Of a stretch of DNA of 64,000 nucleotides, positions 1 through 64,000 are shown piece after piece. The stretch's first letter is position 1; every line of letters begins with the position of its first letter. The notes beneath the pieces are model-generated. The model was not told where the DNA came from, made no database searches, and saw nothing but the letters and a program-made list of their open reading frames with translations. The DNA comes from an uncultured Candidatus Saccharibacteria bacterium (GTDB taxonomy: Bacteria > Patescibacteriota > Minisyncoccia > Phycocordibacterales > PALSA-1337): the NCBI GenBank assembly GCA_964481175.1, contig CAYZSZ010000001.1, positions 1,602 to 65,601 on the forward strand, in the 5' to 3' direction. The position numbers and the translations under genes were made by a program.

Positions 1-2
1 AA

Positions 3-479
3 GAAACTGGAAGAGTTATACCACCCACACTTTCTGATGGTGAAAAAGAAATAATAAAAGCAATTGAGAGAAATATGGGAAAAATTTCTTTTGATGTAGG
101 TATTAGAATAATCTACATAGCAAAAAAAGAAGTTTTTGATAAACCAAATGGTGTCGGAGGTATAATGTCTGGATTCAAGCATTTTTCAACTGAAAACTTC
201 AATGGTTTTAAACCAAATGGTAAAAAATGGTCGCCTAAGTTTAGCGGTGTTCCATGGGAAGATTATAAAAAGGTGAGAGAAAATAAATCAAATACTTTGG
301 TTTTGGAAGCATATAAAAGAAGATCCTTCTTTTATGAACCTTATGTTGGTACACCTATAATTTTGAGTACAGAGGAACTCGCTACACTATTTCATTTCCC
401 TGGAAGTGTTGCTGCGACTCCAGGACTTGTACGTATTCCATCAAAGAAATCAGAAGCTCCATCAAATATTCCGCTCTAA
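3..479 (+). CDS. hypothetical protein, 5'-partial (reading frame open from window start)
   Basis: Frame open from nt 3 to TAA at 477-479; no recognisable motif beyond a conserved-looking C-terminal '...STEELATLFHFPG...'. Confidence 0.4.
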   Translation, partial: ETGRVIPPTLSDGEKEIIKAIERNMGKISFDVGIRIIYIAKKEVFDKPNGVGGIMSGFKHFSTENFNGFKPNGKKWSPKFSGVPWEDYKKVRENKSNTLVLEAYKRRSFFYEPYVGTPIILSTEELATLFHFPGSVAATPGLVRIPSKKSEAPSNIPL

Positions 480-1309
480 TGAAAAAGATTATTCCACTAT
501 TCCTTATCTGTCTTTTGATTGTTACTGTTGCTTTCTTAGTTAAAACTCCTTCAAACTTTCCACAAAAGAAAGTGATTAAAGTAGATAAAATGCTTACAGT
601 GGAACAAGTGGGTCTTTTATTAAAAGAAAGTCATGTAATCCAGTCACCTCTCATTTTTAAAGCGCTCGTCTTTAAACGAAACATTAAAGCAGGTGAGTAT
701 TATTTTGACACCGGAGAAAGCGTGTTTAGCATCGTAAATAGGTTAGTTGTGGGCAAAAGTAATCTTCCTATGATTCGCATCACGATACCGGAAGGCTCAA
801 ACAATGAGCAGATTGGGGCTATCATCTGGGGCAAAGTGCCGAACTTCAATGCGCCGTTATTTTTGAAAAAGGGATTCGCATTGCAGGGCCGGCTTTTCCC
901 TGATACATACAACATTCCGCTTACAGCTGACGAAGACTTTGTAATTTCATTATTAAAAAATACGTTCGATAAAAAAGTTGGTAAAGTTAGTGACGAAGCC
1001 GTGAACATGGCTGCAATACTTGAAGAAGAAGGCAAAAATTCGGAAAACAGAAAAATGATTGCAGATATTCTATGGCGCAGATTAAGGATAGGTATGCCAC
1101 TACAAGTAGATGTTGCAAAGGAAACGTACAAGTGGAGAGGATTCCCGGCTAGACCTATATCAAACCCAGGACTAGAGTCGATACAAGCAGCCCTAAACCC
1201 TACGGCAAATCCATACCTCTATTATATTTCTGATAAAGATGGTATATTCCACTACGCAAAAACATATGATGAGCATTTGGTCAATATTCAAAAATACCTC
1301 AAGAAATAA
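479..1309 (+). CDS. mltG: endolytic murein transglycosylase MltG (YceG-like)
   Basis: N-terminal TM helix, YceG-like body, C-terminal '...RGFPARPISNPGLESIQAALNP...' motif typical of MltG. Confidence 0.75.
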   Translation: MKKIIPLFLICLLIVTVAFLVKTPSNFPQKKVIKVDKMLTVEQVGLLLKESHVIQSPLIFKALVFKRNIKAGEYYFDTGESVFSIVNRLVVGKSNLPMIRITIPEGSNNEQIGAIIWGKVPNFNAPLFLKKGFALQGRLFPDTYNIPLTADEDFVISLLKNTFDKKVGKVSDEAVNMAAILEEEGKNSENRKMIADILWRRLRIGMPLQVDVAKETYKWRGFPARPISNPGLESIQAALNPTANPYLYYISDKDGIFHYAKTYDEHLVNIQKYLKK

Positions 1310-2312
1310 GGGTAGAAAAGTGTTTGTGGGCATGTCGGGGGGAGTCGACAGCTCTGTTTCTGCATACCTACTAAAAAAAGCTGGTTACAATGTGACCGGT
1401 GTTTTTATCAAAGTCTGGCAACCTGACTGGATCACTTGTACCTGGAAAGAAGATAGGCTAGACGCGATGCGGGTAGCAGCACATCTCGGTATTTCCTTTA
1501 TGACACTTGATTTGGAAAAAGAATACAAAGAAGAAGTGGTGGACTATATGATTTCAGAATACAAAAAAGGACGGACCCCGAATCCCGATGTAATGTGCAA
1601 CAAGTATGTAAAGTTTGGTGGTTTTTATAATTGGGCAATGGAGAGGGGAGCTGACTTTGTGGCAACTGGTCACTATGCTCAGAGCAGAAATGGCAATATG
1701 TATACCGCAAAAGATGTGAGTAAAGACCAGACATATTTCCTTTGGACGGTAAAAGACTTTTCAAAGATTTTATTTCCGATAGGCCATCTACTAAAGACTG
1801 AGGTACGTGATATCGCTCGCAAAGCAAACTTGCCAGTAGCAGAGAAAAAAGACAGCCAAGGACTCTGCTTTATCGGGAAGATAGATTTTAAAGATTTTCT
1901 TTCACACTACATTACCCCTACACCCGGCAACGTCATCCTCGACAATGAAATTGTTGGAACTCATGACGGAGTAGAGTACCTGACTATCGGTCAGCGACAC
2001 GGCTTTACCATAACAAAAAAGTCTCCAAATGATGCACCTCTTTTTATTATTGAGAAAAAGGGGAATGACATTATCGTGTCAAAGAAAGAAAAGACGAACA
2101 CTGCAACTACCATAGAAATAGTAAACTCAAACATAAAAAAGAACGGTACTTTTATGGCGCGAGCTCGATACCGCCAACCATTGTTCGAATGCACTGTGGA
2201 AAACAATAAAATCACTTTTAAAGAGTCTCAAATAGTTGCAGAGGGGCAGTCTATCGTCGTATATGAAGGAAGTCACTGTTTAGGAGGAGCGATTATCGAC
2301 AAGGTGTTATAA
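1266..2312 (+). CDS. mnmA: tRNA 2-thiouridine(34) synthase MnmA
   Basis: PP-loop 'VGMSGGVDSS', 'PNPDVMCNKYVKFG' and 'DQTYFL' motifs. Start uncertain (overlaps mltG end; may be GTG near 1320). Confidence 0.8.
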   Translation: MMSIWSIFKNTSRNKGRKVFVGMSGGVDSSVSAYLLKKAGYNVTGVFIKVWQPDWITCTWKEDRLDAMRVAAHLGISFMTLDLEKEYKEEVVDYMISEYKKGRTPNPDVMCNKYVKFGGFYNWAMERGADFVATGHYAQSRNGNMYTAKDVSKDQTYFLWTVKDFSKILFPIGHLLKTEVRDIARKANLPVAEKKDSQGLCFIGKIDFKDFLSHYITPTPGNVILDNEIVGTHDGVEYLTIGQRHGFTITKKSPNDAPLFIIEKKGNDIIVSKKEKTNTATTIEIVNSNIKKNGTFMARARYRQPLFECTVENNKITFKESQIVAEGQSIVVYEGSHCLGGAIIDKVL

Positions 2313-2313
2313 T

Positions 2314-3174
2314 GTGTGCATGGAAAATCCCATATACATCAAGAAAGCTGACGGAACGTTAGAACCCTTTAATGAAAATAAACTGATTGAGTCTCTAGTG
2401 CATGTCGGTGCAGACAGAGATATCATCGACGGCATAGTTGATAAAGTTAAAAAAGAAATTAAAGACGGGATGACCACTGGTGCGATATATCATCTCGCTT
2501 TCTCTCATCTACGCGAGTCCAAAACAAATACAGCAGTAAAGTACTCGCTACGTCGAGCACTTTCTGAACTCGGCCCAAATGGTTTTCCATTTGAGCGCTT
2601 TATTGCTGAGATATTCAAAACTCAAGGGTATGAGGCTGTTACTGACCAAATTGTATATGGAGGCTGTGTACCACACGAAGTAGACGTGGTCGCTTGGAAG
2701 GGGGACGAGCTCATCATGGTAGAAGCAAAATTTCACAATGAGTTTGGTTTTAAATCTGACGTAAAAGTCGCACTGTATGTAAAAGCGCGTTTCGATGATC
2801 TCAAAGAAAATATGTATGACTACGGTGGAAGGAAAAGAAAGATTACCGAAGGCTGGCTTGTTACCAACACAAAGTTTACTGATCAAGCGATTCACTATGC
2901 AGAGTGCAAAGGCCTAAAGCTCATCGGCTGGAACTACCCAGCACAAAACAATCTCCAGGACATGATCGAGAGATCAAATCTGCACCCTTTTACCGCATTG
3001 ACTACTTTGAGTGCCACTCAGAAAAAGTATCTACTTGCTCACAATATTCTAATGTGCAAAGATATCCCACATCATCAAGAATTATTAAAAGAACAGGGCA
3101 TGTCATCGGAAGACATTGCCAAAGTACTAAAAGAAATCGACTCTATATATGAAACTTCTAGACAGACTAAATAA
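2314..3174 (+). CDS. ATP-cone domain protein fused to restriction-endonuclease (Mrr-cat-like) domain
   Basis: N-terminus 'IYIKKADGTLEPFNENKLIESL...' is ATP-cone-like. C-terminal part 'GYEAVTDQIVYGGCVPHEVDVVAWKGDELIMVEAKFH' is PD-(D/E)xK Mrr-like. Confidence 0.55.
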   Translation: MCMENPIYIKKADGTLEPFNENKLIESLVHVGADRDIIDGIVDKVKKEIKDGMTTGAIYHLAFSHLRESKTNTAVKYSLRRALSELGPNGFPFERFIAEIFKTQGYEAVTDQIVYGGCVPHEVDVVAWKGDELIMVEAKFHNEFGFKSDVKVALYVKARFDDLKENMYDYGGRKRKITEGWLVTNTKFTDQAIHYAECKGLKLIGWNYPAQNNLQDMIERSNLHPFTALTTLSATQKKYLLAHNILMCKDIPHHQELLKEQGMSSEDIAKVLKEIDSIYETSRQTK

Positions 3175-4927
3175 CGAGTACGCAAAGCTACACACAGGAT
3201 TTGAGTTAGTTTTCTGGGAAGTGTATATGACCTCACCTGAAAAGGGCGAAAAGATGAACGCTGCAGCAGCCAAACGTGACGCCTTTCGCGCAAGCAAAAA
3301 ACTAGCAGCAGAAGTGGATGAGGCTTTGAAAAAAGCAAAAGGTGAAGAGAAAAACAGACTACTACACTGGAAACATTTCTTTTCACTCTTTCAGACTCCA
3401 GAGCAAGTGCTGCCGCTCAAAAGAAAAGCTACTGATATAGAATCAAAAATCGCCACTATCCGTCAGACTCGAAAAGAGGGGTACACTGACCCCTATACAC
3501 ATACATTTGTAGAAGCTTCAGAAAATAAGATGCGTGGTTTAGTGCGGACTAGCCCTGATGAAAAGATTAGAAAAGCAGCATATGACGGCTTGCAGAAATT
3601 GCCTTTGGATACGTTAGATCTATATGTTGAGCTAGTTAAGGTTCGAAATGAGTTTGCTCGTGGTATGGACTATGACAACTTTTATGCCTACAAACTAGAC
3701 CTCGATGAACAGATGACACTCGATGAGCTTTTTTCAATTTTCAACAAACTATATGAAAAAACTAAATACGCTCTCGACGACATAAAAGCTTTGGAAAAGC
3801 AGACACCCGGTATTACTAAGCCATGGAACTTTTCGTACATGATTGCAGGAGACTTTGTTACCGAAGAAGATAAATACTTTCCACTCGACAAAGCACTACT
3901 GCGCTGGGGTCAATCATTTTCTGCACTTGGAGTGGGGCTCGAGGGAGGCAGGCTCGTTTTGGATCTACTAGATAGAAAAGGAAAGCATAACAATGGTTTT
4001 TGTCATTACCCTCGAATCATTGAGTATAAAAATGGTAAACGCATACCAGCTGAAGCTCGTGTCTCTTGTACGGCAGTTATCGGCGAGATCGGATCTGGCT
4101 ACAACGATGGGCACAACACTCTGTTCCACGAAGGAGGCCATGCTGCAGACAGACTCAATAGTTACCAGAAAGATACAATACTAAATACCGAGTACCCACC
4201 AAGCTCTGTATCTTGGGCAGAGACTCACAGCATGTTTATGGATTCGATGCTTGGAGGAATCGACTGGAAAACTAGGTATGCAGACTATCCTTTTGAGCTT
4301 TTTGAACGAAAAGTTCGCAAGACCAGCTTTTTGGCTCCACTTCATATCTTTTCAATCAATGCAGTAATGGAGCTTGAGCGCAGAATATATGAGTCAAAGA
4401 ATCTGACAAGGGACGATGTAATAAAAATTGCTCAGCAAACATACAGAAAGTTTTGGGGACTAGATGATGACTCACTCAATTTGCTCAATGTCTCACACAT
4501 ATATTCTTGGGAAAGCAGTGGATACTACCACGGCTACGGTCTTGCAGAGCTCCAAGTCTGTCAGTGGAGAGAATATTTCTACAAAAAATACGGTTACATT
4601 GTAGACAATCCGAACGTCGGCAAAGAACTGAAAAAAGTCTGGAGACTCGGCTCTTCACGACCGTCAAAAGAGTTTATCAAAATCGCAACTGGTAAAAAGC
4701 TCAGTCCCGATGCATATATCAGATCTGTTACAGGGACTCCTGAACAAAAAATAAAGATAGCAAAGCAGAGAATCGCTCGTCTAGAGAAAGTAAAACGCTA
4801 CACAAAACCAGTAAACCTAAACGGAACTGTCGTCATGATGCATGGCAAAAAGAAAATAGCGGACTCTACAAAAGGCTTCGAAAAAATGGCGGAAAAGTAC
4901 AAAAAATGGTTAAATACTCTCAAATGA
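3149..4927 (+). CDS. M3-family zinc metallo-oligopeptidase (PepF-like)
   Basis: HExxH motif 'TLFHEGGHAADR' within a ~590-aa protein of M3B-like length. Confidence 0.55.
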   Translation: MKLLDRLNNEYAKLHTGFELVFWEVYMTSPEKGEKMNAAAAKRDAFRASKKLAAEVDEALKKAKGEEKNRLLHWKHFFSLFQTPEQVLPLKRKATDIESKIATIRQTRKEGYTDPYTHTFVEASENKMRGLVRTSPDEKIRKAAYDGLQKLPLDTLDLYVELVKVRNEFARGMDYDNFYAYKLDLDEQMTLDELFSIFNKLYEKTKYALDDIKALEKQTPGITKPWNFSYMIAGDFVTEEDKYFPLDKALLRWGQSFSALGVGLEGGRLVLDLLDRKGKHNNGFCHYPRIIEYKNGKRIPAEARVSCTAVIGEIGSGYNDGHNTLFHEGGHAADRLNSYQKDTILNTEYPPSSVSWAETHSMFMDSMLGGIDWKTRYADYPFELFERKVRKTSFLAPLHIFSINAVMELERRIYESKNLTRDDVIKIAQQTYRKFWGLDDDSLNLLNVSHIYSWESSGYYHGYGLAELQVCQWREYFYKKYGYIVDNPNVGKELKKVWRLGSSRPSKEFIKIATGKKLSPDAYIRSVTGTPEQKIKIAKQRIARLEKVKRYTKPVNLNGTVVMMHGKKKIADSTKGFEKMAEKYKKWLNTLK

Positions 4928-6621
4928 CGTCAAAAGAAATCCGAGCGAAATTCCTAGCTTTTTTTGAAAAAAAGGGACATGCGATCATCCCTTCGGCTCC
5001 GCTCGTACCTGAAAATGACCCCTCAGTACTATTCAACACAGCAGGAATGCAACCGCTAGTACCATATCTTTTAGGGCAAAAGCACCCACTCGGTACCCGC
5101 CTCGCAAATGCACAAAAATGTGTTCGTACTGTTGATATCGACGACATCGGTGACAACACTCATGCAACTTTTTTTGAAATGCTAGGGAACTGGTCTCTCG
5201 GTGACTATTTCAAAAAAGAGGCAATCGAATGGAGCTACGAATTGCTAACAAAAGAATTCGGACTCGACCCAAAGCGTTTGTATGTAACTGTATTTGCTGG
5301 AGATGAAAACGCTCCTCGAGATCTAGAGGCTGTCGAGATTTGGAAGAGTGTTGGTGTTCCAGAAAATAGAATTTACTTTCTGCCTGCAAAAAATAACTGG
5401 TGGTCAGCGGGAGACAATGGCCCATGCGGTCCAGATAGCGAAATGTTTTATGATGTTACCCCAAATGGTTTGGGTGATATGACTCACGATGAGTACGTTG
5501 CTGCAGATGAGCGACGCGATGTAGTTGAAATCTGGAATGACGTATTTATGGAATACGAAAAGAAAGATGGGAAAGTAATCGGCAAATTGGCTTCAAAAAA
5601 CATCGACACTGGTTCAGGACTTGAGCGAGTGACTATGGTCATACAGGGAAAAGACAATATATACGAGACAGATCTACTAAAACCAATTATTGAAAAGATT
5701 CGTTCTCTTTCTACAAATCAAAACCAAACTTCTGAGCGCATTATCGCAGACCACATCCGTACTGCTGTCTTTATGATTTCAGATGGAGTCACACCTTCAA
5801 ACACAGACCAGGGGTATATCCTCCGACGACTTCTTCGCCGCGCTATCCGACACGCTGATATTTTGGGCATGGGATCACTATCAAATCTCGTCGAGACAGT
5901 TGTTTCTATATACAAAGGTGTCTATGACCTAAAAATCACAGATCAAATATCTGTAGAAGAAGAAAAATTCCGCAAGACACTCAAAGACGGAATAAAACAA
6001 TTTGAAAAAGGTGAGGATCCTTTTATCCTTTTCTCTACCTACGGTTTCCCGATCGAGCTCACACTAGAATTAGCAAAAGAAAAAGCTATCGAAATAGACT
6101 TGGAAGATTTCAACAAAAAGATGAAAGCACACCAGGACATCTCTCGAGCTGGTTCAGAACAAAAGTTTAAAGGAGGACTCGCAGATACGAGCGAGCAGTC
6201 GGTAAAGTACCACACAGCTACTCATCTTTTACATTATGCTTTGCGAAAAGTGCTTGGTGAACATGTGCAGCAAAAGGGAAGCAATATCACTCCTGAGCGA
6301 CTTCGCTTTGACTTTGCACATCCGACAAAGATGACTGATGAAGAAAAAAAGAAAGTTGAAGATATTGTAAATGAAAAGATTCAGGCTGCTATCACTGTGG
6401 AAAACAAAATCATGCCAAAAGAAGAAGCAATCAAAATCGGTGCCCTCCATTTCTTTAATGAAAAGTACCCCGACCAAGTGAGCGTTTATTTTATTGGAGA
6501 CTCTATCGAATTCTGTGGAGGTCCTCATGTGAAGAATACAAAAGAGCTAGGGAAATTCAAAATTGCAAAAGAAGAAGCAGTATCAGCAGGTGTCCGTCGC
6601 ATAAAAGCAGTCCTCTCATAA
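4924..6621 (+). CDS. alaS: alanine--tRNA ligase, compact form lacking the C-Ala domain
   Basis: Class-II catalytic motifs 'KCVRTVDIDDIGDNTHATFFEMLGNWSLGDYFK'. Editing-domain zinc motifs 'HTATHLLHYAL' and 'FCGGPHV'. Only ~565 aa. Confidence 0.85.
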   Translation: MTSKEIRAKFLAFFEKKGHAIIPSAPLVPENDPSVLFNTAGMQPLVPYLLGQKHPLGTRLANAQKCVRTVDIDDIGDNTHATFFEMLGNWSLGDYFKKEAIEWSYELLTKEFGLDPKRLYVTVFAGDENAPRDLEAVEIWKSVGVPENRIYFLPAKNNWWSAGDNGPCGPDSEMFYDVTPNGLGDMTHDEYVAADERRDVVEIWNDVFMEYEKKDGKVIGKLASKNIDTGSGLERVTMVIQGKDNIYETDLLKPIIEKIRSLSTNQNQTSERIIADHIRTAVFMISDGVTPSNTDQGYILRRLLRRAIRHADILGMGSLSNLVETVVSIYKGVYDLKITDQISVEEEKFRKTLKDGIKQFEKGEDPFILFSTYGFPIELTLELAKEKAIEIDLEDFNKKMKAHQDISRAGSEQKFKGGLADTSEQSVKYHTATHLLHYALRKVLGEHVQQKGSNITPERLRFDFAHPTKMTDEEKKKVEDIVNEKIQAAITVENKIMPKEEAIKIGALHFFNEKYPDQVSVYFIGDSIEFCGGPHVKNTKELGKFKIAKEEAVSAGVRRIKAVLS

Positions 6622-6645
6622 TTTCCTGTGATATAATTTAGAGGT

Positions 6646-7665
6646 ATGAAAGATTACCTCGTAATTGTGATTGATAGTTTTAGTGTACAAGTCATTTTAA
6701 ATGGCAAGACTTCTCTGTACAGACGATTCGCCGTCCATGAAAAGATCTCCAGCACACATCTCGAACATGTGATGATAACCACACTCACAAAGATCCTCCA
6801 AGACACTGTGAGACAGACTGCTCATGTCGGCAAAATACATATAGTACTTTCTTCGCCTTGGATTGTAAGCAAGACAAAAACTTCACGTTTCACTTATACG
6901 AAGCCACTCATGCTCGATCGAGAGTATTTGGATCAGACCATCGAACAAGAGCGCACTGCTTTTAAAAAAATATTTCCTTTCGACATAGAGTTCGTCGAGC
7001 AAAAAGTCTTTGAAACAAAGATAAACGGCTACAGCGCAAAGCTCAAAAAGCCAGTCCCAGCAATGTCTTTGGAGATAAGTAGCGCGATGAGTGCTATGTC
7101 AAAGACCGTATTAAAAAAGATTATGGATGTAACAGAGCACTTCTTCCATGGCGGGAAAGTATCTTTCCATTCATCATTGATTTTGTCATATATCAGTCTT
7201 CGCCACTTACAGCCAGAGCTTGAGAGCGGAGCTTTTATAAATGTTCATGGAGAATGCACCGACGTCACTATATTTAAAAATTCAGTTCCAACACATTTCG
7301 CATCGACAAACTTTGGATCACATACACTTGTTCACACGCTTGCGAAAAGCATGAATACTTCAGAAGGCATAGCAGAGTCAAAGATCACTCTTTTTGAAGA
7401 TGGAGATCTACACGCTCAAGCAGAAGAAAAGGCCGCACCGCTCGTAGAACAAAAACTAGCAGACTGGAGCAATAGTCTCACCGAACTTATAGAGCAATTG
7501 GAGAAAACTGCTCCTCATAACTTTGTTATAAACAGCGACGAATACGAAACCATATTTTCAAATACATTGAGGAATACTTTTGGTGATTCAAATGTTACTG
7601 TTTTGCCAGAGACAATAGACGCTTTGTATCAAGCAGGTATAGAACTTGTAGAATTTCACAAATAG
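6646..7665 (+). CDS. hypothetical protein, possibly degenerate actin-like ATPase fold (FtsA/PilM-like)
   Basis: 339-aa ORF; 'FINVHGECTDVTIF' weakly resembles the phosphate-2 motif of actin-like ATPases. Low-confidence call. Confidence 0.35.
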   Translation: MKDYLVIVIDSFSVQVILNGKTSLYRRFAVHEKISSTHLEHVMITTLTKILQDTVRQTAHVGKIHIVLSSPWIVSKTKTSRFTYTKPLMLDREYLDQTIEQERTAFKKIFPFDIEFVEQKVFETKINGYSAKLKKPVPAMSLEISSAMSAMSKTVLKKIMDVTEHFFHGGKVSFHSSLILSYISLRHLQPELESGAFINVHGECTDVTIFKNSVPTHFASTNFGSHTLVHTLAKSMNTSEGIAESKITLFEDGDLHAQAEEKAAPLVEQKLADWSNSLTELIEQLEKTAPHNFVINSDEYETIFSNTLRNTFGDSNVTVLPETIDALYQAGIELVEFHK

Positions 7666-7714
7666 TATGCTATAATTTCTGAATAAGCACATGGAACGAG
7701 AAAGAGAATATAAG

Positions 7715-8974
7715 ATGAGTGATGTGGTATCACCGAGCACCTCTCGGACAATTCGTCGTATACCTATAAACCGCAAACAACTCGAACGCGAAGTAGAAGA
7801 AGAACCTGTAGAAGAATACGTTCGCCCTCGACGTACCACTTCTCACCGTAGTGCGCCTCCAAAAGGTAGCAGTCTATTTACAAAGATCACCCTTGTTGCA
7901 GTCGTACTTATCTCTATTGTTGCTATTGCAGCAGCTATATCTCTTGCATATTCAAAAGGAACTTTGAGCATTGAACCAAAAAAGATAGAAACATCGATAA
8001 ATATCGGTTTTGCAGCAAATCCATCTGGTGACTCGCTCACGTATTCAACTATTACAGCCTCTGACACATCTATGGAAGTAGTCGCAGCAAAGCCAGGTAG
8101 CTTTTATCAGAGCAAAGCTCGTGGCAACGCAACGGTAACAAACGGTAGTACCGAAGAGCAGCAGCTAGTTATCAACACTCGCCTCGAGACGGCTGACGGC
8201 AAGATATATCGCCTCACAAAGCCTATCGTGATCCCAGCAGGTAAAAAAGTAAGTGTACCTATCGTAGCTGACGAAAGCGGAGCTGATTGGAATATCACAA
8301 AAGCAGCTGCAGGAAAACTAAAAGTGCCTGGTTTCAAGGGCAGCAAAAAGTATGATCAGTTCTTTGCTGAGCTAGATGACGATATTGTAGGTGGCTTTTC
8401 AGGAACCAAAAATGTAGTTGATGAAAAGGTCTTAAGAGAAACTCGTGATCGTTTGGTTTCTTCTGTGACTGAGCTCGTAAAGGCAAAGCTAAAAGCACAG
8501 GTTGATTCAAACTCTGTTTATTTCGATACGCTCACAGTGATCTCTATTGAGGATCTTCCACAGATTGCAAAAGGCAGCAATCAAAGCCAGATCGCTGTAA
8601 AGGGGAGTGGACTTGCATATGTGTTTGATCGAACTGCGCTCACAAAAACTTTGGGTGCAAATGAGGTCAAAAAACTTGGCTCTGATTCTTTCAAAGCGTT
8701 GGGTATAGAAAAAGTAACCATTACTCCAAAAGCACCCCTAAAATACAGCCCTACAGCAGCTCTCAGCCTCACGGCGGTAGGTAACATTACTATCGTAGGA
8801 AACGTGCCTGTAGAGACCTTAAAAAAGGAATTGGTGGGCATAAAAGTGGCTGATTTAAACAATATTCTCAAGAAATACGACGGTATTAGCAAGGCAAGCG
8901 CAAAGATCTCACCATTCTGGAAAAAAGCCTTTCCTGCTAGTTCTGACCGCATTTATGTCGAGGTAAGCGAATAG
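7715..8974 (+). CDS. bitopic membrane protein with Pro/Arg-rich cytoplasmic N-terminus, hypothetical
   Basis: Charged N-terminus, one TM helix 'ITLVAVVLISIVAIAAAISLAY', large extracytoplasmic domain. Confidence 0.45.
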   Translation: MSDVVSPSTSRTIRRIPINRKQLEREVEEEPVEEYVRPRRTTSHRSAPPKGSSLFTKITLVAVVLISIVAIAAAISLAYSKGTLSIEPKKIETSINIGFAANPSGDSLTYSTITASDTSMEVVAAKPGSFYQSKARGNATVTNGSTEEQQLVINTRLETADGKIYRLTKPIVIPAGKKVSVPIVADESGADWNITKAAAGKLKVPGFKGSKKYDQFFAELDDDIVGGFSGTKNVVDEKVLRETRDRLVSSVTELVKAKLKAQVDSNSVYFDTLTVISIEDLPQIAKGSNQSQIAVKGSGLAYVFDRTALTKTLGANEVKKLGSDSFKALGIEKVTITPKAPLKYSPTAALSLTAVGNITIVGNVPVETLKKELVGIKVADLNNILKKYDGISKASAKISPFWKKAFPASSDRIYVEVSE

Positions 8975-8979
8975 TGATA

Positions 8980-9008
8980 TTGCAATATAAGCATATCTCT
9001 GCTAGTAT
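8980..9008 (+). promoter_or_regulatory. sigma70-like promoter TTGCAA-N17-TAGTAT upstream of infA cluster
   Basis: -35 at 8980-8985, -10 at 9003-9008. Confidence 0.4.
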
Positions 9009-9028
9009 ATCGAAACGCGCATTTACGA

Positions 9029-9256
9029 ATGGATGTAACCCCAAACAACAAAGCAAATAACCAAGCTACAGGAGTAGTTACTGAAGCCTTGCCAAATACT
9101 TTGTTTAAGGTGGCGCTAGATGGTAGCGATACTATCGTCCTCGCTTACTTAGCAGGGAAAATGCGAATGCATCACATTCGAGTATTGATCGGAGACAAGG
9201 TAGAACTTGAGCTCGATCCATACGGAGGCAGAGCACGTATTACAAAAAGACTTTAA
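9029..9256 (+). CDS. infA: translation initiation factor IF-1
   Basis: S1-like IF-1 sequence '...[32 protein letters not shown]'. Confidence 0.9.
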
Positions 9257-9271
9257 TCGATTTTTATTATA

Positions 9272-9388
9272 ATGAAAGTTCGAGCGTCAGTTAAAAAAGT
9301 ATGTGAAAAATGTAACGTAGTTCGCCGAAAGGGCTACGTCTATGTTGTCTGCAAAGGAAACCCTCGACATAAACAACGACAAGGCTAA
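9272..9388 (+). CDS. rpmJ: 50S ribosomal protein L36
   Basis: Hand-translated 38-aa [41 protein letters not shown] (zinc-ribbon L36). Not in the ORF track because it is under 60 aa. Confidence 0.85.
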
Positions 9389-9399
9389 ATTTTAATCAT

Positions 9400-9780
9400 A
9401 TGCGTATACTTGGTATTACAATTCCTGAAAACAAACGACTTGAGATTGCTCTCACTACTCTATATGGTGTAGGACGATCACGAGCACAATTTATTTTGAA
9501 AACAGCTGGCATCGACTTTGGTGCAAAAGCAAAAGACCTGACAACTGACCAGGAAAATGCAGTTCGAAAGATTTTTGAAGGATACAAGATAGAAGGAGAT
9601 CTCAAACGAGAGATCGGAGCAAACATCAAGCGCCTCAAAGACATCAAAACATACCGAGGTAGCCGACATGCAAAGCGTCTCCCAGCTCGAGGACAGCGAA
9701 CAAAGACAAACTCTCGAACTCTTCGAGGAAACGTTCGAAAGACGATGGGATCAGGACGTAAGAAGGAAGATAAGAAGTAA
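9400..9780 (+). CDS. rpsM: 30S ribosomal protein S13
   Basis: 'MRILGITIPENKRLEIALTTLYGVG...' is a canonical S13 N-terminus. Confidence 0.95.
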   Translation: MRILGITIPENKRLEIALTTLYGVGRSRAQFILKTAGIDFGAKAKDLTTDQENAVRKIFEGYKIEGDLKREIGANIKRLKDIKTYRGSRHAKRLPARGQRTKTNSRTLRGNVRKTMGSGRKKEDKK

Positions 9781-9785
9781 TTTAT

Positions 9786-10208
9786 ATGGCTAAAAAAACC
9801 GAAACAACAACAGAAAAGAAAGTCGAAGCAAAGCCTGCAGTACAGGTCTCTTCTAAGAAGCGACTTGATAGTGGCATCCTTTTTGTTCAGTCTACCTACA
9901 ACAACACAAAGGTTATGCTTGCTGACATGTCAGGAAATGCAGTAATGTGGTCAACCGCTGGTGCTCTTGGATTCAAGGGTGCAAAAAAGGGTACTCCATT
10001 CGCAGCTGCAAAGATTGGTGAAGCACTTGCTGTAAAGGCCGCTCTTATCGGTCTCAAAGAAGTTGCTGTTGTTGTTAAGGGAGTAGGTTCTGGACGAGAA
10101 TCTGCTATCCGAGGCTTTACTTCAAAGGGAATCAACATCTCAAGCATTACAGACGAAACTCCAGTTCCGCACAATGGTCCAAAGCCTAAAAAGCCACGTC
10201 GAGTATAA
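9786..10208 (+). CDS. rpsK: 30S ribosomal protein S11
   Basis: S11 core '...GILFVQSTYNNTKVMLADMSGNAVMWSTAGALGFKGAKKGTPFAA...'. Confidence 0.95.
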   Translation: MAKKTETTTEKKVEAKPAVQVSSKKRLDSGILFVQSTYNNTKVMLADMSGNAVMWSTAGALGFKGAKKGTPFAAAKIGEALAVKAALIGLKEVAVVVKGVGSGRESAIRGFTSKGINISSITDETPVPHNGPKPKKPRRV

Positions 10209-10222
10209 TCAATTAGAAATAT

Positions 10223-10828
10223 ATGAAAATAGGACCAAAATACAAAATTGCACGAAGACTAGGAGCTCCAATATTTGAGAAAACTCAAACACAAAAGTTT
10301 GCTATCCGAAATGCAAAGAAGCTAGAAAACAATCCTCGAGCACGTTCAAAGTCTGACTTCGGTCTCGGTATGATCGAAAAGCAAAAAGCTCGATACACCT
10401 ACGGAGTAAATGAGCGCCAGTTCGCAAACTACGTCAAAGCTGCGCTTTTGAAAAAAGGAAATACAGGAGAACTCCTCATTTCTTCACTTGAAAGCCGACT
10501 CGACAGCGTAGTATTGCGAGCAGGATTCGCTACTACCAGACGAGCTGCACGACAGATGACTTCACATGGACATATCACCGTAAACGGCAAGATCGTACGA
10601 GTACCTTCACTTTCAGTAAAGGTTGGAGACGTGATCGGTATTCGAGAGGGAAGCAAAACCAAGCCGCTTTTCGCAAGCCTGGAAGAGCGTTTAAAGACAG
10701 TAAAACTACCGTCATGGCTCAAGCTTAATTTCGATAAAAAAGAAGTAACTATAGACGGTAAGCCAGGCGCACAAAACTCTGACCTTCTCTTCAATGTGGC
10801 GACTGTGCTTGAGTTCTATACACGATAA
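10223..10828 (+). CDS. rpsD: 30S ribosomal protein S4
   Basis: S4 N-terminus 'GPKYKIARRLG' and S4 RNA-binding domain. Confidence 0.95.
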   Translation: MKIGPKYKIARRLGAPIFEKTQTQKFAIRNAKKLENNPRARSKSDFGLGMIEKQKARYTYGVNERQFANYVKAALLKKGNTGELLISSLESRLDSVVLRAGFATTRRAARQMTSHGHITVNGKIVRVPSLSVKVGDVIGIREGSKTKPLFASLEERLKTVKLPSWLKLNFDKKEVTIDGKPGAQNSDLLFNVATVLEFYTR

Positions 10829-10829
10829 T

Positions 10830-10858
10830 TTGCAAAATATTAGAAAGTAGTGTACAAT
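10830..10858 (+). promoter_or_regulatory. sigma70-like promoter TTGCAA-N17-TACAAT (TG-extended) upstream of rpoA
   Basis: -35 at 10830-10835, 17-nt spacer ending in TG, -10 at 10853-10858. Confidence 0.45.
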
Positions 10859-10896
10859 GTTTCGACTGATTTAATAATGTTAACTAGCTAAAAAAT

Positions 10897-11859
10897 ATGT
10901 CTCTTACCAACGTCGTTGTGCCATCAAAACCAAAAATCGTTAAAGAAGAAGGTTTTATGGGAATATATGAAATTGACGGACTCTATCCAGGGTACGGTCA
11001 TACGCTCGGGAACTCACTCCGACGTATCATTTTGTCATCTATTCCAGGTGCAGCTATCACAAAAGTTAAAATCGCAGGTGTAGAGCATGAGTTTTCAACT
11101 ATTGAAGGTGTAAAAGAAGACGTTATCAACGTACTTTTGAACCTCAAGCGACTCCGCCTAAAAGTTACCGGTGATGAGCCACAGACTATTTTCATAAAAG
11201 CAAAAGGGACAAAGACAGTTACAGGAAAAGACGTCGAAGTTCCAGGACAGGTAGAAGTTTTGAATCCAGAGCTACACATTGCAGAGCTTACCAGCAAGAC
11301 AGCTGAGCTCGATATCGAAGCAACAGTACAGCAAGGTCTCGGTTACGTGCCAAAAGAAATCATCGAAAAAGAGCGAGTTGAGATCGGTGCTATTTCTCTC
11401 GACGCTATCTTTACCCCTATCCGACGAGTAAACTACGAAGTAGAAAACATGCGAGTTGGAGACCGAACAGATTTCAACCGACTACGCATCTCTATCGAAA
11501 CTGATGGTACTCTTACTCCAAAAGAAGCTCTTGAGCAGTCAATCACCACTATGATCATGCAGCTGAAAGCTGTAGTCGGCTACCGAGAGGAAGAAGAGGT
11601 TCCTGCTACTCCTGTGAAGGAGAGCGAGGGTGACACTTCTACAAAGAAAGAAGTAGACGTAGAGTTTTTGAAGACACGCATCGATGATATTGGGCTTTCA
11701 GCTCGAACTGTAAAGGCTTTGACAGCTGCAAATATTCGCACTGTTGGTGGTCTTGCACGAAAGAAGGAAGCTGATATCCTAGATGTCGAAGGTTTGGGAA
11801 GCAAAGGTATTCAGGAAATCAAGAAAACTCTCAGCAACTACGGCATTACTCTAAAATAA
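10897..11859 (+). CDS. rpoA: DNA-directed RNA polymerase subunit alpha
   Basis: Alpha NTD dimerisation region plus CTD 'LSARTVKALTAANIRTVGGL'. Confidence 0.95.
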   Translation: MSLTNVVVPSKPKIVKEEGFMGIYEIDGLYPGYGHTLGNSLRRIILSSIPGAAITKVKIAGVEHEFSTIEGVKEDVINVLLNLKRLRLKVTGDEPQTIFIKAKGTKTVTGKDVEVPGQVEVLNPELHIAELTSKTAELDIEATVQQGLGYVPKEIIEKERVEIGAISLDAIFTPIRRVNYEVENMRVGDRTDFNRLRISIETDGTLTPKEALEQSITTMIMQLKAVVGYREEEEVPATPVKESEGDTSTKKEVDVEFLKTRIDDIGLSARTVKALTAANIRTVGGLARKKEADILDVEGLGSKGIQEIKKTLSNYGITLK

Positions 11860-11860
11860 C

Positions 11861-12211
11861 ATGCGACATCATTCGAATAAACGAAAATTTGGTAGAGAAC
11901 AAGGACAGCGAAATGCTTTGATGAAAAGCCTTGCTATTTCTCTTGTAAAACACGAAAAAATCGAGACAACTCTTGCAAAAGCAAAGGAGCTTCGACCATA
12001 CGCAGAAAAGCTTGTCACACGAGCAAAGTCTGATACTATTGCTTCACGACGACTTTTGATTTCACGCACAGGAAACGAGCTCGCAGCAAAAAAGCTAGTT
12101 GAAACATTGGCTCCAAAATACAAGTCTCGAAACGGAGGCTACACTCGTATCATAAAGACAGGTCGACGACTAAAAGACGGCAGCAACATGGCTGTAATAG
12201 AATTTGTATAA
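11861..12211 (+). CDS. rplQ: 50S ribosomal protein L17
   Basis: 'MRHHSNKRKFGREQGQRNALMKSLAISLVKHEKIETTLAKAKELRPYAEKLVT' matches L17. Confidence 0.9.
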   Translation: MRHHSNKRKFGREQGQRNALMKSLAISLVKHEKIETTLAKAKELRPYAEKLVTRAKSDTIASRRLLISRTGNELAAKKLVETLAPKYKSRNGGYTRIIKTGRRLKDGSNMAVIEFV

Positions 12212-12215
12212 TTAT

Positions 12216-12557
12216 ATGATTACCATTGACGCAACAGGAAAAAAACTAGGACGAGTAGCAAGTGAAGCTGCTTCTTACCTCATGGGTAAAAAGACAACTG
12301 CTTTTGCTCGAAACAAAGTAACTGATGTAAAAGTTAGCATCACAAATACTGCAAAGGCTGACATCAACGAAAAGAAACTCAACTCAACTGAGTACACCAC
12401 ATTCACAGGTTTCCGAGGTGGTATATATTCTGAAAAGATGAGTGAAATCGTTGCAAAGAAAGGCTTCAAGGAAGTATTTGAACGAGCAGTCTACGGTATG
12501 CTTCCAAAAAACAAGCTTACAAAGGCTATGATGAAAAATCTAACTATCACCGAATAA
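12216..12557 (+). CDS. rplM: 50S ribosomal protein L13
   Basis: 'MITIDATGKKLGRVASEAASYLMGKKT...' is the L13 N-terminal signature. Start taken at the Met after the rplQ stop. Confidence 0.9.
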   Translation: MITIDATGKKLGRVASEAASYLMGKKTTAFARNKVTDVKVSITNTAKADINEKKLNSTEYTTFTGFRGGIYSEKMSEIVAKKGFKEVFERAVYGMLPKNKLTKAMMKNLTITE

Positions 12558-12558
12558 T

Positions 12559-12960
12559 ATGAAAGCTACTGACAAATACATCGAAACAATTGGACGACGA
12601 AAGACAGCTACCGCTCGAGTACGTATGACTCCTGCTGCAAAGACCTCATATGTCATCAACGACAAGGAGCTCGCTGCTTACTTTCCTACAAAGCAACTAC
12701 AGGACACTGTTACTTCAGCAATCACTGACTCAAAGACAGTAGAAAAATTTAAAGTAACCGTTATTGCAAAAGGAGGTGGTATCGCTGGACAGGCTGTTGC
12801 TGTTCGACACGGTATCGCACGAGGGCTAAACGAATACGACGCACTACTCCGACCAGTGCTCAAGAAAGCAGGTTTCCTCAAACGAGATCCACGAGCAAAG
12901 GAACGAAGAAAGTTCGGTCTCAAGAAAGCTCGAAAGGCTCCACAGTGGTCAAAACGATAA
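12559..12960 (+). CDS. rpsI: 30S ribosomal protein S9
   Basis: S9 C-terminus '...RDPRAKERRKFGLKKARKAPQWSKR'. Confidence 0.95.
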   Translation: MKATDKYIETIGRRKTATARVRMTPAAKTSYVINDKELAAYFPTKQLQDTVTSAITDSKTVEKFKVTVIAKGGGIAGQAVAVRHGIARGLNEYDALLRPVLKKAGFLKRDPRAKERRKFGLKKARKAPQWSKR

Positions 12961-12974
12961 TTCAAAAAGAGAAA

Positions 12975-12998
12975 GCCCGCCGTCTGGTGGGTTTTTTC
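12975..12998 (+). terminator. rho-independent terminator after rpsI
   Basis: CCCGCC-GTCT-GGTGGG hairpin followed by TTTTTT. Confidence 0.6.
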
Positions 12999-13023
12999 TT
13001 TTTGTGGTATAAATATCGCAGCT

Positions 13024-13218
13024 ATGAAGACCATCCTCACCACAATCGGGATCTGTGTAATCGCACTAATCCTCTTGGCTGTCATTCTGTTCTTTACCCT
13101 CAGGGCTTTCTTGAAAAGAAACGGCCCTCCTGAGCCCAGGCCCCGAGACGACAACCCCTTCAAAAACCCTCTGGAACTTCCTGAATACCCAGAAGGAGTT
13201 TCGAAAGGGGACATCTGA
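13024..13218 (+). CDS. small single-TM protein (64 aa) with Pro/acidic tail, hypothetical
   Basis: ORF bracketed by two terminators and preceded by an extended -10 TGgTATAAA (13005-13013). Hydrophobic helix 'ILTTIGICVIALILLAVILFF'. GC-richer than neighbouring genes. Confidence 0.4.
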   Translation: MKTILTTIGICVIALILLAVILFFTLRAFLKRNGPPEPRPRDDNPFKNPLELPEYPEGVSKGDI

Positions 13219-13237
13219 GTGTGCACCACACGCTCCA

Positions 13238-13275
13238 CCCACCACAAACAACCCACGTGGTGGGCTTGTTGTTTT
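13238..13275 (+). terminator. rho-independent terminator
   Basis: Perfect 8-bp stem CCCACCAC/GTGGTGGG followed by a T-rich tail. Confidence 0.55.
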
Positions 13276-13285
13276 AATAACTAAT

Positions 13286-13855
13286 ATGTATACTCATTTC
13301 ATGAATGAAGAAGAAATAAAGTACGAAGAAACTGATCTCGACGACTCTGTCGTGACAGAGGAAAATGCAGTCGAGGCTGTTAAAAAGCTAAAAGAAAAAC
13401 TAAAGAAAGCGCTTGCAGAAAAGCAAGAGTATTTGACTGGTTGGCAAAAAGCTAAAGCTGATTTTATCAACGCACGCAAGAAAGATGAAGAGTCACAAAA
13501 AGAGTTTTTAAAGTACGCTAACGAGGGAATCATCACTGAGCTCATTGCTACCGTCGATAGTTTCAATATGGCTTTTGCAAACAAAGAATCATGGGAGAAG
13601 GTAGATAAAAACTGGAGAATGGGAGTTGAGTATATTTACAGCCAGTTCTTTAAAACTCTTGAGAGCTATGGACTCAAGGAGATAAATCCTCTAAATGAAA
13701 AGTTCGACCCTACCCGAGACGAAGCGACTGCATACGAGCCAGTTACCGAAGAAGCAAAAGATCATATGATCATTGAAGTAGTACAGAAAGGATATTCTCT
13801 AAACGGAAAAGTGTTAAAGGCACCAAAAGTAAAAGTAGGGGAGTTTAAAAAATAA
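13286..13855 (+). CDS. grpE: nucleotide exchange factor GrpE
   Basis: Coiled-coil N-terminus and GrpE C-terminal beta-domain 'VVQKGYSLNGKVLKAPKVKVGEF'. Confidence 0.85.
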   Translation: MYTHFMNEEEIKYEETDLDDSVVTEENAVEAVKKLKEKLKKALAEKQEYLTGWQKAKADFINARKKDEESQKEFLKYANEGIITELIATVDSFNMAFANKESWEKVDKNWRMGVEYIYSQFFKTLESYGLKEINPLNEKFDPTRDEATAYEPVTEEAKDHMIIEVVQKGYSLNGKVLKAPKVKVGEFKK

Positions 13856-14061
13856 GAAACGGCCGGCCCTCATGGACCGACCGTTGAACCCAAAGCTTCC
13901 GCTGCCCAACTTGTGAAGATGTCCGAGTTGCCCCAGACTTCCTGAACAAAAAGCGGATGCCTTGGACCCAGCTATGCTACAGGCATAACCACTGATATAT
14001 TACTACTTTATATAGAATATGTCAATAGTAGTATAGCCAAAACTTTGATATAATTTCACAT

Positions 14062-14349
14062 ATGTTAGTAACTACCCGCGGACAAAAAGTAATAGAGAAA
14101 ATTGTCACCAATCGTAAAGGACAAATGATGCGAGTGGCTTTTCTCGTCACTGAGATTGCTGGGGCTATCCAGGTAAAAGTCCTCTCAGCTACTCCTGTCG
14201 TTGCGCTTACTTCTGTTGCTCTTGCTATCGTTGGAAATGTTCAAAATATAGTAAATAAATTTTCTGCAACTTACTCTGAATTCGTTTCTGGTTTTTCTGA
14301 CTTTGCATTTTTCATGAGCCAACCAACACGAGCTCCGGCGTTTATATAA
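14062..14349 (+). CDS. doubtful small ORF between grpE and dnaK
   Basis: 95-aa ORF with no SD sequence and a low-complexity product; may be non-coding leader. Confidence 0.2.
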   Translation: MLVTTRGQKVIEKIVTNRKGQMMRVAFLVTEIAGAIQVKVLSATPVVALTSVALAIVGNVQNIVNKFSATYSEFVSGFSDFAFFMSQPTRAPAFI

Positions 14350-14380
14350 TTTTTCTTATTAGAATTAATTATATTTAACT

Positions 14381-16255
14381 ATGTCTAAAATAATCGGAAT
14401 CGATCTTGGAACCACCAACTCTGCAGTTGCAGTGATGGAACTCGGAACTCCAAAGATCCTAGAAAACGCAGAAGGTGCTCGTACGACTCCATCTATCGTC
14501 GCTCAGTCTAAAACTGGCGAGAGAATGGTGGGACTACTAGCAAAACGACAAGGTGTTACAAACCCAAAAAATACGATATATCAGATCAAGCGATTTATCG
14601 GTCACACCTTTGACGATGCAGCAGTGCAGAAAGATCGCTCATCAGTGCCATTCGAAATGCAGAAATCTGCAAGCGGAGGTATCGAAGTAAAAATGGGAGA
14701 CAAATGGAATCGTCCAGAAGAAATCTCTGCGATGATTTTGCAAAAGCTAAAGGCAGATGCAGAAGCACGACTCGGTGAACCAGTCACAGAGGCAGTGATC
14801 ACCGTGCCTGCATACTTTAACGATGCACAGCGACAAGCAACAAAAGACGCTGGAAAGATCGCAGGACTCGATGTAAAGCGAATCATCAACGAGCCGACCG
14901 CAGCAGCACTCGCATATGGCTTCAACAAAAAGAAAGATGAAAAAATTGTGGTCTTCGACTTTGGAGGAGGTACATTCGACATATCAGTACTCGAAGTAGG
15001 AGATGATGTAGTCGAAGTAAAATCAACTGATGGAGATGCGCACCTCGGAGGAAAGGATATCGACCAAAAGATCATCAACTGGCTCGCAGACGAGTTCAAA
15101 AAGACTTCGGGTATCGATGTACGAGGCGATGCACTCGCACTTCAGCGACTCGACGAAGCAGCAGAGAAGGCAAAGATTGAGCTTTCAACTGCCATGCAGA
15201 CTGAGGTAAACATCCCATTCATTACTTCAGGTGCAAATGGTCCTCAGCACTTGCTCCTCACGATGACTCGAGCAAAACTCGAAGAGCTCACCGCAGAGTT
15301 TATCGACCGAGCGATGGCAATCACCAAGCGAGCGATGGAAGCTTCACCATTTAAAATCGCTGATATCAACGAAGTCATCCTCGTCGGAGGACAGACTCGT
15401 ATGCCAGCGATCCAAGCGGCCGTAAAGAACTACTTTGGAAAGGAGCTCCACATGGGAGTAAACCCTGACGAAGTAGTAGCTATCGGTGCAGCGATCCAGG
15501 GAGGTATCCTTGCTGGAGATGTAAAAGACGTACTGCTTCTCGATGTGATCCCGCTATCTCTCGGCATCGAAACCATGGGAGGAGTGGCTACAAAGCTCAT
15601 CGAAAAGAACACGACTATCCCAACATAAAAGTCACAGGTATTCTCAACAGCCGCTGATAACCAGACCGATGTAACGATCCACATCGTTCAGGGAGAACGA
15701 CCGATGGTGGCGGACAACAAGTCACTCGGACAGTTTAACCTCGGTGGTATCGCTCCGGCTCCACGTGGTACTCCACAAATCGAAGTCACTTTTGACATCG
15801 ATGCAAACGGAATTCTCAACGTTTCAGCAAAAGATAAAGCAACTGGAAAATCAAGCTCTATCAAAATCACTGCAAGCTCAGGTCTTTCAAAAGAAGAGGT
15901 AGAGAAAATGCAGAAGGAAGCTGAGATGCACAAAGCAGAAGATGAAAAGAAAAAAGCAGCTGTCGAAGCAAAAAACTTTGCGGAGCAGATGATTTACACT
16001 GCTGAAAAATCTTTGAAAGACTTCAAGGATAAAATCCCAGCTGATGTAACCAAGTCTATCGAGGACAAAGTAGCGGCTCTCAAGACAGTAAAAGAGGGAA
16101 CTGATGCAGCGGCGATAAAGTCAGCAACAGATGCATTGTCTGCTGAACTACAGAAGATCGGAGACATTGTAAACAAAGCTCAAGCAGAACAACCAAAGAA
16201 AGAAGAAGGTGGAGATCCTAATGTTCGAGACGCTGAGTTTAAAGAGAAGAAATAA
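14381..16255 (+). CDS. dnaK: molecular chaperone DnaK, interrupted by an in-frame TAA at 15626-15628
   Basis: Two same-frame ORFs (14381-15628; 15704-16255) together give a colinear ~624-aa Hsp70. Sequence across the stop reads '...[35 protein letters not shown]...', where Hsp70s have Lys at the stop position. Confidence 0.85.
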
Positions 16256-16258
16256 ACA

Positions 16259-16288
16259 AAAAAGCCCCTTGACCAAGGGTGCTTTTTT
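16259..16288 (+). terminator. putative terminator after dnaK
   Basis: Imperfect CCCTT-GACC-AAGGG hairpin followed by TTTTTT. Confidence 0.35.
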
Positions 16289-16305
16289 GTTATAGTGAAG
16301 CCACT

Positions 16306-19300
16306 ATGAAAAAACTAATCCCGGTAATCCTATTTTCTTTATTGCTGCCAGTTTTTGTTGTTTTTGCTCAGACTCCGGCATATAAAGACATGACTTATGT
16401 GAGTGGCTTTGCTCCAGCAACTTCGATGGAGTTTGCCCCGGACGGTAGAATATTTGTAGCAGAACGTGGAGGTAAGGTGCGAGTCATCAAAAACGGCCAG
16501 CTACTACCGACGCCTTTTTTGACTGTCTCTGTGGCACTAAATGGAGAACGTGGTCTAAGCGGTATCACACTCGACCCAAACTTTAGAACAAATGGGTATG
16601 TTTATATCTATTACACACGTGCAAACGAACCTATAAAAAATAGACTCAGCAGATTTACCGTAAGCGCAACAAATCCAGATGTAGCAGACCCGAACTCTGA
16701 AAAAATACTCATTGATGATATTGGATCTGACTCAGGCATACACAATGGCGGGGCACTGCACTTTGGTAAAGACGGAAAACTATATGTCGCTGTCGGTGAC
16801 GGTGGGTCATTCCGAGCAAATGCACAAATTCTTACGAATCTATCTGGAAAGATTTTAAGAATAAATCCAGACGGGACTATTCCAAATGATAATCCATTTA
16901 TCGGATACTCTCTACCAGGAGTGCGCACTGAGATCTGGGCATTTGGCTTTAGAAATCCATTTACGTTTGCAGTAGACCCGGTGAGTGGAAAGATCTATGT
17001 AAACGACGTAGGCGAAACAACGTGGGAAGAGATTAATATCTTGCAACGTGACGGTAACTACACATGGCCAAGATGTGAAGGTCCGCAAAATACTGGGGTA
17101 GGTGAATGCGCTGATTCAGATTTCCAGTATCCACTATACGCCTACAATCACAATAAAAAAGGGGCTTCAATAACTGGTGCCGCTTTTTACAAAGGAGACT
17201 ACTACTTTGGTGATATGGTTTTAAAGGTTATTCGAAAGATGAATTCGAATAATGCTGTTTCCGATTTTATTTCTACATCAGAACTACCTGTAGATATCGA
17301 TGCGGGCCCAGATGGAAACTTGTATTACCTAGGTTATGGGGGAAAGGTGATGAAAATAGTTGCTCAGGACACTCCAATAAACGGTTTATGCGCGGTGACC
17401 GTAGTAAATATCTGCCACTCAGGAACTTTCACCGACCTACCTGACTCTGCAACACATGCACTATGGAGCTGTGTCGGATCATCTGGAGGAACAACAGCTT
17501 CATGTAGTGTACCGCTCAGCTCCAACAAGCTGCCAACTGCAACCATTACTACTCCAGTTGTAAATGCAAAGTACAACGCTGGCCAAACTATATCTTTTTC
17601 CGGAACAGGGACAGATCCCGAAGACGGCACACTACCCGCAAGTGCTTTTTCTTGGTCAGTAGTGTTTCATCACAATACTCACACACATCCATTCCTTGGC
17701 CCAATCACTGGAAAGACTGGAGATTCTTTTGTTGTACCAAACACAGGAGAGCTTGCAGATGATGTCTGGTATCGTATATATCTCACTGTAACTGATTCGA
17801 AAGGTGCAAAGAGCGAAGTGTATAGAGATGTATATCCAAATGTAGTAACACTAACCTTTAGAACAAACCCGGCAGGAAAAAATGTTACCGTAGACGGGCA
17901 ACCACAGACTACACCTTACGTAGTTAAAAGTGTTGTGGGTATGAAACGTATCATATCGGTAGATTCACAAGATTTCTTTGAGTGGTCAAACAATGGCGCA
18001 CGCGAGCAGACTATAACTACACCAACTACAGATACTGCCTATACCGCATCATTTAGTGCTCCAAGACCGACAAGTGTTGTTATGCAGCCATACTACGGCT
18101 CAGGTGATCTTTCTATTCACATGCAAAAAGAAGTTGACGATCGTATTGGAGGGAATATGGCTAATGCCACAACAAAATCACTTTGGTACACTCGAGGCTC
18201 AAACACAGCGGCTTGGGAGCAAAATCCATTCACATTTCTTCGTGGTAATGGGATCGGTATCGATCTCAATGGACAATCACCGTGGAACTCACTAGGTCAG
18301 TATGCTCGATCTGGTACGTTGATTTCGCCTCGACATATTATCTTTGCCAAACATTTTCGTCTTAGTGCTGGGACAACAGTTGTCTTTGTAGATTCAACAA
18401 ATAGAATTGTCGAAAGAACAATTGAAAAAGTAGAGCTCGCGCCAGACCCACTAGATATTGGTGTTGGATTACTAAACAAAGATGTACCAGAGAATATTCC
18501 TTTTTATCCGATTATCTCCCGAAGTATTTGGCAGCAATATCTTGGCAACGTTGGAACAAATGTAGATATTCCTATCATTTATCTCGACCTTGAAGACAAG
18601 ATTGGGGTTCATGTAATCAAAGCAAATGCACTCTACAGCAACAGCGCCAACCTTTCACACGTAAAAGGCACAGGAAAACGAGCTGAGTTCGACGAACCAA
18701 TAGTACTAGGTGACTCCGGAAATCCTGCTTTCGCAATTATTGGTGGTCAACCCGTGCTCTTGTTTACCCACTTTGATTTTCCATTTGGACCAAACTTCGC
18801 TACCCATTTCGATCTGATCAATGGTCTGATGACAAAACTGGGTGGAGGCTACCAATTGTCGACTTTGGATTTGTCACGCTTTGATACCTCAGTGCCAAAA
18901 TTTACTCTAACAGTATCAAAACCGATTGGAGGGACTGTTATTGCCGCTGGTGGAATAAACTGTGGTACAAACTGCTCCGCTCAATACAATAAAGATACCG
19001 AGGTTTCACTTGCAGCAGATAAGGCTACAGGATATGTATTTAGCGGCTGGTCTGGTGACTGTACGGGAACTGGCCTTTGTACTGTAAAAATGGATAAAGC
19101 AAAAACAGTCACTGCGAATTTCACAGTGGCTAACACTGCGCCTATTGCACAAAATGCGACCTTTACATTTTCTGGAACTTCAACAACAGTGGCACTTTCT
19201 GCAAGTGATGCACAAAACGATTCACTCACATACACACTAAGTACACTTTCAACTCCAAAAGGGACTTTGACCAAAGTAAACGAAACGACATACACATATA

Positions 19301-20523
19301 CACTTAAAACACCACTTCCAACCACTTCATTCACTGAGACTTTTACATTTACAGCAAGCGACGGGCGCCTAGCAAGTAACAACGCTACCATAACATTGCA
19401 GTACACAGTAACAGCTCCACCAAAATACAATCTTACTGTTTCAAAAACAGGGCAGGGCACAATACAAGGAACTGGTATTTCATGTGGAGTAGACTGTGCC
19501 GAACAAATAAATGCCGGTAGTGTTATTTCACTTCTTGCAATACCTGCTTCTGGATACACATTTAGTAGATGGACGGGCGACTGTACGAGCACCTCAATCT
19601 CTTGTTCGGTTACATTGGACAAGCCAAAGACTGTTAATGCAATCTTTGTTCTGGCTTTGAATCTAGACGCAGATGGAGACGGTATACTACTCCCACTAGA
19701 CAAATGTCCAAACACACTTCCTGCCGTTCGAAATCAAGTAAACCGTGCTGGATGTGTCCGACCAAAACTTACTAAGTTCACAACCAAACCAGTTGTAGAA
19801 GATGACATCAGTGCAGTTCCAAACGTTGAGCTCGGTATAAACAATGTTGGAAAAATCAAATTCAACACACCAGTAGCACTTACTCGCGAGAATGCTGTAA
19901 TCGACATAGACGCAAACGTTATTATTGAACAAGACAAAGTGGAGATTAAATCTTCAGTAATTCCTGAGCTCAACAGGCCAGCAACTATCACTCTCTACAA
20001 TATCGACGAAAAAAATCCTCGTATTCTGCGTGACGGCGTAGTCTGTTCTGAGCCGCAGTGTAAGATAGAGTCATTCTCAAATGGAACACTGGTCTTTACG
20101 GTTAGCGGCTTTTCGCTCTATACTGTAGAAGAGACTCCGGTCACTGCCACATCTACTCCTAACGTCGAAGAAAAACCAAAACGTAGAGGTGGTGGAGGGG
20201 GAGGGGGAGGCGGAGGTGCTCCAAAATCTGCAACCTCAAACGAAGAGTTGATCGCACAGCTTACTGCTCAACTCAACATGCTTATCGCCGAACTAAATAG
20301 ACTGACAGGCGGAAGCATGCTCACTTCAGACCTTACACAAGGTATGCGTGGAGCAGAGGTCACAAAATTACAAAACAAACTTACTGCAAAAGGATTCCCA
20401 GTAAGTTCTAGCGGATACTACGGAACACAGACAACAACAGCAGTAAAGAAATTTCAGACAAGTAAAGGCATCACACCGACAGGAAATGTAGGTCCCCTTA
20501 CTCGAGCTCAACTAAACAAATAA
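16306..20523 (+). CDS. giant secreted multidomain surface protein (domain order in evidence)
   Basis: Signal peptide; SGL/glucose-dehydrogenase-like beta-propeller ('HNGGALHFGKDGKLYVAVGDGG'); Ig/PKD-like domain; divergent trypsin-like domain ('ISPRHIIFAKHF', 'GDSGNPAF'); two InlB-B-type repeats ('GGINCGTNCSAQY...SGWSGDC', 'GISCGVDCAEQ...SRWTGDC'); thrombospondin-type-3 'DADGDGILLPLDKCPN'; Gly10 tract; C-terminal PG_binding_1-like domain. Confidence 0.7.
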   Translation: MKKLIPVILFSLLLPVFVVFAQTPAYKDMTYVSGFAPATSMEFAPDGRIFVAERGGKVRVIKNGQLLPTPFLTVSVALNGERGLSGITLDPNFRTNGYVYIYYTRANEPIKNRLSRFTVSATNPDVADPNSEKILIDDIGSDSGIHNGGALHFGKDGKLYVAVGDGGSFRANAQILTNLSGKILRINPDGTIPNDNPFIGYSLPGVRTEIWAFGFRNPFTFAVDPVSGKIYVNDVGETTWEEINILQRDGNYTWPRCEGPQNTGVGECADSDFQYPLYAYNHNKKGASITGAAFYKGDYYFGDMVLKVIRKMNSNNAVSDFISTSELPVDIDAGPDGNLYYLGYGGKVMKIVAQDTPINGLCAVTVVNICHSGTFTDLPDSATHALWSCVGSSGGTTASCSVPLSSNKLPTATITTPVVNAKYNAGQTISFSGTGTDPEDGTLPASAFSWSVVFHHNTHTHPFLGPITGKTGDSFVVPNTGELADDVWYRIYLTVTDSKGAKSEVYRDVYPNVVTLTFRTNPAGKNVTVDGQPQTTPYVVKSVVGMKRIISVDSQDFFEWSNNGAREQTITTPTTDTAYTASFSAPRPTSVVMQPYYGSGDLSIHMQKEVDDRIGGNMANATTKSLWYTRGSNTAAWEQNPFTFLRGNGIGIDLNGQSPWNSLGQYARSGTLISPRHIIFAKHFRLSAGTTVVFVDSTNRIVERTIEKVELAPDPLDIGVGLLNKDVPENIPFYPIISRSIWQQYLGNVGTNVDIPIIYLDLEDKIGVHVIKANALYSNSANLSHVKGTGKRAEFDEPIVLGDSGNPAFAIIGGQPVLLFTHFDFPFGPNFATHFDLINGLMTKLGGGYQLSTLDLSRFDTSVPKFTLTVSKPIGGTVIAAGGINCGTNCSAQYNKDTEVSLAADKATGYVFSGWSGDCTGTGLCTVKMDKAKTVTANFTVANTAPIAQNATFTFSGTSTTVALSASDAQNDSLTYTLSTLSTPKGTLTKVNETTYTYTLKTPLPTTSFTETFTFTASDGRLASNNATITLQYTVTAPPKYNLTVSKTGQGTIQGTGISCGVDCAEQINAGSVISLLAIPASGYTFSRWTGDCTSTSISCSVTLDKPKTVNAIFVLALNLDADGDGILLPLDKCPNTLPAVRNQVNRAGCVRPKLTKFTTKPVVEDDISAVPNVELGINNVGKIKFNTPVALTRENAVIDIDANVIIEQDKVEIKSSVIPELNRPATITLYNIDEKNPRILRDGVVCSEPQCKIESFSNGTLVFTVSGFSLYTVEETPVTATSTPNVEEKPKRRGGGGGGGGGGAPKSATSNEELIAQLTAQLNMLIAELNRLTGGSMLTSDLTQGMRGAEVTKLQNKLTAKGFPVSSSGYYGTQTTTAVKKFQTSKGITPTGNVGPLTRAQLNK

Positions 20524-21366
20524 ATGGCAAAAGACTTTTATAAAATTTTAGGGGTTGAAAAAAATGCTTCGCAAGACGAAATCAAAAAAGCATTTCGTAA
20601 ACTCGCGCACCAATATCATCCAGACAAAAACAAAGGTGATGATACAAAGTTCAAAGAAGTAAACGAAGCATACACCGTTCTATCAGACGAACAGAAGCGA
20701 AAGCAATACGACATGTACGGCAATACTGACGCTGGTTTTGGAGGATTCAATGGAGCTCAAGGCTTTGGCGGCTTTGATTTTTCTCAGTTCACACAAAATG
20801 GCCAATCATTTGAGTTTGATCTAGGAGATGTCTTCAATGATTTTTTTGGTGGAGCACGACGTCCTAGAAAAGGAAGAAACATCACCATCGATATCCAACT
20901 CACATTCAAAGAGGCCGCATTTGGAACAGAACGTGAGATTTCAAACGGTAAAGAAAAGATCACCGTAAAGATTCCATCAGGTATCAACAATGGCGAAGGA
21001 CTACGTGTAAGCGGCAAAGGAGAGACAGGAGAAGCTGGTCCAGGAGATCTCATCGTCCGTATCTGGGTTGCAGAGCACAAAACGCTTCGACGTGAGGGCT
21101 ACAATGTAATCACTCAAGTCAAAGTAAAACTTTCATTAGCACTTTTGGGTGGAGAAATAACAGTGGAATCGCTCGATGGAAACATCGAAGTAAAAGTGCC
21201 ACAAGGTGTCATCCACGGTGAAATGCTCCGTATAAAAGGAAAGGGAATACAGCACGAAAATGGCAAGCGTGGGGATATGTACGTGGCTATACTTATCGAT
21301 ATTCCTCGAAAACTCTCAAAATCAGCCACAAAGCTAGTTGAAGAATTAAAGAAAGAGGGTATATAA
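20524..21366 (+). CDS. dnaJ: J-domain co-chaperone, CbpA-like DnaJ without Cys-rich zinc finger
   Basis: J domain '[33 protein letters not shown]', G/F-rich linker, C-terminal substrate-binding domains, no CxxCxGxG repeats. Confidence 0.8.
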
Positions 21367-21375
21367 TAGAGTGCA

Positions 21376-22287
21376 ATGAAAAAGATACTGCTCTCAGGAG
21401 TAAAACCGACTGGCCGTCCTCACTTAGGAAACTTTTTTGGTGCCATGAAGCAGTGGGTAAATTTACAGAACGATTATGAAATGTACGTCATGATCGCTGA
21501 TTATCATGCCCTCAACTTTATCCAGAATAAAGATGAAATGCTCTCTCAGACTGAAGAAATGATTAAAGACTATTTGGCAATCGGTCTCGATCCAGAAAAA
21601 GTCACTTTCTTTAAGCAATCTGATGTGAGCGCTCACACCGAGCTAGCTTGGATTTTTGACACCATCACCACAGTTCCGTATCTCATGCGTGCACATGCCT
21701 ACAAAGACAAAGATGGGGATGTGAGCGTAGGAACTTTTAACTATCCGATGCTCATGGCAGCAGATATTCTTTTGTATGACACCGACATTGTCCCTGTCGG
21801 CCAAGACCAAAAGCAACATATCGAAATCACTCGTGACACTGCAATAAAATTCAACAATGCATTTGGTGACGTATTTAAGCTTCCTGAAGAACTGATCCAA
21901 AAAGAAGTAGCGGTAGTTCCTGGCACCGATGGACGAAAGATGTCAAAGAGTTACAAAAACACAATTCCACTTTTCGCTACTTATGAAGAGATTCAAAAAG
22001 CGGTGATGAGTATCGTCACTGACTCTGGTGGAGACATCCCAAAGAACGTCTACGAAATACACAAACTCTTCGGAAACGTCGACCAGTTCTATGCAGAAAA
22101 TAAAGGCAAATACAAAGTCCTCAAAGAAAAACTGATCGAAGATATTGAGGCCTTCATAAAGCCCCTCCGCGAGCGACGAGAGAAAGTCAGTGTTCAAGGA
22201 GTCCTCGAGAAAGGAAAGGTCCGAGCAAAGGAAAGAGCCGACAGAAAACTAGAAGAAGTAAAAAAGGCCATCGGCGTCCTCAAATAA
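21376..22287 (+). CDS. trpS: tryptophan--tRNA ligase
   Basis: Class-I motifs 'TGRPHLGNF' (HIGH-like) and 'KMSKS' at 'RKMSKSYKN'; ~300 aa. Confidence 0.85.
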   Translation: MKKILLSGVKPTGRPHLGNFFGAMKQWVNLQNDYEMYVMIADYHALNFIQNKDEMLSQTEEMIKDYLAIGLDPEKVTFFKQSDVSAHTELAWIFDTITTVPYLMRAHAYKDKDGDVSVGTFNYPMLMAADILLYDTDIVPVGQDQKQHIEITRDTAIKFNNAFGDVFKLPEELIQKEVAVVPGTDGRKMSKSYKNTIPLFATYEEIQKAVMSIVTDSGGDIPKNVYEIHKLFGNVDQFYAENKGKYKVLKEKLIEDIEAFIKPLRERREKVSVQGVLEKGKVRAKERADRKLEEVKKAIGVLK

Positions 22288-22288
22288 C

Positions 22289-23008
22289 ATGTCATTCGTC
22301 ATCAAACACGAACAATTTGAAGGGCCCCTCGATTTACTCCTCACACTGATTGAGAAGCGAAAATTGTTTGTGAATGATATATCACTTGCCAAAGTGACTG
22401 ACGACTATGTTGCATATCTCCAGCAGAATTCTTTCACCATGGGTGACGCTGCGAGTTTTATCCTGATCGCCTCTACACTTCTTTTAATAAAGTCAAAGTC
22501 ACTTCTTCCAGCACTTACTCTAACCGAAGAAGAAACAAACGATGTGTCCGATCTACAAACTCGCCTGACACTGTATGAAATATATCGCCGTGCATCATAC
22601 AAAATCAAAGCGCTTTTTGGAAAAACAATCTTGTTTGCTCGCAACCGACCAAAAGTAATCGACCCAGTTTTTTCTCCTGACCAGTCGATGACGTTGAAAA
22701 ATCTGCACTTGGCAGTACTCAGTGTGCTCAATTCTCTCCCAAAGAAAGAAAAGCTACCCGAAGTAAAAGTAAAAAAGATCATGAGCCTCGAAGAGATGAT
22801 CGACAGTCTTTCTGGTCGCATTCAATCAAGCTTACGTATGAGCTTCAAAGATTTTTCTAAAACAAAAGAGCGTGTCGAGGTTATCGTGGGCTTTCTAGCA
22901 CTTTTGGAACTGGTAAAAAATGGCGTAGTGCAGGCCGAACAAAGCGAAACTTTCAGTGACATTCACATGGAGAGTAACAATATTGGAATTCCGCGGTATA
23001 ATGTCTAA
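22289..23008 (+). CDS. scpA: segregation and condensation protein A
   Basis: 'FEGPLDLLLTLIEKRKLFVNDISLAKVTDDYVAYL' is the ScpA N-terminal signature. Confidence 0.8.
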   Translation: MSFVIKHEQFEGPLDLLLTLIEKRKLFVNDISLAKVTDDYVAYLQQNSFTMGDAASFILIASTLLLIKSKSLLPALTLTEEETNDVSDLQTRLTLYEIYRRASYKIKALFGKTILFARNRPKVIDPVFSPDQSMTLKNLHLAVLSVLNSLPKKEKLPEVKVKKIMSLEEMIDSLSGRIQSSLRMSFKDFSKTKERVEVIVGFLALLELVKNGVVQAEQSETFSDIHMESNNIGIPRYNV

Positions 23009-23518
23009 ATGACACTTGATGCACGCATTGAGGCTATCCTCTTTTGGAAAGCGGAGCCTATCAAAATCTCAAAGCTGGCAAGTCTTCTCGACAAACAAGA
23101 GGGGGATATTCGTGATGCACTCGAGGACCTAAAAGAAAAGCTCGAAGAAAGAGGCGTAGCCTTAGTCGAATGGGAAGACGAAGTCACTCTCACCACAGCG
23201 CCTGGAGTGAGTGAGCTTATTGAGTCGATGACAAAAGAAGAGTTGATGAAAGACCTGGGGAAAGCAGGTCTCGAAACTCTATCGATTGTCCTCTACAAAG
23301 GACCTATCAGCCGGGCAGACATCGACTACGTAAGAGGGGTAAACTCTGCCTTTATCCTGAGAAACTTGGCTATACGGGGTCTTATCATAAAAGAAGAAAA
23401 CAAATACAAGCCGACGCTTGAGTTGATTTCTCATTTGGGTATTAAAAACATCGAAGAATTACCAGATAAAGAAAGCATACTGGCCGAGCTCGATAAAGCC
23501 TTAGAGATCCATGAATAA
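23009..23518 (+). CDS. scpB: segregation and condensation protein B
   Basis: Winged-helix ScpB 'IEAILFWKAEPIKISKLASLL'. Confidence 0.8.
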   Translation: MTLDARIEAILFWKAEPIKISKLASLLDKQEGDIRDALEDLKEKLEERGVALVEWEDEVTLTTAPGVSELIESMTKEELMKDLGKAGLETLSIVLYKGPISRADIDYVRGVNSAFILRNLAIRGLIIKEENKYKPTLELISHLGIKNIEELPDKESILAELDKALEIHE

Positions 23519-25205
23519 ATCTATATTTTCGATTCTCATAGCGATGCTCGTGTTGTTTATCGTATTTTCTATTGGCGTAAAGGAAAAAGTAAAGACACCC
23601 CTGGCAATCAAAACTGCTACGGTAGATTTCCAAAAAATCGATCCGCCGATTCTAACTGCGAGCTCTTCTATCGTGGTTATGTACACTGCATCTAGCTCAA
23701 AAGTCTTGTACGAAAAGAATCCAAACGAAGAGCTGCCGATCGCGAGTATCACAAAGCTTTTTACAGCATATGTTTCTTCCACCTCCGAACTTTTTCAGCC
23801 GATGCTCATCGAATCCAGCAATGATGCAGCTTTAAAGGTGACAAAGCCACGTACAGTCGAAACTATGAATGCGTTCGCACGTGGTGCAGGACTTACTCAT
23901 ACAACTTTCTTTAACACTGTTGGCACGGACCGACCGGGACCGAACGTCTCTAGTGCATCTGATGTTTCAAAAGCAGTATATGCAATGTACATGACTCAGC
24001 ACGGTCGTGAAATATTTGATATAAGCACCACAGTTACACCAAAAGCTACAAATAGATCACTCACCGACAAGCGAATCCCTTTTGAAATAGTCGGCGGTAA
24101 AACTGGCGAGACACCAAAAGCGGGACAGACGCTCACTCTTATAACCAAAGGACCAAACAATAGCTATTTAGTTTTTGTAGTACTCGGTTCAAAAGATCGT
24201 TTCGGGGACATGGTGACGCTCACAAACTGGGTTCATGATTCATTTTATCCAAAGCAAAAAGATCCATTACAAAAAATACAGTGGGTACTCGCAACAAGCA
24301 CTGCGGCCTGGGGTACTCGTGACGCACACTCTTTAGTTACTTTTAAAGACAAGATGTTCTTGATCGGTGGTGTAAATGGAAATGCAGTCGTTGATCCAAA
24401 TGGCATGGTTCGATACTGGGACGCACCCCACAAAAGCGATATTTGGGTTACAGAGGACGGTACAAATTGGAAGATGATTACCGACAAAGCACCGTGGAGC
24501 CAGCGACGTTCTGTCACTACCGCAGTGTTTAAAGACAAACTCTGGCTTATGGGTGGTTGGGATCAATACGGATTCAAATACGATAATCGTATTTGGTTTA
24601 CTGATGATGGAGTTACATGGACACTTGCCACTTCTACTAGCCCGCGTTGGGAGGGAAGAGAGGGACACACACTAAACGTACACGACGGCAAACTATGGTT
24701 GGTTGGTGGTGTGAACTTTGTAAAACGAACTACCTACAACGATGTTTGGTCATCCGAAGATGGCATAAACTGGAAACAAGTCACGGCAAACGCTCCTTGG
24801 TCACCTCGTTACGATCATGCTGTTTCTGTTTTCGACAATGAGTTGTATCTCACGGGTGGGCTACACATCGGCACACATACAACTGAGAGCGAAGTCTGGG
24901 TCAGCAAAGACGGACTCAACTGGGAGCACCGAGTACCTGAGTGGCCATCACGACTCGGACATATTTCTTATGTATTCAAAAATGCTTTGTGGATTACAGG
25001 AGGCTGGAATGCAACGGCTGATACAGGTATCAACGACACATGGTTTACGTATGATGGGGTAAAATGGCTAAAAACAGATACAGACGGTCCATGGATTGGT
25101 CGCGAAGACACTATGGGAGAAGTCTTTAAAAACAAAATGTGGCTTACAGGTGGGATGGACACAAACGAACACTGGAATAGCGATGTATACTATTCAAGTA
25201 TATGA
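23511..25205 (+). CDS. S11 D-Ala-D-Ala carboxypeptidase (PBP5-like) fused to C-terminal Kelch-type beta-propeller
   Basis: SxxK 'ASITK', SxN 'ESSND', KTG 'GGKTGET'. Followed by six repeats of '...W..R..H..V.F..KLWL.GG...'. Confidence 0.65.
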   Translation: MNKSIFSILIAMLVLFIVFSIGVKEKVKTPLAIKTATVDFQKIDPPILTASSSIVVMYTASSSKVLYEKNPNEELPIASITKLFTAYVSSTSELFQPMLIESSNDAALKVTKPRTVETMNAFARGAGLTHTTFFNTVGTDRPGPNVSSASDVSKAVYAMYMTQHGREIFDISTTVTPKATNRSLTDKRIPFEIVGGKTGETPKAGQTLTLITKGPNNSYLVFVVLGSKDRFGDMVTLTNWVHDSFYPKQKDPLQKIQWVLATSTAAWGTRDAHSLVTFKDKMFLIGGVNGNAVVDPNGMVRYWDAPHKSDIWVTEDGTNWKMITDKAPWSQRRSVTTAVFKDKLWLMGGWDQYGFKYDNRIWFTDDGVTWTLATSTSPRWEGREGHTLNVHDGKLWLVGGVNFVKRTTYNDVWSSEDGINWKQVTANAPWSPRYDHAVSVFDNELYLTGGLHIGTHTTESEVWVSKDGLNWEHRVPEWPSRLGHISYVFKNALWITGGWNATADTGINDTWFTYDGVKWLKTDTDGPWIGREDTMGEVFKNKMWLTGGMDTNEHWNSDVYYSSI

Positions 25206-26293
25206 CAAAGAGAATTGATTCTTTATATCTAACTTCTGTAATTCTTATTACCGTGTTTGGTTTTGTTACTTTCTTTTCGGCTTCTTTTGGTTTACTTGTA
25301 AAAGATGACGCACTTGCAAACTCAGTGCTCTTTAATCAAAGCATTGGTCTCCTCTTGGGAATAATCGCATTCTTTGTTGCGTCTCGAGTAAACTATTTAT
25401 TTTACCGAAAACATGCCTTGGCTATTTTTGCTGCCACGCTATGCGTAAACGTTCTTTTGTTTATACCGAGCCTGACACTAAAGCACGGTGGTGCATCTCG
25501 TTGGCTAGACTTTAGATATTTTACTATTCAACCATCTGAACTTTTAAAAATTGGTTTTATCATATACCTCGGTGGCTGGCTTGCATTTGTCAAAACAAAA
25601 ATTGAAAGCATCAAATTTGGAATCGCACCATTTCTTTGTATTATCGGCATTGTCTCGATTTTGCTACTCGCACAGTCTGATACAGACACCCTAGTCGTGA
25701 TCGGACTTACTGGGATTACTATGCTTTTTGTGGCTGGAGCAAAGATACGACATATCGCTTTAATCGGTCTTTTAGCAGTCATTTTCTTGTCAGCTATCAT
25801 TATGGTGCGACCGTATGCTAGACAGCGTGTAATGACCTATTTAAACCCAAATAATGACCCTCAGGGCTCTAGTTACCAGATACAGCAGTCACTTATCGCC
25901 ATCGGTTCAGGAGGACTTACAGGGCGCGGTTTTGGTCAAAGTATTCAAAAGTTCAGCTATCTGCCAGAGCCAGTAGGGGACTCTATATTTGCTGTTGCCG
26001 CAGAAGAGTTTGGATTTATCGGTATGTTTATTATGTTGTGTTTATATGTATTTTTTGTTCAAAGAACGTTTAAAATCGCCGCACGAGCACCAGATACATT
26101 TAGTAGACTAGTGGTCCTCGGAATTGGTATACTAGTCGTAGTTGAGTCATTTATGAATATCAGTGCCATGCTAGGAGTGATACCCCTTACCGGTCAGCCA
26201 CTACTGTTTGTGAGTCACGGTGGAACGGCTTTGGCTATCATCCTCGGAGCATCTGGTATCATTGCAAATATCTCAAGATACCAACAACGATGA
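25202..26293 (+). CDS. ftsW: SEDS-family peptidoglycan glycosyltransferase (FtsW/RodA)
   Basis: Ten-TM SEDS protein with 'LPEPVGDSIFAVAAEEFGFIG' motif. Confidence 0.85.
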   Translation: MTKRIDSLYLTSVILITVFGFVTFFSASFGLLVKDDALANSVLFNQSIGLLLGIIAFFVASRVNYLFYRKHALAIFAATLCVNVLLFIPSLTLKHGGASRWLDFRYFTIQPSELLKIGFIIYLGGWLAFVKTKIESIKFGIAPFLCIIGIVSILLLAQSDTDTLVVIGLTGITMLFVAGAKIRHIALIGLLAVIFLSAIIMVRPYARQRVMTYLNPNNDPQGSSYQIQQSLIAIGSGGLTGRGFGQSIQKFSYLPEPVGDSIFAVAAEEFGFIGMFIMLCLYVFFVQRTFKIAARAPDTFSRLVVLGIGILVVVESFMNISAMLGVIPLTGQPLLFVSHGGTALAIILGASGIIANISRYQQR

Positions 26294-27417
26294 AAATATT
26301 ACTTACAGGAGGCAGCACGGGCGGTCACTTTTATCCACTCATCGCAGTGGCTGAATCTCTCTATGATCGCGCACTTCAAAAGAAAATTATCAAGCCAGAG
26401 ATCTGGTACATGGATTCCTCAAAGTACAATCCACGAGCTTTGTTTGATAACGACATTCAGTTTATAGAAGTTCCGGCCGGAAAACTCCGCCGCTATTTTT
26501 CGTTCTTAAACTTTACCGATTTGTTTAAAACTGCTATCGGTATCGTCCTCGCCCTTATCAATATGTGGAAGCTATACCCAGATGTTGTCTTTGGAAAGGG
26601 AGGCTACTCTAGCTTTCCAGCCTTAGTCGCTGCTCGCTTTTTTGGAATACCTGTGGTCATCCACGAGTCAGACAGCAGACCAGGTAGGGTCAACGCATGG
26701 GCAGGAAAATTTGCAAAACGCATTGCAGTATCATATCCAGACGCTGCTGAGTATTTTGATAGCTCAAAAGTCGCATATACTGGCAACCCAATCAGACGCG
26801 AAATACGTATTCCTCTAAATGAGGGCTCGCATGAGCAGCTCGGCATCGACAAAACTATCCCAACACTCTTGATCTTGGGAGGATCACAGGGTTCACAACT
26901 TATCAATGACGTGATTCTCGATTCACTTCCTGTTCTTTTGGAAAAATACAATATCATCCACCAAACTGGTAGAAAAAACTTTGCTGAAGTTACGAGAACT
27001 GCAGGAGTTATCCTCGCAAACAACAAAAACAGCAATCGCTACAAACCTCTCGATTATCTAAACGATCTTACTATCCGTCTCACTTCAGGAGCTGCTGACT
27101 TGATCGTTTCACGAGCAGGTTCTACCATATTTGAGATAGCAGCATGGCAAAAGCCAAGCATCGTAATACCGATTTCACCAGCAGTGAGCCATGACCAAAC
27201 AAAAAATGCATTTTCATACGCTCGTGCTGGAGCTTGCAAGGTGATTGAAGAGCACAATCTTACGACACACGTATTTATTGCCGAAGTTGAAAACCTTATG
27301 TCTAATCCAGCAGAACGAAAGCAATTGGCAGACAATGCGGGCAAGTTTGCTCGCCTCGATAGTGGGGACAAAATAGCCGATGTTTTGCTCGAAATAGCCC
27401 TCGAACACGAAAAGTAA
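26290..27417 (+). CDS. murG: UDP-GlcNAc:undecaprenyl-PP-MurNAc-pentapeptide GlcNAc transferase MurG
   Basis: 'ILLTGGSTGGHFYPLIAVAESL' N-terminus and GT28 C-terminal domain. Confidence 0.85.
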   Translation: MKILLTGGSTGGHFYPLIAVAESLYDRALQKKIIKPEIWYMDSSKYNPRALFDNDIQFIEVPAGKLRRYFSFLNFTDLFKTAIGIVLALINMWKLYPDVVFGKGGYSSFPALVAARFFGIPVVIHESDSRPGRVNAWAGKFAKRIAVSYPDAAEYFDSSKVAYTGNPIRREIRIPLNEGSHEQLGIDKTIPTLLILGGSQGSQLINDVILDSLPVLLEKYNIIHQTGRKNFAEVTRTAGVILANNKNSNRYKPLDYLNDLTIRLTSGAADLIVSRAGSTIFEIAAWQKPSIVIPISPAVSHDQTKNAFSYARAGACKVIEEHNLTTHVFIAEVENLMSNPAERKQLADNAGKFARLDSGDKIADVLLEIALEHEK

Positions 27418-27420
27418 TTG

Positions 27421-27429
27421 TGGTATAAT
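27421..27429 (+). promoter_or_regulatory. extended -10 promoter element TGGTATAAT
   Basis: Perfect TGnTATAAT about 30 nt upstream of the ORF at 27458. Confidence 0.35.
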
Positions 27430-27457
27430 AGGCACATTACTAGTTTAATTTAAAACT

Positions 27458-27910
27458 ATGGAAACAACACAAGGCGTAGCAACATGGCAGTGGGTCGTTT
27501 CAGTTCTTGTTGTCATTGGACTCATCGTCCTCGGTGTATATTTTTTCACCGGTGACAGCAAAAACAGCACAGAAACTCCTACCACAAATTCTCCTGCACT
27601 CAATGGCACAGAACAGAACCGTCTCATCGTCACTGATCAGTTCCCAGGTGACATCGTGTACGTCACTACAGTTCAGCTTGCAAAACCAGGCTTAGTAGCG
27701 ATTACAAAAGACGTAGCAGGAAAAGCAGGTGCAGTTATCGGGACACAACCGTTTGAAAAAGGCATTACTACAGGAAAGGTCACTTTGACCGAGCCTACAC
27801 TCAGTGGTTCTACGTATCATGCAGTACTGTATTACTCTGATGCAAAAGACACAGTCTTGATCGACAAGACATTCAAAGCTCGAACCGACCTCCCAGAAGA
27901 TAAAGGATAA
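27458..27910 (+). CDS. membrane-anchored extracytoplasmic protein, hypothetical
   Basis: N-terminal TM helix 'WQWVVSVLVVIGLIVLGVYFF' followed by a Thr/Val-rich beta-like domain. Confidence 0.45.
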   Translation: METTQGVATWQWVVSVLVVIGLIVLGVYFFTGDSKNSTETPTTNSPALNGTEQNRLIVTDQFPGDIVYVTTVQLAKPGLVAITKDVAGKAGAVIGTQPFEKGITTGKVTLTEPTLSGSTYHAVLYYSDAKDTVLIDKTFKARTDLPEDKG

Positions 27911-27919
27911 TAACCATTC

Positions 27920-29209
27920 ATGAGTAGTGAAGAAAATAAAAAATCTGTAGTCACCAGATTCCCGCCGAGCCCGACGGGTTTTCTTCATATTGGAAGAGCA
28001 CGAACAGCATTGTTCAACTATCTCTACGCTCGAAAAAATAATGGCAAACTTATCTTTAGACTAGAAGACACAGACAAAGCTCGTTCAAAACCGGAGTTCG
28101 AGCAAAACTTTTACGATTGTTTAAACTGGCTCGGAATAAAATGGGACAATGAAAAAGTAATCAGGCAATCAGAGAGGACTGAAGTCTACAAAAACTACGT
28201 GCACAAAATGGTAAAAGAAGACAAGGCGTATATCTCAAAAGAAGAAAATGGAAACGAGGTTGTACGCTTCAGAAACCCAAATAAAAAAGTTACCTTCACT
28301 GACCTCATACGCGGTGACATTACTTTTGATACAACTGAGCTAGAAGACTTTATCATTGCTCGAAATATCAACGAGCCGCTATACCACCTGACAGCTGTCG
28401 TAGATGACTTTGAGGGCGGCATCACACATGTGATCCGGGGTGACGACGGTATATCAAATACTCCTCGGCAGATCCTCATCCAGGAAGCGATCGGCGCACC
28501 AAAGCCCGTATATGCTCATTTACCGCTTATTCTAGCTGCAGACAGATCAAAGCTTTCAGGTAGACATGGTGCTGTATCGGTAACTGAGTACAAAGATGCT
28601 GGATATCTCCCTGAAGCACTTACAAACTACCTAGCACTCCTCGGTTGGAACCCAGGAACTGAGCAAGAGATATTTTCAATGGACGAGCTCATCCAAGCTT
28701 TTGACCTTACCAAAGTAAACAAAGCTGGTGCAGTCTTTAATCCAGAAAAACTAAAATGGTTCAATAAGCAGTACATTTCAAAGATGTCGCTCGACGAGTT
28801 CAAAAAAGCTGCTGCTCCTTTTGCCACTGATGTACCTGAAAAGCTGTGGCCTCTCCTAAAAGAGAGAACTATTATCCTAAGCGAGCTAAAAGACCTTTCT
28901 GAGTTTGATTTTCTTTCAAAGAAACCAGATTATCCAAAAGAAAAATTAAACTGGAAAGAGACTCCTGCAAACAAAGCGCGCCTAGAAGAAACAAAAAAAC
29001 TGGTCGAATCTGTATCTGATTTTACAAAAGAAAATGTAAAGTCTGCATTGTGGCCACTCGCTGAAAAAGAAGGGAAGGGGGAGGTCCTTTGGCCACTGCG
29101 CATTGCCCTATCAGGAAAAGACAAAAGCCCTGACCCATTTATACTCTGCGAACTTCTTGGAAAAGAAGAATCTCTTTCACGCATCAATCATGCGATATCT
29201 TTACTTTAG
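27920..29209 (+). CDS. gltX: glutamate--tRNA ligase
   Basis: 'RFPPSPTGFLHIGRARTALFNYL' (HIGH region) and 'KLSGRHG' (KMSKS variant). Confidence 0.85.
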   Translation: MSSEENKKSVVTRFPPSPTGFLHIGRARTALFNYLYARKNNGKLIFRLEDTDKARSKPEFEQNFYDCLNWLGIKWDNEKVIRQSERTEVYKNYVHKMVKEDKAYISKEENGNEVVRFRNPNKKVTFTDLIRGDITFDTTELEDFIIARNINEPLYHLTAVVDDFEGGITHVIRGDDGISNTPRQILIQEAIGAPKPVYAHLPLILAADRSKLSGRHGAVSVTEYKDAGYLPEALTNYLALLGWNPGTEQEIFSMDELIQAFDLTKVNKAGAVFNPEKLKWFNKQYISKMSLDEFKKAAAPFATDVPEKLWPLLKERTIILSELKDLSEFDFLSKKPDYPKEKLNWKETPANKARLEETKKLVESVSDFTKENVKSALWPLAEKEGKGEVLWPLRIALSGKDKSPDPFILCELLGKEESLSRINHAISLL

Positions 29210-30449
29210 TTTTTTAATATTCCTTTTTTCTTTTACGACTGCACACGGTGATACTGTTTCTGATCTAAAACAAAAGATCAGTGATCGAAACGTGACTATC
29301 CAAGCACTCGAAAAAGAAATACAGCAGTATCAGGTCCAAGTCGACAAAACTAACAAAGAAGCAAATACACTCCAAAACACAATAAACTCTTTGGACTTGT
29401 CTCGAAAAAAACTTGAAGCAGAAATAAAACTTACACAAAACAGGATTTCAAATCAAAACTCAGAAATCGAAAGACTCAAAATAAATATAAATGACAAAGA
29501 CGAGCGCATCATACACAGCCGCCGAGTCATCTCTGAAATCCTGAAAAAAGTATACTCATCTGACTCACAGTCACTAGCTGAGACGCTTGTAGGCTACGAG
29601 TCGCTGTCTTCATTTTGGGAATCAGTCGATAATCTTGTATCACTACAAGACAGCGCACGCGATCGCATAAAAGATTTGGCACAACTAAAAGTGAATTTAG
29701 AAAACAACAAAAAAGCAATAGAAAAAAAGAGGGAAGAGCTCGTCGTATTAAAGGCTGACCTTGCTGATCAGAGTTTCGCTCTTTCTGAAACAGCAAAAGA
29801 GAAGGCTGCCCTACTTAAAGAAACAAAAAATATTGAGGCAAACTACAAGGCTTTGATTGCTAACAAAGTTGCTCAAAAAGCTCAGTTCGAAAAAGAACTC
29901 TATGAGTATGAGTCTGCTCTAAAGATCGTTATCGACCCTGCGAGCCTACCGGCAACTGGTTCTGGTGTATTAAAATGGCCGCTTGATAAAGTGATTATCA
30001 CACAATACTTTGGAAACACTGCTTTTGCCACCCAAAACGCTCAGATATACAACGGTAAAGGCCACACAGGTATAGATCTCGGTGCGCCTGTTGGTACACC
30101 CGTTAAAGCGAGCCAGAGCGGTATCGTCACCGGTGTTGGAAATACTGACTTAGTAAGATCATGCTATTCATATGGCAAATGGATTTTTATAAAACATCCA
30201 AATGGCCTCTCGACACTCTATGCACACCTTTCAAACCAACTTGTAACGACTGGACAGACTGTTACAGCTGGTCAAACCATCGGCTATAGTGGAAACACCG
30301 GCTACTCTACTGGTCCGCACCTCCACTTTGGTGTATATGCAACCCAAGGAGTACGTGTGACAACATTTGATAATAGTATAAACTGTAAGGGTGTGCTTAT
30401 TCCTCTCGCAGATCCAAAAGCATACCTAAACCCTCTATCATATCTATGA
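29190..30449 (+). CDS. M23 peptidase with long N-terminal coiled coil (EnvC/NlpD-like)
   Basis: Signal peptide and coiled coil. C-terminal LytM domain 'GKGHTGIDLGAPVGTPVKA...HLHFGVY'. Confidence 0.75.
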   Translation: MRYLYFSFLIFLFSFTTAHGDTVSDLKQKISDRNVTIQALEKEIQQYQVQVDKTNKEANTLQNTINSLDLSRKKLEAEIKLTQNRISNQNSEIERLKININDKDERIIHSRRVISEILKKVYSSDSQSLAETLVGYESLSSFWESVDNLVSLQDSARDRIKDLAQLKVNLENNKKAIEKKREELVVLKADLADQSFALSETAKEKAALLKETKNIEANYKALIANKVAQKAQFEKELYEYESALKIVIDPASLPATGSGVLKWPLDKVIITQYFGNTAFATQNAQIYNGKGHTGIDLGAPVGTPVKASQSGIVTGVGNTDLVRSCYSYGKWIFIKHPNGLSTLYAHLSNQLVTTGQTVTAGQTIGYSGNTGYSTGPHLHFGVYATQGVRVTTFDNSINCKGVLIPLADPKAYLNPLSYL

Positions 30450-30712
30450 TTAAAACAATTATTTACATTATTATTGGAGTCGTCATTTTGAGCTATTTAG
30501 GAGTCGATATAAAAAGGGCAGTGGAGTCCCCTACAACAAAAGAAAATTTTTCATACGTCACTCAAGCAGGTATATATGTCTGGGATCATGTTTTGGAAAA
30601 GCCAGCGACATACATTTGGAATGAAGTAGTCGTAGATCTGATCTGGGATAGTCTGATAGAAAAGTTAAAGAATAATCCACCAAAGATCGACACAACAACG
30701 CAAACAAAATAA
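30446..30712 (+). CDS. small membrane protein, hypothetical
   Basis: 88-aa ORF translationally coupled (ATGA) to the M23 peptidase gene; N-terminal TM helix. Confidence 0.4.
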   Translation: MIKTIIYIIIGVVILSYLGVDIKRAVESPTTKENFSYVTQAGIYVWDHVLEKPATYIWNEVVVDLIWDSLIEKLKNNPPKIDTTTQTK

Positions 30713-30716
30713 GCAG

Positions 30717-30752
30717 CCCGGGGCGGAGAACACATTCCAACCCCGGGTTTTG
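30717..30752 (+). terminator. rho-independent terminator
   Basis: Perfect 7-bp stem CCCGGGG/CCCCGGG followed by TTTT. Confidence 0.6.
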
Positions 30753-30842
30753 TATATAGAAGTATGTCGTAAAAGATATATTGTACGACATCTACCTATA
30801 GGAAAAGAAGGACCTTAAACAGTCCCTCCCTTTCTTTAACTA

Positions 30843-31121
30843 TTAACTTTTATACATTTCTTCGCTAATCTTTTTTAAATCATTTATAATCTTTTCATCA
30901 GTTATTTTTTGGAATCTATCGAACGTTTTTCCTTCTTTAGTTACTTGTTCAAAAAACATATCGAATGGTCGTAACCAGTATTTTGGTTCTTTTGAAAGGC
31001 TGCGGTATACAATAAACTTTGACTCATCCTCGGTGTGGTATCCTTCCCCAAGCACTTCATATGCGAAATTAGTAAGATCTTTTGGATCGTGTTTGTAGTG
31101 ATAATAAAATTTTGTTTTCAT
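30843..31121 (-). CDS. DUF1653-family protein
   Basis: '...HYKHDPKDLTNFAYEVLGEGYHTEDESKFIVYRSLSKEPKYWLRPFDMFFEQV...' matches the DUF1653 pattern (YRHYKG...HTE...VVY...WVRP..MF). Confidence 0.55.
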   Translation of the reverse strand: MKTKFYYHYKHDPKDLTNFAYEVLGEGYHTEDESKFIVYRSLSKEPKYWLRPFDMFFEQVTKEGKTFDRFQKITDEKIINDLKKISEEMYKS

Positions 31122-31197
31122 TTATATAGTATATCAAAATACAAACCCCACACATGCTATTTCAATGTGCGGGGGTGTTTTGCTCGAACCAGAGGTA

Positions 31198-31911
31198 TTA
31201 TCTGACCTTGATTCGGTATTCGATAGCAACGTCGACGATTTGAAGACCGTATGCTCGAAGCTTTGCGTCGAGCGGCACAAGCGCTGCACACAACTTTGCT
31301 TTTTCCGTAAGGAACTGTGTGCTATGCACAGGATTACTCGGGTATGATGCCAATGCGGCTTTAATCACCGCATTCTCAGGAGAGTCCTCGATTATTTTTC
31401 GAATCAAAGGCGTCCTGAGATCATCGCGACTGAAAGTCTCGCTTGTGAAAAGATTGTACTCGACCAAGAGCTTGGCTCTCGCCAGCAGGTCAGCACGCGA
31501 GTTTGAGCCCGTATAGGTTATGACCACTATCCAGTCACTGTTGGTTCCACCGACAAAGCCGACAGTTTGCGGATCAAAGATGGATGAAACAGCCACTTGA
31601 TGCAAAGAAAGAGCGCGCCGGCCATCGCTGAAGTTGTTGTTCCAACGTGACTGTGAGATGATGCCCGAGGCAGTTGGTTCGGCCACATACTCGAACTTGC
31701 CGTTCTTGTCGAAGACGGCGTACGTAGCGTTCTGAGACTCGAAGAAAAATGGGCTTGCTACGAGCGCGGCCCCGATCGCAAACACCACCACGGTGACGCA
31801 TCGGTCTTTTTTTCTCTTGAACGCTCCGGGGAGTCCGAGCAAGCTGACACAAAAAAAGACAAACCCAAAGATGACGGCAAGGGCCCAGAGAATCTGAATG
31901 ATTTCCGACAT
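31198..31911 (-). CDS. membrane-anchored hypothetical protein (GC-rich gene)
   Basis: 237-aa ORF with N-terminal TM helices. Sits in a patch with higher GC than its flanks. Confidence 0.45.
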   Translation of the reverse strand: MSEIIQILWALAVIFGFVFFCVSLLGLPGAFKRKKDRCVTVVVFAIGAALVASPFFFESQNATYAVFDKNGKFEYVAEPTASGIISQSRWNNNFSDGRRALSLHQVAVSSIFDPQTVGFVGGTNSDWIVVITYTGSNSRADLLARAKLLVEYNLFTSETFSRDDLRTPLIRKIIEDSPENAVIKAALASYPSNPVHSTQFLTEKAKLCAALVPLDAKLRAYGLQIVDVAIEYRIKVR

Positions 31912-32036
31912 ACAAGTTTGATTTGAAGTGACATGCTACAACCTCCCCTCTTCCGAGAGTGTAAAAGCAAACGATTTTAGGTTGTTAAATTCTTTGCATA
32001 AACTACCATCATTATACTAGTATGTCAATGACAAAG

Positions 32037-32066
32037 AAAACCACCCGATATGGGTGGTTTTCTTTT
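32037..32066 (-). terminator. terminator after lytic-transglycosylase gene (palindromic hairpin)
   Basis: ACCACCC-GATAT-GGGTGGT hairpin flanked by A-run and T-run. Confidence 0.55.
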
Positions 32067-32071
32067 GAGTA

Positions 32072-32521
32072 TTATCTCATTGCTACTTCATAGTTCTTTA
32101 GATTCTTTCCCCAACATTTTGATGAGGCATACCATGGAGCGGCACCGTCTTTGTCATAGATATACTTGGCATATGCCATGTTACCTTCTACTGAGTAAAT
32201 ATCGTATCCGAGCTTCTTAGCTTGATCAAGGTGGAATCGTTCATTGATTTGCATCACCCCAATATCGTTACTATCTTTCAAACCTCGTAAGATTTTCCCT
32301 GAATCAGTAAAGTGGACGAAACCAGATTCACATCGAGCAATTTCCGCGAGGACTGGAGTGTCTGCATAGTACTCACGAACATAGTGTTCAAGAGTCTTAG
32401 GAGACTGAACTTGCTCTATAACAGGAGTTTGATTTTGACTTACAACAACTGACTGTGTCGTGGTCGCTGCTCCGTATACTGATGAGAGAAAGAACACGAA
32501 CCCTGTAGTCATATTTATCAT
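32072..32521 (-). CDS. secreted lysozyme-like / lytic transglycosylase (SLT-domain) protein
   Basis: Signal peptide, then 'EIARCESGF...DIGVMQIN' catalytic Glu and GLMQ-like motif of SLT domains. Confidence 0.6.
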   Translation of the reverse strand: MINMTTGFVFFLSSVYGAATTTQSVVVSQNQTPVIEQVQSPKTLEHYVREYYADTPVLAEIARCESGFVHFTDSGKILRGLKDSNDIGVMQINERFHLDQAKKLGYDIYSVEGNMAYAKYIYDKDGAAPWYASSKCWGKNLKNYEVAMR

Positions 32522-32876
32522 AAATTTAAAATCGAGTACTAATTGATTCGTACTCGACTACCCCTATATACTAGCACCTTTGGACGTAAAAGTCAAGGCT
32601 TTTCGCTCAATCCCCTGCACCCTTTCATAGGCCTCAAACCCCTCTCCGAAGCGTCTATTTTATGGCTCAAAATAAGGATATTCTCACTCTTTATGCGAGG
32701 CATGCCACCGCACCAAGGTAGCCCGAAAACAGCCCCGTTTTTAGAGGCCAAAAACGCAGGAGTAGGGGGTAGGTCCGCCTTCCCTACCCTAGCTTCAGCT
32801 TTGGTTGGGAAATAGGCAAAAACAACCCCTAAACCAGCCAAAAAAGTGATAAAACTGATAGAAATGAGGTACTTCA

Positions 32877-32905
32877 TTGATTTTTTAAAGGCTATGGTGT
32901 ATAGT
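32877..32905 (+). promoter_or_regulatory. sigma70-like promoter TTGATT-N17-TATAGT upstream of rpmA
   Basis: -35 at 32877-32882, 17-nt spacer, -10 at 32900-32905, about 15 nt before the start codon region. Confidence 0.45.
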
Positions 32906-32919
32906 ATATCAACAAATTT

Positions 32920-33192
32920 ATGGCAACCAAAAAAGCTGCAGGTGCATCGAAAAACGGTAGAGATTCAGGTCCACAATACCTGGGTGTTAAGATTTCTGAT
33001 GGCGACAAAGCAATTGTAGGTCAGATTATTGTTCGACAGCGTGGTACTCGTATCATGCCTGGTAAAAACGTTGGTATGGGAAAGGATCACACTCTCTTTG
33101 CTCTCAAGGACGGAAAGGTAAACTTTTCAACCAAACGAAAGATAAACTTCGACAACACAGTTAGCCGAAAGAATATCGTCCACGTAATCTAA
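32920..33192 (+). CDS. rpmA: 50S ribosomal protein L27
   Basis: '[24 protein letters not shown]...' matches L27. Confidence 0.9.
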
Positions 33193-33193
33193 A

Positions 33194-33619
33194 TTACTTT
33201 GACTTAATAGAGAGAGTAAAGGTAGCTGATTTGTCAGCTACTTTTACTTTTATAGTGTGATCACCGACCTCTTTGAGTGGTTTGTCGAGTACGATGTGTT
33301 CTGGTTTGAAACCGACAAGTTCAGCGATCTCTTTTGCGTGCAGCCCAGCAAATAGATGACCCTTATCATTTGTCTTTCCAGTATAGACAACGGTAGTGCC
33401 GTTGAGTGCTGCGAGAGACTTCGCAATCAATTCTTCTTGGACCTTTTTCTCACCTGTCTCACGGGCAATCTCGAGAGCCACTCGCTTTACTGCATCAGGA
33501 GTAGCAGGTATCGCTAGCCGCTGTGGAATAAGAGAGTTTACAGCAAATCCATCAGCTACTTCTTTTGTTTCATAACGCTTCCCTATCTTTGCAACATCTT
33601 TAAGTAATATGATCTTCAT
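33194..33619 (-). CDS. rplI: 50S ribosomal protein L9
   Basis: 'MKIILLKDVAKIGKRYETKEVADGFAVNSLIP' is the L9 N-domain. Confidence 0.9.
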   Translation of the reverse strand: MKIILLKDVAKIGKRYETKEVADGFAVNSLIPQRLAIPATPDAVKRVALEIARETGEKKVQEELIAKSLAALNGTTVVYTGKTNDKGHLFAGLHAKEIAELVGFKPEHIVLDKPLKEVGDHTIKVKVADKSATFTLSIKSK

Positions 33620-33628
33620 ATCCCTATA

Positions 33629-34933
33629 TTAGGGTAATGCGTTCAAAATTTCAACTGCCTTGAGCATCTGTACATCTCTTTTTGCATCTATATCGGCCTG
33701 GGTTACTTTTACCTCTACGTCAGGGTCGAGACCGTTCTTTGAGAGATTGATACCGTTTGGAGTAAGCCATCGAGCGATCGTCACTTTGAGTGAAGTGTCT
33801 GGAGTAATTTTGATGAGCTCCTGGACAGATCCTTTTCCGAAAGTCTTTGTTCCGACGAGGCGAGCTACTCCTTGCTCTTTTAGCGCTCCTGCAAGGATCT
33901 CAGAGGCAGATGCTGATCCACCGTCTACGAGGATGACCATCTGGAGCTTGTCACTAAACACATTGTAGCCCTTGCTGCGATATGCGCGGGGAGCTGAATT
34001 TTTACCAAAGTCCTCAGTCACGATCACTTTTCCTGCTGGGAGGAACCATGAAGCCATATCTACAGCTGCTTCTAGATAACCACCTGGGTTACCACGGAGA
34101 TCGAGTACTAGCTTGTGAGAACCAGACTTTATAAATTCTCGCAAAGCATCACGGAATAGATTTGGTGAGGTAGCGGTAAAGCTAAAGAGTCGGATTACGA
34201 ACACGCCGTCTGCACGAAGCCCTACTGGAGATGGAACGGCTGTTGTACCCTGACCCACAACAGTGCCAGGTTTTACTTCGGTTTCAATAGTAGGCATATT
34301 GATCGTATCTCGGACTATTGTGCGTTCTACTGGAGAAGAAGCTCCTATAGGCACCACGGTAAGGCGTACTTTTGTACCTGCTGGACCACGGATGAGTTTG
34401 ACCGCTTTGTCGACAGACATTTCGTTTGTGACTGTATCGTCAATCTTTACGATACGATCCCCTGTCTTCATGCCTGCCTTTTCTGCAGGACTGCCTTTGA
34501 GAGGAGCGATCACGGTGAGGACATTGTCCTTTTTACCCACTTCCATACCCACACCACCAAAACTACCAGCGATATCGCTTGCAAACATCTCACTTTCTTC
34601 TGGAGGGAAAAAGACAGTGTACGGATCTCCAAGAGAGCTTACAAGTCCCTGCATTGCACCGTATATCTTTTCCTGATTTGGAGTAGAGGTAGCACCCACG
34701 TATTTTTGTTCGAGAGTATTCCAGACTTTCCAAAAAGGAGCAAAGTCTTTGTCAGAAATCGATGCGGTGTCGATTTTTAGAGCTGGTTGTGAGTAGCCTG
34801 AAACAGGACGTGTGTGCTGACCGAGTAAAAAAGAACCTCCTGCTAAAACTACGAGCCCGACGATGATAACAATCTTCTTTTCGAAATGCTGATTCATATA
34901 CTCCATTATCTCAAACAAAGCACGCAACCGCAA
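33629..34933 (-). CDS. ctpA: S41 C-terminal processing (tail-specific) peptidase with PDZ domain
   Basis: PDZ domain and S41 motifs 'LDLRGNPGGYLEAAV' and '...TFGKGSVQ'. Confidence 0.85.
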   Translation of the reverse strand: MRLRALFEIMEYMNQHFEKKIVIIVGLVVLAGGSFLLGQHTRPVSGYSQPALKIDTASISDKDFAPFWKVWNTLEQKYVGATSTPNQEKIYGAMQGLVSSLGDPYTVFFPPEESEMFASDIAGSFGGVGMEVGKKDNVLTVIAPLKGSPAEKAGMKTGDRIVKIDDTVTNEMSVDKAVKLIRGPAGTKVRLTVVPIGASSPVERTIVRDTINMPTIETEVKPGTVVGQGTTAVPSPVGLRADGVFVIRLFSFTATSPNLFRDALREFIKSGSHKLVLDLRGNPGGYLEAAVDMASWFLPAGKVIVTEDFGKNSAPRAYRSKGYNVFSDKLQMVILVDGGSASASEILAGALKEQGVARLVGTKTFGKGSVQELIKITPDTSLKVTIARWLTPNGINLSKNGLDPDVEVKVTQADIDAKRDVQMLKAVEILNALP

Positions 34934-35877
34934 TGGAAAAGTCTCTTTTTTCGGTATATACTGTGTCCATGATTCAAAAATACACCTATAAGCGCCTCAC
35001 CTGGATAGATCTCGAGTCCCCAACAAGCGACGAAGTAGCCAAAGTGATGAACGAGTACAAGCTCCACCCCCTCGTCGCCGAAGAGCTTTTACAAAAAAGT
35101 CTAAAACCAAAAGTAGATTTTTATAATGACTATATATATTTGATCCTACATATCCCTGTTCGTACCAAAAACGAAGTAAAAGACCAGGAAGTAGACTTTG
35201 TTATCGGCAAAGATTTTATCATCACCACAAAGTACGACACCGTTGAACCACTCCACAATTTTTCAAAGATGTTCGAAGTAAATTCGATTTTGGACAAAAG
35301 CGGCATCGGCGAACATGCTGGCTTTATCTTTTACCACATGATCAAGCGGCTTTATAAAAACATGGCTCACGAGCTCGATGCTATCCGTGGACAGCTCATC
35401 CAGGCAGAAAAACATATCTTTGCTGGAAATGAAAAAGACATGGTACGTGAGCTTTCAAATCTTTCTCGAGAGCTGATCGACTTCAAACAGTCGACTCGAA
35501 TGCATCACTCTATCCTGGAGGATTTTGCTACTGTCTCACGTGGCTTTTTTGGTGAAAGTTTTGAATACTATACCGAAGATATCCAGTCTGAGTTTACAAA
35601 GGTGCACGATATGATGCTCAACAACAAAGAGCTTGTTACTGATTTGCGAGATACCAACGACTCACTCCTCTCTACAAAGCAGAACGAAACTATGAAGACA
35701 CTCACCATCATGGCTTTTGTCACCTTCCCTCTTTCATTGATTACCGATATTTTCTCTATGCACACTACCCATGCACCGATCCTTGGATCACTATATGATT
35801 TCGAAATAATTCTCGGCATCATGTGTCTCGCTTCGATCATCATGTTTTCAGTATTTAAATACAAAAAATGGCTCTAG
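34933..35877 (+). CDS. CorA-superfamily divalent-cation transporter with atypical loop motif
   Basis: CorA-like length and C-terminal two-TM hairpin, but 'FSMHT' where CorA has 'YGMNF'. Confidence 0.5.
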   Translation: MEKSLFSVYTVSMIQKYTYKRLTWIDLESPTSDEVAKVMNEYKLHPLVAEELLQKSLKPKVDFYNDYIYLILHIPVRTKNEVKDQEVDFVIGKDFIITTKYDTVEPLHNFSKMFEVNSILDKSGIGEHAGFIFYHMIKRLYKNMAHELDAIRGQLIQAEKHIFAGNEKDMVRELSNLSRELIDFKQSTRMHHSILEDFATVSRGFFGESFEYYTEDIQSEFTKVHDMMLNNKELVTDLRDTNDSLLSTKQNETMKTLTIMAFVTFPLSLITDIFSMHTTHAPILGSLYDFEIILGIMCLASIIMFSVFKYKKWL

Positions 35878-37211
35878 AACTATACAACTCACTCACAAAG
35901 AAAAAAGAAATATTTACACCACTTGTTCCAGGAAAAGTAGGTATGTATCACTGTGGACCGACAGTCTATGATACCGCTCACATTGGAAACTTTAGAACTT
36001 ACGTGTTCAACGATATTCTTCGACGATCCTTCGAATACCTCGGATACGAAGTAAAACAAGTGATGAATATCACAGATGTCGACGATAAAACAGTGCGAAA
36101 TAGCCAAGCACAAGGAATTCGTCTGGATGTTTTTACGCAAAAATATACTGATCTGTTCTTGTCAGATTTACAAAAATTAAATATCAAAAAACCGCATGTT
36201 CTTCCACTTGCAACTGAGTATATAAAAGAAATGGTAGACATGATCGGCGCACTTATTGAAAAAGACATTGCATACGTATCTGAAGACGGGGTTTACATGA
36301 GTATTGGCTTAGTCAAAGATTACGGCGAACTTGCTGGAATCAAACTCACCGACACTGTGCAATCACGAATAAATAATGATGAGTATGAAAAAGAAAATCC
36401 TCGTGATTTTGCACTGTGGAAGTTCCACGTTGAAAGCGACGGTGAAGTAGTTTGGCCTGCTCCGTTTGGAGATGGGCGACCTGGTTGGCACATCGAGTGT
36501 TCTGCAATGTCCATAAAAAATCTTGGCGAAACGTTAGACGTTCACACTGGAGGAATCGATCTAATGTTCCCTCACCATGTAAATGAGATTGCTCAATCAG
36601 AATCTGCGACTGGAAAGAAATTCGTAAACTACTGGTTACATGGAGCATTCATAAATGTGAACGACACAAAGATGGCAAAATCAAAAGGAAACTTTCTTAA
36701 GATTTCTGATTTAGAAAAAAACCAAATCTCACCGATTGCCTACCGCTATTGGCTTCTCACTTCACACTACCGAACACAGGTAAACTTTACACTCGAAGCA
36801 GTCGAAGCAGGCCAAAATGCCTTTATCCGCCTCGCTCACCATGTTGCAGAATGGGGTACTCCTGGAAAAGTCTCTGCGGACTACAAAAAAATGTTTATCT
36901 CTGCACTCGAAGACGATATCGACATGCCACGAGCCCTAGCCCTCGCACACGAACTCTCTCACGACGAGACACTCTCTGATGCGGACAAGCTCGCTACCCT
37001 TCTTGATTTCGACAAAGTCTTCGGCCTTGGTCTCGAAGCTTTTACAAACATCATCATCCCCGAAGAAATCATCGCATTGGCTGAGGTCCGTGAAGAAGCT
37101 CGAAAAGCAAAAGACTTTGCAAAATCAGATGCGTTACGAAAAGAAATTGAGGACAGAGGTTATATTTTGAAAGACACAGCGGACGGATATAAAGTTGACA
37201 GGAAGATTTAG
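35868..37211 (+). CDS. cysS: cysteine--tRNA ligase
   Basis: 'HCGPTVYDTAHIGNFRTYV' (HIGH region) and 'KMAKSKGN' (KMSKS). Confidence 0.9.
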   Translation: MALELYNSLTKKKEIFTPLVPGKVGMYHCGPTVYDTAHIGNFRTYVFNDILRRSFEYLGYEVKQVMNITDVDDKTVRNSQAQGIRLDVFTQKYTDLFLSDLQKLNIKKPHVLPLATEYIKEMVDMIGALIEKDIAYVSEDGVYMSIGLVKDYGELAGIKLTDTVQSRINNDEYEKENPRDFALWKFHVESDGEVVWPAPFGDGRPGWHIECSAMSIKNLGETLDVHTGGIDLMFPHHVNEIAQSESATGKKFVNYWLHGAFINVNDTKMAKSKGNFLKISDLEKNQISPIAYRYWLLTSHYRTQVNFTLEAVEAGQNAFIRLAHHVAEWGTPGKVSADYKKMFISALEDDIDMPRALALAHELSHDETLSDADKLATLLDFDKVFGLGLEAFTNIIIPEEIIALAEVREEARKAKDFAKSDALRKEIEDRGYILKDTADGYKVDRKI

Positions 37212-37227
37212 AGGAGTAGTATATTGA

Positions 37228-37506
37228 CTACATCTTGCGAGGTATTATCCCTCTCATCGGCACTATAGCTGGGGGCAAGATATGACAAAATCCGCTTCGG
37301 CGGATTTTGTTTTTTGTAGATTTTTCTAAAAGTAAAAATCTCCTTATTTGGTCGGGTCTACTTCTCTCTTTCCTACCTTTTCTTAAAATGTGATTAAATC
37401 CGGAGTTGGTAAAGTACACGCGTTGATTTAGAACTGCGCAATAGACTGGCTTTAGTGACAAGTAGTATTTCCTGTATTTTTCTAAATTTTCTTCATAGCT
37501 ACTCAT
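37228..37506 (-). CDS. small basic protein, paralogue A of 40054-40389
   Basis: 'YYLSLKPVYCAVLNQRVYFTNSGFNHILRKGRKERSRPDQIRRFLLL' aligns with 'LYKSLKPVFCPALQDWVYFNDHGFRHILVKNNRTRPKSDQIRRFRLL' in the other copy. The ORF reads through the hairpin. Confidence 0.45.
   Translation of the reverse strand: MSSYEENLEKYRKYYLSLKPVYCAVLNQRVYFTNSGFNHILRKGRKERSRPDQIRRFLLLEKSTKNKIRRSGFCHILPPAIVPMRGIIPRKM
37278..37306 (+). terminator. rho-independent terminator after cysS; same palindrome recurs at 40395-40415
   Basis: AAATCCGC-TTCG-GCGGATTT hairpin followed by TGTTTTTT. Confidence 0.6.
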
Positions 37507-37657
37507 CTCCTCACCATACCAAAACCGTGATGAAATCTTTGTGAAATTTAAAAGCAGTGAGGACCTGCTTCGTTTTAAAAGATGTGCACAGTTTAGACAC
37601 AGGTTTTTCAACTTTGTAAGTATGGTATTGCCAGTACTATGCGTGTAAAATACCTAC

Positions 37658-39031
37658 ATGGCCCAGCAAACATCTCCATACTTTAAAACAAAGGATCTGA
37701 GGATACCCCCTCAGAGTCTTGAGGCAGAACGAGCACTCCTCGGCTCTATCATGCTACGACCCGAAGTCATGTACGACGTTATGGATATCGTCCAAAAGCC
37801 GATGTTTTATTCTGAAAAGCATCGCATCATGTGGAACAACATGGCCGAGCTCCACAACAAAAACACTCCGATCGACCTCCTTTCCCTTTCAAACAAGCTA
37901 AAAGAAAAAAACGAATTAGAGATGATCGGTGGTATGAGCTATCTCACTGAGGTTGTAAACAGCGTACCCTCATCTACAAACGCTGTCTATTACGCTCAGA
38001 TCGTTCAGAAAAAATACATGATGCGACAGCTGATCGAGGCGTCAGAGCATATCGGTAACCTTGGTTTTGATGAGTCAGGTGAGCTCGAAGAAGTTCTCGA
38101 CAAAGCAGAGAAAAAGATTTTCGAAGTTACAAACTATACCGGCGGCGGCAAATTCTCTCATCTTAAAGACGGACTATTCGAAGCAATGGAGCGTATAGAA
38201 AAGTTACACAACACCCAGGGAGAGCTTCGTGGTGTACCTTCTGGTTTTAAAGGTCTCGACAACAAGCTCGCAGGGTTCCAAAAAGCTGACCTCATCATCC
38301 TCGCCGCCCGACCATCAGTCGGAAAGACTTCCCTCGCCCTCGATATTGCTCGAAAGGCAGCGACTCTCCACAAAGTACCTGTAGGTATATTTTCATTGGA
38401 AATGAGTGCGCAGCAGCTCATCGATCGTATGCTCGCCGCAGAGTCACAAGTGGATGCGTGGAAGCTACGCACCGGTCAAAAGCTTACCGAGATGGATTTT
38501 TCACCCCTCAAAGAAGGTATCGACCGCTTGAGCCAGGCACCTATATACATCGATGACACACCTGGAAACAACATCCTCAAAATGCGTTCTGTTGCACGTC
38601 GCCTAAAGAGCGAAAAAGGTCTCGGTCTTATCATCGTTGACTACCTCCAGCTCATGATCCCTACTACTAGCCGTAACTCTGACAACGTCGTACAGCAAGT
38701 AACCGAAATCTCTCACTCATTGAAAAACTTGGCTCGAGAACTAGAGGTACCGGTAATCGCTCTTTCACAGTTGAGCCGTGCCGTAGAGCAGCGTGGTGGT
38801 GAGCCACGACTTTCAGACCTCCGAGACTCTGGATCCATCGAGCAGGACGCAGATGTTGTGCTTTTCATCCACCGAGAAGATCGTTTCAACGAAGACAAGT
38901 CGATCGCCATGAAAGCAAAGATCATCATCGCAAAGCACCGAAACGGTGCAACCGGCGAGATCGCCATGGCATTTGACGGTGACAAAACAACCTTCTTGGA
39001 TGTCGATAAAAACGAGTTTGACGGCTTTTAA
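37658..39031 (+). CDS. dnaB: replicative DNA helicase DnaB
   Basis: N-terminal domain 'PPQSLEAERALLGSIM' and RecA-like domain with Walker A 'ARPSVGKTS'. Confidence 0.9.
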   Translation: MAQQTSPYFKTKDLRIPPQSLEAERALLGSIMLRPEVMYDVMDIVQKPMFYSEKHRIMWNNMAELHNKNTPIDLLSLSNKLKEKNELEMIGGMSYLTEVVNSVPSSTNAVYYAQIVQKKYMMRQLIEASEHIGNLGFDESGELEEVLDKAEKKIFEVTNYTGGGKFSHLKDGLFEAMERIEKLHNTQGELRGVPSGFKGLDNKLAGFQKADLIILAARPSVGKTSLALDIARKAATLHKVPVGIFSLEMSAQQLIDRMLAAESQVDAWKLRTGQKLTEMDFSPLKEGIDRLSQAPIYIDDTPGNNILKMRSVARRLKSEKGLGLIIVDYLQLMIPTTSRNSDNVVQQVTEISHSLKNLARELEVPVIALSQLSRAVEQRGGEPRLSDLRDSGSIEQDADVVLFIHREDRFNEDKSIAMKAKIIIAKHRNGATGEIAMAFDGDKTTFLDVDKNEFDGF

Positions 39032-39033
39032 TT

Positions 39034-39600
39034 ATGAATGAACTAGTAGAACTATTCCGAGAATTCCCTGGCATCGGTCCGCGACAAGCGAAGCGTTTTG
39101 CCTATTTCCTCATGAGCAAGCCAAAAGGCTATACCGATAGACTGATCAATGCGATACAGACAGTTAGAAACAGCGTCCACACCTGTCCTACCTGTTTTCG
39201 TCTTTTAACAAACAAAGAGTGCTCGATCTGTACAGCTCCACGTGACAAAACGCTGATGGTGGTCAGTCGCGATATCGATCTAGAAACCATAGAAAAGACA
39301 GGCGCATATAATGGCTATTATTTTGTTCTCGGCGGGACTGTTCCCATCCTCGACAAAAGCCCAGAACAGCGTATCCGTATTGCTGAGTTATTGAAAAGAA
39401 TAGATAAAAACGATATCAGTGAAATCATTTTCTCGATGAGCCTCACTCCTGAAGGAGAAAATACCGAACAGTATGTACGCTCTATGATCAAAAAAGATAT
39501 CAAAATGTCCACGTTAGGACGTGGACTTTCAACTGGGTCTGAACTCGAATATGTAGATGGAGATACCCTTAAAAACGCCCTGAAGAATCGCTTTATTTAA
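39034..39600 (+). CDS. recR: recombination protein RecR
   Basis: HhH domain, C4 zinc finger 'CPTCFRLLTNKECSIC', Toprim domain. Confidence 0.9.
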   Translation: MNELVELFREFPGIGPRQAKRFAYFLMSKPKGYTDRLINAIQTVRNSVHTCPTCFRLLTNKECSICTAPRDKTLMVVSRDIDLETIEKTGAYNGYYFVLGGTVPILDKSPEQRIRIAELLKRIDKNDISEIIFSMSLTPEGENTEQYVRSMIKKDIKMSTLGRGLSTGSELEYVDGDTLKNALKNRFI

Positions 39601-39910
39601 CAGCGTCAATTTTTACCTGGAACATCGGCTGCTTGTGTCCGTTTCGCTTGAAGTATCGGCTCTTTTGCTTGTATTTTATAACGTCTACCTTTGGAAGTCG
39701 TCCGATCTTTGTAATAGTAGCTGTAACTGCTGCCTTTGGGATGTAAGGAGTACCGATAGTAGTGTCTTTGCCATTGTCCACGAGCATGACCTTATCAAAA
39801 GTGAGCTTGTCACCCTCTTTGTACTCACCTACGATCTTTTCGATAGTGACTAGATCGCCAGCTTGTACCTTATATTGCTTCCCGCCTGTGTGGATAATTG
39901 CAAATTCCAT
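39593..39910 (-). CDS. rplU: 50S ribosomal protein L21
   Basis: 'MEFAIIHTGGKQYKVQAGDLVTIEKI' matches L21. Start taken at the internal Met. Confidence 0.85.
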   Translation of the reverse strand: MEFAIIHTGGKQYKVQAGDLVTIEKIVGEYKEGDKLTFDKVMLVDNGKDTTIGTPYIPKAAVTATITKIGRLPKVDVIKYKQKSRYFKRNGHKQPMFQVKIDAVK

Positions 39911-40053
39911 AGTGAGGTATATTCTACACATTTTATATATAAATGCAAGGGGCGATGCCAAGACCGATTCATATATACAGTATATCCTTAAATTTCATGA
40001 ATATTTTATTAAAAATTCATTTAAATTTCATTTCTGTTTGATATGGTGATTCG

Positions 40054-40389
40054 ATGTCTGATTATTTGTTTGAGAAAGAAAAAGCAAGGCTTTTGTACAA
40101 AAGCCTGAAACCTGTCTTTTGCCCTGCCTTGCAGGATTGGGTATATTTTAACGATCATGGGTTCAGGCATATTTTAGTTAAAAATAATAGAACTCGACCG
40201 AAGAGTGACCAGATCCGGAGATTTAGACTGCTACCCAGTGCTCGCAAAGTGATTTCTATGGCGACTGCATATGTATATCGCCAAGGCAAACAGGATGCAT
40301 CTTTTTGGTCTGTCTCGAACGGAAGAGTTAAGATTTTAATACGCCAGATAAACAATGGCCAAAAGCATTTCTTTAGTATAATGGATTGA
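40054..40389 (+). CDS. small basic protein, paralogue B of 37228-37506
   Basis: See paralogue A. Followed 6 nt later by the AAATCCGCCGAAGCGGAT hairpin. Confidence 0.45.
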   Translation: MSDYLFEKEKARLLYKSLKPVFCPALQDWVYFNDHGFRHILVKNNRTRPKSDQIRRFRLLPSARKVISMATAYVYRQGKQDASFWSVSNGRVKILIRQINNGQKHFFSIMD

Positions 40390-40394
40390 ACGTA

Positions 40395-40420
40395 AAAATC
40401 CGCCGAAGCGGATCTCTACG
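40395..40420 (-). terminator. terminator for rmuC (minus strand); inverted copy of the 37278 hairpin
   Basis: On the minus strand, ATCCGCTTCGGCGGAT followed by TTTTTA. Confidence 0.5.
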
Positions 40421-40503
40421 TAACCTGTCATCAGCTATAATTCCGATAGGTCCAACTTGAGACAAAGCTCAAAGTACCACAGGTGTATGTAAATTAGTAT
40501 ATT

Positions 40504-41514
40504 CTACTCTTCTGGCTTGTCAATTACTAAAGTTTCCATACCTGCAGCCTCACCAGTAATACGTAAAACATCCTTGTCTATCTTCTTGAACTCCTTGCCG
40601 GCATTGTTGTAGTGGTTTACGGTCGTACTGAGGGTATTTCCGAGCTTCAAATGATAGTCCTCGTACGCTTTTAAATGCTTTCCTAGCTCTTCTACACGCT
40701 TAACGATGTCTTTTGCTGTTTCCTCTATTTGGAGCGCTTTTAGGCCCTGTAAAACGGTCTGGAGATAGGCCAGGAATGAGGTCGGAGAGACAATGATGAC
40801 CTTGTACTTGTGAGCGGCTGTTTGGATGAGGTTTTCAGAGCCGATTTTGTTGATAATGAGGTCGTAATAGATCGCTTCATGTGGGATAAACATAAAAGCA
40901 AACTCCATCGTCCCCTCGCTTGGTCGAATGTATTTTGAGGTTTCGATAATGCGGTTTTTGAGGTCGTTTACAAAAAGCTTTTCGAACTTTTCTTTTTCGA
41001 TTGGATTCTTTTCTTCTACTAAACGATTGTAATTCTCTAGGCTGAATTTTGAATCAATCGGGATAATTTTGTCTTTGATAAAAACAACGGCGTCCACGAT
41101 CTCGGAATTACCGAATTTGTACTGCATTTGAAAGTTGGTCGATGGCAGAATGTTTTTGAGCAATGTCTCTAGATAGTACTCTCCCAAAATACCTCGTTGT
41201 TTTGGATTTTTTAGGATGTCCTGGAGTGACTGCAGCTGATCAGTAAATGAGATGACTTGCTTCCCTGTTTCTTTTACCTGAGCGAGCTCGTTGGTGATCT
41301 CTTTTATAAGACGCTGCGACTCACCAAACTGGTGACGAACCGCATCACTCATAGCACGAGAGGACTCGCCGATTTTTGAGTCGACGGTACGGTGTACTTC
41401 GTTTATCTGTTCGAGAATGAGCTTAAGTCCAGTATCATCCTGCTTTTCACGCTTTCGCAATACGACAATGACGAGGGCGACAGAAAGTAAAATTATTGCT
41501 ATAGTTTGTATCAT
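40504..41514 (-). CDS. rmuC: DNA recombination protein RmuC
   Basis: N-terminal TM helix and coiled coil. RmuC C-terminal nuclease-like domain '...FAFMFIPHEAIYYDLI...'. Confidence 0.8.
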   Translation of the reverse strand: MIQTIAIILLSVALVIVVLRKREKQDDTGLKLILEQINEVHRTVDSKIGESSRAMSDAVRHQFGESQRLIKEITNELAQVKETGKQVISFTDQLQSLQDILKNPKQRGILGEYYLETLLKNILPSTNFQMQYKFGNSEIVDAVVFIKDKIIPIDSKFSLENYNRLVEEKNPIEKEKFEKLFVNDLKNRIIETSKYIRPSEGTMEFAFMFIPHEAIYYDLIINKIGSENLIQTAAHKYKVIIVSPTSFLAYLQTVLQGLKALQIEETAKDIVKRVEELGKHLKAYEDYHLKLGNTLSTTVNHYNNAGKEFKKIDKDVLRITGEAAGMETLVIDKPEE

Positions 41515-41531
41515 AAATATAGTATACCAAA

Positions 41532-41978
41532 ATGATTCACCAAAGCATAAAAACCCAACTAATCGAAGCAATGCGAGCAAAGGATGCAGTTCGACTCGAT
41601 GTCATCCGCGGTCTCCTTTCTGCTTTTTCAAATGAGCTTATCGCAAAAGGTAGTGCTGAGCCTTTTCTCGACGATGCTTCAGTTCTCACACTTATAAAGA
41701 AAAGCGTAAAACAACACAAGGACTCAATCGATCAGTTTACAAAAGGTGGTCGTATGGACCTTGTCGAAAAAGAAGCAGCCGAGCTCAAACATCTTGAGGC
41801 CTACCTCCCTGCTGCCATGTCAAAAGAAGAAATACTAAAAATTGCTACTGCAAAAAAGGCTGAGCTCAATGTGACCGACAAAGCTGGTTTGGGCAAACTC
41901 GTTGGGGCTGTGATGAAAGAAACAAAGGGTTTGGCTGATGGAAATGATGTAAAAGCAGCTGTAGAAAGCCTATTCTAG
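41532..41978 (+). CDS. yqeY: GatB/YqeY-domain protein
   Basis: 'KTQLIEAMRAKDAVRLDVIRGLLSAF' plus '...KEEILKIATAKKAELNVTDKAGLGKLVGAVMKETKG...' is a typical YqeY. Confidence 0.8.
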   Translation: MIHQSIKTQLIEAMRAKDAVRLDVIRGLLSAFSNELIAKGSAEPFLDDASVLTLIKKSVKQHKDSIDQFTKGGRMDLVEKEAAELKHLEAYLPAAMSKEEILKIATAKKAELNVTDKAGLGKLVGAVMKETKGLADGNDVKAAVESLF

Positions 41979-42231
41979 ACCACATTTGACACGTCTAGTC
42001 AATCGTGCTATCATTGTAAGTGTATGGGAGATAGAACATTGTCCGTCGAAGAGGCTGCTCCCAGGTTTGACTTCATGCGCCACATTGTGTCGCAAGGAGC
42101 TGACTATGCGGAACCGCCGCGCTGGCAACGGTTTGTGCGCAGAAAGCGCCGACCCCAAAAGCCAAGCTGGACTGGCAACGCAGTTGCCATGAGACTACCT
42201 CCTGAAGGTTAAGACCCTTCGAGAGACCGCA

Positions 42232-42264
42232 AACGGCGTCCTTGCCCTTGGACGCCGTTTTTCT
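42232..42264 (+). terminator. rho-independent terminator ending a GC-rich non-coding island
   Basis: 10-bp stem AACGGCGTCC/GGACGCCGTT followed by TTTTCT. Confidence 0.55.
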
Positions 42265-42288
42265 CCCCCCCCCTATTATTTTAATATT

Positions 42289-43917
42289 TTATTTCGCAGG
42301 CAGCTCTACAAAGAATTGTGATCCCTTTCCCTCTCCTTCAGATGTAGCCCAGACTTTTCCATGGTGTGCATCGACGATCTGTTTTGCAACGAATAGTCCA
42401 AGACCAGTTCCGTGTATATTTGTTTTATTTGCATTGTATGCACGAGCAAATTTCTGGAAGAGTGAAGTGATTGTTTCTGGTCGCATACCGATACCAGTAT
42501 CTTTTACTGAAAACTTTATTTTCCCATTTTCTTTTGCTAACGAAACAGTGATTTTTCCTGTTGGCGTGTACTTTACTGAGTTGTCGATAAGGTTCATAAA
42601 TACTTGTTTTATCTTGTCTGGGTCTGCAGGGGCAATATATGTATCAGGAGCAGCATCAAATGCAAACTCGACTCCTGCTTTTTTAATATTTGGTTCTATT
42701 TCACCGATCACATCTTTTACGATTTTCAAAAGATCCTGGTCTGTGAAGTAATACTTCATACTACCGAGCTCGATTCGAGAAATATTCAAATAGTCTTCGA
42801 CTACGTTTGCCAATGTTTTTGATGATTCAAATATACGAGAGACTGCTTCTTTTACATCTTTGTTGATCTCACCATAATCTCCATCAAGCACTAGTGAGGC
42901 ATACCCTTTCATCGCAGCGAGTGGACTCTTGAGCTGATGCGTAGCAAATGAAACGAACTCTGATTTTTGTTTGTCTTGTTCGACGAGGCGATCGTTTGCT
43001 TTTTGTAGGTCCACACGGAGTGTAACTTCTTTTTCAACACTCTTTGTTAAAAAGTATCCAAAGAACAAAGAAGTAGTTCCAGAGACGAGAACGAGCAATC
43101 GCGGGAAGTATCCTTCGATAAAGAGAAGCTGCGAGAACACAGTCACGACCAATGTCACTACGAGCATCTCAGCTCCCAATAGTTTGATATTGAATGTATG
43201 GTAACGGACGATGAGAAATGCGAGGATACCGATAAAGAACAACACTCCGAGCAAACCAAACATCTCCACCTGATAGTTTCCACTTTTTTCTGAGTAGTAG
43301 CCTGCAGCAAAGAATGAGAGTAAGAACAAAATAAGACCAGAGTTTAGTAAAAGGATTTGTTTTGTTTTATTTACTGTCCTGTTGTAAATGGTTACAAGCG
43401 CGAGGATGGCAATAGAAGCAGAGAGTAGCATCTTTAATGCGATCACGTAGTACTCCATAAAAGGATACTCGACTGCGATGCATTCATTTAAATCAAAATA
43501 TGAAATATTCCAACCGGTAATAGTAGAAAGTGGTAGAGGTAAAAATACAACGAGAGCAACAGCTTTTGCGATCCACGGAATATCTCGCTCATATGCAAAT
43601 ACATACGCAAAATAAAAGCTGAGGCCGTATATGAGGACGGCAAACATCTCGATCGGAGACCAAGAAAACATGACGATACTACTGAGATCATAATTGAGCC
43701 AGATCGAGAGATTACAAACTACCCATGCTACAAACGCCAATGAAATACCGAGAAAGATTTTTGAGAGCAGTAATTGCTTTTGGCGAGTGTAGACAAAGAA
43801 CCCAAGGAGGAGTGTAAAAAAAGCTGTCGGAATATGCGTATAGTAAAGTATCGGCGCAACTTCTTCGACAATACCTTTGCAATATTGAATATTTTCAATC
43901 AGGTTAAAATCAACCAT
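42289..43917 (-). CDS. sensor histidine kinase with multi-TM N-terminal domain (orphan)
   Basis: About 8 TM helices, then HisKA '...FATHQLKSPL...' and HATPase_c 'DTGIGM...GTGLGL'. Confidence 0.75.
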   Translation of the reverse strand: MVDFNLIENIQYCKGIVEEVAPILYYTHIPTAFFTLLLGFFVYTRQKQLLLSKIFLGISLAFVAWVVCNLSIWLNYDLSSIVMFSWSPIEMFAVLIYGLSFYFAYVFAYERDIPWIAKAVALVVFLPLPLSTITGWNISYFDLNECIAVEYPFMEYYVIALKMLLSASIAILALVTIYNRTVNKTKQILLLNSGLILFLLSFFAAGYYSEKSGNYQVEMFGLLGVLFFIGILAFLIVRYHTFNIKLLGAEMLVVTLVVTVFSQLLFIEGYFPRLLVLVSGTTSLFFGYFLTKSVEKEVTLRVDLQKANDRLVEQDKQKSEFVSFATHQLKSPLAAMKGYASLVLDGDYGEINKDVKEAVSRIFESSKTLANVVEDYLNISRIELGSMKYYFTDQDLLKIVKDVIGEIEPNIKKAGVEFAFDAAPDTYIAPADPDKIKQVFMNLIDNSVKYTPTGKITVSLAKENGKIKFSVKDTGIGMRPETITSLFQKFARAYNANKTNIHGTGLGLFVAKQIVDAHHGKVWATSEGEGKGSQFFVELPAK

Positions 43918-44638
43918 TGTTATTAGTAGTATACACTTCTTTTGGATAAAAAAGCCACGAATTTTCCCCTTCGAACTCAAATGGTAAGAGTGGATATATA
44001 AGCGGGATACATCCGTAGAACTCTTTTATCTTTTCAATACTTGGAATCAGCTTTGTATCGAGAAACTTTTTTTCTTCTCGATCCTCCAGGAGGAAGTTTT
44101 CAAAAAGAATACCGTGCGCCACAAACAAAGAAAAATAATTGAAATAATATACTTTGGTATTTCTCGTATTATTGAACCATTTTGTGATGTTAATGATTTT
44201 GTACGAATCAAAGTCTTTTATATGCTTGCGAGCGAGATTGTGATGAAACTCAACAAGTGACTCACCTTTGAGCGTCTTTATCGTATCAATCTTTTTGCCT
44301 TCATCATTGAAATCGATAATGACTTTCTTTTTTTCTTCAGTGCGGATGAGACCGAGATGATATTTTGTCTTGTTCACCGCCACAAACTTGTCATAATATT
44401 CCAAAAAGACCACTGGGAGACCTATGTCTTTGGCTAAGTCTAAAAAATACAACGTCTCTTTGTTTGGCGTGATGATGTTGCGGCAGAAAAATAGACATGG
44501 CTCATCAGGCATCCAGTCGGGGTATGCATCACCCATCGTTTCTTTTACTTTTTTGATGAGCTCGCTGTTTTTATTTCGTTTTTTGAGCTCACGAAGAGCC
44601 TCCGTCAGGCGAGTATAGAAAAGTGGTTCTGGTTTCAT
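43910..44638 (-). CDS. hypothetical protein
   Basis: ~240-aa ORF overlapping the kinase start by 8 nt; no recognisable motif. Confidence 0.4.
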   Translation of the reverse strand: MKPEPLFYTRLTEALRELKKRNKNSELIKKVKETMGDAYPDWMPDEPCLFFCRNIITPNKETLYFLDLAKDIGLPVVFLEYYDKFVAVNKTKYHLGLIRTEEKKKVIIDFNDEGKKIDTIKTLKGESLVEFHHNLARKHIKDFDSYKIINITKWFNNTRNTKVYYFNYFSLFVAHGILFENFLLEDREEKKFLDTKLIPSIEKIKEFYGCIPLIYPLLPFEFEGENSWLFYPKEVYTTNNNG

Positions 44639-44639
44639 G

Positions 44640-44825
44640 TTATTCTGCTGACAAACAGGTTGACTGAGCGAGGCAAGCTTCGATCTCACCATTTCTCACA
44701 AAATATGTTTGTTCATCTACGGTGAGTGAGACATTGTACTCCCCTTTGTAGATATACATGTATCCGGCATAGGCGATAGAGCCAAATATAGTGAGTAGTA
44801 AGATAATGAGCAAAAACTTATTCAT
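44640..44825 (-). CDS. small secreted protein (61 aa), hypothetical
   Basis: Signal peptide 'MNKFLLIILLLTIFGSIAYA'. Confidence 0.3.
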   Translation of the reverse strand: MNKFLLIILLLTIFGSIAYAGYMYIYKGEYNVSLTVDEQTYFVRNGEIEACLAQSTCLSAE

Positions 44826-44839
44826 ACTAGTATTATATA

Positions 44840-45748
44840 CTAAAACGCTGCGAGGATTCCCCCAGCTACGATAAACAGCGTTGCAATCCCCTTTTTAATC
44901 AAAATCCCACGAGAGATTTCTTCTTCGATGAGATGGGGCGCAAACATCGTAAACAAAATACCAAGGATAAAAATAAATAATGGCTGAGTCCCCTCGATGC
45001 TCAGTACGAGAGCAACTGGTGCAAGTGTGATTGCAAAGGCAAATGAAAGATTGCCGATAACGGTAGCCGCTTCTGAAACTAGGTTGATACCGAGAATAGT
45101 TCCACTGCTCGTAGTCACGGTTTTGATAAAATCTTGTCGTGCTTTTTTAATCAACAAGAAAATCAAAATACCGAAGACGAGAAGACCGACATTTTCCCAA
45201 AACGAAACAGTGATAAAGTTCGAATCGAGTGCCATCAGTTTAAATACCGTTCGTTGCAAGGCAAAGATGACCGATGAAAGCGACATGAGTAAGATCAGCT
45301 TCCATTTGATCGTGCCCCGCTCTACCGTGAGTATAAGTGCCCCGATGATAATGAGCAGCGATGCGAGCGTGTGCATCTTTGACAATAACTCTCCCAAGAG
45401 GACATACCCAAAAATAAATCCAAATACAGGGATGAGCTGAAAGAATGGAGCGACGATCGAAGTCTCTTCATCAAATAGGCATAGCAAATAGACATATATT
45501 GCAAACGCTCCAGCACAACCAGATGCAATCATGATCCAAATATGTTGGGTCGGTATGTCGAATATAGTACGGTCAAAGTAATAAAGGACTGGTAGTGTAA
45601 TGATTGCAAAGAAAGTCGAGAACAGCATGAGCGACCCTATCCCTCCCTCTCGTTTAAAAAACTTGTCGAGTAAAAACTTGTCAGCAAAGTTTACCAATGC
45701 CCACAAGATAGGTCCGACAAGTGCATAAAAAATCCAGTTCATATCCAT
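44840..45748 (-). CDS. DMT-superfamily (EamA-like) transporter
   Basis: 10-TM protein with two EamA-like halves. Confidence 0.7.
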   Translation of the reverse strand: MDMNWIFYALVGPILWALVNFADKFLLDKFFKREGGIGSLMLFSTFFAIITLPVLYYFDRTIFDIPTQHIWIMIASGCAGAFAIYVYLLCLFDEETSIVAPFFQLIPVFGFIFGYVLLGELLSKMHTLASLLIIIGALILTVERGTIKWKLILLMSLSSVIFALQRTVFKLMALDSNFITVSFWENVGLLVFGILIFLLIKKARQDFIKTVTTSSGTILGINLVSEAATVIGNLSFAFAITLAPVALVLSIEGTQPLFIFILGILFTMFAPHLIEEEISRGILIKKGIATLFIVAGGILAAF

Positions 45749-45760
45749 ATGGTAGCATAA

Positions 45761-45789
45761 TTGACACATGCCGATAGTAGTTATAGTAT
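45761..45789 (+). promoter_or_regulatory. near-consensus sigma70 promoter TTGACA-N17-TAGTAT upstream of the sigma-factor gene
   Basis: -35 at 45761-45766, 17-nt spacer, -10 at 45784-45789, about 50 nt upstream of the ATG at 45839. Confidence 0.5.
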
Positions 45790-45838
45790 TTCTTTCAGAC
45801 CAACAACCTTCCCAACCTCAACCACAATCCTGTTGACC

Positions 45839-46846
45839 ATGAGCGTAAATCCTTTCAAACCGCGACTGCACAAACTAGCATCTCGCACTGGTGCCGCTCC
45901 GGTGCCAGCCATCGAAGTGCCCAGAGTAGACCCTGATCCAGCACCTGCAGCAGTGAGTCATGTCCGTTCTCTCGCCCGCGAGGGTGATTATGCACTGCGG
46001 TCGTATTTGCGAGAAATCAGCGAAGTCCCCCTCCTCACACCACAGGAGGAAATCGAACTGGCAGGCAGAATCCAGGCCGGTGACCACCGGGCTCGCGATC
46101 GTATGATCCGTGCCAACCTCCGCCTGGTGGTGAAAATCGCCAAGGATTATGACGGGATGGGCTTGCCCCTCCTCGACATGATCAACGAAGGCAACATCGG
46201 CCTCATGAAGGCTGTCGAGCGTTTCGACCCTACCAAGGGAGCAAAGCTCTCGACGTACGCAGCCTGGTGGATCAAACAAGCCATCAAGCGAGGACTTGCC
46301 AATCAAGGAAAGACGATCCGTCTCCCGGTCCACCTGGTGGACCGAGTGGCAAAAATCCGTCGCACCGCGATCAAGCTCCACGAGGAGCTTGGGCGTGAGC
46401 CGACTGATGCAGAGATCGCCGAAGTCCTGGGCATGACCGCCGAGCGAGTGACCGAGCTCATCACAGCGAGCTATCGTCCTGCATCACTGGACGCGACCGT
46501 CGGAGAAGATGGTGAGTCGGAGTTTATGGATATCGTGCCTGACCCGAATAGCACGACTGCCTACGAAGACTTCGAGCAGCAGACTCGGCACGAGCTCATC
46601 AAGAAACTTACTGTCGCACATCTCGATGACCGTGAGCTCGCAATCATTCAGTCCCGCTTCGGTATCGACGGCGGCTCCGAGCGTACGCTTGAGGAAGTGG
46701 GCGAGCGATTTGGCGTCACCCGCGAGCGGATCCGGCAGCTTCAAAACATTGCGCTCAAAAAGCTTCGGAAAGCGATGCTAAAGCACGAAGCAGTCCGAGA
46801 CCCTGAGCTGGATGAGCTGGCTGCCAGAGCATCAGCAATCAAGTAG
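45839..46846 (+). CDS. RNA polymerase sigma-70 family factor (RpoD/SigA-like, regions 1.2-4)
   Basis: Region 2 '[37 protein letters not shown]'-type sequence; region 4 HTH '[29 protein letters not shown]'. Distinctly GC-rich versus neighbours. Confidence 0.85.
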   Translation: [335 protein letters not shown]

Positions 46847-46866
46847 GCTATAACAGCTTACGAAAC

Positions 46867-46898
46867 CCCGTACCACGAGAAATGGTACGGGTGTTTTT
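46867..46898 (+). terminator. rho-independent terminator between convergent sigma-factor and msrAB genes
   Basis: CCCGTACC-N9-GGTACGGG stem followed by TGTTTTTA. Confidence 0.6.
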
Positions 46899-46905
46899 AT
46901 TTATT

Positions 46906-48183
46906 TTAAATCAAATCCAAGTACTCCCCATACCCCAATTCTTTCATTCTCTCTTTTGGGATAAATCTTAATGCAGCAGAGTTCATACACCACCGCTTTC
47001 CTCCTTTGTCCTGTGGTCCATCATCAAATACATGTCCAAGATGTGAGTCAGCGACAGCAGAACGGACCTCGGTGCGTTTTGTAAACAACGTATTGTCTTC
47101 GTGGAGAGTGACTGCTTTTTCTGAAATAGGTTTTGTGAAAGAAGGCCAGCCAGTTCCTGACTCGTATTTGTCTTTTGATGAAAATAGGGCTTCACCAGAA
47201 ACAATATCTACATATATTCCCTCTTCATGGTTGTCCCAATACTCATTTTCAAACGGTGGCTCCGTGCCATTTTCTTTTACTACATGATACTGGAGCTCGG
47301 TGAGCCCAGAATGTTTTTTAATGTATTCATTTCTTCCCGAAGCATTGCGGTAATATGTGTAGCGAACTGGATTCTTTTCATAATAGTCCTGGTGATAGTC
47401 TTCGGCTTTATAAAAAACAGGTCGTGGGAGGATCGGTATCGGTAGTCCTTTTGCTACTTCACGGGCGATCTTTTCTTCTTCTTTATTTCCAAAATATATT
47501 GCTGATGAGTACTGTAGTCCCCGATCGACAAAAGAGCCGGTCGTATCGTTTGGATCTGCGTGAGTCAAAATATGCTCGACTAGTTTCCGGTAATTTATCT
47601 TTGTAGCATCGTAGTGCACTTCGACTACCTCTCGGTGGCCTCCTGCTGCATAGTTTTCATATGTTGGATTAGCTGTGGTACCGCCAGCGTATCCAGAGAT
47701 GACATCTCCGACTCCACGTAGTTTTTCAAAATCTGCTTCGACACACCAAAAGCACCCACCAGCAAAGAGTGCTGTACTGTCAGCTGTCACTATTTCTTGT
47801 GTTGTTTCTGGTTTGTCTTTCCAAATATGTAGATAGACCCCGGCATAGTGGACGACAACATAGAGAAAGAAAATGTAGCCGACAACACAGGTGATCACAG
47901 TGAGTGCGACTGTATTTATGATTTCATTTCTGCGACGCTTTGCTTCATCGATCGTACATATTCCCTTTTTTCTCCTGAAATAAAGAAACAAAGCGATCAC
48001 CATGGCGATGAGTCCCGCTATACGAAAGACCCATTTGTAGTCTCCATACAGTGTGTCAGCGAGAGAGGTGGCAAAGCCCAATGTGCCGATACCAAACACA
48101 ACTAGAATCACCGGAGAAAGACAGCAGAGTGAAGCGATGATGACTGGCACAGAACTTATTTTGAGGATTTCTTTGATATTCAT
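46906..48183 (-). CDS. msrAB: membrane-anchored methionine sulfoxide reductase MsrA-MsrB fusion with MerT-like N-terminal domain
   Basis: N-terminal TM domain with vicinal Cys '[10 protein letters not shown]'. MsrA '[11 protein letters not shown]'. MsrB C-terminus '...[13 protein letters not shown]'. Confidence 0.8.
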
Positions 48184-48272
48184 GTGGTAAGTATAGCACT
48201 GTTGACTTTATGTAAAGACAATGTCATAATCCGCCTGTTAGTCAACAAAAACCAAGAGAAAGAGAGTTCTAG

Positions 48273-48869
48273 ATGTCCTTTAACATCAGAAACGTTCAAT
48301 TCGTGTTCGCACGTCACGGTCAGGCCGATCCGGCGAAAATCGGACAGCAGGACCAAGACCGGCCGCTCAATGAGACGGGAATCGAACAAGCAAAAAGCCT
48401 GGAGCGAATGCTTGTGAACATGGTCTTCGACCTCGCGCTCATTTCGCCGACGAACCGCAACTGGCAGACTGCAGAGATCGTGCTCGAAGACATGCGGCCT
48501 GAGATGATGGAACTGGAAGCCCTCCTCAATCACCAAGACGGCAGTGTCAACGCCGACATCAAAGCGATGTATGAGGAGCTTGGGCACTCCACTCTCCGTG
48601 CCTACCTCAGGCACCCAAAGGCAGAGGCGCTGCGAAGTTTTGCTGAGCATGCGGCTCGTGAAATCGAAAGCGAAGTCGCTCTTCGGGCAGACGAGGCCAC
48701 AGCGTTTGACGTCTTCGTCTCCGGCAATAGCGTCCTCATGAACGCGATCATCAGCGAGATGTTCCCCACCTGCGCCGCAAACGTACTCGACTTCGTCTTT
48801 ACCGAGGGCGGTGCGGTCAAGATCAGTGTCGACCATCATGGTGATGCGACGTTCATCGTCGTGAACTGA
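48273..48869 (+). CDS. histidine-phosphatase superfamily protein, SixA-like (copy 1)
   Basis: 'VQFVFARHGQADP...DRPLNETGIEQAKSL...LALISPTNRNWQTAEIV' parallels SixA 'VFIMRHGDA...RPLT..G...LISPFLRAEQT'. GC-rich. Confidence 0.55.
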   Translation: MSFNIRNVQFVFARHGQADPAKIGQQDQDRPLNETGIEQAKSLERMLVNMVFDLALISPTNRNWQTAEIVLEDMRPEMMELEALLNHQDGSVNADIKAMYEELGHSTLRAYLRHPKAEALRSFAEHAAREIESEVALRADEATAFDVFVSGNSVLMNAIISEMFPTCAANVLDFVFTEGGAVKISVDHHGDATFIVVN

Positions 48870-48903
48870 TCTACGGTTCGGAGCACTCCTCAAGCTTCAA
48901 CGA

Positions 48904-48936
48904 CCCATCATGTCTCTGACCTCTGGTGGGTTTTTC
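48904..48936 (+). terminator. terminator after SixA-like copy 1
   Basis: CCCATCA-N13-TGGTGGG stem followed by TTTTT. Confidence 0.5.
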
Positions 48937-49013
48937 TATTATTGACTCACAAGGCGAATTATAGTAAAAAGATGTAGTTAGTAAACAGAACCAAAAAGAA
49001 GAAAGGTAGTCTT

Positions 49014-49637
49014 GTGACACGATTCTACAATTGCACATTGGTATTTGTCCAGCACGCCCAGGCAGCATCGGGCAGCGACGACAGAACGCGCATTCTCACC
49101 ATTGGAGGGCGGCGACAGGCTGTCGCGCTCATGGAGAGACTTGGTGGACTGAGGTACGACTTTGTCGTCATCTCACCTACGAACAGAGCCCGGCAGACCG
49201 CGGGCGCTCTCGCGGGCGACATTGAGACGACGAGAATCATCGAGATCAAATCGATGTACGGAACCTTGGTTCCGGCCGATCACCGAGATCTGTTGGGGAT
49301 GTTTGGGGATCTTGGTTACGACAGGCCTCTGGCGGATTATTTCAGCCACAGGCATAACCCTGCCCTGCGCCGACTCTCCGAGCAATGCGTCCTCGACATC
49401 CGCCAGGATCTCGGCGACGCAGTTGCTGGCAGAAACCTCTTGTTTGTCGGCCATCCTGGCCTGTTGAGCGGATTGATTTACAACATGTTCGACGAAGGCG
49501 CAATTAAAACCCTTGCCCTCACCCACGTTCTTGGCGAATGCGGAGCGATACGCATCGACACCGACGGCCAAGGCGAAGCAGTCGCTGAAGTCGTCGCACA
49601 GGGCCGCGTCGAAACAGTCACGGCAGTCGTGCACTGA
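49014..49637 (+). CDS. histidine-phosphatase superfamily protein, SixA-like (copy 2, degenerate RHG -> QHA)
   Basis: Paralogue of copy 1 ('LVFVQHAQAAS...ISPTNRARQTAGAL'). The same 3' tail 'TACGGTTCGGAGCA.TCC.CAAGCTTCAA' and a terminator follow both copies. Confidence 0.5.
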   Translation: MTRFYNCTLVFVQHAQAASGSDDRTRILTIGGRRQAVALMERLGGLRYDFVVISPTNRARQTAGALAGDIETTRIIEIKSMYGTLVPADHRDLLGMFGDLGYDRPLADYFSHRHNPALRRLSEQCVLDIRQDLGDAVAGRNLLFVGHPGLLSGLIYNMFDEGAIKTLALTHVLGECGAIRIDTDGQGEAVAEVVAQGRVETVTAVVH

Positions 49638-49672
49638 CAAGTACGGTTCGGAGCATTCCACAAGCTTCAAAA

Positions 49673-49710
49673 CCCCACCACGTCGGAAGACCTGGTGGGG
49701 TTAGTTTATT
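49673..49710 (+). terminator. terminator after SixA-like copy 2, shared with convergent gene
   Basis: CCCCACCA-N12-TGGTGGGG stem followed by a T-rich tail. Confidence 0.5.
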
Positions 49711-50615
49711 CTGATTAGGCTTTTTTCTGAATCGATTTCAATAACTGCTCCGTCTTTTATTATTTTACTTGCTACTTTTGTTTCTGTAACAAAAGGTTTT
49801 CTGAAAGCATATACGCTAGCGAAAATGGCGATGTCAGCGTGACTCGTCACCCCTCCCTCATCCGTCACGATCCCCGCAGCTTTGTGAAGTATTGGTAGGT
49901 AGAGGGGTGTGGTCATGGGAGCGACGAGGATGTCGCCTTCGTTTAGTTTGTGAAAGTCTTTGGGTGAGAGGATGATTTTGGCGATGCCTTTTACATTGCC
50001 TTTGTAGGCCACGTTCCCTTTTATTTCTTTTACCCGCTCCACTACTTCTTCGACATACTCAAAATTATTTTTCTTTAAAAACTCATCCCATGAAAGCGGA
50101 ACATAGGTACCAGAGTGAAATATAAAAGTATCTGGTACCGGGACATGTTCGACGGCTTTGTAAAAAGGCTCGAGTGCGGCATCGACGAGCTCGCGGTATA
50201 TGCGGCAGCGATTTATGATCTCTTCACTTCGATCTGTCTGTATATCAGCACTCCACATATTTGAAATATAGTATGGGACAACTGCGTGGACGTAGAGTCG
50301 GGCAAAACAATCGACGAGTTCGGGGATACTTACTTTGTCGTGCAGCTTTTGCTTGAACTGTTGTATCAAGTCTTTGCAAACATCAATATTGGTTTTAAAT
50401 GCATCCGAGTACGCATAGGCAAACATCAATGGTTTTAGCCGCGCATGCTCCTCTTCTGCTCGGATAGAGTCCATCCGCTCACCATCATACTTCATGATGT
50501 AGTGCTCGTACGCATCACCGATGAGGTCACGGAGATATTTTGTCTGAGCCAAAGAGGCTGCTTCAAACATCGGTGGAGCTATGTATCGAGTGCCCATTTT
50601 CTGAAGGCGGATCAT
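49701..50615 (-). CDS. PEP-utilising-enzyme mobile (phosphohistidine swivel) domain protein, divergent head-less paralogue P1
   Basis: C-terminus 'GDILVAPMTTPLYLPILHKAAGIVTDEGGVTSHADIAI...' aligns with the swivel domain of P2-P5, but it lacks the 'AREMKIPCV' block. Confidence 0.55.
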   Translation of the reverse strand: MIRLQKMGTRYIAPPMFEAASLAQTKYLRDLIGDAYEHYIMKYDGERMDSIRAEEEHARLKPLMFAYAYSDAFKTNIDVCKDLIQQFKQKLHDKVSIPELVDCFARLYVHAVVPYYISNMWSADIQTDRSEEIINRCRIYRELVDAALEPFYKAVEHVPVPDTFIFHSGTYVPLSWDEFLKKNNFEYVEEVVERVKEIKGNVAYKGNVKGIAKIILSPKDFHKLNEGDILVAPMTTPLYLPILHKAAGIVTDEGGVTSHADIAIFASVYAFRKPFVTETKVASKIIKDGAVIEIDSEKSLIRIN

Positions 50616-50728
50616 GAAATAAATATAGCATTTTATTGATAGGCTTGAGGGGCTTGAAGTATTGCATTATATGTGTTATAGTTTTTTCCGAACAGCAACA
50701 ACAGCACCCCAAACCTTAGGAGTACCAA

Positions 50729-51172
50729 GTGAATCCCAGCAAACCCTGTAAAATTCTTTGTGTTTGTCGCGGCAACGCCGACCGCAGTCCAGCAATGGCT
50801 ACTATCCTGGATTTGTTCCTGACGCGTGCCGGCGCTAACGTCATTTGTGACAGTGCCGGCCTGACTGAAAATGCTGCCAATGGTGGCCCAGCGCCACGGC
50901 ACGTGGTGACCGCAGGCAGGCGCATCGGAATCGACCTGTCGAGACACCGCCGCAAGCACATCAACTCACTGACTCTCACAAGCTACGACCTCATCATCAC
51001 GGTGGATGACGAAGTCGCATCTGTGCTCGTCAAGGCAGGTGTGCTGCCAAGAATGATCTACAACGCGAACATCCCGAACCCTTGGCCCGTTCAGTTCCAG
51101 GAGGACTATGACCAGACGTTTGGCCTGATCCTCGCCACCATGTACCGGGTGGTCAGTCGTTACTACCCGTAA
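50729..51172 (+). CDS. LMW protein-tyrosine-phosphatase / ArsC-like family protein
   Basis: P-loop 'ILCVCRGNADRSP' (C-X5-R-S). No clear DPYY general-acid motif. GC-rich. Confidence 0.55.
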   Translation: MNPSKPCKILCVCRGNADRSPAMATILDLFLTRAGANVICDSAGLTENAANGGPAPRHVVTAGRRIGIDLSRHRRKHINSLTLTSYDLIITVDDEVASVLVKAGVLPRMIYNANIPNPWPVQFQEDYDQTFGLILATMYRVVSRYYP

Positions 51173-51228
51173 GCGCAGCAATCGCCTGCAGCACGCAGCC
51201 CGACCAGACGAGTTCTGGTCGGGCTGAA

Positions 51229-52293
51229 CTATTTTATTATCTTAACAACTCCAGTATTAGCATCTACTTCAACTAGGTCTCCGTCTTTAAATACTTGCGT
51301 GGCGATTTTAGTATTCGTAACACATGGTATTTTCATTTCTCGAGCTACGATGGCTGCATGGCAAAGAATACCTCCAGCGTCAGTCACAAATGCTGCTGCC
51401 TGTTGCATAATAGGTAACCACTCTGGTCGCGTCATTGTAGTCATGAGAATCTCTCCAGGTTGAAACTTATTACAATCTTCATCTCTAAAGATAATTCTTA
51501 CCCTTCCCTGAACTAAGCCGGCAAAAGCCTTTGTACCCTTAATCTCGACTGTTCCGTCTTTTACTTCAGTAATTCTTGAAATCAGTTCCCTGGCCACTTT
51601 TCCCACAAATAGTTTTGCACCTTTACTATCAGTATAAGAAACAGAGTACTCGTATCTTTCTTTAAGATTATTATAATCTGGCAATGTTCCATTCTGAATG
51701 TAGTTTTTGAACTCATTTAATGACAACGCCTGGAGATACGCTTCGTTTATATTTTCTTTTTGACTGATCAAGCTAAACACGGCACAAATATATTTCTCTA
51801 TACTTGAGTACATGTGCTCTGTGTCTTTACGGGCTTTCTCAAAAAGAGCTAGTACTTCTATTTTTCTCTGTTCATTGCCCTCAATACTTTTAATTTCATT
51901 TGAAGCCCAAATCGGCACTAGAAAGTGTGGAATTAACTTCAAGTGCAAACTCACAAATTTTTCAAATTCTTCAGCCGAAGGGATCTTTGCATCTATGCCT
52001 ATGATTTTATCTATTTCGTTTTGAATTCTACTAAGTTCAGCTACTGATTTTTCTGCATACCCTGTCAGAATAATGGAGTTTTTTGCCAGAGTCATTGCAA
52101 CCTCTTTAGTTTCAGATTCTATTCTAAAAAGTGTAACTAGACCATTTTCATACCTGAATAGTATGTGCTCAAACCCAGCACCGACTTCCTTTTTCATTTC
52201 AAAAATGTACTCTTTTGCGAAAAGCTCTATCGAAATAGCAGAATATTTTGTAGTCCAGATCTTTACCCAATTTTGTTTTTGTATATTTTCCAT
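51229..52293 (-). CDS. PEP-utilising swivel-domain protein, head-less paralogue P2
   Basis: Unique ~260-aa N-domain. C-terminal 'GEILMTTMTRPEWLPIMQQAAAFVTDAGGILCHAAIVAREMKIPCVTNTKIATQVFKDGDLVEVDANTGVVKIIK'. Confidence 0.65.
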   Translation of the reverse strand: MENIQKQNWVKIWTTKYSAISIELFAKEYIFEMKKEVGAGFEHILFRYENGLVTLFRIESETKEVAMTLAKNSIILTGYAEKSVAELSRIQNEIDKIIGIDAKIPSAEEFEKFVSLHLKLIPHFLVPIWASNEIKSIEGNEQRKIEVLALFEKARKDTEHMYSSIEKYICAVFSLISQKENINEAYLQALSLNEFKNYIQNGTLPDYNNLKERYEYSVSYTDSKGAKLFVGKVARELISRITEVKDGTVEIKGTKAFAGLVQGRVRIIFRDEDCNKFQPGEILMTTMTRPEWLPIMQQAAAFVTDAGGILCHAAIVAREMKIPCVTNTKIATQVFKDGDLVEVDANTGVVKIIK

Positions 52294-53289
52294 TTATTTT
52301 ATTACCTTTACTATACCAGTATTCGCATCTACTTCAACTAGGTCTCCATTTTTGAGGAGCTGAGTCGCTTTTTTGACCCCTACCACACACGGTATTTTGA
52401 GCTCTCGAGAAGTAACCGCGGCATGGCTGATCACTCCACCGTGCTCGGATACGATCGCGCCTGAGATTTTCATAATGGGTAAAAGATCCGGTGTGGTAGT
52501 CGATGCAACGAGTATGTCTCCCTGCTCGAAAGTGTGCATGTCTTTTCGAGAGTTTATGATCTTCACTCTACCTTTAACCTTTCCGGGAAAAGCGACTTGC
52601 CCAGTCAGATCTTGCCTTTCCTCATTTGGATATTCAAAATCAAATTCGGCACAGACATCGTCCCAGGTATCATACAACCTATTATTTGTATATGCGTATC
52701 CAGCTAATCTTTTTTCTAAAACTTCATCACTTGGCAATCTGTCAGATAAAATCTCACTTAGTAAAAGTACATTGGCGTACTTGATTTTTTCTGGATATAT
52801 TTTCTTTGCAGAATTTCTAAAGACAGCAAAGCAACCTGGTGCAAAATATTCTGTATACTTTCGCATTTCGAGCAGTGCGTCAAAAGGAATACCTCGCTTT
52901 TCTCGGTACTCGATCGCCCACCACATATAGGCGATCCATGGGTAAAATATTTTGAGCTTATCGATAAAATCCTTGAACTCCTCACGTGACAAAGCTTTTT
53001 CTTCTCTCAGTGCGGTTTCTATACTTGGATAGTATGTTCGAATCTGCTGAATCGCGTATGCCTCATCATCATACTTGCCCGCTTGCTCACGTAGCCACTT
53101 TAGACCATCTGTATTACAAAAATAGTACGACAGCTTGCCATCGTTGCGACAAACGATGAAAGGCTGCACTAAAAATTCTTCTGTGCTCCACGGAAATCTT
53201 TTTGACCCCTCAAGCTCATGATGAATCTCGGTAAAACTGAGTGGTACGTCAAGATGGACTAGTTCTTCAATTTTGAGCTTCTTTTTCAT
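52294..53289 (-). CDS. PEP-utilising swivel-domain protein, head-less paralogue P3
   Basis: Unique N-domain. C-terminal '...GDILVASTTTPDLLPIMKISGAIVSEHGGVISHAAVTSRELKIPCVVGVKKATQLLKNGDLVEVDANTGIVKVIK'. Confidence 0.65.
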   Translation of the reverse strand: MKKKLKIEELVHLDVPLSFTEIHHELEGSKRFPWSTEEFLVQPFIVCRNDGKLSYYFCNTDGLKWLREQAGKYDDEAYAIQQIRTYYPSIETALREEKALSREEFKDFIDKLKIFYPWIAYMWWAIEYREKRGIPFDALLEMRKYTEYFAPGCFAVFRNSAKKIYPEKIKYANVLLLSEILSDRLPSDEVLEKRLAGYAYTNNRLYDTWDDVCAEFDFEYPNEERQDLTGQVAFPGKVKGRVKIINSRKDMHTFEQGDILVASTTTPDLLPIMKISGAIVSEHGGVISHAAVTSRELKIPCVVGVKKATQLLKNGDLVEVDANTGIVKVIK

Positions 53290-54302
53290 TACTTTAAAAT
53301 TTTCACGACTCCAGTATTCGCATCTACTTCAACTAGGTCGCCGTCTTTGAGGACTTTGGTTGCTATTTTGGTGCCCACAACACATGGCACCTTGAGTTCT
53401 CGACTTGCGATCGCTGCATGGCACGTTGCCCCACCTTCATCTGTCACGATTGCACCTGCAATTTTCATATATGGAACGTAATCTGGGTTAGTCATTTCAG
53501 TTACAAGAACATCGCTTGGTTGTATCTTTGAAGCGTCAGCTTTTACTCGAACAATTTTGACAGTACCTGTGACCTTACCAATCTGTGCTGGTCTTCCTTT
53601 TATCTCGACAACCTGTTCTGCTTTCACCACCTCTAAAGAAAGACCTTGATCAGTTAATATTTTTTCTAGTTGATCAAGTGGAAAAACTCTACGATTAAGC
53701 ATAAAACAACCTTGCAGGCGCTCGAAGACTTCTGGCTTTTTGCCTTTTGCTATTGAAATAGCCTCTTCTGGCAAGAGAACAGAGACAAACTGTTTATATT
53801 GCGGATAATAGTTATTCCAAAACTCTACATATAACTTATTTGCTTCCTCAGAATATTTCTCAGCTTCGATACGACGATCGAGGGTCTCTTTTTTAAAATC
53901 TGCTGGTGCATTTTCACTATCTGGTACACCGAAGACAGTATTCATGGCTGACCACCACTCAACAAGAAGTGAATAATACTGAGCTAACTCATCTGCATTT
54001 GTAATCTTTTTTTCTTGTTTGAGATACGGAGAAAGCTGTATCCAACTTTCATCTAGCGTCTTTATTATTTCTGATTGAAAAGAAGGCTCAGTGACTTTTA
54101 CTTTTAAAAGCGACTCGATCTCTTGTAACTCGATTTGAGAATACCAGACCGAGCCTTTTTGACCCTCAGGTGAGACGATAAATAAATTGTTTTTTACTTC
54201 GTGGTTGAGAAAGCGTTTGTAACCCAAACGATCACTGTCATTCCACATTGTGAAATAGAACAATGTTTTTTCCCGAGAAAAGATGTTTGATAAAGTGATC
54301 AT
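53289..54302 (-). CDS. PEP-utilising swivel-domain protein, head-less paralogue P4
   Basis: Unique N-domain. C-terminal '...SDVLVTEMTNPDYVPYMKIAGAIVTDEGGATCHAAIASRELKVPCVVGTKIATKVLKDGDLVEVDANTGVVKILK'. Start overlaps the P5 stop (ATGA). Confidence 0.65.
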   Translation of the reverse strand: MITLSNIFSREKTLFYFTMWNDSDRLGYKRFLNHEVKNNLFIVSPEGQKGSVWYSQIELQEIESLLKVKVTEPSFQSEIIKTLDESWIQLSPYLKQEKKITNADELAQYYSLLVEWWSAMNTVFGVPDSENAPADFKKETLDRRIEAEKYSEEANKLYVEFWNNYYPQYKQFVSVLLPEEAISIAKGKKPEVFERLQGCFMLNRRVFPLDQLEKILTDQGLSLEVVKAEQVVEIKGRPAQIGKVTGTVKIVRVKADASKIQPSDVLVTEMTNPDYVPYMKIAGAIVTDEGGATCHAAIASRELKVPCVVGTKIATKVLKDGDLVEVDANTGVVKILK

Positions 54303-56284
54303 TTTATTATCCTAACTATACCCTTTTCTGCATCAACTTCAACTAAGTCTCCGTCTTTAAATACTTGTGTGGCAATCTTGGTGCCTATCACACATGGTTT
54401 TTTCATTTCACGAGCAATGATCGCTGCGTGACATGTTATACCTCCTTCATCAGTTACAAACGCGGCAGCCTTTTTCATCGCTGGCACCATATCAGGTGTA
54501 GTCATTGGTGATACAATAATCTCACCTTCTTTTGTTTGATCAACTTGGTCTTTTCTTTTTACTATCCTAACCACGCCGCGCACATTTCCTCGGTAGGCAC
54601 TCTGTCCTTTTATTCCGTCTTCGGTTTGTTCTCCACTATCGATAATAAATTTGAACTCAGGAAATTTCTTTACCAAATCACCGAAACTAATTACACCGAC
54701 AAACAAGCCAGGAACAAGCGCAAAGCCTGTATCTCTTTTTTCAAGCTCTGTTTTGTCGATCTTTACGCCAAGCTCCTCCCGAGTGACATATACAGATAAA
54801 TAACCAAAATCAGGGTATATATTATTGAGTGCTCGTGTGATTGCTGCATTACACTCTGCGAAGAAAACATCTTTCTCTCTAAACTCGCTCGCCAACTTTT
54901 GATACTCCGCAGGAACTCTCTGGTCGACAAGCGCCGTATAGAGGATTACAAAATCAGACACACCCGCGTACACAAGCTCAACAAAAGAGTTGAGCTCTTC
55001 GAGAGTTTTAATATCTTTTTTCCACCATTCTTGAGCCTGAGCAAGTATCTGAAAATACCTTTTGTGGACAGCTGGAAAAAAATCTTTGTCTGAAATAAAT
55101 TTTTCTACAAGAATATCAACAAGCCACTGATTTGTTTTTACATTTTCCCAGACTTCTTCGACTCCATCTTTCATGAAATAAAGATATGGAGAGCTATGTG
55201 GGTACTCTTTGAGATCTAATTTCTTTATAATGCCCTCTCTATTTGCAGTGATCCATGCCTGCTGCATGATGATTGAAAAGTTTCGGGTGTATGCTTTGAC
55301 GTATGTTTCTCGTTCTTCCTGTTCTAGAGATACTTGCCTGGGACTCAATGTCGTAATCGGTCGACTTTGCACGACATAGAACTCACCTCCTTCATATGCC
55401 CACTCGATATCGCATGGAAAGCCGTAATGCTTTTCGATGTTTAAAATAATTCCTGAAAGCTCGAGTATGCCTGCTTCGTTGAGTACTTGTGAGCTCGCTT
55501 TTGGCTCGGCGATATCTTTCCATTCATTTCCTCCACCTTCTACACGATATAATGCGCGCTCCTGTGTAGAAACATTGATATCGATAATCTTTCGTGGTTC
55601 CTTTTCTACTACATAGCTATCCGGTGTCACCGATCCAGAAACGATCGCCTCACCCAAGCCAAAACCTGCTTCGATGATGAGCTGATTGTAATCCTCAGTC
55701 ACTGGGTGTACTGAGAAAGCGATTCCTGAAACTTCAGAGTTGACCATCTTTTGGACAACAACGGCTACAGAGATCTTTGTGGTGTGTAGTCCTTTTTCAA
55801 AACGATAGAAGATGGCGCGTGGAGTAAAGAGTGATGCCCAGCAATGTTTTACTTTTTCCAAAAGTCCGTCTTTTGTAATATTCAAATAGCTCTCGAGCTG
55901 TCCTGCCCAGGCATGTTCTTTTCCATCCTCTGCTGTTGCTGATGATCGTACTGCAACGTATTTTGTGTCGAGTGCAGCAAAGGCCTTTTCAATATCTGCT
56001 TCGATATCTTTTGGCATGTCTTTTGAGAGGATGAGCTCTTTTATCTTTTCGCTCGCAGCCTCTACGGTATGGATCGCTTTGTGATCGACTGACTCGAGGA
56101 TGGCATCGATCTCCTGCACGAGATCTGTTTCTTTTATAAATTGTTCAAATGAGTTTGAAAGCACCACAAAGCCGGGCGGTACTGGTATGCCTGCTTGAGA
56201 CATCTCCCCGAGCGACGCACCCTTACCTCCTGCTATATCTGCATCTGTTTTTGATAGTTTTGAAAAGTGTCGTACGAGTTCCAT
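54299..56284 (-). CDS. PEP synthase-like / rifampin-phosphotransferase-like three-domain protein (ATP-grasp PPDK_N head + central domain + swivel His domain), P5
   Basis: N-terminus 'LSKTDADIAGGKGASLGEMSQAGIPVPPGFVVLSNSF' is a PPDK_N/PEP-synthase nucleotide-binding domain. C-terminus 'GEIIVSPMTTPDMVPAMKKAAAFVTDEGGITCHAAIIAREMKKPCVIGTKIATQVFKDGDLVEVDAEKGIVRIIK'. Confidence 0.75.
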   Translation of the reverse strand: MELVRHFSKLSKTDADIAGGKGASLGEMSQAGIPVPPGFVVLSNSFEQFIKETDLVQEIDAILESVDHKAIHTVEAASEKIKELILSKDMPKDIEADIEKAFAALDTKYVAVRSSATAEDGKEHAWAGQLESYLNITKDGLLEKVKHCWASLFTPRAIFYRFEKGLHTTKISVAVVVQKMVNSEVSGIAFSVHPVTEDYNQLIIEAGFGLGEAIVSGSVTPDSYVVEKEPRKIIDINVSTQERALYRVEGGGNEWKDIAEPKASSQVLNEAGILELSGIILNIEKHYGFPCDIEWAYEGGEFYVVQSRPITTLSPRQVSLEQEERETYVKAYTRNFSIIMQQAWITANREGIIKKLDLKEYPHSSPYLYFMKDGVEEVWENVKTNQWLVDILVEKFISDKDFFPAVHKRYFQILAQAQEWWKKDIKTLEELNSFVELVYAGVSDFVILYTALVDQRVPAEYQKLASEFREKDVFFAECNAAITRALNNIYPDFGYLSVYVTREELGVKIDKTELEKRDTGFALVPGLFVGVISFGDLVKKFPEFKFIIDSGEQTEDGIKGQSAYRGNVRGVVRIVKRKDQVDQTKEGEIIVSPMTTPDMVPAMKKAAAFVTDEGGITCHAAIIAREMKKPCVIGTKIATQVFKDGDLVEVDAEKGIVRIIK

Positions 56285-56292
56285 GGTGATAT

Positions 56293-57267
56293 TTAACCAC
56301 TAATATACGATGTTATCAACTTACTTTCCTTCTCAAAACGAGCAACGGCCAGCTGTATCAATCGATCAATTAAATCTGCATAACCTAGTCCACTTGCCTC
56401 CCACAATTTTGGGTACATGCTGATATTGGTAAATCCTGGAATTGTGTTTATTTCATTTACAACAATTTTATTGTTTTTTGTTAAAAAGAAATCGACTCTA
56501 CCTAGCCCCTCACACTCGAGAGCCAAAAATACCTGCACAGCAATCCTTTGTATTTCTTTTGCCACTTCTGAATCTATTTTTGCCGGGATGATGAGCTCAG
56601 CACCATCTTGGTCTACATATTTTGCATTATATGAATAAAACTCATCATGCGGGACTATTTCACCCAGTACAGATGCGGTTGGTTTTTCATTTCCGAGGAC
56701 TGAGCACTCTATCTCTCTCCCCTGTATATACTCTTCGATAATTATTTTTCGATCAAACATAAAAGCTTGTTTTACTGCTTTATCAAAATCAGCTTTTGCT
56801 TTTACTTTACTCACACCCACAGATGAACCTGCATTTGCTGGCTTTACAAAGAAAGGCGATCCTAATTCTCTTTCTACATAGTCAAAATCAATATCCTTTT
56901 CTTTAAATGAAAGAAACTTTTTAGTGGGGATGCCGGCATCACGCAAAAGCCGATTCATCACATCTTTATCCATGCCAATTGCAGATCCCAAAACACTTGC
57001 TCCAACAAATGGAACATTTGCTAACTTTAAAAGTCCTTGGACAGTTCCGTCTTCTCCAAACGGGCCGTGCAGTAATGGGAAAAATACATCAGCATCTATT
57101 TGGTACATTTCCTTTTCCCATGTACCATCCTTTCTAATCAAAATCTTTTCTATCTCGTACTTGTCTTTATCAATAGCACTAGCTACATTTTCAGCCGAAC
57201 GAAGCGAAACTTCATGTTCCGCGGATTTACCGCCGTAGAGTAGTGCGATTTTGAGTTTTTTCATCAA
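56293..57267 (-). CDS. ddl: D-alanine--D-alanine ligase
   Basis: 'KIALLYGGKSAEHEVSLRSAENV' N-domain and ATP-grasp core. Confidence 0.85.
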   Translation of the reverse strand: MMKKLKIALLYGGKSAEHEVSLRSAENVASAIDKDKYEIEKILIRKDGTWEKEMYQIDADVFFPLLHGPFGEDGTVQGLLKLANVPFVGASVLGSAIGMDKDVMNRLLRDAGIPTKKFLSFKEKDIDFDYVERELGSPFFVKPANAGSSVGVSKVKAKADFDKAVKQAFMFDRKIIIEEYIQGREIECSVLGNEKPTASVLGEIVPHDEFYSYNAKYVDQDGAELIIPAKIDSEVAKEIQRIAVQVFLALECEGLGRVDFFLTKNNKIVVNEINTIPGFTNISMYPKLWEASGLGYADLIDRLIQLAVARFEKESKLITSYISG

Positions 57268-57270
57268 TTG

Positions 57271-57342
57271 TGACCCTACAGGGAATCGAACCCTGCTTTA
57301 AGCCTTGAGAAGGCCTTGTCCTAGCCGATAGACGATAGGGCC
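57271..57342 (-). tRNA. tRNA-Glu (anticodon CUC); CCA not encoded
   Basis: Hand-folded cloverleaf GGCCCTA-TC-GTCTATCGGCTAGGAC-A-AGGCC-TTCTCAA-GGCTT-AAAGC-AGGGTTCGATTCCCT-GTAGGGTC-A; 7-bp acceptor stem, T-loop GGTTCGATTCC. Confidence 0.75.
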
Positions 57343-57361
57343 GGTTTTTTCTTTATATTTA

Positions 57362-58603
57362 CTACCTATTTAGCCACTCTTTTTCTTGGCGTACTAATAC
57401 ATTAGCAGAATCTATACTTGGGTCAAGCAAGACTTTGACGATACGCTCCATGCGTATACCCTGCGATCCTTTGACCAAAACAATATCGCCATCACGAAGC
57501 AGTGCTGGTACTTTTTCTGCAGCTTCGATCGAGGTATTGAAATGGTGCTGCGCATTCATCCCACGTGAACGGAGACCGACAGATATGACGAAGTTTGCTG
57601 ACTGGCGAGCAACCTCACCGACTTTGGCATGAGCTTCGACTGCGTATTTTCCAAGCTCGAGCATATCGCCGAGGATAGCGACTTTGCGAGGTCCTTGGAT
57701 GTCTTTTAGGGTTTGGAGGGCACTGTAGACTGCGTCTGGAGATGAGTTGTATGTATCGTCCAAAAGCGTCATATTGTTTTTCCCTTTTAAAACATTCATA
57801 CGTCCTCGTGGTGGAATGTGTGATTCGAGGGCTTTTACGACAGTATCGAGTGATATGCCGACCTTTTTTGCAACGATCGCAGCAACGATGAGCGGGTACA
57901 CATGGTGTGTCCCGACCACGCCTTTTGTCTGGATATTTTTCTCTTCTCCATCAATGACAAGTGTCATCGACATACCCGTCACTCGCCCATTTTCATATGC
58001 CAATGAAATGTTTTTTGCATTTGTATTTAGACCGAAATGGATTGTTTCTTTTGCTTGGTCTGAAGTAATACCCTTTACGATCTCATCATCAGAAGAAAGG
58101 ATGAGGATACCGTCTTTTTTGAGTCTCTTTGCGAGATATGCTTTTTCTTTTGCGAGCTCCTCTGGGTCCTTGAAATACTCTACGTGAGCAGCAACCTTAC
58201 CGACACGTGTGATGATCGATATATCTGGGCGTAGCCAAGCAGTGAGATTTTTGATGTCATTTGGACGATCGGCTCCGACTTCGAGAATGAGATACTCAGG
58301 GTACACATTGTTAAAAACAATGAGCTCAAGACCGTGCAATATATTCTTTAGCCAAATGATGAGCGATGACCAGCCGTTTGGACAGCCGAGAATAGTGAGG
58401 GGTACGCCTAGTTCGCTATTGAAACTCTTTTCACTTTTGCGAACCTTGTGAGTAGAAGAAAGTGCTGTGTATATAGCGTCTTTGGTAGAAGTCTTCCCTA
58501 CACTCCCGGTAACAGCAATGATAAAAGGCTTGTACTTTTTCAAAACGAGCTGTGACTCGAATGATATGATTTCTACGATAATTTTTTTGAGTATAGATTT
58601 CAT
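57362..58603 (-). CDS. murF: UDP-MurNAc-tripeptide--D-alanyl-D-alanine ligase MurF
   Basis: Mur ligase P-loop 'AVTGSVGKTSTKD' and overall MurF architecture. Confidence 0.85.
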   Translation of the reverse strand: MKSILKKIIVEIISFESQLVLKKYKPFIIAVTGSVGKTSTKDAIYTALSSTHKVRKSEKSFNSELGVPLTILGCPNGWSSLIIWLKNILHGLELIVFNNVYPEYLILEVGADRPNDIKNLTAWLRPDISIITRVGKVAAHVEYFKDPEELAKEKAYLAKRLKKDGILILSSDDEIVKGITSDQAKETIHFGLNTNAKNISLAYENGRVTGMSMTLVIDGEEKNIQTKGVVGTHHVYPLIVAAIVAKKVGISLDTVVKALESHIPPRGRMNVLKGKNNMTLLDDTYNSSPDAVYSALQTLKDIQGPRKVAILGDMLELGKYAVEAHAKVGEVARQSANFVISVGLRSRGMNAQHHFNTSIEAAEKVPALLRDGDIVLVKGSQGIRMERIVKVLLDPSIDSANVLVRQEKEWLNR

Positions 58604-60321
58604 CGGTCGGGGTTTATTTCATAGTAGTTTATCAGAAACTTTGTAATATCGATAAACGGATTTGTCAGTGTCTCTGAAGCATATTGCGTATTCTTTGGAT
58701 AGACTTGGTACAAAAAGACGATGTACTGTGGGTCGTATGCGGGGAAATATCCAAAGAATGAGTGCAGATACCTGTCAGTATAATACCCTCCATTGACCGG
58801 ATCTGCAATCTGCGCAGTTCCTGTCTTTGCCGCGATACTATAGTGCTCCATTTTGACTGTTCCTTGGCGGAGTGCTTTGTCGACCACTTCGACGAGCATC
58901 TTGGTAACTGTTTCAGTTGTTTCTGATTTCAGTACTTGTTTTGGCTTTTCATACTCGACCGTTTCTGGAATACCACTGTCATGCTCTATTGTGTTTACGA
59001 GATGTGGAGTCACAAGCTTCCCTCCATTAGCCAAAATCGACAATGCTCGTATAGTCGCTATCGGACTCATCGATATACCTTGTCCATATCCCATCGTAAT
59101 ATGTTCAATGTCGCGTGTACCGTCGAGGTTACGGGAAATACCTCTCGTTTCATTTGGCTGATCGATACCCGTAAACTCTCCAAAACCAAATGATCTAAAG
59201 TAGTTCGAAATGTTTTTGTTTCCAGTTTTTTGTACGATGAAAGCAATACCGATGTTGAGCGACTGGCTGAGCACCTCCTGCATCGGCACTACCCCTCGCG
59301 CTTTCCCGTCATAGTTTGAAATCTTCTTCTGATCGACAGTGATAGTTCCTTTGTCGTTGTATGTAGTGTTTGCAGTGATCGATCCAGTGTCGATGCCGAC
59401 AGCCATCGTGAGTGGTTTGATGATCGATCCCATTTCGTATGCACTTTCAACGAGTGGGTTTGAGAATACTTTTGGATTCTTTTCTCCAGAGACATCGTTT
59501 GGATTAAAGTTTGGCAATGCAGCCATGGCGATGATGTCCCCTGTCTTTGGATTCATGACGATGACCCCGATTTCATCAGATTGCCATTTCTTGCGTGCAT
59601 CAGCGATCACAACCTCAGCATAGTTTTGTACTGAAGGTTCAAGTGTTGTCACCACATCTCCAGACTCACCTTTTGAAGCATGCCTGATTCCAGAAAATAT
59701 TTCTGCAAAAAAATTTCTAAACTGTCCTTTGTCATTTCGTACTAGTATGTCGTCATACTGTCGCTCCAAACCGTAGCGACCACGATACTCGGTACCTTGA
59801 AATCCCATGAGACCGATCGCATGGGCTGCCAAACTCTGCGCTGGATATGCTCTCCACGCATCACGATAGACGATCACACCGGGTATTTTCATCTTTTGGA
59901 TTTCTTCGCCTGTCTTTGCCTCGAGTCGTTTGCTCAGCTCTTCAAATGGATCATCTTTTTTTGCCGCTTTTTCCATAAACTCATCTTTGTCGAGCGCGAC
60001 AAACTGACGTAATCGTTCATATGTCTCTGCGGCATCATCGAGATCTTTTGGACTGATCGCAAGCGAAACTCCCTCCTGGATCGTAGCCGCACTCACTCGA
60101 GTACCGTTTTTTGATGTAAAAAATATACTTCCTCGGTCAAATAGTGGTGCACTACGACGTTCGTACTGGCGATTTGCACGTTCAGCAAATTCTTTTCCAT
60201 TGATAATCTGAACATGATAAAGCTTGCCAGCCAAAACCATGGCAGCAAAAATAACACATGCAATCACGATCCTAATTCTGATTGAATAGTTATCTAATTT
60301 CATTAGAAGTTGTACGAGCAA
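58600..60321 (-). CDS. ftsI: penicillin-binding protein (class B transpeptidase FtsI/PBP2-like)
   Basis: N-terminal TM helix, dimerisation domain, transpeptidase motifs 'GSIIKP' (SxxK), 'SQS' (SxN-type) and 'KTGTA'. Confidence 0.85.
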   Translation of the reverse strand: MLVQLLMKLDNYSIRIRIVIACVIFAAMVLAGKLYHVQIINGKEFAERANRQYERRSAPLFDRGSIFFTSKNGTRVSAATIQEGVSLAISPKDLDDAAETYERLRQFVALDKDEFMEKAAKKDDPFEELSKRLEAKTGEEIQKMKIPGVIVYRDAWRAYPAQSLAAHAIGLMGFQGTEYRGRYGLERQYDDILVRNDKGQFRNFFAEIFSGIRHASKGESGDVVTTLEPSVQNYAEVVIADARKKWQSDEIGVIVMNPKTGDIIAMAALPNFNPNDVSGEKNPKVFSNPLVESAYEMGSIIKPLTMAVGIDTGSITANTTYNDKGTITVDQKKISNYDGKARGVVPMQEVLSQSLNIGIAFIVQKTGNKNISNYFRSFGFGEFTGIDQPNETRGISRNLDGTRDIEHITMGYGQGISMSPIATIRALSILANGGKLVTPHLVNTIEHDSGIPETVEYEKPKQVLKSETTETVTKMLVEVVDKALRQGTVKMEHYSIAAKTGTAQIADPVNGGYYTDRYLHSFFGYFPAYDPQYIVFLYQVYPKNTQYASETLTNPFIDITKFLINYYEINPDR

Positions 60322-60625
60322 CTCCCTGTGCCTTCTTTGAAATATATACAGCTGATGTCGGTTCAGAAAAACCTAGCTCAACCGCAGTAGCAAGTGTAAC
60401 TGAGTTCTTTAATGAAAAATACTGTGCTTCGAGCATACCAATAGTAGCGCTTTTATTTCGATTGACCTTGAGCATCGCTTCTCGAGCGAGAATGTTGTGA
60501 ACTGTTGTGTGAACGAGGCCAGCATATGTAAGGACGAGTGAAAGGATGAGAAAAGCAAATACATAAAAAAGATGTTCTCTGTATGAGTTTACTCCGGATA
60601 TTGTATTTTGAATTGCTTTTGTCAT
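60290..60625 (-). CDS. ftsL: FtsL-like cell-division membrane protein
   Basis: Small bitopic protein between rsmH and ftsI with a TM helix and coiled coil. Confidence 0.5.
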   Translation of the reverse strand: MTKAIQNTISGVNSYREHLFYVFAFLILSLVLTYAGLVHTTVHNILAREAMLKVNRNKSATIGMLEAQYFSLKNSVTLATAVELGFSEPTSAVYISKKAQGVARTTSNEIR

Positions 60626-60626
60626 A

Positions 60627-61493
60627 TTATATTTTCTTTTCGATGATTCTCAATTTTGCACTGCGTGAACGTGGATTTCTGACTTTCTCCTCATCACTCG
60701 GCACTATTGGCTTTTTTGTTAAAATATTTGCTTCACTCTGCTTTTCTTTAAAAAATCTCTTCGTCACTCTATCTTCGATACTATGAAACGATATGACGGC
60801 CATCCTTCCTCCTGGGTTTAGGGCTTCGAATCCTTTCCGTAACCCTTCTTTCAGTGTATTGATCTCATCATTTACAGTGATCCGAAGTGCCTGGAAAGTT
60901 CTGGTTGCTGGATGTATCCTGCCTCGATGATAGCTACTTGGTGTTCCGAGCTTGATCGCTTCGACTAGTTCAAATGTGGTTTTGATCGGTCGAGATTCGA
61001 CGATCGATTTTGCAATCCTTCGAGAGTATCGTTCATCACCATATCCGTATATGATGTCTGCGATATTTGCCTCGTCCCAAGTGTTTACGATCTCGTCAGC
61101 TGTCAGATCATCTTTTGTTGGATTCTTTTTGAAAGTCATGAGAAGTGGCTCATCTTTTTGAAAGGTAAATCCTCTCCCTGAAGTTTCAAACTGATCTGAA
61201 GAGAGTCCGAGATCGAGCATAAAGGCATCTATCTTTGATATTTTGAGCGAAGCCAAAGCAATGTCTAAATTTCTGTAATTTTCTTGTATAAAAGTTCCTC
61301 CTTTGAGTCGCTTTTTGCTTCGTTCGATCGCCTCGAGGTCCTGATCCAGACCGATCACTGTAGCTCCTTTTTCAAGAGCGTATTCAGAGTGACCGCCAGA
61401 TCCCAATGTTCCGTCGAGATATATACTGCCTTTATGCAGATTAAGGCCGTCTATTGATTCATGTAAAAGAACAGTTGTGTGGATGAGAGCCAT
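60627..61493 (-). CDS. rsmH: 16S rRNA (cytosine1402-N4)-methyltransferase RsmH (MraW)
   Basis: 'HTTVLLHESIDGLNLHKGSIYLDGTLGSGGHS' SAM-binding motif. Confidence 0.85.
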   Translation of the reverse strand: MALIHTTVLLHESIDGLNLHKGSIYLDGTLGSGGHSEYALEKGATVIGLDQDLEAIERSKKRLKGGTFIQENYRNLDIALASLKISKIDAFMLDLGLSSDQFETSGRGFTFQKDEPLLMTFKKNPTKDDLTADEIVNTWDEANIADIIYGYGDERYSRRIAKSIVESRPIKTTFELVEAIKLGTPSSYHRGRIHPATRTFQALRITVNDEINTLKEGLRKGFEALNPGGRMAVISFHSIEDRVTKRFFKEKQSEANILTKKPIVPSDEEKVRNPRSRSAKLRIIEKKI

Positions 61494-61927
61494 TAGAGCA
61501 TTCCTACTTGGCTTAGTTTTTCCGCCAAGGAATCAGCCTGCTTCTCCACGACCTGTTTGTATTCGCCCCATGCTTTTTCATCCCAAAGCTCTACTCGAGT
61601 TTGCACTCCAACGACTGCAACTTTCGAATTGAGCTTTGCTCTTCCCTTTAAAAAGTCCGGGATGAGGACGCGACCGATTGTGTCGATCTCTGCTTCGACC
61701 GCTCCTCCCAAGAGAAATCGGTTAAAGCTTCGACTGTCAGCATTGAGCATAGAAGATTCACTTAGCTTTTCTGTGATTTTCTTCCATTCAGTGGTTGAGA
61801 AGACGAATATACAGTTATCAAGACCTGGAGTGAGCACAACTTTCTTGCCCATCTCAGTTCGAAACTTTGCTGGGAGAGAAAGTCTATTCTTTTCATCAAT
61901 GGTATGTGTGTATTCTCCGATCAACAT
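61493..61927 (-). CDS. mraZ: transcriptional regulator MraZ
   Basis: Two MraZ repeats with 'DEKNRLSLPAKFR' and 'DTIGRVLIPDFL'. Confidence 0.85.
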   Translation of the reverse strand: MLIGEYTHTIDEKNRLSLPAKFRTEMGKKVVLTPGLDNCIFVFSTTEWKKITEKLSESSMLNADSRSFNRFLLGGAVEAEIDTIGRVLIPDFLKGRAKLNSKVAVVGVQTRVELWDEKAWGEYKQVVEKQADSLAEKLSQVGML

Positions 61928-62052
61928 AATTTTCTCTTTTTAAACTGTATCCCACTTCATCCCACTTAGATAACATTATATACCACTTCATCCCACTCTC
62001 CTATTCGTCTGTATGTGGAAAACTAAAAAGCCCCTTTCGGGGCTCTCTAGGC

Positions 62053-63504
62053 TTATTTATTATCTTCTTTTGGTCGCATCAATGGGAATGTCTGCAGCTC
62101 GCGTAGTGGCTTGTCTGCCAAGAATGCAAAAAGTCTCTCACCGAAGCCATAACCGCAGGTCGGTGGCATGCCGTGTTCGAGCATTTCGACAAACTCGTGA
62201 TCTGCCATCATTGCTTCACTGTCTCCACCCTCAATCAATTTTTGTTGAACACTAAATCGCTCTGCTTGATCGATAGGATCATTGAGCTCTGAATATCCTT
62301 TACCAAGCTCACTGCCTGCCAAGATAGGTTGAAACATCTGTGTCACAGACTTGCCTGGTACATTTTTTGCAAGCGGACCTACAATCGTAGGGTGATTTAT
62401 AAGAAAAGCAGGGCCAGATATGTTTTTTCGACAGTACTTCCAAAGAGTATCGATCAAACGTTCTTTATTATCACCTTCGTACTTTACTTTTAGGTCATCG
62501 AGCTTTGCTTTCATCTCTTTCTCACTTGCAGTATACACATCGATGCCAGTTTGTCGTTTTACTTCTTCAACGTAGTCGATATTTATCCATTCGTCTGCTA
62601 GATCAAATGTGTGCCCGCGAGTCGTGAACTTTGTTGTACCAAAAACTTCTTTTGCGATCGCTCGATACATTTTTTTAACCAAATCCATACCGTCTTTGTA
62701 GTCAGCATAAGCCCAATAGAACTCCATGTTTGTGAATTCTTGCAAGTGATCAGGACTAGAGCCCTCGTTTCGGTACGCTCGTCCTATTTCAAAAGTCTTT
62801 GGAAAGCCTGCGGCCATCAGTCGCTTTTGCCAGAGCTCTCCTACTGATATACGGAGGTATACATCGAGATCGTAATCATTGTGATGTGTTTTAAATGGCG
62901 TCGCTTCTGCTCCTCCGGTGGTGACTTCGAGTGTCGGTGTTTCGACTTCGAGAAAGCCATGCTGCTTTAGAAATGCACGAGTAACATCCCAAAACTTTGA
63001 TTTCTTTATCAAAAGATCTCGTAGCTCTGTATTCATCAAAAGATCGAGATATCGCTTTCGATATCGCTCATCGGTGTCTTGTAGTCCGTGCCATTTGTCT
63101 GGAAGTGGTGCAATCGCTTTGGTAGCCATCACCCAGTCTTTTACGAGTAGGCTCTGCTCCCCTCGCTGTGTGGTGAATAGTTCTCCAGTTGCAGAAATAA
63201 AGTCACCGATATCCACTGCATCGGTAAAAAGAGTAAAAAGTTTTTCATCTAGAGCGTCTTTCTTAAAAACTAGCTGAAACTTTTCTGTACCATCGTAGAC
63301 GACAGCAAATAAAATAGCACCTTGCCCTCGGATTGCCATGATGCGACCGACAACAGAGATTGTCTTTCCATCTTTAAATGACTCCTTTGCTTGCAAAAGA
63401 GTATGATCTTGAGGAACTTTGGCAGGATAGGGATCCATCCCTGCTGCCTTGAGCTTACCGAGCTTTGCGATACGGGTATCGCGGAGCTCTTCAAATGATG
63501 CCAT
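62053..63504 (-). CDS. lysS: lysine--tRNA ligase (class II)
   Basis: OB-fold anticodon-binding domain and class-II motifs '...FTNMEFYWAY...'. Confidence 0.85.
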   Translation of the reverse strand: MASFEELRDTRIAKLGKLKAAGMDPYPAKVPQDHTLLQAKESFKDGKTISVVGRIMAIRGQGAILFAVVYDGTEKFQLVFKKDALDEKLFTLFTDAVDIGDFISATGELFTTQRGEQSLLVKDWVMATKAIAPLPDKWHGLQDTDERYRKRYLDLLMNTELRDLLIKKSKFWDVTRAFLKQHGFLEVETPTLEVTTGGAEATPFKTHHNDYDLDVYLRISVGELWQKRLMAAGFPKTFEIGRAYRNEGSSPDHLQEFTNMEFYWAYADYKDGMDLVKKMYRAIAKEVFGTTKFTTRGHTFDLADEWINIDYVEEVKRQTGIDVYTASEKEMKAKLDDLKVKYEGDNKERLIDTLWKYCRKNISGPAFLINHPTIVGPLAKNVPGKSVTQMFQPILAGSELGKGYSELNDPIDQAERFSVQQKLIEGGDSEAMMADHEFVEMLEHGMPPTCGYGFGERLFAFLADKPLRELQTFPLMRPKEDNK

Positions 63505-63506
63505 GT

Positions 63507-63971
63507 TTATTGAACTTCGATTATCTTGTATGAAACCTTTCCTTTTGGAGTGGTTACTACAATTGTATCACCTTTTGCTTTTCCCATAAGTGCTGCACCG
63601 ATCGGAGAGTGGTTTGAGAGCTTACCGTTTGCAGTGTCCACCTCTTCTGAACCGACAATCATAAACTTTCTATTTTCTTTTTCGCCTTCTTTTTGCACGA
63701 GAACAGTCGAACCGATAGAGACGGTTGAGCCATGCTTTTCATCTAAAATATTTGCAGTTTTTAAGACCATTTCGAGGTGGTTGATGCGGTCTTCTACTTT
63801 TGCCTGCTCCTCACGAGCTTCGTGATATTCGGCATTTTCTGAGAGGTCTCCTAGCTTTTTTGCATATTCTAGGCTTTCTGCAACTTCTTTTCTTCGGACA
63901 TTTCTAAGTTGTTCTAATTCTGACTTCAATTCTGCAAACTTTTCTTTGGTGAGGTATTGTGTTTCTTGCAT
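63507..63971 (-). CDS. greA: transcription elongation factor GreA
   Basis: Coiled-coil N-terminus 'LTKEKFAELKSELEQLRNV...GDLSENAEYHEAREEQA' and FKBP-like C-terminal domain. Confidence 0.85.
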   Translation of the reverse strand: MQETQYLTKEKFAELKSELEQLRNVRRKEVAESLEYAKKLGDLSENAEYHEAREEQAKVEDRINHLEMVLKTANILDEKHGSTVSIGSTVLVQKEGEKENRKFMIVGSEEVDTANGKLSNHSPIGAALMGKAKGDTIVVTTPKGKVSYKIIEVQ

Positions 63972-64000
63972 ATACGATAAGTATTACTGGGATATCATAG

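Follow-up and report, generated by a model that had tools for sequence, protein, structure and literature searches.

A premature TAA codon private to one assembly in an otherwise intact dnaK gene of a Candidatus Saccharibacteria contig

The dnaK locus and its chaperone neighbourhood

The 64,000-nucleotide stretch of DNA analysed here (the window) belongs to a Paceibacteria-like bacterium of the Patescibacteria (Candidate Phyla Radiation, CPR). It carries two open reading frames, at 14381-15628 (415 aa) and 15704-16255 (183 aa), that share one reading frame, and translation of 14381-16255 yields one Hsp70 with a single internal TAA at 15626-15628. The initial annotation had described these two same-frame ORFs as a colinear full-length Hsp70 broken by an in-frame TAA in the context ACA-TAA-AAG, and both parts of that description are borne out, well past anything that chance would produce: positions 15617-15637 read ATC CCA ACA TAA AAG TCA CAG, and the NCBIfam DnaK equivalog profile NF001413 is matched at positions 1-412 by the first fragment (681.9 bits) and at positions 414-622 by the piece 3' of the TAA (247 bits). 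As the two matches run from 1 to 412 and then from 414 to 622, one codon alone is missing from dnaK. The features of the locus are as follows, with L001 and L002 denoting intact alleles on contigs of two other assemblies.

13286..13855, + strand: grpE (nucleotide exchange factor), intact; profile match, with PF01025 in relatives
14381..15625, + strand: dnaK 5' part, codons 1-415; match to NF001413, no base different from L001 and L002 (both intact)
15626..15628, + strand: premature TAA, i.e., Ser416 TCA->TAA; the variant base, 15627, is A in the window and C in all other assemblies
15629..16255, + strand: dnaK 3' part, codons 417-624, closed by the normal TAA stop (16253-16255); in frame, undecayed, 100% identical to L001 and L002
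15704..16255, + strand: mechanical ORF of 183 aa from the first in-frame ATG 3' of the premature stop; ORF scan
16266..16289, + strand: terminator-like hairpin and T-run 3' of the normal dnaK stop
20524..21366, + strand: dnaJ-type co-chaperone, 280 aa, intact; present at 100% identity in three further assemblies

The gene encodes an ordinary bacterial DnaK, and the chaperone genes around it are arranged as usual, with grpE upstream and dnaJ downstream in an order that relatives keep. Its product matches E. coli DnaK structures with E = 1e-218 (phmmer), and its match to the bacterial DnaK/Hsp70 equivalog is colinear and full length, the TAA at 15626-15628 being what sets it apart from an uninterrupted member of that family. 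Directly upstream of dnaK, at 14062-14349, lies a 95-aa ORF conserved in the window and in relatives. Between dnaK and dnaJ (16279-20523) is a gene for a 1414-aa protein that combines a glucose/sorbosone-dehydrogenase propeller, Flg_new_2 and Big_9 repeats, ten consecutive Gly residues and a C-terminal peptidoglycan-binding domain; this protein changes size fast, with close relatives of 674, 1203 and 1405 aa. A search for the CIRCE heat-shock operator, allowing up to 3 mismatches, found none anywhere in the window, and no hrcA adjoins grpE (window 12900-14380); in Southlakia epibionticum, an HrcA-type regulator does adjoin grpE.

Were the gene translated as written, its 5' part would supply the nucleotide-binding domain, the interdomain linker and some 27 residues from the N-terminal end of the substrate-binding beta domain. 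In an alignment with E. coli DnaK, the premature stop falls at Lys421, a residue located near the start of that beta domain and N-terminal both to the strands that build the hydrophobic pocket (F426, V436) and to the helical lid. A product of 415 aa would retain its ATPase domain and linker and would probably be unable to hold substrates. Translation from ATG 15704 would give, at best, a reinitiation product devoid of the first strands of the substrate-binding beta domain; the Shine-Dalgarno-like GGGAGA upstream of this ATG arises by chance from the conserved codons for QGER. No second Hsp70 is encoded within the 64-kb window.

The original codon and the base change

When the DnaK protein was searched with its stop codon patched, the matches were full-length DnaK proteins from metagenome-assembled genomes (MAGs) of Patescibacteria/CPR, labelled Candidatus Taylorbacteria, Paceibacterota or Parcubacteria. 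The closest of these (P0001) is a full-length DnaK of 624 aa, and every protein from P0001 to P0006 reads TIPT-S-KSQ across the stop site. The DNA encoding P0001 occurs in two assemblies, on contig L001 of one (ERZ28655916, 8,487 bp) and contig L002 of the other (ERZ27309396, 3,597 bp), and the window's dnaK differs from each of them at one base in 1875, gene position 1247, which is window position 15627. There, the window has A and the two contigs have C, i.e., TAA as against TCA (Ser), a C->A change at the second codon position; a contig of a third assembly, L010 (ERZ28656156), likewise has C. Five loci of relatives (dnaK DNA ~88% identical, or protein in the same 90% cluster) agree, namely the four loci L003-L006 (~88% DNA identity) and the further relative L011, such that TCA is found in eight of eight related dnaK loci. 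Among the best 120 homologues, the residue at the stop site is Gln in 77, Ser in 38 and Ala in 7, Lys never occurs, and no dnaK is split.

These comparisons fix the ancestral codon and the base change exactly, as TCA->TAA through C->A at 15627, and they correct the initial annotation on two points. The lost codon had been taken for Lys (AAA), presumably because E. coli DnaK has Lys421 at the aligned position; near-identical alleles and all eight related loci have Ser (TCA) instead, and an origin of the stop from AAA is rejected on these grounds and on the lack of Lys among the homologues. The change had also been pictured as an A->T error in an A-rich run, for which the observed C->A substitution leaves no place.

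Beyond dnaK itself, five other assemblies (ERZ28655916, ERZ28656156, ERZ27309396, ERZ27309394 and Logan run SRR6747781) have contigs that align to window positions 4381-42441, covering 31,511 bases at 99.97-100% identity. Position 15627 is the window's sole private difference within these compared bases, and all three contigs that cover it (L001, L002 and L010) disagree with the window. Apart from it, variation is limited to the following. At 8843, L010 has G for the window's A, a K->E change; L010 is the derived form here, because Lys is also found in a relative further removed. At 16229, a variant private to L010 changes D to Y through G:C->T:A. A variable site at 13989 falls almost at the edge of contig L001, whose end is 9 nt away, and the variable positions also include a run of N in contig L015. 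The internal differences among these near-clonal assemblies (8843 K->E, 15627 S->stop and 16229 D->Y) are all amino-acid-changing, and two of the three are G:C->T:A transversions, a pattern that fits either unfiltered young mutations or errors of the oxidative-damage type.

Database records agree with this distribution. By exact-sequence look-up, the 415-aa and 183-aa DnaK fragments are recorded from one NCBI contig (66,376 bp) only; intact 624-aa forms of DnaK are recorded from ENA and Logan assemblies, as are other proteins of the window. The TAA allele was found nowhere else by exact protein look-up or in GTDB representative genomes and JGI metagenomes. A pattern scan with N at the variable base had as its sole match among GTDB representatives an unrelated Firmicutes MAG, whose dnaK has TCA, and had no match in JGI metagenomes; a further query, with the small ORF that precedes dnaK, yielded no new contig covering the stop site.

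Origin of the stop codon

That TAA might be decoded as sense throughout this genome is suggested by the single dnaK site and by nothing else in the window. The initial annotation held that TAA is the normal stop of the neighbouring genes and that no genome-wide recoding applies; the counts agree, with TAA ending 46 of 69 ORFs (TAG 12, TGA 11) in a greedy non-overlapping set that covers ~96% of the window, at positions matching the gene lengths called in relatives' contigs. A reassigned codon would stand in frame in many genes and be depleted as a terminator, neither of which was found: dnaK apart, every conserved gene is unbroken, and a scan of all same-frame segment pairs separated by one stop disclosed no further conserved gene split in this manner. 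Reassignment of TAA to a sense codon is thus so improbable as to be negligible.

Programmed readthrough, or a suppressor tRNA, would have UAA usefully decoded as sense and full-length DnaK made by design. The frame does run on perfectly 3' of the stop, and Gln and Lys, which near-cognate tRNAs can insert, are tolerated at this position. However, UAA is the stop hardest to read through in E. coli termination, and a functional readthrough stop would be conserved in orthologues, where TCA is found in eight of eight related loci; since the same population and all relatives have TCA, a readthrough signal could not have had time to evolve, and the flanks are identical to those of the sense allele. 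Neither a leaky context nor a stimulatory structure was found: TAA-A is an ordinary terminator context, shared by 12 ORFs in the window including dnaK at its own true stop, and the ~120 nt around and 3' of the premature stop fold no better than shuffled sequences (z = -0.44). ARAGORN and Rfam detected only tRNA-Glu(CTC) in the window, and no suppressor tRNA. Established cases (UGA-Sec, UAG-Pyl, leaky stops of phage genes) resemble dnaK in having an in-frame stop after which the frame continues; in dnaK, by contrast, the codon is UAA, the site is not conserved even among members of the species, and its context is ordinary, with no stimulatory structure. We regard designed readthrough as very improbable, a few shades less so than reassignment. 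Recoding and conserved readthrough are rejected because the base is private, TAA serves as the principal terminator, dnaK is the one split gene, no suppressor tRNA occurs in the window and the RNA 3' of the stop has no unusual structure; the interruption of dnaK belongs to no recoding system. Of the explanations offered initially, an error and a recent nonsense mutation both stand, and programmed readthrough falls with the absence of the stop from other assemblies and from relatives. The useful outcome is in this respect a negative one, in that recoding and readthrough are left without any support.

Only this contig has the base, dnaK matches intact alleles at every other position, and no recoding is involved. 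From here, we infer that the cause of the A at 15627 is technical rather than biological, and our preferred explanation, which we hold as somewhat probable, is a sequencing, assembly or consensus artefact in an organism whose DnaK is normal. The organism's true base at 15627 would be C where the deposited contig has A, and Ser416 (TCA) of an otherwise perfect dnaK would thus come to read TAA; the artefact would be a one-off, limited to one assembly, and the cell would make normal full-length DnaK. In favour of this, the base is a singleton, the sole difference in 1875 from L001 and L002, and C is found at this position in L010 also, all three being independent assemblies of the same population. 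The 627 nt 3' of the stop are identical to those of intact alleles, with no decay, and both grpE and dnaJ are intact. In transposon-sequencing data for S. epibionticum, the only Patescibacterium for which such data exist, DnaK came out as growth-defect/essential/essential and GrpE as essential (PMC10633639, supplementary file 1), and a null allele at high frequency is therefore unlikely a priori. Nearly identical genomes also often differ in "pseudogenes" with internal stops that result from assembly errors tied to coverage, platform and assembler (Cooley & Wright 2024, PMC11017572). The interruption described here is of this well-known class, in which single internal stops separate one assembly from its near-identical siblings; it shares with those cases a single stop, in a conserved gene, in one assembly only, and it differs in that MAGs lie outside that study and in that the dnaK contig is otherwise without signs of poor quality. 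This last point weighs against an artefact, as consensus substitution errors are rare in a long contig (66 kb), and further errors that might have accompanied one were not seen: no second gene of the window is split or broken, and the 31.5 kb compared contain no further private difference. Moreover, other non-synonymous private SNPs, few in number and including two in L010, point to real micro-diversity, of which the nonsense base could be one instance.

A genuine and very recent nonsense mutation (a G:C->T:A transversion) at high frequency in the sampled population is accordingly the alternative to be taken seriously, and we hold it as possible, if rather less probable than an artefact. UAA416 would then end translation, and it may be that dnaK is a null or severely hypomorphic allele still to be purged by selection; it could be transiently tolerated, e.g., at low temperature or under an epibiotic lifestyle, and background near-cognate readthrough could provide traces of full-length DnaK. 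As Gln, Ser and Lys are all natural at this position (Gln in 77 of 120 and Ser in relatives, Lys in E. coli), the product of such readthrough would be functional. The rarity of short-read consensus substitution errors and a contig flawless otherwise over 31.5 kb fit a real mutation, as does the non-synonymous nature of the other private changes (in L010, K->E at 8843 and D->Y at 16229), which is as expected of very young mutations, with 16229 likewise being G:C->T:A; errors, however, would produce the same non-synonymous pattern. A nascent pseudogene of this kind would resemble the window's dnaK in its one point mutation, its lack of secondary lesions, its intact sister orthologue and its G:C->T:A change. 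An older, decaying pseudogene would carry several lesions or diverge faster, and dnaK shows neither (1 difference in 1875 nt from L001 and L002). Against a genuine nonsense allele, the stop is seen in one assembly and three others of the same population have TCA; there is no decay 3' of the stop; in the one Patescibacterium tested (PMC10633639), DnaK is essential or nearly so; no second Hsp70 is visible in the 64-kb window; and the truncation, by alignment with E. coli DnaK, removes substrate pocket and lid. That the TAA is not only real but dominant in one natural population of this ultra-small CPR bacterium, with cells living without full-length DnaK or on traces made by background misreading of UAA (as Gln, Lys or Tyr, each natural or tolerable at this site), seems to us doubtful; should it be so, DnaK would be conditionally dispensable in a reduced-genome lineage that otherwise keeps it universally.

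Under the preferred reading of an artefact, one base in a public MAG is wrong, annotation pipelines would report two DnaK fragments or a pseudogene, and completeness or core-gene calls for this genome could drop. Were the base real, the window would hold a snapshot of a newly arisen loss-of-function chaperone allele, of mild interest for CPR population genetics and with no new mechanism. The biological weight of the stop is thus little, and as a biological mechanism we file it as not a real feature, or, if the base is real, as an ordinary nonsense polymorphism.

Other loci in the window

Several neighbouring ORF pairs came up as possible in-frame stop cases and were rejected. The 1414-aa protein and dnaJ, scpA and scpB, and the ctpA-like (S41 protease) gene and L9 each prove to be two genes, with domains of their own; the same separation holds for S9 and a shadow ORF and for the tandem PEP-utilizer paralogues.

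These paralogues belong to an array on the reverse strand at 49701-56284, in which a 661-aa protein with PPDK_N ATP-binding and PEP-utilizers swivel domains is followed by four tandem paralogues (337, 331, 354 and 304 aa) that are 27-33% identical to it. All four carry at the C-terminus a PEP-utilizers mobile domain in which one His is invariant, and their N-terminal ~250 residues match no Pfam family. Such an array of phosphohistidine swivel domains is unusual, and it adjoins ddl and mur cell-wall genes.

Within a window that is ~96% coding, a non-coding gap of 446 nt separates cysS from dnaB (37212-37657). The gap is 100% conserved in near-identical contigs and absent from the less closely related L012 and L014, in which the two genes are 46 nt apart. 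It holds a strong terminator-like hairpin, AAAATCCGCTTCGGCGGATTTTGTTTTTT, at ~37285-37315, and a 53-nt copy, 77% identical and inverted, is located at 40395-40447. Rfam detected no family in the gap at threshold; the gap may hold a gene for a small RNA or be what is left of an insertion.

The region 46000-50000 has a GC content of 0.49-0.52, compared to ~0.42 elsewhere, and carries an msrA-msrB fusion with a MerT-like membrane N-terminus as well as a histidine phosphatase, both of which are also present in the relative L012.

What the first reader, a model, noticed from the sequence alone, without database searches (positions are those of the whole stretch)
16306..20523. About 1400-aa multidomain surface protein inserted between dnaK and dnaJ
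The giant secreted protein sits exactly between dnaK and a CbpA-like dnaJ, with the dnaJ ATG directly after its stop. Its domains in order: an SGL/PQQ-type sugar-dehydrogenase-like beta-propeller; an Ig/PKD-like domain; a region with a possible trypsin-like catalytic triad context ('ISPRHIIFAKHF' ... 'DPLDIGVGLLNKD' ... 'GDSGNPAF'); two Cys-containing InlB-B-type repeats; a cadherin-like domain; a thrombospondin-type-3 Ca-binding motif; a Gly10 linker; and a C-terminal peptidoglycan-binding domain. A cell-wall-anchored, possibly proteolytic or carbohydrate-binding surface protein embedded in the heat-shock operon is unusual. In an episymbiotic lifestyle it could mediate host attachment.
Basis: partly seen in the sequence, partly recalled or inferred. 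Interest (0 to 1): 0.55.

Follow-up and report, generated by a model that had tools for sequence, protein, structure and literature searches.

The report
Wall-anchored protease with Nup98-like domain
A 1,405-residue secreted protein of a Paceibacterota (candidate phyla radiation) bacterium lies between dnaK and dnaJ; it carries a sugar-dehydrogenase-like propeller and an unclassified trypsin-fold protease on a stalk that ends in a peptidoglycan anchor, and that anchor is preceded by a bacterial relative of the self-cleaving domain of the nuclear-pore protein Nup98.

Summary
The ORF is real: 16306-20523 (+), 1,405 aa, signal peptide, dnaJ ATG directly after its TAA.

- GSDH propeller (E 1.7e-57), two Flg_new_2 repeats, Big_9/cadherin-like, Gly10 and C-terminal PG_binding_1 are confirmed.
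- The PKD and TSP3 calls are weak.

- Profile against PDB sequences gives E 2.4e-8, with only Nup98/Nup145/Nup116 significant.
- The site reads GF|S where Nup98 has HF|S.
- With PG_binding_1 it forms a recurrent C-terminal cassette under varied passengers.

The family has about 1,900 cluster representatives. I found no paper on prokaryotic members.

The gene is not clearly inside the dnaK transcript, because a terminator and a promoter-like site separate them. Its position after dnaK recurs in two relatives. The passenger part is far more diverged than the flanks. Catalysis, self-cleavage and host attachment are untested.

The parts
14381..16258 (+). dnaK. It carries an in-frame TAA at 15626-15628 in this window only.
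   Evidence: Translation. The independent assembly L005 has TCA (Ser) at that codon, a single C>A difference at 15627.
16256..16290 (+). Intrinsic-terminator-like hairpin after dnaK, with an A-tract, stem and U-tract.
   Evidence: Folding gives -17.7 kcal/mol, z -4.9. L006 has a different-sequence hairpin at the same place, -26.1 kcal/mol.
16269..16296 (+). Promoter-like site TTGACC-16-TATAGT with a TG extension, 10 nt upstream of the ATG.
   Evidence: Best-scoring site (10 of 12, tied with one at 21338-21367) on this strand in 13000-22500. This is a consensus match only.
16306..20523 (+). The whole gene, 1,405 aa plus TAA.
16306..16368 (+). Sec-type signal peptide (aa 1-21, predicted cleavage VFA|QT).
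   Evidence: Read from the sequence. No predictor was run.
16420..17244 (+). GSDH-type six-bladed beta-propeller (aa 39-313).
   Evidence: PF07995 E 1.7e-57. PDB 2ISM E 1.9e-36, 3A9G and 2G8S; the HNGG and RNP motifs align.
17377..17511 (+). Four-Cys module (aa 358-402).
   Evidence: Sequence and Cys pairs 362/370 and 389/400. No family hit.
17518..18060 (+). PKD/Ig-like domain with an HHNTHTHP loop, plus a further beta-rich stretch (aa 405-585).
   Evidence: Weak only: PKD_4 E 0.0038, Big_7 E 0.0075; ColG PKD domain E 0.1.
18061..18900 (+). Chymotrypsin-fold serine-protease domain of an unclassified family (aa 586-865). Catalytic codons: His683 18352-18354, Asp717 18454-18456, Ser804 18715-18717.
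18898..19128 (+). Flg_new_2 (divergent InlB B-repeat) copy 1, aa 865-941, with two Cys pairs.
   Evidence: PF18998, two stretches; PF09479 and TIGR02543.
19132..19398 (+). Big_9 / cadherin-like Ig domain (aa 943-1031).
   Evidence: PF17963 E 5.3e-9, PF17803, PF17892.
19426..19650 (+). Flg_new_2 copy 2 (aa 1041-1115).
   Evidence: PF18998 best stretch.
19657..19713 (+). TSP3-like Ca-binding motif LNLDADGDGILLPLDKCPN (aa 1118-1136).
   Evidence: PF02412 E 0.1 here; E 3e-4 at the same position in P0048 and P0051.
19762..20130 (+). Nup98-type (peptidase S59) autoproteolytic-domain homologue (aa 1153-1275). Candidate scissile bond Phe1269|Ser1270 (20110-20115).
20131..20217 (+). Pro/Thr-rich linker, basic patch KPKRR and Gly10 (aa 1276-1304).
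   Evidence: Sequence. The same pattern occurs in other cassette proteins.
20239..20307 (+). Short amphipathic helix NEELIAQLTAQLNMLIAELNRLT (aa 1312-1334).
   Evidence: Sequence; conserved in cassette proteins. Not modelled.
20347..20514 (+). PG_binding_1 peptidoglycan-binding domain (aa 1348-1403).
   Evidence: PF01471 E 5.1e-14. PDB 5NM7, 7RUM and 5TV7.
20524..21366 (+). dnaJ, type without a zinc finger. Its ATG abuts the stop of the surface-protein gene.
   Evidence: The same junction occurs in L006.

Best explanation
The gene encodes a Sec-exported, disulfide-rich surface protein of a Paceibacterota bacterium.

Its C-terminal PG_binding_1 domain holds it non-covalently on peptidoglycan, most simply the producer's own wall. 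Above the anchor come a flexible Pro/Thr, basic and Gly10 linker and a Nup98-type (S59-like) beta-sandwich. A Ca-binding motif and Ig-like repeats (Flg_new_2, Big_9) then form a stalk. At the distal end sit two enzyme-like heads: a chymotrypsin-fold serine protease with an intact His683-Asp717-Ser804 triad, and a GSDH-type sugar-dehydrogenase-like propeller with a PKD-like domain.

The protease head belongs to an unclassified family whose other members sit mostly in phage structural (tail/baseplate) gene modules. This points to a role in cutting a cell-surface polymer, either surface or S-layer protein or peptidoglycan peptide. The substrate is unknown.

The C-terminal unit [TSP3]-[S59-like]-linker-[PG_binding_1] is a reusable anchoring cassette. 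Related proteins mount different passengers on it (protease alone, ConA-like lectin, GSDH). In this locus the passenger part has been exchanged or has diverged far faster than the cassette and the flanking genes.

By analogy with Nup98, the S59-like domain may cleave itself between Phe1269 and Ser1270. That would leave the ~134 kDa head held non-covalently on a ~14 kDa wall-bound stub.

Shown here: the ORF, the domain identities, the folds, triad conservation, recurrence of the cassette and the divergence pattern. Inferred: export, wall anchoring, proteolytic activity, the substrate and self-cleavage. The position next to dnaK/dnaJ is a conserved neighbourhood. The gene probably shares a transcript with dnaJ rather than with dnaK. 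No chaperone-related function is indicated.
For: ORF, signal peptide and abutting dnaJ.

Domains.

Extracellular character: 18 Cys, all in local pairs within domains.

Own peptidoglycan: FtsW/RodA, MurG, an S11 carboxypeptidase and an M23 peptidase lie in the same window.

Protease:
- AF2 pLDDT 87.6, pTM 0.88.
- His, Asp and Ser are invariant in 46 of 46 homologues. In IMG/VR ORFs they are kept in 87, 86 and 86 of 87.
- Motif-level alignment to trypsin.

Phage link:
- P0012 lies after terminase, portal, capsid, a 1,310-aa protein and a Laminin_G_3 protein. P0009 lies near a gp25 baseplate gene.
- Two peptide patterns alone found 86 viral-contig matches.
- The best BFVD hit is an uncharacterised Caudovirales protein, E 1e-17.

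S59-like domain. The x-[FW]-[ST] motif is kept in about 205 of 228 copies. In Nup98, H862A/Q only slightly reduces cleavage, whereas Phe is structurally essential and Ser is the attacking nucleophile; CARD8 and NLRP1 cleave at SF|S (PMC3210808).

Cassette:
- 8 of 8 tested proteins end in PG_binding_1; 7 of them also score for Nucleoporin2 in Pfam, and all 8 were retrieved by the domain search. Their N-terminal parts differ.
- 7 of the top 150 also carry the protease domain.

Divergence:
- Flanking genes have dS 0.72-0.79 (grpE 1.43) and 90-96% amino-acid identity.
- The passenger has pS 0.73-0.78 (saturated) and 62-65% identity.
- The S59-like part has dS 0.875.
- Nucleotide identity drops from 0.80-0.91 to 0.57-0.68 at the gene start.
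- The repeat region is rearranged in L006.

Terminator and promoter-like site.
Against:
- The S59-like domain has Gly where Nup98 has His. It lacks the Nup98 loop that, by my recollection, contains Lys814; this falls in the gapped region of the alignment.
- The same domain occurs in up to 11 copies in giant proteins. It also ends some proteins exactly at the Phe. Both fit a purely structural module as well as a cleaving one.
- PG_binding_1 is also common in lytic enzymes that target foreign walls (NCBIfam SleB and peptidoglycan-hydrolase hits).
- The signal peptide was judged by eye.
- The GSDH cofactor and catalytic residues were only compared by alignment.
Confidence: 0.6

Rival explanations
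1. The protein is a secreted lytic effector aimed at the host or prey wall. PG_binding_1 targets foreign peptidoglycan, and the trypsin-fold domain is a peptidoglycan-peptide endopeptidase of the virion-associated-hydrolase type. The protein is released, possibly through cleavage at the S59-like domain, rather than displayed.
For: - The protease family sits in phage tail/baseplate modules, where wall-degrading enzymes are typical.
- The PG_binding_1 region resembles those of SleB, endolysins and peptidoglycan hydrolases.
- From general knowledge, alpha-lytic-type chymotrypsin-fold proteases are bacteriolytic.
Against: - No known virion-associated peptidoglycan hydrolase has this fold, to my knowledge.
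- The long Ig/Ca stalk and Gly linker fit display at a distance from an anchor better than a diffusible enzyme.
- The organism makes its own peptidoglycan.
- The cassette also carries lectin-only passengers.
Confidence: 0.2
2. The protein is a non-catalytic adhesin. The propeller, the trypsin-fold domain and the S59-like domain all act only as binding or structural modules, as in HHIP for the GSDH fold and UmbA for the trypsin fold.
For: - The S59-like domain is multi-copy in giant proteins.
- The passenger evolves fast, as is typical of adhesins.
Against: - The triad is invariant over about 130 sequences at 27-40% identity, including GDSG. That is hard to explain without catalysis.
- The GSDH HNGG and RNP motifs are retained.
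Confidence: 0.1
3. The protein is a functional part of the heat-shock system: an extracytoplasmic quality-control protease co-regulated with DnaK and DnaJ.
For: - It lies directly after dnaK in three lineages (window, L006, L136).
- The dnaJ ATG abuts its stop in two of them.
Against: - A terminator and a promoter-like site lie between dnaK and the gene.
- No CIRCE element is in the window.
- Other Patescibacteria have unrelated genes, or none, in the slot.
- In L136 the downstream gene is not dnaJ.
- The domain content is that of a surface enzyme or adhesin.
Confidence: 0.04
4. The gene is a prophage or phage-tail remnant inserted into the dnaK-dnaJ spacer.
For: - The protease family is mostly phage-borne.
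- The gene's passenger part is far more diverged than the flanks, measured against L006.
Against: - There are no phage genes, integrase or repeats nearby; the flanks are housekeeping genes.
- GC content equals that of the flanks.
- The signal peptide and PG anchor are cellular features.
- The 3' cassette has the same dS as the flanks.
Confidence: 0.03

Closest known systems
Nup98 / Nup145N / Nup116 C-terminal autoproteolytic domain (MEROPS S59, Pfam PF04096)
   Same: - Significant profile-to-sequence match across the whole domain, including the cleavage strand; nVtgFStYs aligns with KVSHFSKYG.
- The buried Phe, the +1 Ser/Thr and the +3 Tyr are conserved.
   Different: - Extracellular, with a conserved Cys pair.
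- Shorter by the Nup98 806-822 loop.
- Gly, Ser or His at -2 rather than always His.
- Next to a wall anchor rather than to Nup96.
- Often multi-copy.
- Cleavage is untested.
Juxta-anchor autoproteolytic modules: GAIN domain of adhesion GPCRs, ZU5/FIIND of CARD8 and NLRP1, and Clostridioides difficile cell-wall protein CwpV
   Same: - A self-cleaving beta-sandwich placed just above the anchor, so that a large ectodomain stays non-covalently attached.
- CARD8 uses SF|S (PMC3210808).
- CwpV is a bacterial wall protein cleaved by an N-O acyl shift (PMC3256870 abstract).
   Different: - No sequence relationship to CwpV was tested.
- GAIN and ZU5 similarity is at fold level only.
- The anchor here is PG_binding_1, not a membrane helix or CWB2 repeats.
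Chymotrypsin-fold serine proteases (MEROPS clan PA, family S1), for example Saccharopolyspora/Streptomyces trypsins and V8/Spl proteases
   Same: - Double beta-barrel fold.
- His-Asp-Ser order with TAAHC-like, DIxLL-like and GDSGxP motifs.
   Different: - No hit to any Pfam trypsin model.
- No Cys.
- An extra invariant His677.
- An N-terminal helical extension.
- A family-specific GGGYQL C-terminal motif.
- Mostly phage-encoded.
Streptomyces umbrella-toxin UmbA proteins (trypsin-like domain plus lectins)
   Different: From memory, the UmbA trypsin domain serves as a docking module. Here the triad is strictly conserved. No Umb partner genes are nearby.
Soluble PQQ-dependent aldose/sugar dehydrogenases (E. 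coli YliI/Asd 2G8S, Thermus 2ISM, Pyrobaculum 3A9G)
   Same: PF07995 at E 1.7e-57. The alignment covers the propeller, with HNGG and RNP motifs kept.
   Different: Here it is the N-terminal head of a 1,405-aa wall-anchored protein. Cofactor binding is untested, and no PQQ synthesis genes were seen in the window.

Membership tests
Peptidase S59 (Nup98-type autoproteolytic domain, PF04096) | Sequence match to the family model above Pfam's gathering score | tested here: met
   31.2 bits against a 28.4 cut-off for the isolated segment. It scores 25.6 bits, below the cut-off, when the whole protein is scanned. 28 of 40 family members match at E<=0.01.
Peptidase S59 (Nup98-type autoproteolytic domain, PF04096) | Half-open beta-sandwich fold of the APD | tested here: met
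   [not shown]
Peptidase S59 (Nup98-type autoproteolytic domain, PF04096) | His-Phe-Ser tripeptide at the scissile bond | tested here: inconclusive
   This protein has Gly1268-Phe1269-Ser1270. Phe and Ser are kept and His is lost. PMC3210808 reports that Nup98 H862A/Q only slightly affects cleavage. The family shows GFS 84, GFT 21, SFT 19, HFT 18, HFS 9.
Peptidase S59 (Nup98-type autoproteolytic domain, PF04096) | Autoproteolysis by N-O acyl shift | not testable with these tools
   Needs expression of aa 1140-1405 with and without S1270A.
Clan PA / family S1 serine proteases | Chymotrypsin double beta-barrel fold | tested here: met
   [not shown]
Clan PA / family S1 serine proteases | Catalytic triad in the order His, Asp, Ser, with a GDSG motif | tested here: met
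   His683, Asp717 and Ser804 are invariant in 46 of 46 homologues and in 86-87 of 87 viral ORFs. They align to His57 and Asp102 of trypsin. Triad geometry in the model could not be measured.
Clan PA / family S1 serine proteases | Sequence membership in a curated S1 model (PF00089, PF13365 and the like) | tested here: not met
   No Pfam family at E<=10, no NCBIfam, no PHROG, and no PDB sequence hit. There are only marginal motif hits to trypsins (E 0.08). I therefore file it as clan-level (fold), not as a member of S1 proper.
Glucose/sorbosone dehydrogenase (PF07995) | Match to the family model and to solved members | tested here: met
   195.7 bits against a cut-off of 25. 2ISM gives E 1.9e-36.
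Glucose/sorbosone dehydrogenase (PF07995) | PQQ/Ca binding and the catalytic His | tested here: inconclusive
   The HNGG and RNP motifs align with 2ISM and 3A9G. Which residues are catalytic rests on my memory. Cofactor binding is not testable here.
PG_binding_1 wall-binding proteins (PF01471) | C-terminal three-helix peptidoglycan-binding domain | tested here: met
   52.6 bits against a cut-off of 23, full-length profile match 1-57.
Sortase-anchored (LPXTG) surface proteins | LPXTG motif followed by a hydrophobic tail | tested here: not met
   No LP.TG in the protein, and the C-terminus is PG_binding_1.
grpE-dnaK-dnaJ heat-shock operon member | Co-transcription with dnaK and heat-shock control (CIRCE/HrcA) | tested here: inconclusive
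   A terminator-like hairpin and a promoter-like site lie between dnaK and the gene. No CIRCE element is in the window. The dnaJ start abuts the stop. Transcripts are not available.

The most novel reading that the evidence does not exclude
The S59-like domain is a working self-cleaving tether. It cuts at Phe1269|Ser1270, so the enzyme-bearing head is held non-covalently on a wall-bound stub and can be shed. The large prokaryotic family it belongs to has about 1,900 cluster representatives, many with canonical HFS/HFT sites. That family would be the pool from which eukaryotes recruited the Nup98/Nup145N autoproteolytic domain of the nuclear pore.
Probability: 0.2. Interest if true: 0.85.

Novelty: new variant of a known kind. 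Interest (0 to 1): 0.62.

Why it matters
Surface proteins are the main candidates for how candidate-phyla-radiation bacteria attach to and feed on hosts, and almost none are characterised. Three testable leads come from this locus.

1. A reusable wall-anchoring cassette (S59-like domain plus PG_binding_1) carries exchangeable enzyme or lectin heads.
2. A serine-protease family has no curated model. It is shared between these cells and large environmental phages, which suggests a common target on cell envelopes.
3. The Nup98 autoproteolytic domain is normally treated as a nuclear-pore component. Here it has a large prokaryotic, extracellular family with the same Phe-Ser/Thr site. That bears on the origin of a pore component and on the spread of self-cleaving tethers (GAIN, ZU5, SEA-like logic) into bacteria.

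Tried and rejected
- Pfam, NCBIfam, PHROGs and PDB sequence searches on the protease segment found nothing. tblastn against GenBank phages found nothing with the window domain, and one hypothetical protein with P0012.
- The word-indexed homologue search performed poorly for the S59-like domain: one hit each with the sequence and with the 40-sequence profile. The exhaustive search was needed.
- phmmer of the S59-like segment alone against PDB found nothing. Only the family profile did.
One search repeats the test against deposited PDB sequences.
- The afdb50 fold library was unavailable, so I did not obtain the taxonomic spread of the S59-like fold.
- I tried to place the multi-copy giants taxonomically from contig context, and this was uninformative. 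Their NxS/T density is higher than that of the cassette proteins (4.9 against 1.1 per 100 aa). This only hints at archaeal, N-glycosylated proteins.
- No CIRCE element was found.
- No second copy of either domain occurs in the window.
- The prophage-insertion idea was rejected: GC content equals the flanks and there are no phage genes nearby.

Full report
OBSERVATION

The window holds one uninterrupted ORF on the + strand. Its ATG is at 16306 and its TAA stop at 20521-20523, giving 1,405 aa. The mechanical ORF list begins at an upstream GTG (16279). The ATG opens a textbook Sec signal peptide, MKKLIPVILFSLLLPVFVVFA|QT. An independent gene call on another assembly of the same organism uses it too (L005, ENA scaffold; 2 nt differences in 8,487).

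dnaK (14381-16258) lies upstream. The dnaJ ATG (20524) follows the stop codon without a spacer. That dnaJ is 280 aa with J domain and DnaJ_C and no zinc-finger domain. GC content of the gene (0.42-0.43) equals that of its flanks.

ORGANISM AND NEIGHBOURHOOD

The closest genome in the species-representative collection is a MAG titled Candidatus Paceibacterota bacterium Gw_Eff_bin_536 (L006; DnaJ 96% identical). It has the same order: grpE, dnaK, a 1,421-aa homologue, dnaJ, trpS.

A third, more distant homologue (P0047, 1,498 aa, 61-65% identical) also directly follows a dnaK 3' end. Its downstream gene starts with a signal peptide, not dnaJ.

In more distant Patescibacteria the arrangement varies:
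- dnaK and dnaJ are adjacent in L009, L011, L025 and L029.
- They are separated by an ABC transporter in L013 and by a 343-aa membrane protein in L024.
- dnaJ is elsewhere in L007 and L008.

So the position after dnaK is conserved within this small lineage, and the dnaK-dnaJ junction is a variable slot in the phylum.

A stable hairpin flanked by an A-tract and a U-tract follows dnaK (16256-16290; -17.7 kcal/mol, z -4.9). L006 has a hairpin of different sequence at the same place (-26.1 kcal/mol, z -7.4). A promoter-like site scoring 10 of 12, tied for best on this strand in the scanned region (TTGACC-16-TATAGT with TG), overlaps it, 10 nt before the ATG. No CIRCE element is in the window.

The simplest reading is that dnaK ends its own transcript and that the surface gene, dnaJ and trpS form the next unit. 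This is inference from consensus scans.

Confirmed:
- GSDH propeller, aa 39-313, E 1.7e-57. Solved relatives are 2ISM, 3A9G, 2G8S and sGDH, with the HNGG and RNP motifs aligned.
- Two Flg_new_2 repeats (E 2.3e-19).
- Big_9/cadherin-like, aa 943-1031.
- PG_binding_1, aa 1348-1403 (E 5.1e-14).
- Gly10, aa 1295-1304.

Weak only:
- PKD-like (E 0.004-0.1).
- TSP3 (E 0.1 here; 3e-4 at the same place in two related proteins).

The 18 cysteines all fall in local pairs inside domains, as expected for an exported protein. There is no LPXTG motif.

THE TRYPSIN-LIKE REGION (aa 586-865)

No Pfam model matches at E<=10, and there is no NCBIfam, PHROG or PDB sequence hit.

The segment nevertheless has 45 clear homologues. 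In their alignment His683, Asp717 and Ser804 are invariant, as is His677.

I therefore accept it as a clan-PA, chymotrypsin-fold domain with a conserved triad. It is not a member of any curated S1 family.

Most homologues are ~400-aa proteins with an N-terminal Big_2-type Ig domain and the protease at the very C-terminus.
- Two sit in phage structural modules. P0012 follows terminase, portal, S78 protease, capsid, a 1,310-aa protein and a Laminin_G_3 protein. P0009 is near a gp25 baseplate gene.
- Two others are in cellular contexts.
- Two exact peptide patterns alone found 86 relatives in IMG/VR, on contigs up to 340 kb.
- Among 87 such ORFs the domain is C-terminal in about 65. The triad is kept in 87, 86 and 86 of 87.
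- The best BFVD structural match is an uncharacterised Caudovirales protein (E 1e-17).
- GenBank phages hold only one weak relative.

The family is thus mainly a component of environmental phages, probably virion-associated. The window protein carries a cellular, internal copy.

Pfam's Nucleoporin2 model (Nup98-96 autopeptidase S59) scores 25.6 bits on the whole protein. It scores 31.2 bits, against a cut-off of 28.4, on the isolated segment.

An exhaustive phmmer search of 1.84 billion cluster representatives found 1,913 proteins at E<=1e-3 and 853 at E<=1e-10. These range up to 5,800 aa with up to 11 copies.

A 40-sequence alignment of family segments gave four results:
2. 28 of 40 members individually hit PF04096.
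3. hmmsearch against all PDB sequences returns only Nup98, Nup145 and Nup116 chains below E 0.1, with a best E of 2.4e-8. The alignment runs through the cleavage strand; nVtgFStYs aligns with KVSHFSKYG.

The homology is therefore solid.

At the Nup98 HF|S position this protein has Gly1268-Phe1269|Ser1270. Across 228 family copies about 205 keep [FW]-[ST]: GFS 84, GFT 21, SFT 19, HFT 18, GWS 12, SFS 11, SWS 10, HFS 9. Published work states that in Nup98 H862A/Q only slightly reduces cleavage, while Phe is structurally essential and Ser is the attacking nucleophile. It also states that CARD8 and NLRP1 cleave at SF|S (PMC3210808).

Self-cleavage here is thus possible but unproven. Against it are the missing His, a shortened loop, and multi-copy use in giant proteins. 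In addition, five family members end exactly at the Phe, and a natural TAA stop was checked for P0046. All of this fits a structural module equally well.

Six full-text searches were run; the four aimed at this question found no paper describing prokaryotic S59-type domains. That library lacks most subscription journals, so this is not proof of novelty.

A REUSABLE CASSETTE

All eight top family members scanned end in PG_binding_1. Seven of them also score for Nucleoporin2 in Pfam, and all eight were retrieved by the domain search. Their N-terminal parts differ: GSDH, Laminin_G_3 lectin, Big_9/Flg_new_2.

The tail after the Phe is about 130-150 aa long. It shows the same Pro/Thr linker, basic patch, poly-Gly or Ser-rich stretch and helix. 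At least 29 of the top 150 have this anchor, and none of the multi-copy giants do. Seven of the 150 also carry the protease domain, several of them at the N-terminus.

The window also encodes FtsW/RodA, MurG, an S11 carboxypeptidase and an M23 peptidase. The cell therefore makes peptidoglycan to which the anchor could bind.

DIVERGENCE PATTERN

Measured against L006:
- Flanking genes are 90-96% identical, with dS 0.72-0.79 (grpE 1.43) and dN/dS 0.03-0.06.
- The passenger part (aa 1-865) is 62-65% identical, with synonymous sites at saturation (pS 0.73-0.78).
- The repeat region is rearranged.
- The S59-like part returns to dS 0.875.
- Nucleotide identity falls from 0.80-0.91 to 0.57-0.68 within the 300-nt bin that contains the gene start, and recovers towards the 3' end.

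Elevated dS as well as dN points to replacement of the passenger by recombination with a distant allele, not only to fast protein evolution. Two genomes are too few to prove this.

MECHANISM, WITH LEVELS OF SUPPORT

Shown:
- An exported-type, disulfide-rich multidomain protein.
- A trypsin-fold domain with a conserved triad.
- A GSDH-type propeller.
- An Ig/Ca stalk.
- An S59-type domain.
- A PG-binding C-terminus.
- A recurrent cassette and a hyper-divergent passenger.

Inferred:
- Display on the producer's wall.
- Serine-protease activity against an envelope polymer, either protein or peptidoglycan peptide.
- Sugar binding or oxidation by the propeller.
- Possible self-cleavage at Phe1269|Ser1270, giving a non-covalently tethered head.
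- A role in contact with a host.

Rivals are a released lytic effector aimed at foreign peptidoglycan (0.2), a non-catalytic adhesin (0.1), a heat-shock-linked quality-control protease (0.04) and a phage remnant (0.03).

VERDICT

It was right on architecture and on the trypsin guess. It was too strong on operon membership and missed the most unusual domain.

As a kind of object this is a wall-anchored multidomain surface enzyme, which is a known kind. Two things make it a new variant:
1. Its protease is from an uncurated, largely phage-borne family.
2. Its anchor cassette contains a prokaryotic Nup98-type domain.

Interest is 0.62.

Noticed in passing
window 15626-15628 (dnaK codon 416): dnaK carries an in-frame TAA (TIPT*KSQVF). 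An independent assembly of the same organism (L005) has TCA (Ser) there, a single C>A difference at 15627. Relatives also have Ser. This is probably a sequencing or strain variant rather than a true pseudogene.
   Followed up: yes
window 13856-14380: The grpE-dnaK spacer is 525 nt and poorly conserved against L006 (34% identity in one 300-nt bin, with gaps). It holds a 95-aa ORF (14062-14349) that was called as a gene elsewhere and has no Pfam hit. No CIRCE element occurs anywhere in the window.
   Followed up: partly
window ~46900-50600: A GC-rich island (0.49-0.52 against 0.42 elsewhere). It encodes an MsrA-MsrB fusion with a MerT-like membrane N-terminus, an unknown 236-aa protein, a histidine phosphatase and a PEP-utiliser-domain protein. 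It may have been acquired horizontally.
   Followed up: partly
window 23511-25205: A D-Ala-D-Ala carboxypeptidase (Peptidase_S11) fused to a Kelch beta-propeller, followed by FtsW/RodA (25202-26293) and MurG (26290-27417). This is an unusual fusion inside a wall-synthesis cluster.
   Followed up: partly
L053 2-355 (P0046); also P0055, P0061, P0066, P0071: Five proteins of the S59-like family end exactly at the Phe that corresponds to the Nup98 cleavage site (...TVSGF-stop). A natural TAA was checked for P0046. They therefore resemble an already cleaved product.
   Followed up: partly
L133 3252-15332 (P0086), L135 4908-18488 (P0060) and other giants: Proteins of 2,000-5,800 aa carry 3-11 copies of the S59-like domain, often with canonical HFS/HFT sites, beside beta-helix/NosD, Laminin_G_3 and DUF285 domains. 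Their NxS/T density is high (4.9 against 1.1 per 100 aa), which hints at N-glycosylated, possibly archaeal, surface proteins. Their taxon was not established.
   Followed up: partly
L051 10001-11170; L052 10001-11239; L054-L132: The Big_2 plus trypsin-fold protease family has no Pfam or PHROG model. It is common in large environmental phage contigs (up to 340 kb), within tail/baseplate regions, and has a strictly conserved triad.
   Followed up: partly
L013 4792-6663; L024 6348-7379: Other Patescibacteria have unrelated genes inserted between dnaK and dnaJ (an ABC transporter; a 343-aa multi-pass membrane protein). The junction is therefore a recurrent insertion slot.
   Followed up: yes
window 17377-17511 (aa 358-402): A four-Cys ~45-aa module (C-x7-C ... 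W-x-C-x10-C) lies between the propeller and the PKD-like domain. It has no family hit and is conserved in L006.
   Followed up: no

What the first reader, a model, noticed from the sequence alone, without database searches (positions are those of the whole stretch)
48273..49710. Tandemly duplicated GC-rich SixA-like histidine-phosphatase genes with complementary active-site degeneration, next to the phospho-His array
Two paralogous ORFs (48273-48869 and 49014-49637) each carry the same ~35-nt 3' tail (TACGGTTCGGAGCA.TCC.CAAGCTTCAA) and a CCCA(C)CA/TGGTGGG terminator, so a unit of ~750 bp is duplicated. Both resemble the phosphohistidine phosphatase SixA (histidine-phosphatase branch 1). Copy 1 keeps the RHG nucleophile motif ('FARHGQA') but appears to have Asn where the second catalytic His is expected ('VSGNSVL'). 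Copy 2 has RHG degenerated to 'QHAQA' but keeps a 'GHPG' His. Both are much GC-richer than the AT-rich neighbours, suggesting horizontal acquisition. Phospho-His phosphatases beside phospho-His carrier proteins form a coherent theme. The alignment of catalytic positions was done by eye and may be off.
Basis: partly seen in the sequence, partly recalled or inferred. Interest (0 to 1): 0.6.

Follow-up and report, generated by a model that had tools for sequence, protein, structure and literature searches.

The report
Paired SixA-like histidine phosphatase genes
Two old, fast-evolving copies of a small phosphatase gene, each with one catalytic residue changed, belong to an undescribed family that in ultra-small (CPR) bacteria almost always sits next to an array of phospho-histidine "swivel" proteins and is oddly GC-rich.

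Summary
Window 48273-48869 (HP1) and 49014-49637 (HP2) are real plus-strand genes of the histidine phosphatase superfamily, branch 1 (Pfam PF00300). They are 29% identical. Each has its own promoter, a conserved 29-nt post-stop tail and a terminator.

Catalytic residues:
- HP1 keeps Arg-His-Gly and the second Arg, but has Asn152 in place of the second His in all three lineages.
- HP2 keeps both His, but has Gln14 in place of the first Arg in three of four lineages. The fourth keeps a canonical Arg-His-Ala.

- **Family:** they belong to an uncharacterised subfamily of 180-200 aa that is mostly canonical.
- **Neighbourhood:** in 6 of 8 independent contexts a member sits beside or inside an array of PEP-utilizers swivel-domain genes. 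This supports a phospho-His link, which remains inferred.
- **Horizontal acquisition:** not supported. GC-richness is a trait of the family in every locus examined, and the substitution spectrum is balanced.

HP1 and HP2 evolve three to nine times faster at non-synonymous sites than their neighbours, while their non-coding flanks are nearly invariant. Moderate interest.

The parts
48202..48272 (+). HP1 promoter (TTGACT-17-CATAAT with upstream TG) and 5' UTR containing GTTAGTCAACA and a purine-rich ribosome-binding site
   Evidence: Promoter scan, 10 of 12 matches. Nearly invariant in relatives whose HP1 protein is only 75-88% identical.
48273..48869 (+). HP1, 198 aa, His_Phos_1. Has Arg14-His15-Gly16 and Arg62, with Asn152 in place of the second catalytic His.
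48872..48900 (+). Conserved 3'-UTR tail of HP1 (TACGGTTCGGAGCACTCCTCAAGCTTCAA), with a possible 5-bp hairpin GGAGC/GCUUC
48904..48935 (+). HP1 intrinsic terminator (CCCATCATG...CTGGTGGG followed by TTTTTCT)
48943..49013 (+). Putative HP2 promoter (TTGACT-17-TAAAAA) and 5' UTR (GTTAGTAAACA...AAAGG)
   Evidence: Read from the sequence. Aligns with the HP1 upstream region. About 96-100% conserved in relatives. Not called by the consensus scan.
49014..49637 (+). HP2, 207 aa, GTG start, His_Phos_1. Has Gln14-His15-Ala16 (Arg replaced), Arg58 and His147.
49642..49670 (+). Conserved 3'-UTR tail of HP2 (TACGGTTCGGAGCATTCCACAAGCTTCAA)
49673..49705 (.). HP2 terminator hairpin (CCCCACCACG...CCTGGTGGGG). 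It is shared with the convergent PEP-utilizers gene that ends at 49701.
   Evidence: A TTTTGA run follows the hairpin on the minus strand.
49701..50615 (-). First gene of the swivel-domain array: unknown N-terminal domain plus a PEP-utilizers mobile His domain. Convergent with HP2.
   Evidence: PF00391 E 2.2e-15.
50729..51172 (+). GC-rich low-molecular-weight phosphotyrosine-phosphatase-like gene embedded in the array
   Evidence: PF01451 E 1.9e-11. GC3 0.669.
51229..56284 (-). Rest of the array: three swivel-domain paralogues, then a 661-aa protein with a PPDK_N ATP-grasp domain and a swivel domain (rifampin-phosphotransferase-like architecture)

Best explanation
HP1 and HP2 are an ancient tandem duplicate. 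They belong to an uncharacterised, SixA-like subfamily of the histidine phosphatase superfamily (branch 1). The subfamily is found in Candidate Phyla Radiation (Paceibacteria-type) genomes. Each gene is its own transcription unit: promoter, conserved 5' UTR, coding sequence, conserved 29-nt 3'-UTR element, terminator.

The family is functionally tied to the adjacent array of dikinase-like proteins. These carry a phospho-histidine on a PEP-utilizers swivel domain, which a PPDK_N ATP-grasp domain loads from ATP. The most likely job of the ancestral enzyme is to strip the phosphate from that swivel histidine, or from the product the array phosphorylates. This would reset or limit the pathway, much as SixA dephosphorylates NPr~P and Ndk~P in E. 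coli.

After the duplication both copies came under relaxed constraint. HP1 fixed His152Asn. HP2 acquired Arg14Gln in most lineages. Both keep the nucleophile His15, so they are probably weakened or altered phosphatases, or phospho-protein binders, rather than dead genes.

Shown: family membership, fold, residue substitutions, gene neighbourhood, evolutionary rates, and conservation of the non-coding flanks.

Inferred: the substrate, the residual activity, and the role of the tail.

The confidence of 0.45 is for the functional reading (action on the phospho-histidine carrier or its product). Identity as diverged His_Phos_1 paralogues is near certain.
For: Family and fold:
- PF00300 hits.
- Confident AF2 models.

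Subfamily:
- 227 representatives at E<1e-10 and 10 at E<1e-30, covering the full length.
- hhalign probability 100% between the HP1/HP2 profile and a profile of 40 other members.
- 38 of those 40 members match sixA and 39 match CobC at E<=0.001. The one member tabulated scores 47 bits on sixA against a cut-off of 74.5.
- Core residues in the family: Arg 145/151, His 146/151, Arg 147/151, His 144/151.

Neighbourhood. An HP gene lies convergent with, or inside, a PEP-utilizers array in the window, L257, L259, L260, L263 and L264/L265. L260 has two HP-like genes inside the array.

Array chemistry. The 661-aa protein matches the ATP-grasp and swivel domains of rifampin phosphotransferase structures 5fbs and 5hv1.

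Precedent. SixA dephosphorylates NPr~P and Ndk~P on histidine (PMC7948535, PMC12934123). A SixA-like MutT1 domain dephosphorylates histidine kinases (PMC12407098).

Relaxed constraint:
- Window versus L001: dN is 0.163 (HP1) and 0.283 (HP2), against 0.03-0.05 in four flanking genes.
- dN/dS is 0.23 for both against 0.03-0.05.

Progressive loss. A single-copy HP1-like relative, P0125, has lost both His (RNG and GNA), while P0126 and P0129 are canonical.

The tails are separately conserved. One tail position is T in every HP1 tail and A in every HP2 tail across three lineages. A covariance model finds the element only behind HP genes.
Against: - No biochemical data exist for any member.
- The insert of about 50 residues (helices 90-139 in HP1) resembles the cap that shapes small-molecule specificity in PhoE, CobC and dPGM. 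SixA lacks it. The substrate could therefore be a small phosphorylated metabolite rather than a phospho-protein.
- Two of eight contexts (L261, L262) show no adjacent PEP-utilizers gene, though both contigs are short.
- Loss of the RHG Arg or the second His usually lowers activity strongly in this superfamily (my own knowledge, not tested here), so one or both proteins may be inactive.
- Covariation support for the small 3'-UTR hairpin is weak: one compensatory pair, two broken cells, and 59 of 500 shuffles score as high.
- The LMW-PTP gene in the array suggests that phosphatases other than HP may serve the array.
Confidence: 0.45

Rival explanations
1. HP1 and HP2 are small-molecule phosphatases or mutases (PhoE, CobC or phosphoserine-phosphatase-like). 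Their position next to the swivel array reflects a shared metabolite, not protein dephosphorylation. For example, they might remove the phosphate that the dikinase-like array puts on a small substrate.
For: - NCBIfam CobC, archaeal dPGM and SixA models score about equally and all fall below their cut-offs.
- The profile alignment to CobC 6e4b and PhoE 1ebb runs through the whole domain, including the helical insert.
- Rifampin-phosphotransferase-like enzymes phosphorylate small molecules (architecture match).
Against: - For HP2 the three best structural matches are all SixA-type.
- The RH[GA]xA signature and the GH-P motif resemble SixA homologues.
- The position corresponding to the PhoE Glu is not conserved in the family: Glu in 38 of 151.
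Confidence: 0.3
2. The pair is a horizontally acquired GC-rich island that is decaying. The substitutions are the first steps of pseudogenisation, and neither the pairing nor the location has functional meaning.
For: - GC3 of 0.65-0.69 against a window mean of 0.40.
- Lowest codon adaptation in the window.
- Raised dN/dS and catalytic-site changes.
- A relative has lost both His.
Against: - Both reading frames are intact in all 4-5 lineages, with dN/dS of 0.22-0.35, well below 1.
- The promoter, UTR and tail are under strong purifying selection.
- GC-richness relative to the host is seen in every locus of the family, including distant members such as L264 (0.545 against 0.354).
- GC-to-AT and AT-to-GC changes are balanced: 19 versus 16 in HP1, 34 versus 27 in HP2. 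There is no amelioration signal.
- Synteny with the array recurs across distant genomes.
Confidence: 0.1
3. HP1 and HP2 form an obligate heterodimer, or act as an enzyme plus pseudo-enzyme pair. In this pair one degenerate partner regulates or targets the other.
For: - Both genes are kept side by side in three lineages.
- Each carries a different single change in its catalytic core.
- Their UTR elements are similar, suggesting co-regulation.
Against: - The L001/L002 lineage has a fully canonical HP2, so the complementary pattern is not a constant of the pair.
- Several relatives carry a single HP gene (L257, L262, L264).
- The catalytic residues belong to one pocket in one monomer (superfamily architecture, my own knowledge).
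- No complex prediction could be run with these tools.
Confidence: 0.1

Closest known systems
SixA phosphohistidine phosphatase (E. coli; PDB 1ujc; NCBIfam TIGR00249)
   Same: - Shares the RH[GA]xA N-terminal signature, the SP..R..QT second-Arg motif and the GH-P second-His motif (HP2).
- Sits next to proteins that carry phospho-histidine, in line with the known SixA substrates NPr and Ndk (PMC7948535, PMC12934123).
   Different: - Scores 33.6 and 22.1 bits against the SixA cut-off of 74.5.
- About 40-50 residues longer, owing to a three-helix insert between strands 3 and 4.
- HP1 lacks the second His; HP2 lacks the first Arg.
- Activity is unknown.
PhoE / CobC-type broad-specificity histidine phosphatases (PDB 1h2e, 1ebb, 6e4b)
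   Same: - Similar length (about 200 aa), with a helical cap region.
- Profile alignment runs across the whole domain, including the second His.
- A JGI annotation of the orthologue P0003 reads 'broad specificity phosphatase PhoE'.
   Different: - Far below the curated cut-offs: CobC 32 bits against 163, PRK15004 37 bits against 250.
- The PhoE catalytic Glu position is not conserved in the family.
- The signature is RHGxA rather than RHGET.wN.
Catalytically degenerate members of the histidine phosphatase superfamily (for example flea acid-phosphatase-like proteins, PDB 8gdl, PMC10728186; tau55/Tfc7)
   Same: A natural histidine-phosphatase fold with one or two of the catalytic residues replaced. 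The relative P0125 has lost the nucleophile itself.
   Different: - Those examples are eukaryotic and belong to other branches or contexts.
- HP1 and HP2 both keep the nucleophile His, and their family is otherwise canonical.

Membership tests
Histidine phosphatase superfamily, branch 1 (Pfam PF00300) | Profile HMM score above the gathering threshold (21.7 bits) | tested here: met
   HP1 57.2 bits; HP2 37.5 bits.
Histidine phosphatase superfamily, branch 1 (Pfam PF00300) | Alpha/beta fold shared with solved members | tested here: met
   [not shown]
Histidine phosphatase superfamily, branch 1 (Pfam PF00300) | RHG motif: Arg followed by the nucleophile His | tested here: inconclusive
   HP1 has R14-H15-G16. 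HP2 in the window has Q14-H15-A16, so the His is kept and the Arg is lost. HP2 of L002 has RHA.
Histidine phosphatase superfamily, branch 1 (Pfam PF00300) | Second Arg of the phosphate pocket (SP..R..QT) | tested here: met
   HP1 Arg62 and HP2 Arg58. It is Lys in the relative P0008.
Histidine phosphatase superfamily, branch 1 (Pfam PF00300) | Second catalytic His | tested here: inconclusive
   HP2 His147 aligns to the CobC and PhoE His. HP1 has Asn152 there in all three lineages, and there is no His anywhere in that segment.
Histidine phosphatase superfamily, branch 1 (Pfam PF00300) | Phosphatase or mutase activity through a phospho-His intermediate | not testable with these tools
   Needs enzymology.
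SixA (NCBIfam TIGR00249 equivalog) | Score at or above the curated cut-off of 74.5 bits | tested here: not met
   33.6 bits (HP1) and 22.1 bits (HP2). The one canonical family member tabulated, P0126, scores 47 bits.
SixA (NCBIfam TIGR00249 equivalog) | Minimal domain of about 155-170 aa without a cap insertion | tested here: not met
   HP1 is 198 aa and HP2 207 aa. Helices 90-139 (HP1) and 87-137 (HP2) are inserted. Only about 140 residues align to 1ujc.
SixA (NCBIfam TIGR00249 equivalog) | Dephosphorylates phospho-histidine on proteins | not testable with these tools
   Indirect support only: gene neighbourhood with swivel-His proteins in 6 of 8 contexts.
Intrinsic (Rho-independent) terminator | GC-rich hairpin followed by a T run | tested here: met
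   HP1: 9-bp stem followed by TTTTTCT. HP2: 10-bp stem followed by TTAGTTTATT, a weaker T run. Two compensatory pairs in the stem across relatives.
Diversity-generating retroelement target | A variable repeat at the 3' end of the gene that matches a template repeat, with adenine-specific differences and a reverse transcriptase nearby | tested here: not met
   The retroelement beside HP2 in L001/L002 targets a different gene (9289-10020). The window has no RT, Avd or target homologue.

The most novel reading that the evidence does not exclude
These phosphatases are deliberately 'mis-coded' brakes. An entire gene family is kept GC-rich and codon-poor inside AT-rich CPR genomes. It is wrapped in invariant 5' and 3' UTR elements, so that a phospho-histidine phosphatase (or, in degenerate copies, a phospho-histidine-binding pseudo-enzyme) is made only in small, tightly controlled amounts beside the dikinase-like swivel array it would otherwise short-circuit. 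This would be a new regulatory layer for a still-uncharacterised CPR phosphotransfer system.
Probability: 0.15. Interest if true: 0.7.

Novelty: new variant of a known kind. Interest (0 to 1): 0.42.

Why it matters
Phospho-histidine phosphatases are few and poorly understood. CPR bacteria carry large, unexplained arrays of PEP-utilizers (swivel-His) paralogues.

A dedicated SixA-like family is consistently placed against those arrays. This gives a concrete, testable handle on what the arrays do. It also offers a natural series for studying how histidine phosphatases turn into pseudo-enzymes:
- canonical members;
- one residue lost (HP1, HP2);
- nucleophile lost (P0125).

The GC-richness of one small gene family persists across AT-rich genomes. 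Its coding sequence evolves fast while its non-coding flanks are nearly frozen. This is an unexplained compositional and evolutionary oddity that may reflect expression control.

Tried and rejected
1. Diversity-generating retroelement link. An RT and bAvd sit right after HP2 in L001/L002. However, the template and variable repeats (8879-9004 and 9291-9416, all 22 mismatches at adenines of the minus strand) belong to another gene, and the cassette is absent from the window.
2. Minus-strand shadow ORFs as the real genes. They have no family hits and are not conserved in L001.
3. Read-through or an alternative code extending the ORFs into the tail. The tail is in different frames relative to the two stops, and L001 has a 1-nt deletion in it.
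4. Recent gene conversion as the reason the tails are alike. Orthologue-specific differences are kept across lineages.
5. A known RNA family in the tail or UTRs. Rfam gave only chance-level hits, E above 3.
6. Genome and metagenome DNA scans for the tail. My pattern had only 14 fixed bases, so both scans returned random matches. None of the 240 loci contains the full tail.
7. mRNA-structure selection as the cause of GC-richness. Codon-shuffle z-scores were inconsistent: HP1 -0.06, HP2 -1.9, L264 -1.8, L260 -4.1.
8. Anti-phage defence system. PADLOC gave no hits for HP1, HP2 or the array.
9. An integron attC-like site in the tail. No R/L box pattern was seen by eye; this was not pursued.
10. 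The AFDB fold library was unavailable.
11. The literature search found no description of the association between HP genes and swivel arrays.
Full report
**What is in the sequence**

The two plus-strand ORFs, 48273-48869 (HP1, 198 aa) and 49014-49637 (HP2, 207 aa, GTG start), exist as described. Both match Pfam PF00300, His_Phos_1, above its 21.7-bit gathering score: 57.2 and 37.5 bits. They are 29% identical over 195 residues (E 2e-21).

The minus-strand ORFs that shadow them have no family match. They are broken in the relative L001, so they are a side effect of the GC-rich sequence.

The post-stop tail TACGGTTCGGAGCAYTCCWCAAGCTTCAA occurs exactly twice in 64 kb, with none expected by chance. 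Each copy is followed by a CCCAYCA...TGGTGGG hairpin.

The duplicated unit also includes a TTGACT promoter and a similar 5' UTR. Each gene is therefore a complete, monocistronic unit of about 750 bp.

**Organism and relatives**

Close homologues are very rare: three for HP1 and four for HP2 among 5.8 billion clustered proteins. One comes from a genome labelled Candidatus Pacebacteria/Paceibacterota.

Three further lineages keep the same gene order:
- EamA;
- sigma-70;
- MsrAB, on the minus strand;
- HP1;
- HP2;
- the PEP-utilizers genes.

A fourth HP2 lineage is known from a short contig, L256.

**Catalytic residues**

MAFFT alignments and profile alignments to solved CobC and PhoE agree.

| Protein | First Arg | Nucleophile His | Second Arg | Second His |
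|---|---|---|---|---|
| HP1, three lineages | Arg14 | His15 | Arg62 | Asn152 |
| HP2, window and L256 | Gln14 | His15 | Arg58 | His147 |
| HP2, P0008 | Gln | His | Lys | His |
| HP2, L001/L002 | Arg (RHA) | His | Arg | His |

- The Gly-to-Ala change is normal for the family: 44 of 151 members have it.
- The 'complementary' pattern is two independent events of different age.
- All four residues line one pocket of one chain, so the two proteins cannot complement each other across subunits.

**Fold and family**

Neither protein reaches the SixA equivalog cut-off: 33.6 and 22.1 bits against 74.5. Both carry a three-helix insert of about 50 residues that SixA lacks.

An exhaustive HMMER search with an HP1/HP2 profile found a wider subfamily of proteins of about 180-200 aa: 227 representatives at E<1e-10. 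The match is full-length (hhalign probability 100%).

Of 40 other members scanned, 38 match sixA and 39 match CobC at E<=0.001. The one member tabulated scores 47 bits on sixA against a cut-off of 74.5.

In that subfamily the four core residues are canonical in 95-97% of members, so HP1 and HP2 are exceptions. A single-copy HP1-like relative, P0125, has lost both histidines (RNG and GNA). P0126 and P0129 are canonical. P0129 sits next to MsrAB as a single gene with a recognisable tail, and may show the state before the duplication.

**Gene neighbourhood**

In the window, HP2 is convergent with the first gene of an array of four paralogues. Each has an unknown N-terminal domain and a PEP-utilizers swivel domain. 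The array ends in a 661-aa protein with a PPDK_N ATP-grasp domain and a swivel domain. This architecture matches rifampin phosphotransferase structures.

The same arrangement recurs in unrelated contexts of the family:
- L257: an HP gene followed by a PEP-utilizers gene and a PPDK_N gene.
- L259 and L263: a PEP-utilizers C-terminus faces the HP gene.
- L260: two HP-like genes inside an array of six swivel genes and a PPDK_N-swivel gene.
- L264/L265: an HP gene convergent with five or more swivel genes.

That is 6 of 8 contexts. The other two (L261, L262) are short contigs.

This is the strongest evidence for function. SixA is known to remove phosphate from histidine on NPr and Ndk (PMC7948535, PMC12934123). 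A SixA-like MutT1 domain acts on histidine kinases (PMC12407098). No paper in the library describes this association.

**Evolutionary rates**

| Comparison | Gene | aa identity | dN | dS | dN/dS |
|---|---|---|---|---|---|
| window vs L001 | four flanking genes | 92-95% | 0.03-0.05 | – | 0.03-0.05 |
| window vs L001 | HP1 | 75% | 0.163 | – | 0.23 |
| window vs L002 | HP2 | 60% | 0.283 | – | 0.23 |
| window vs L005 | MsrAB | 100% (nucleotide) | – | – | – |
| window vs L005 | HP1 | 88% | 0.067 | 0.19 | – |
| window vs L008 | HP2 | 83% | 0.087 | 0.39 | – |

- The L001/L002 rows are the same lineage: the HP2 sequence was taken from L002.
- The L005/L008 lineage is the closer relative. L005 carries HP1 and L008 carries HP2.

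The non-coding parts behave the opposite way. The HP2 promoter and 5' UTR and both tails are nearly invariant across the same lineages.

One tail position is T in all HP1 tails and A in all HP2 tails. The tails were therefore kept separately, not homogenised by gene conversion.

A covariance model of tail plus terminator finds the element only behind HP genes, including two loci not used to build it (L256 and L259, E about 4e-6).

RNAalifold proposes a 5-bp hairpin, GGAGC/GCUUC, upstream of the terminator. L257 has one compensatory change (GGAAC/GUUUC), but L262 breaks two pairs. The statistics are weak: 59 of 500 shuffles score as high. The loop and the 5' flank (GGTTCG, CAYTCC) are the most conserved parts. 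The element is therefore real and constrained, but its mode of action (RNA hairpin, protein-binding site or small-RNA site) is open.

**GC-richness**

HP1 and HP2, together with the sigma factor, the LMW-PTP gene and 31198-31911, are the GC3 outliers of the window (0.59-0.69 against 0.405). They also have the poorest codon adaptation.

This is not a one-off island. HP-family genes are 9-19 percentage points GC-richer than their surroundings in every locus examined. This includes distant members such as L264 (gene 0.545, GC3 0.70, against 0.354 for the rest of the locus).

Polarised substitutions are balanced: GC-to-AT versus AT-to-GC is 19 versus 16 in HP1 and 34 versus 27 in HP2. Recent horizontal acquisition followed by amelioration is therefore not supported. 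The trait is being maintained, for reasons I could not establish. A test for selected mRNA structure was inconsistent.

**Verdict**

The genes are diverged, relaxed paralogues of an uncharacterised SixA-like histidine phosphatase subfamily. Its conserved partner is the swivel-histidine array.

The best-supported mechanism is dephosphorylation of the phospho-histidine carrier, or of its phosphorylated product. HP1 and HP2 would be attenuated or altered versions. I put the specific phospho-protein reading at about 0.45. The small-molecule reading is the main rival at about 0.3.

This is a new variant of a known kind. Interest is moderate, and is raised by two things: the family-wide GC anomaly, and the contrast between a fast-changing coding sequence and frozen flanks.

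Noticed in passing
L001 7470-10020 (also L002 7280-8660); absent from the window between 49670 and 49701: A complete diversity-generating retroelement lies between HP2 and the swivel gene in a sister lineage. It has a reverse transcriptase (minus strand), a bAvd gene (plus strand), a template repeat at 8879-9004 and a variable repeat at 9291-9416. The variable repeat lies in a 243-aa GC-rich target gene. All 22 mismatches between template and variable repeat are at adenines of the minus strand. The window has no homologue of any part.
   Followed up: yes
window 45842-46846, 48273-49637, 50729-51172, 31198-31911; L264 6001-6567; L260 3185-3793 and 5001-5588: A small set of genes is much GC-richer than its AT-rich host genome: two kinds of phosphatase, a sigma-70 factor and one unknown gene. 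These genes have the worst codon adaptation in the window. For the HP family this holds in every locus examined. The cause is unexplained.
   Followed up: partly
window 45842-46846: The group-2-like sigma-70 factor, which is also GC-rich and monocistronic, evolves fast. It is 73% identical to its L001 orthologue, while the flanking genes are 92-95% identical. The N-terminal region also differs in length.
   Followed up: partly
window 46906-48183 versus 48273-48869: MsrAB is 100% identical at the nucleotide level between the window and L005. HP1, 90 bp away, is only 91% identical. This suggests mosaic recombination or a very local rate difference between strains.
   Followed up: partly
window 31135-31197 (minus strand): Directly after the GC-rich gene 31198-31911 there is GGTTCGAGCA followed by a CCCCGCACA...TGTGTGGGG terminator. 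This faintly resembles the HP tail (covariance model E 0.42). It is probably chance.
   Followed up: partly
window 49701-56284: An array of four short paralogues, each with an unknown N-terminal domain and a PEP-utilizers swivel domain. One rifampin-phosphotransferase-like protein with an ATP-grasp and a swivel domain completes the array, and an LMW-PTP gene is embedded on the opposite strand. Similar arrays of five to seven genes occur in L260 and L264. Their function is unknown, and there were no PADLOC hits.
   Followed up: partly
L005 end / L008 start (window 48894-48910): Several independent short-read assemblies break exactly between the HP1 tail and its terminator. This is consistent with strain-level polymorphism at CCCAYCATG in those samples.
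   Followed up: no
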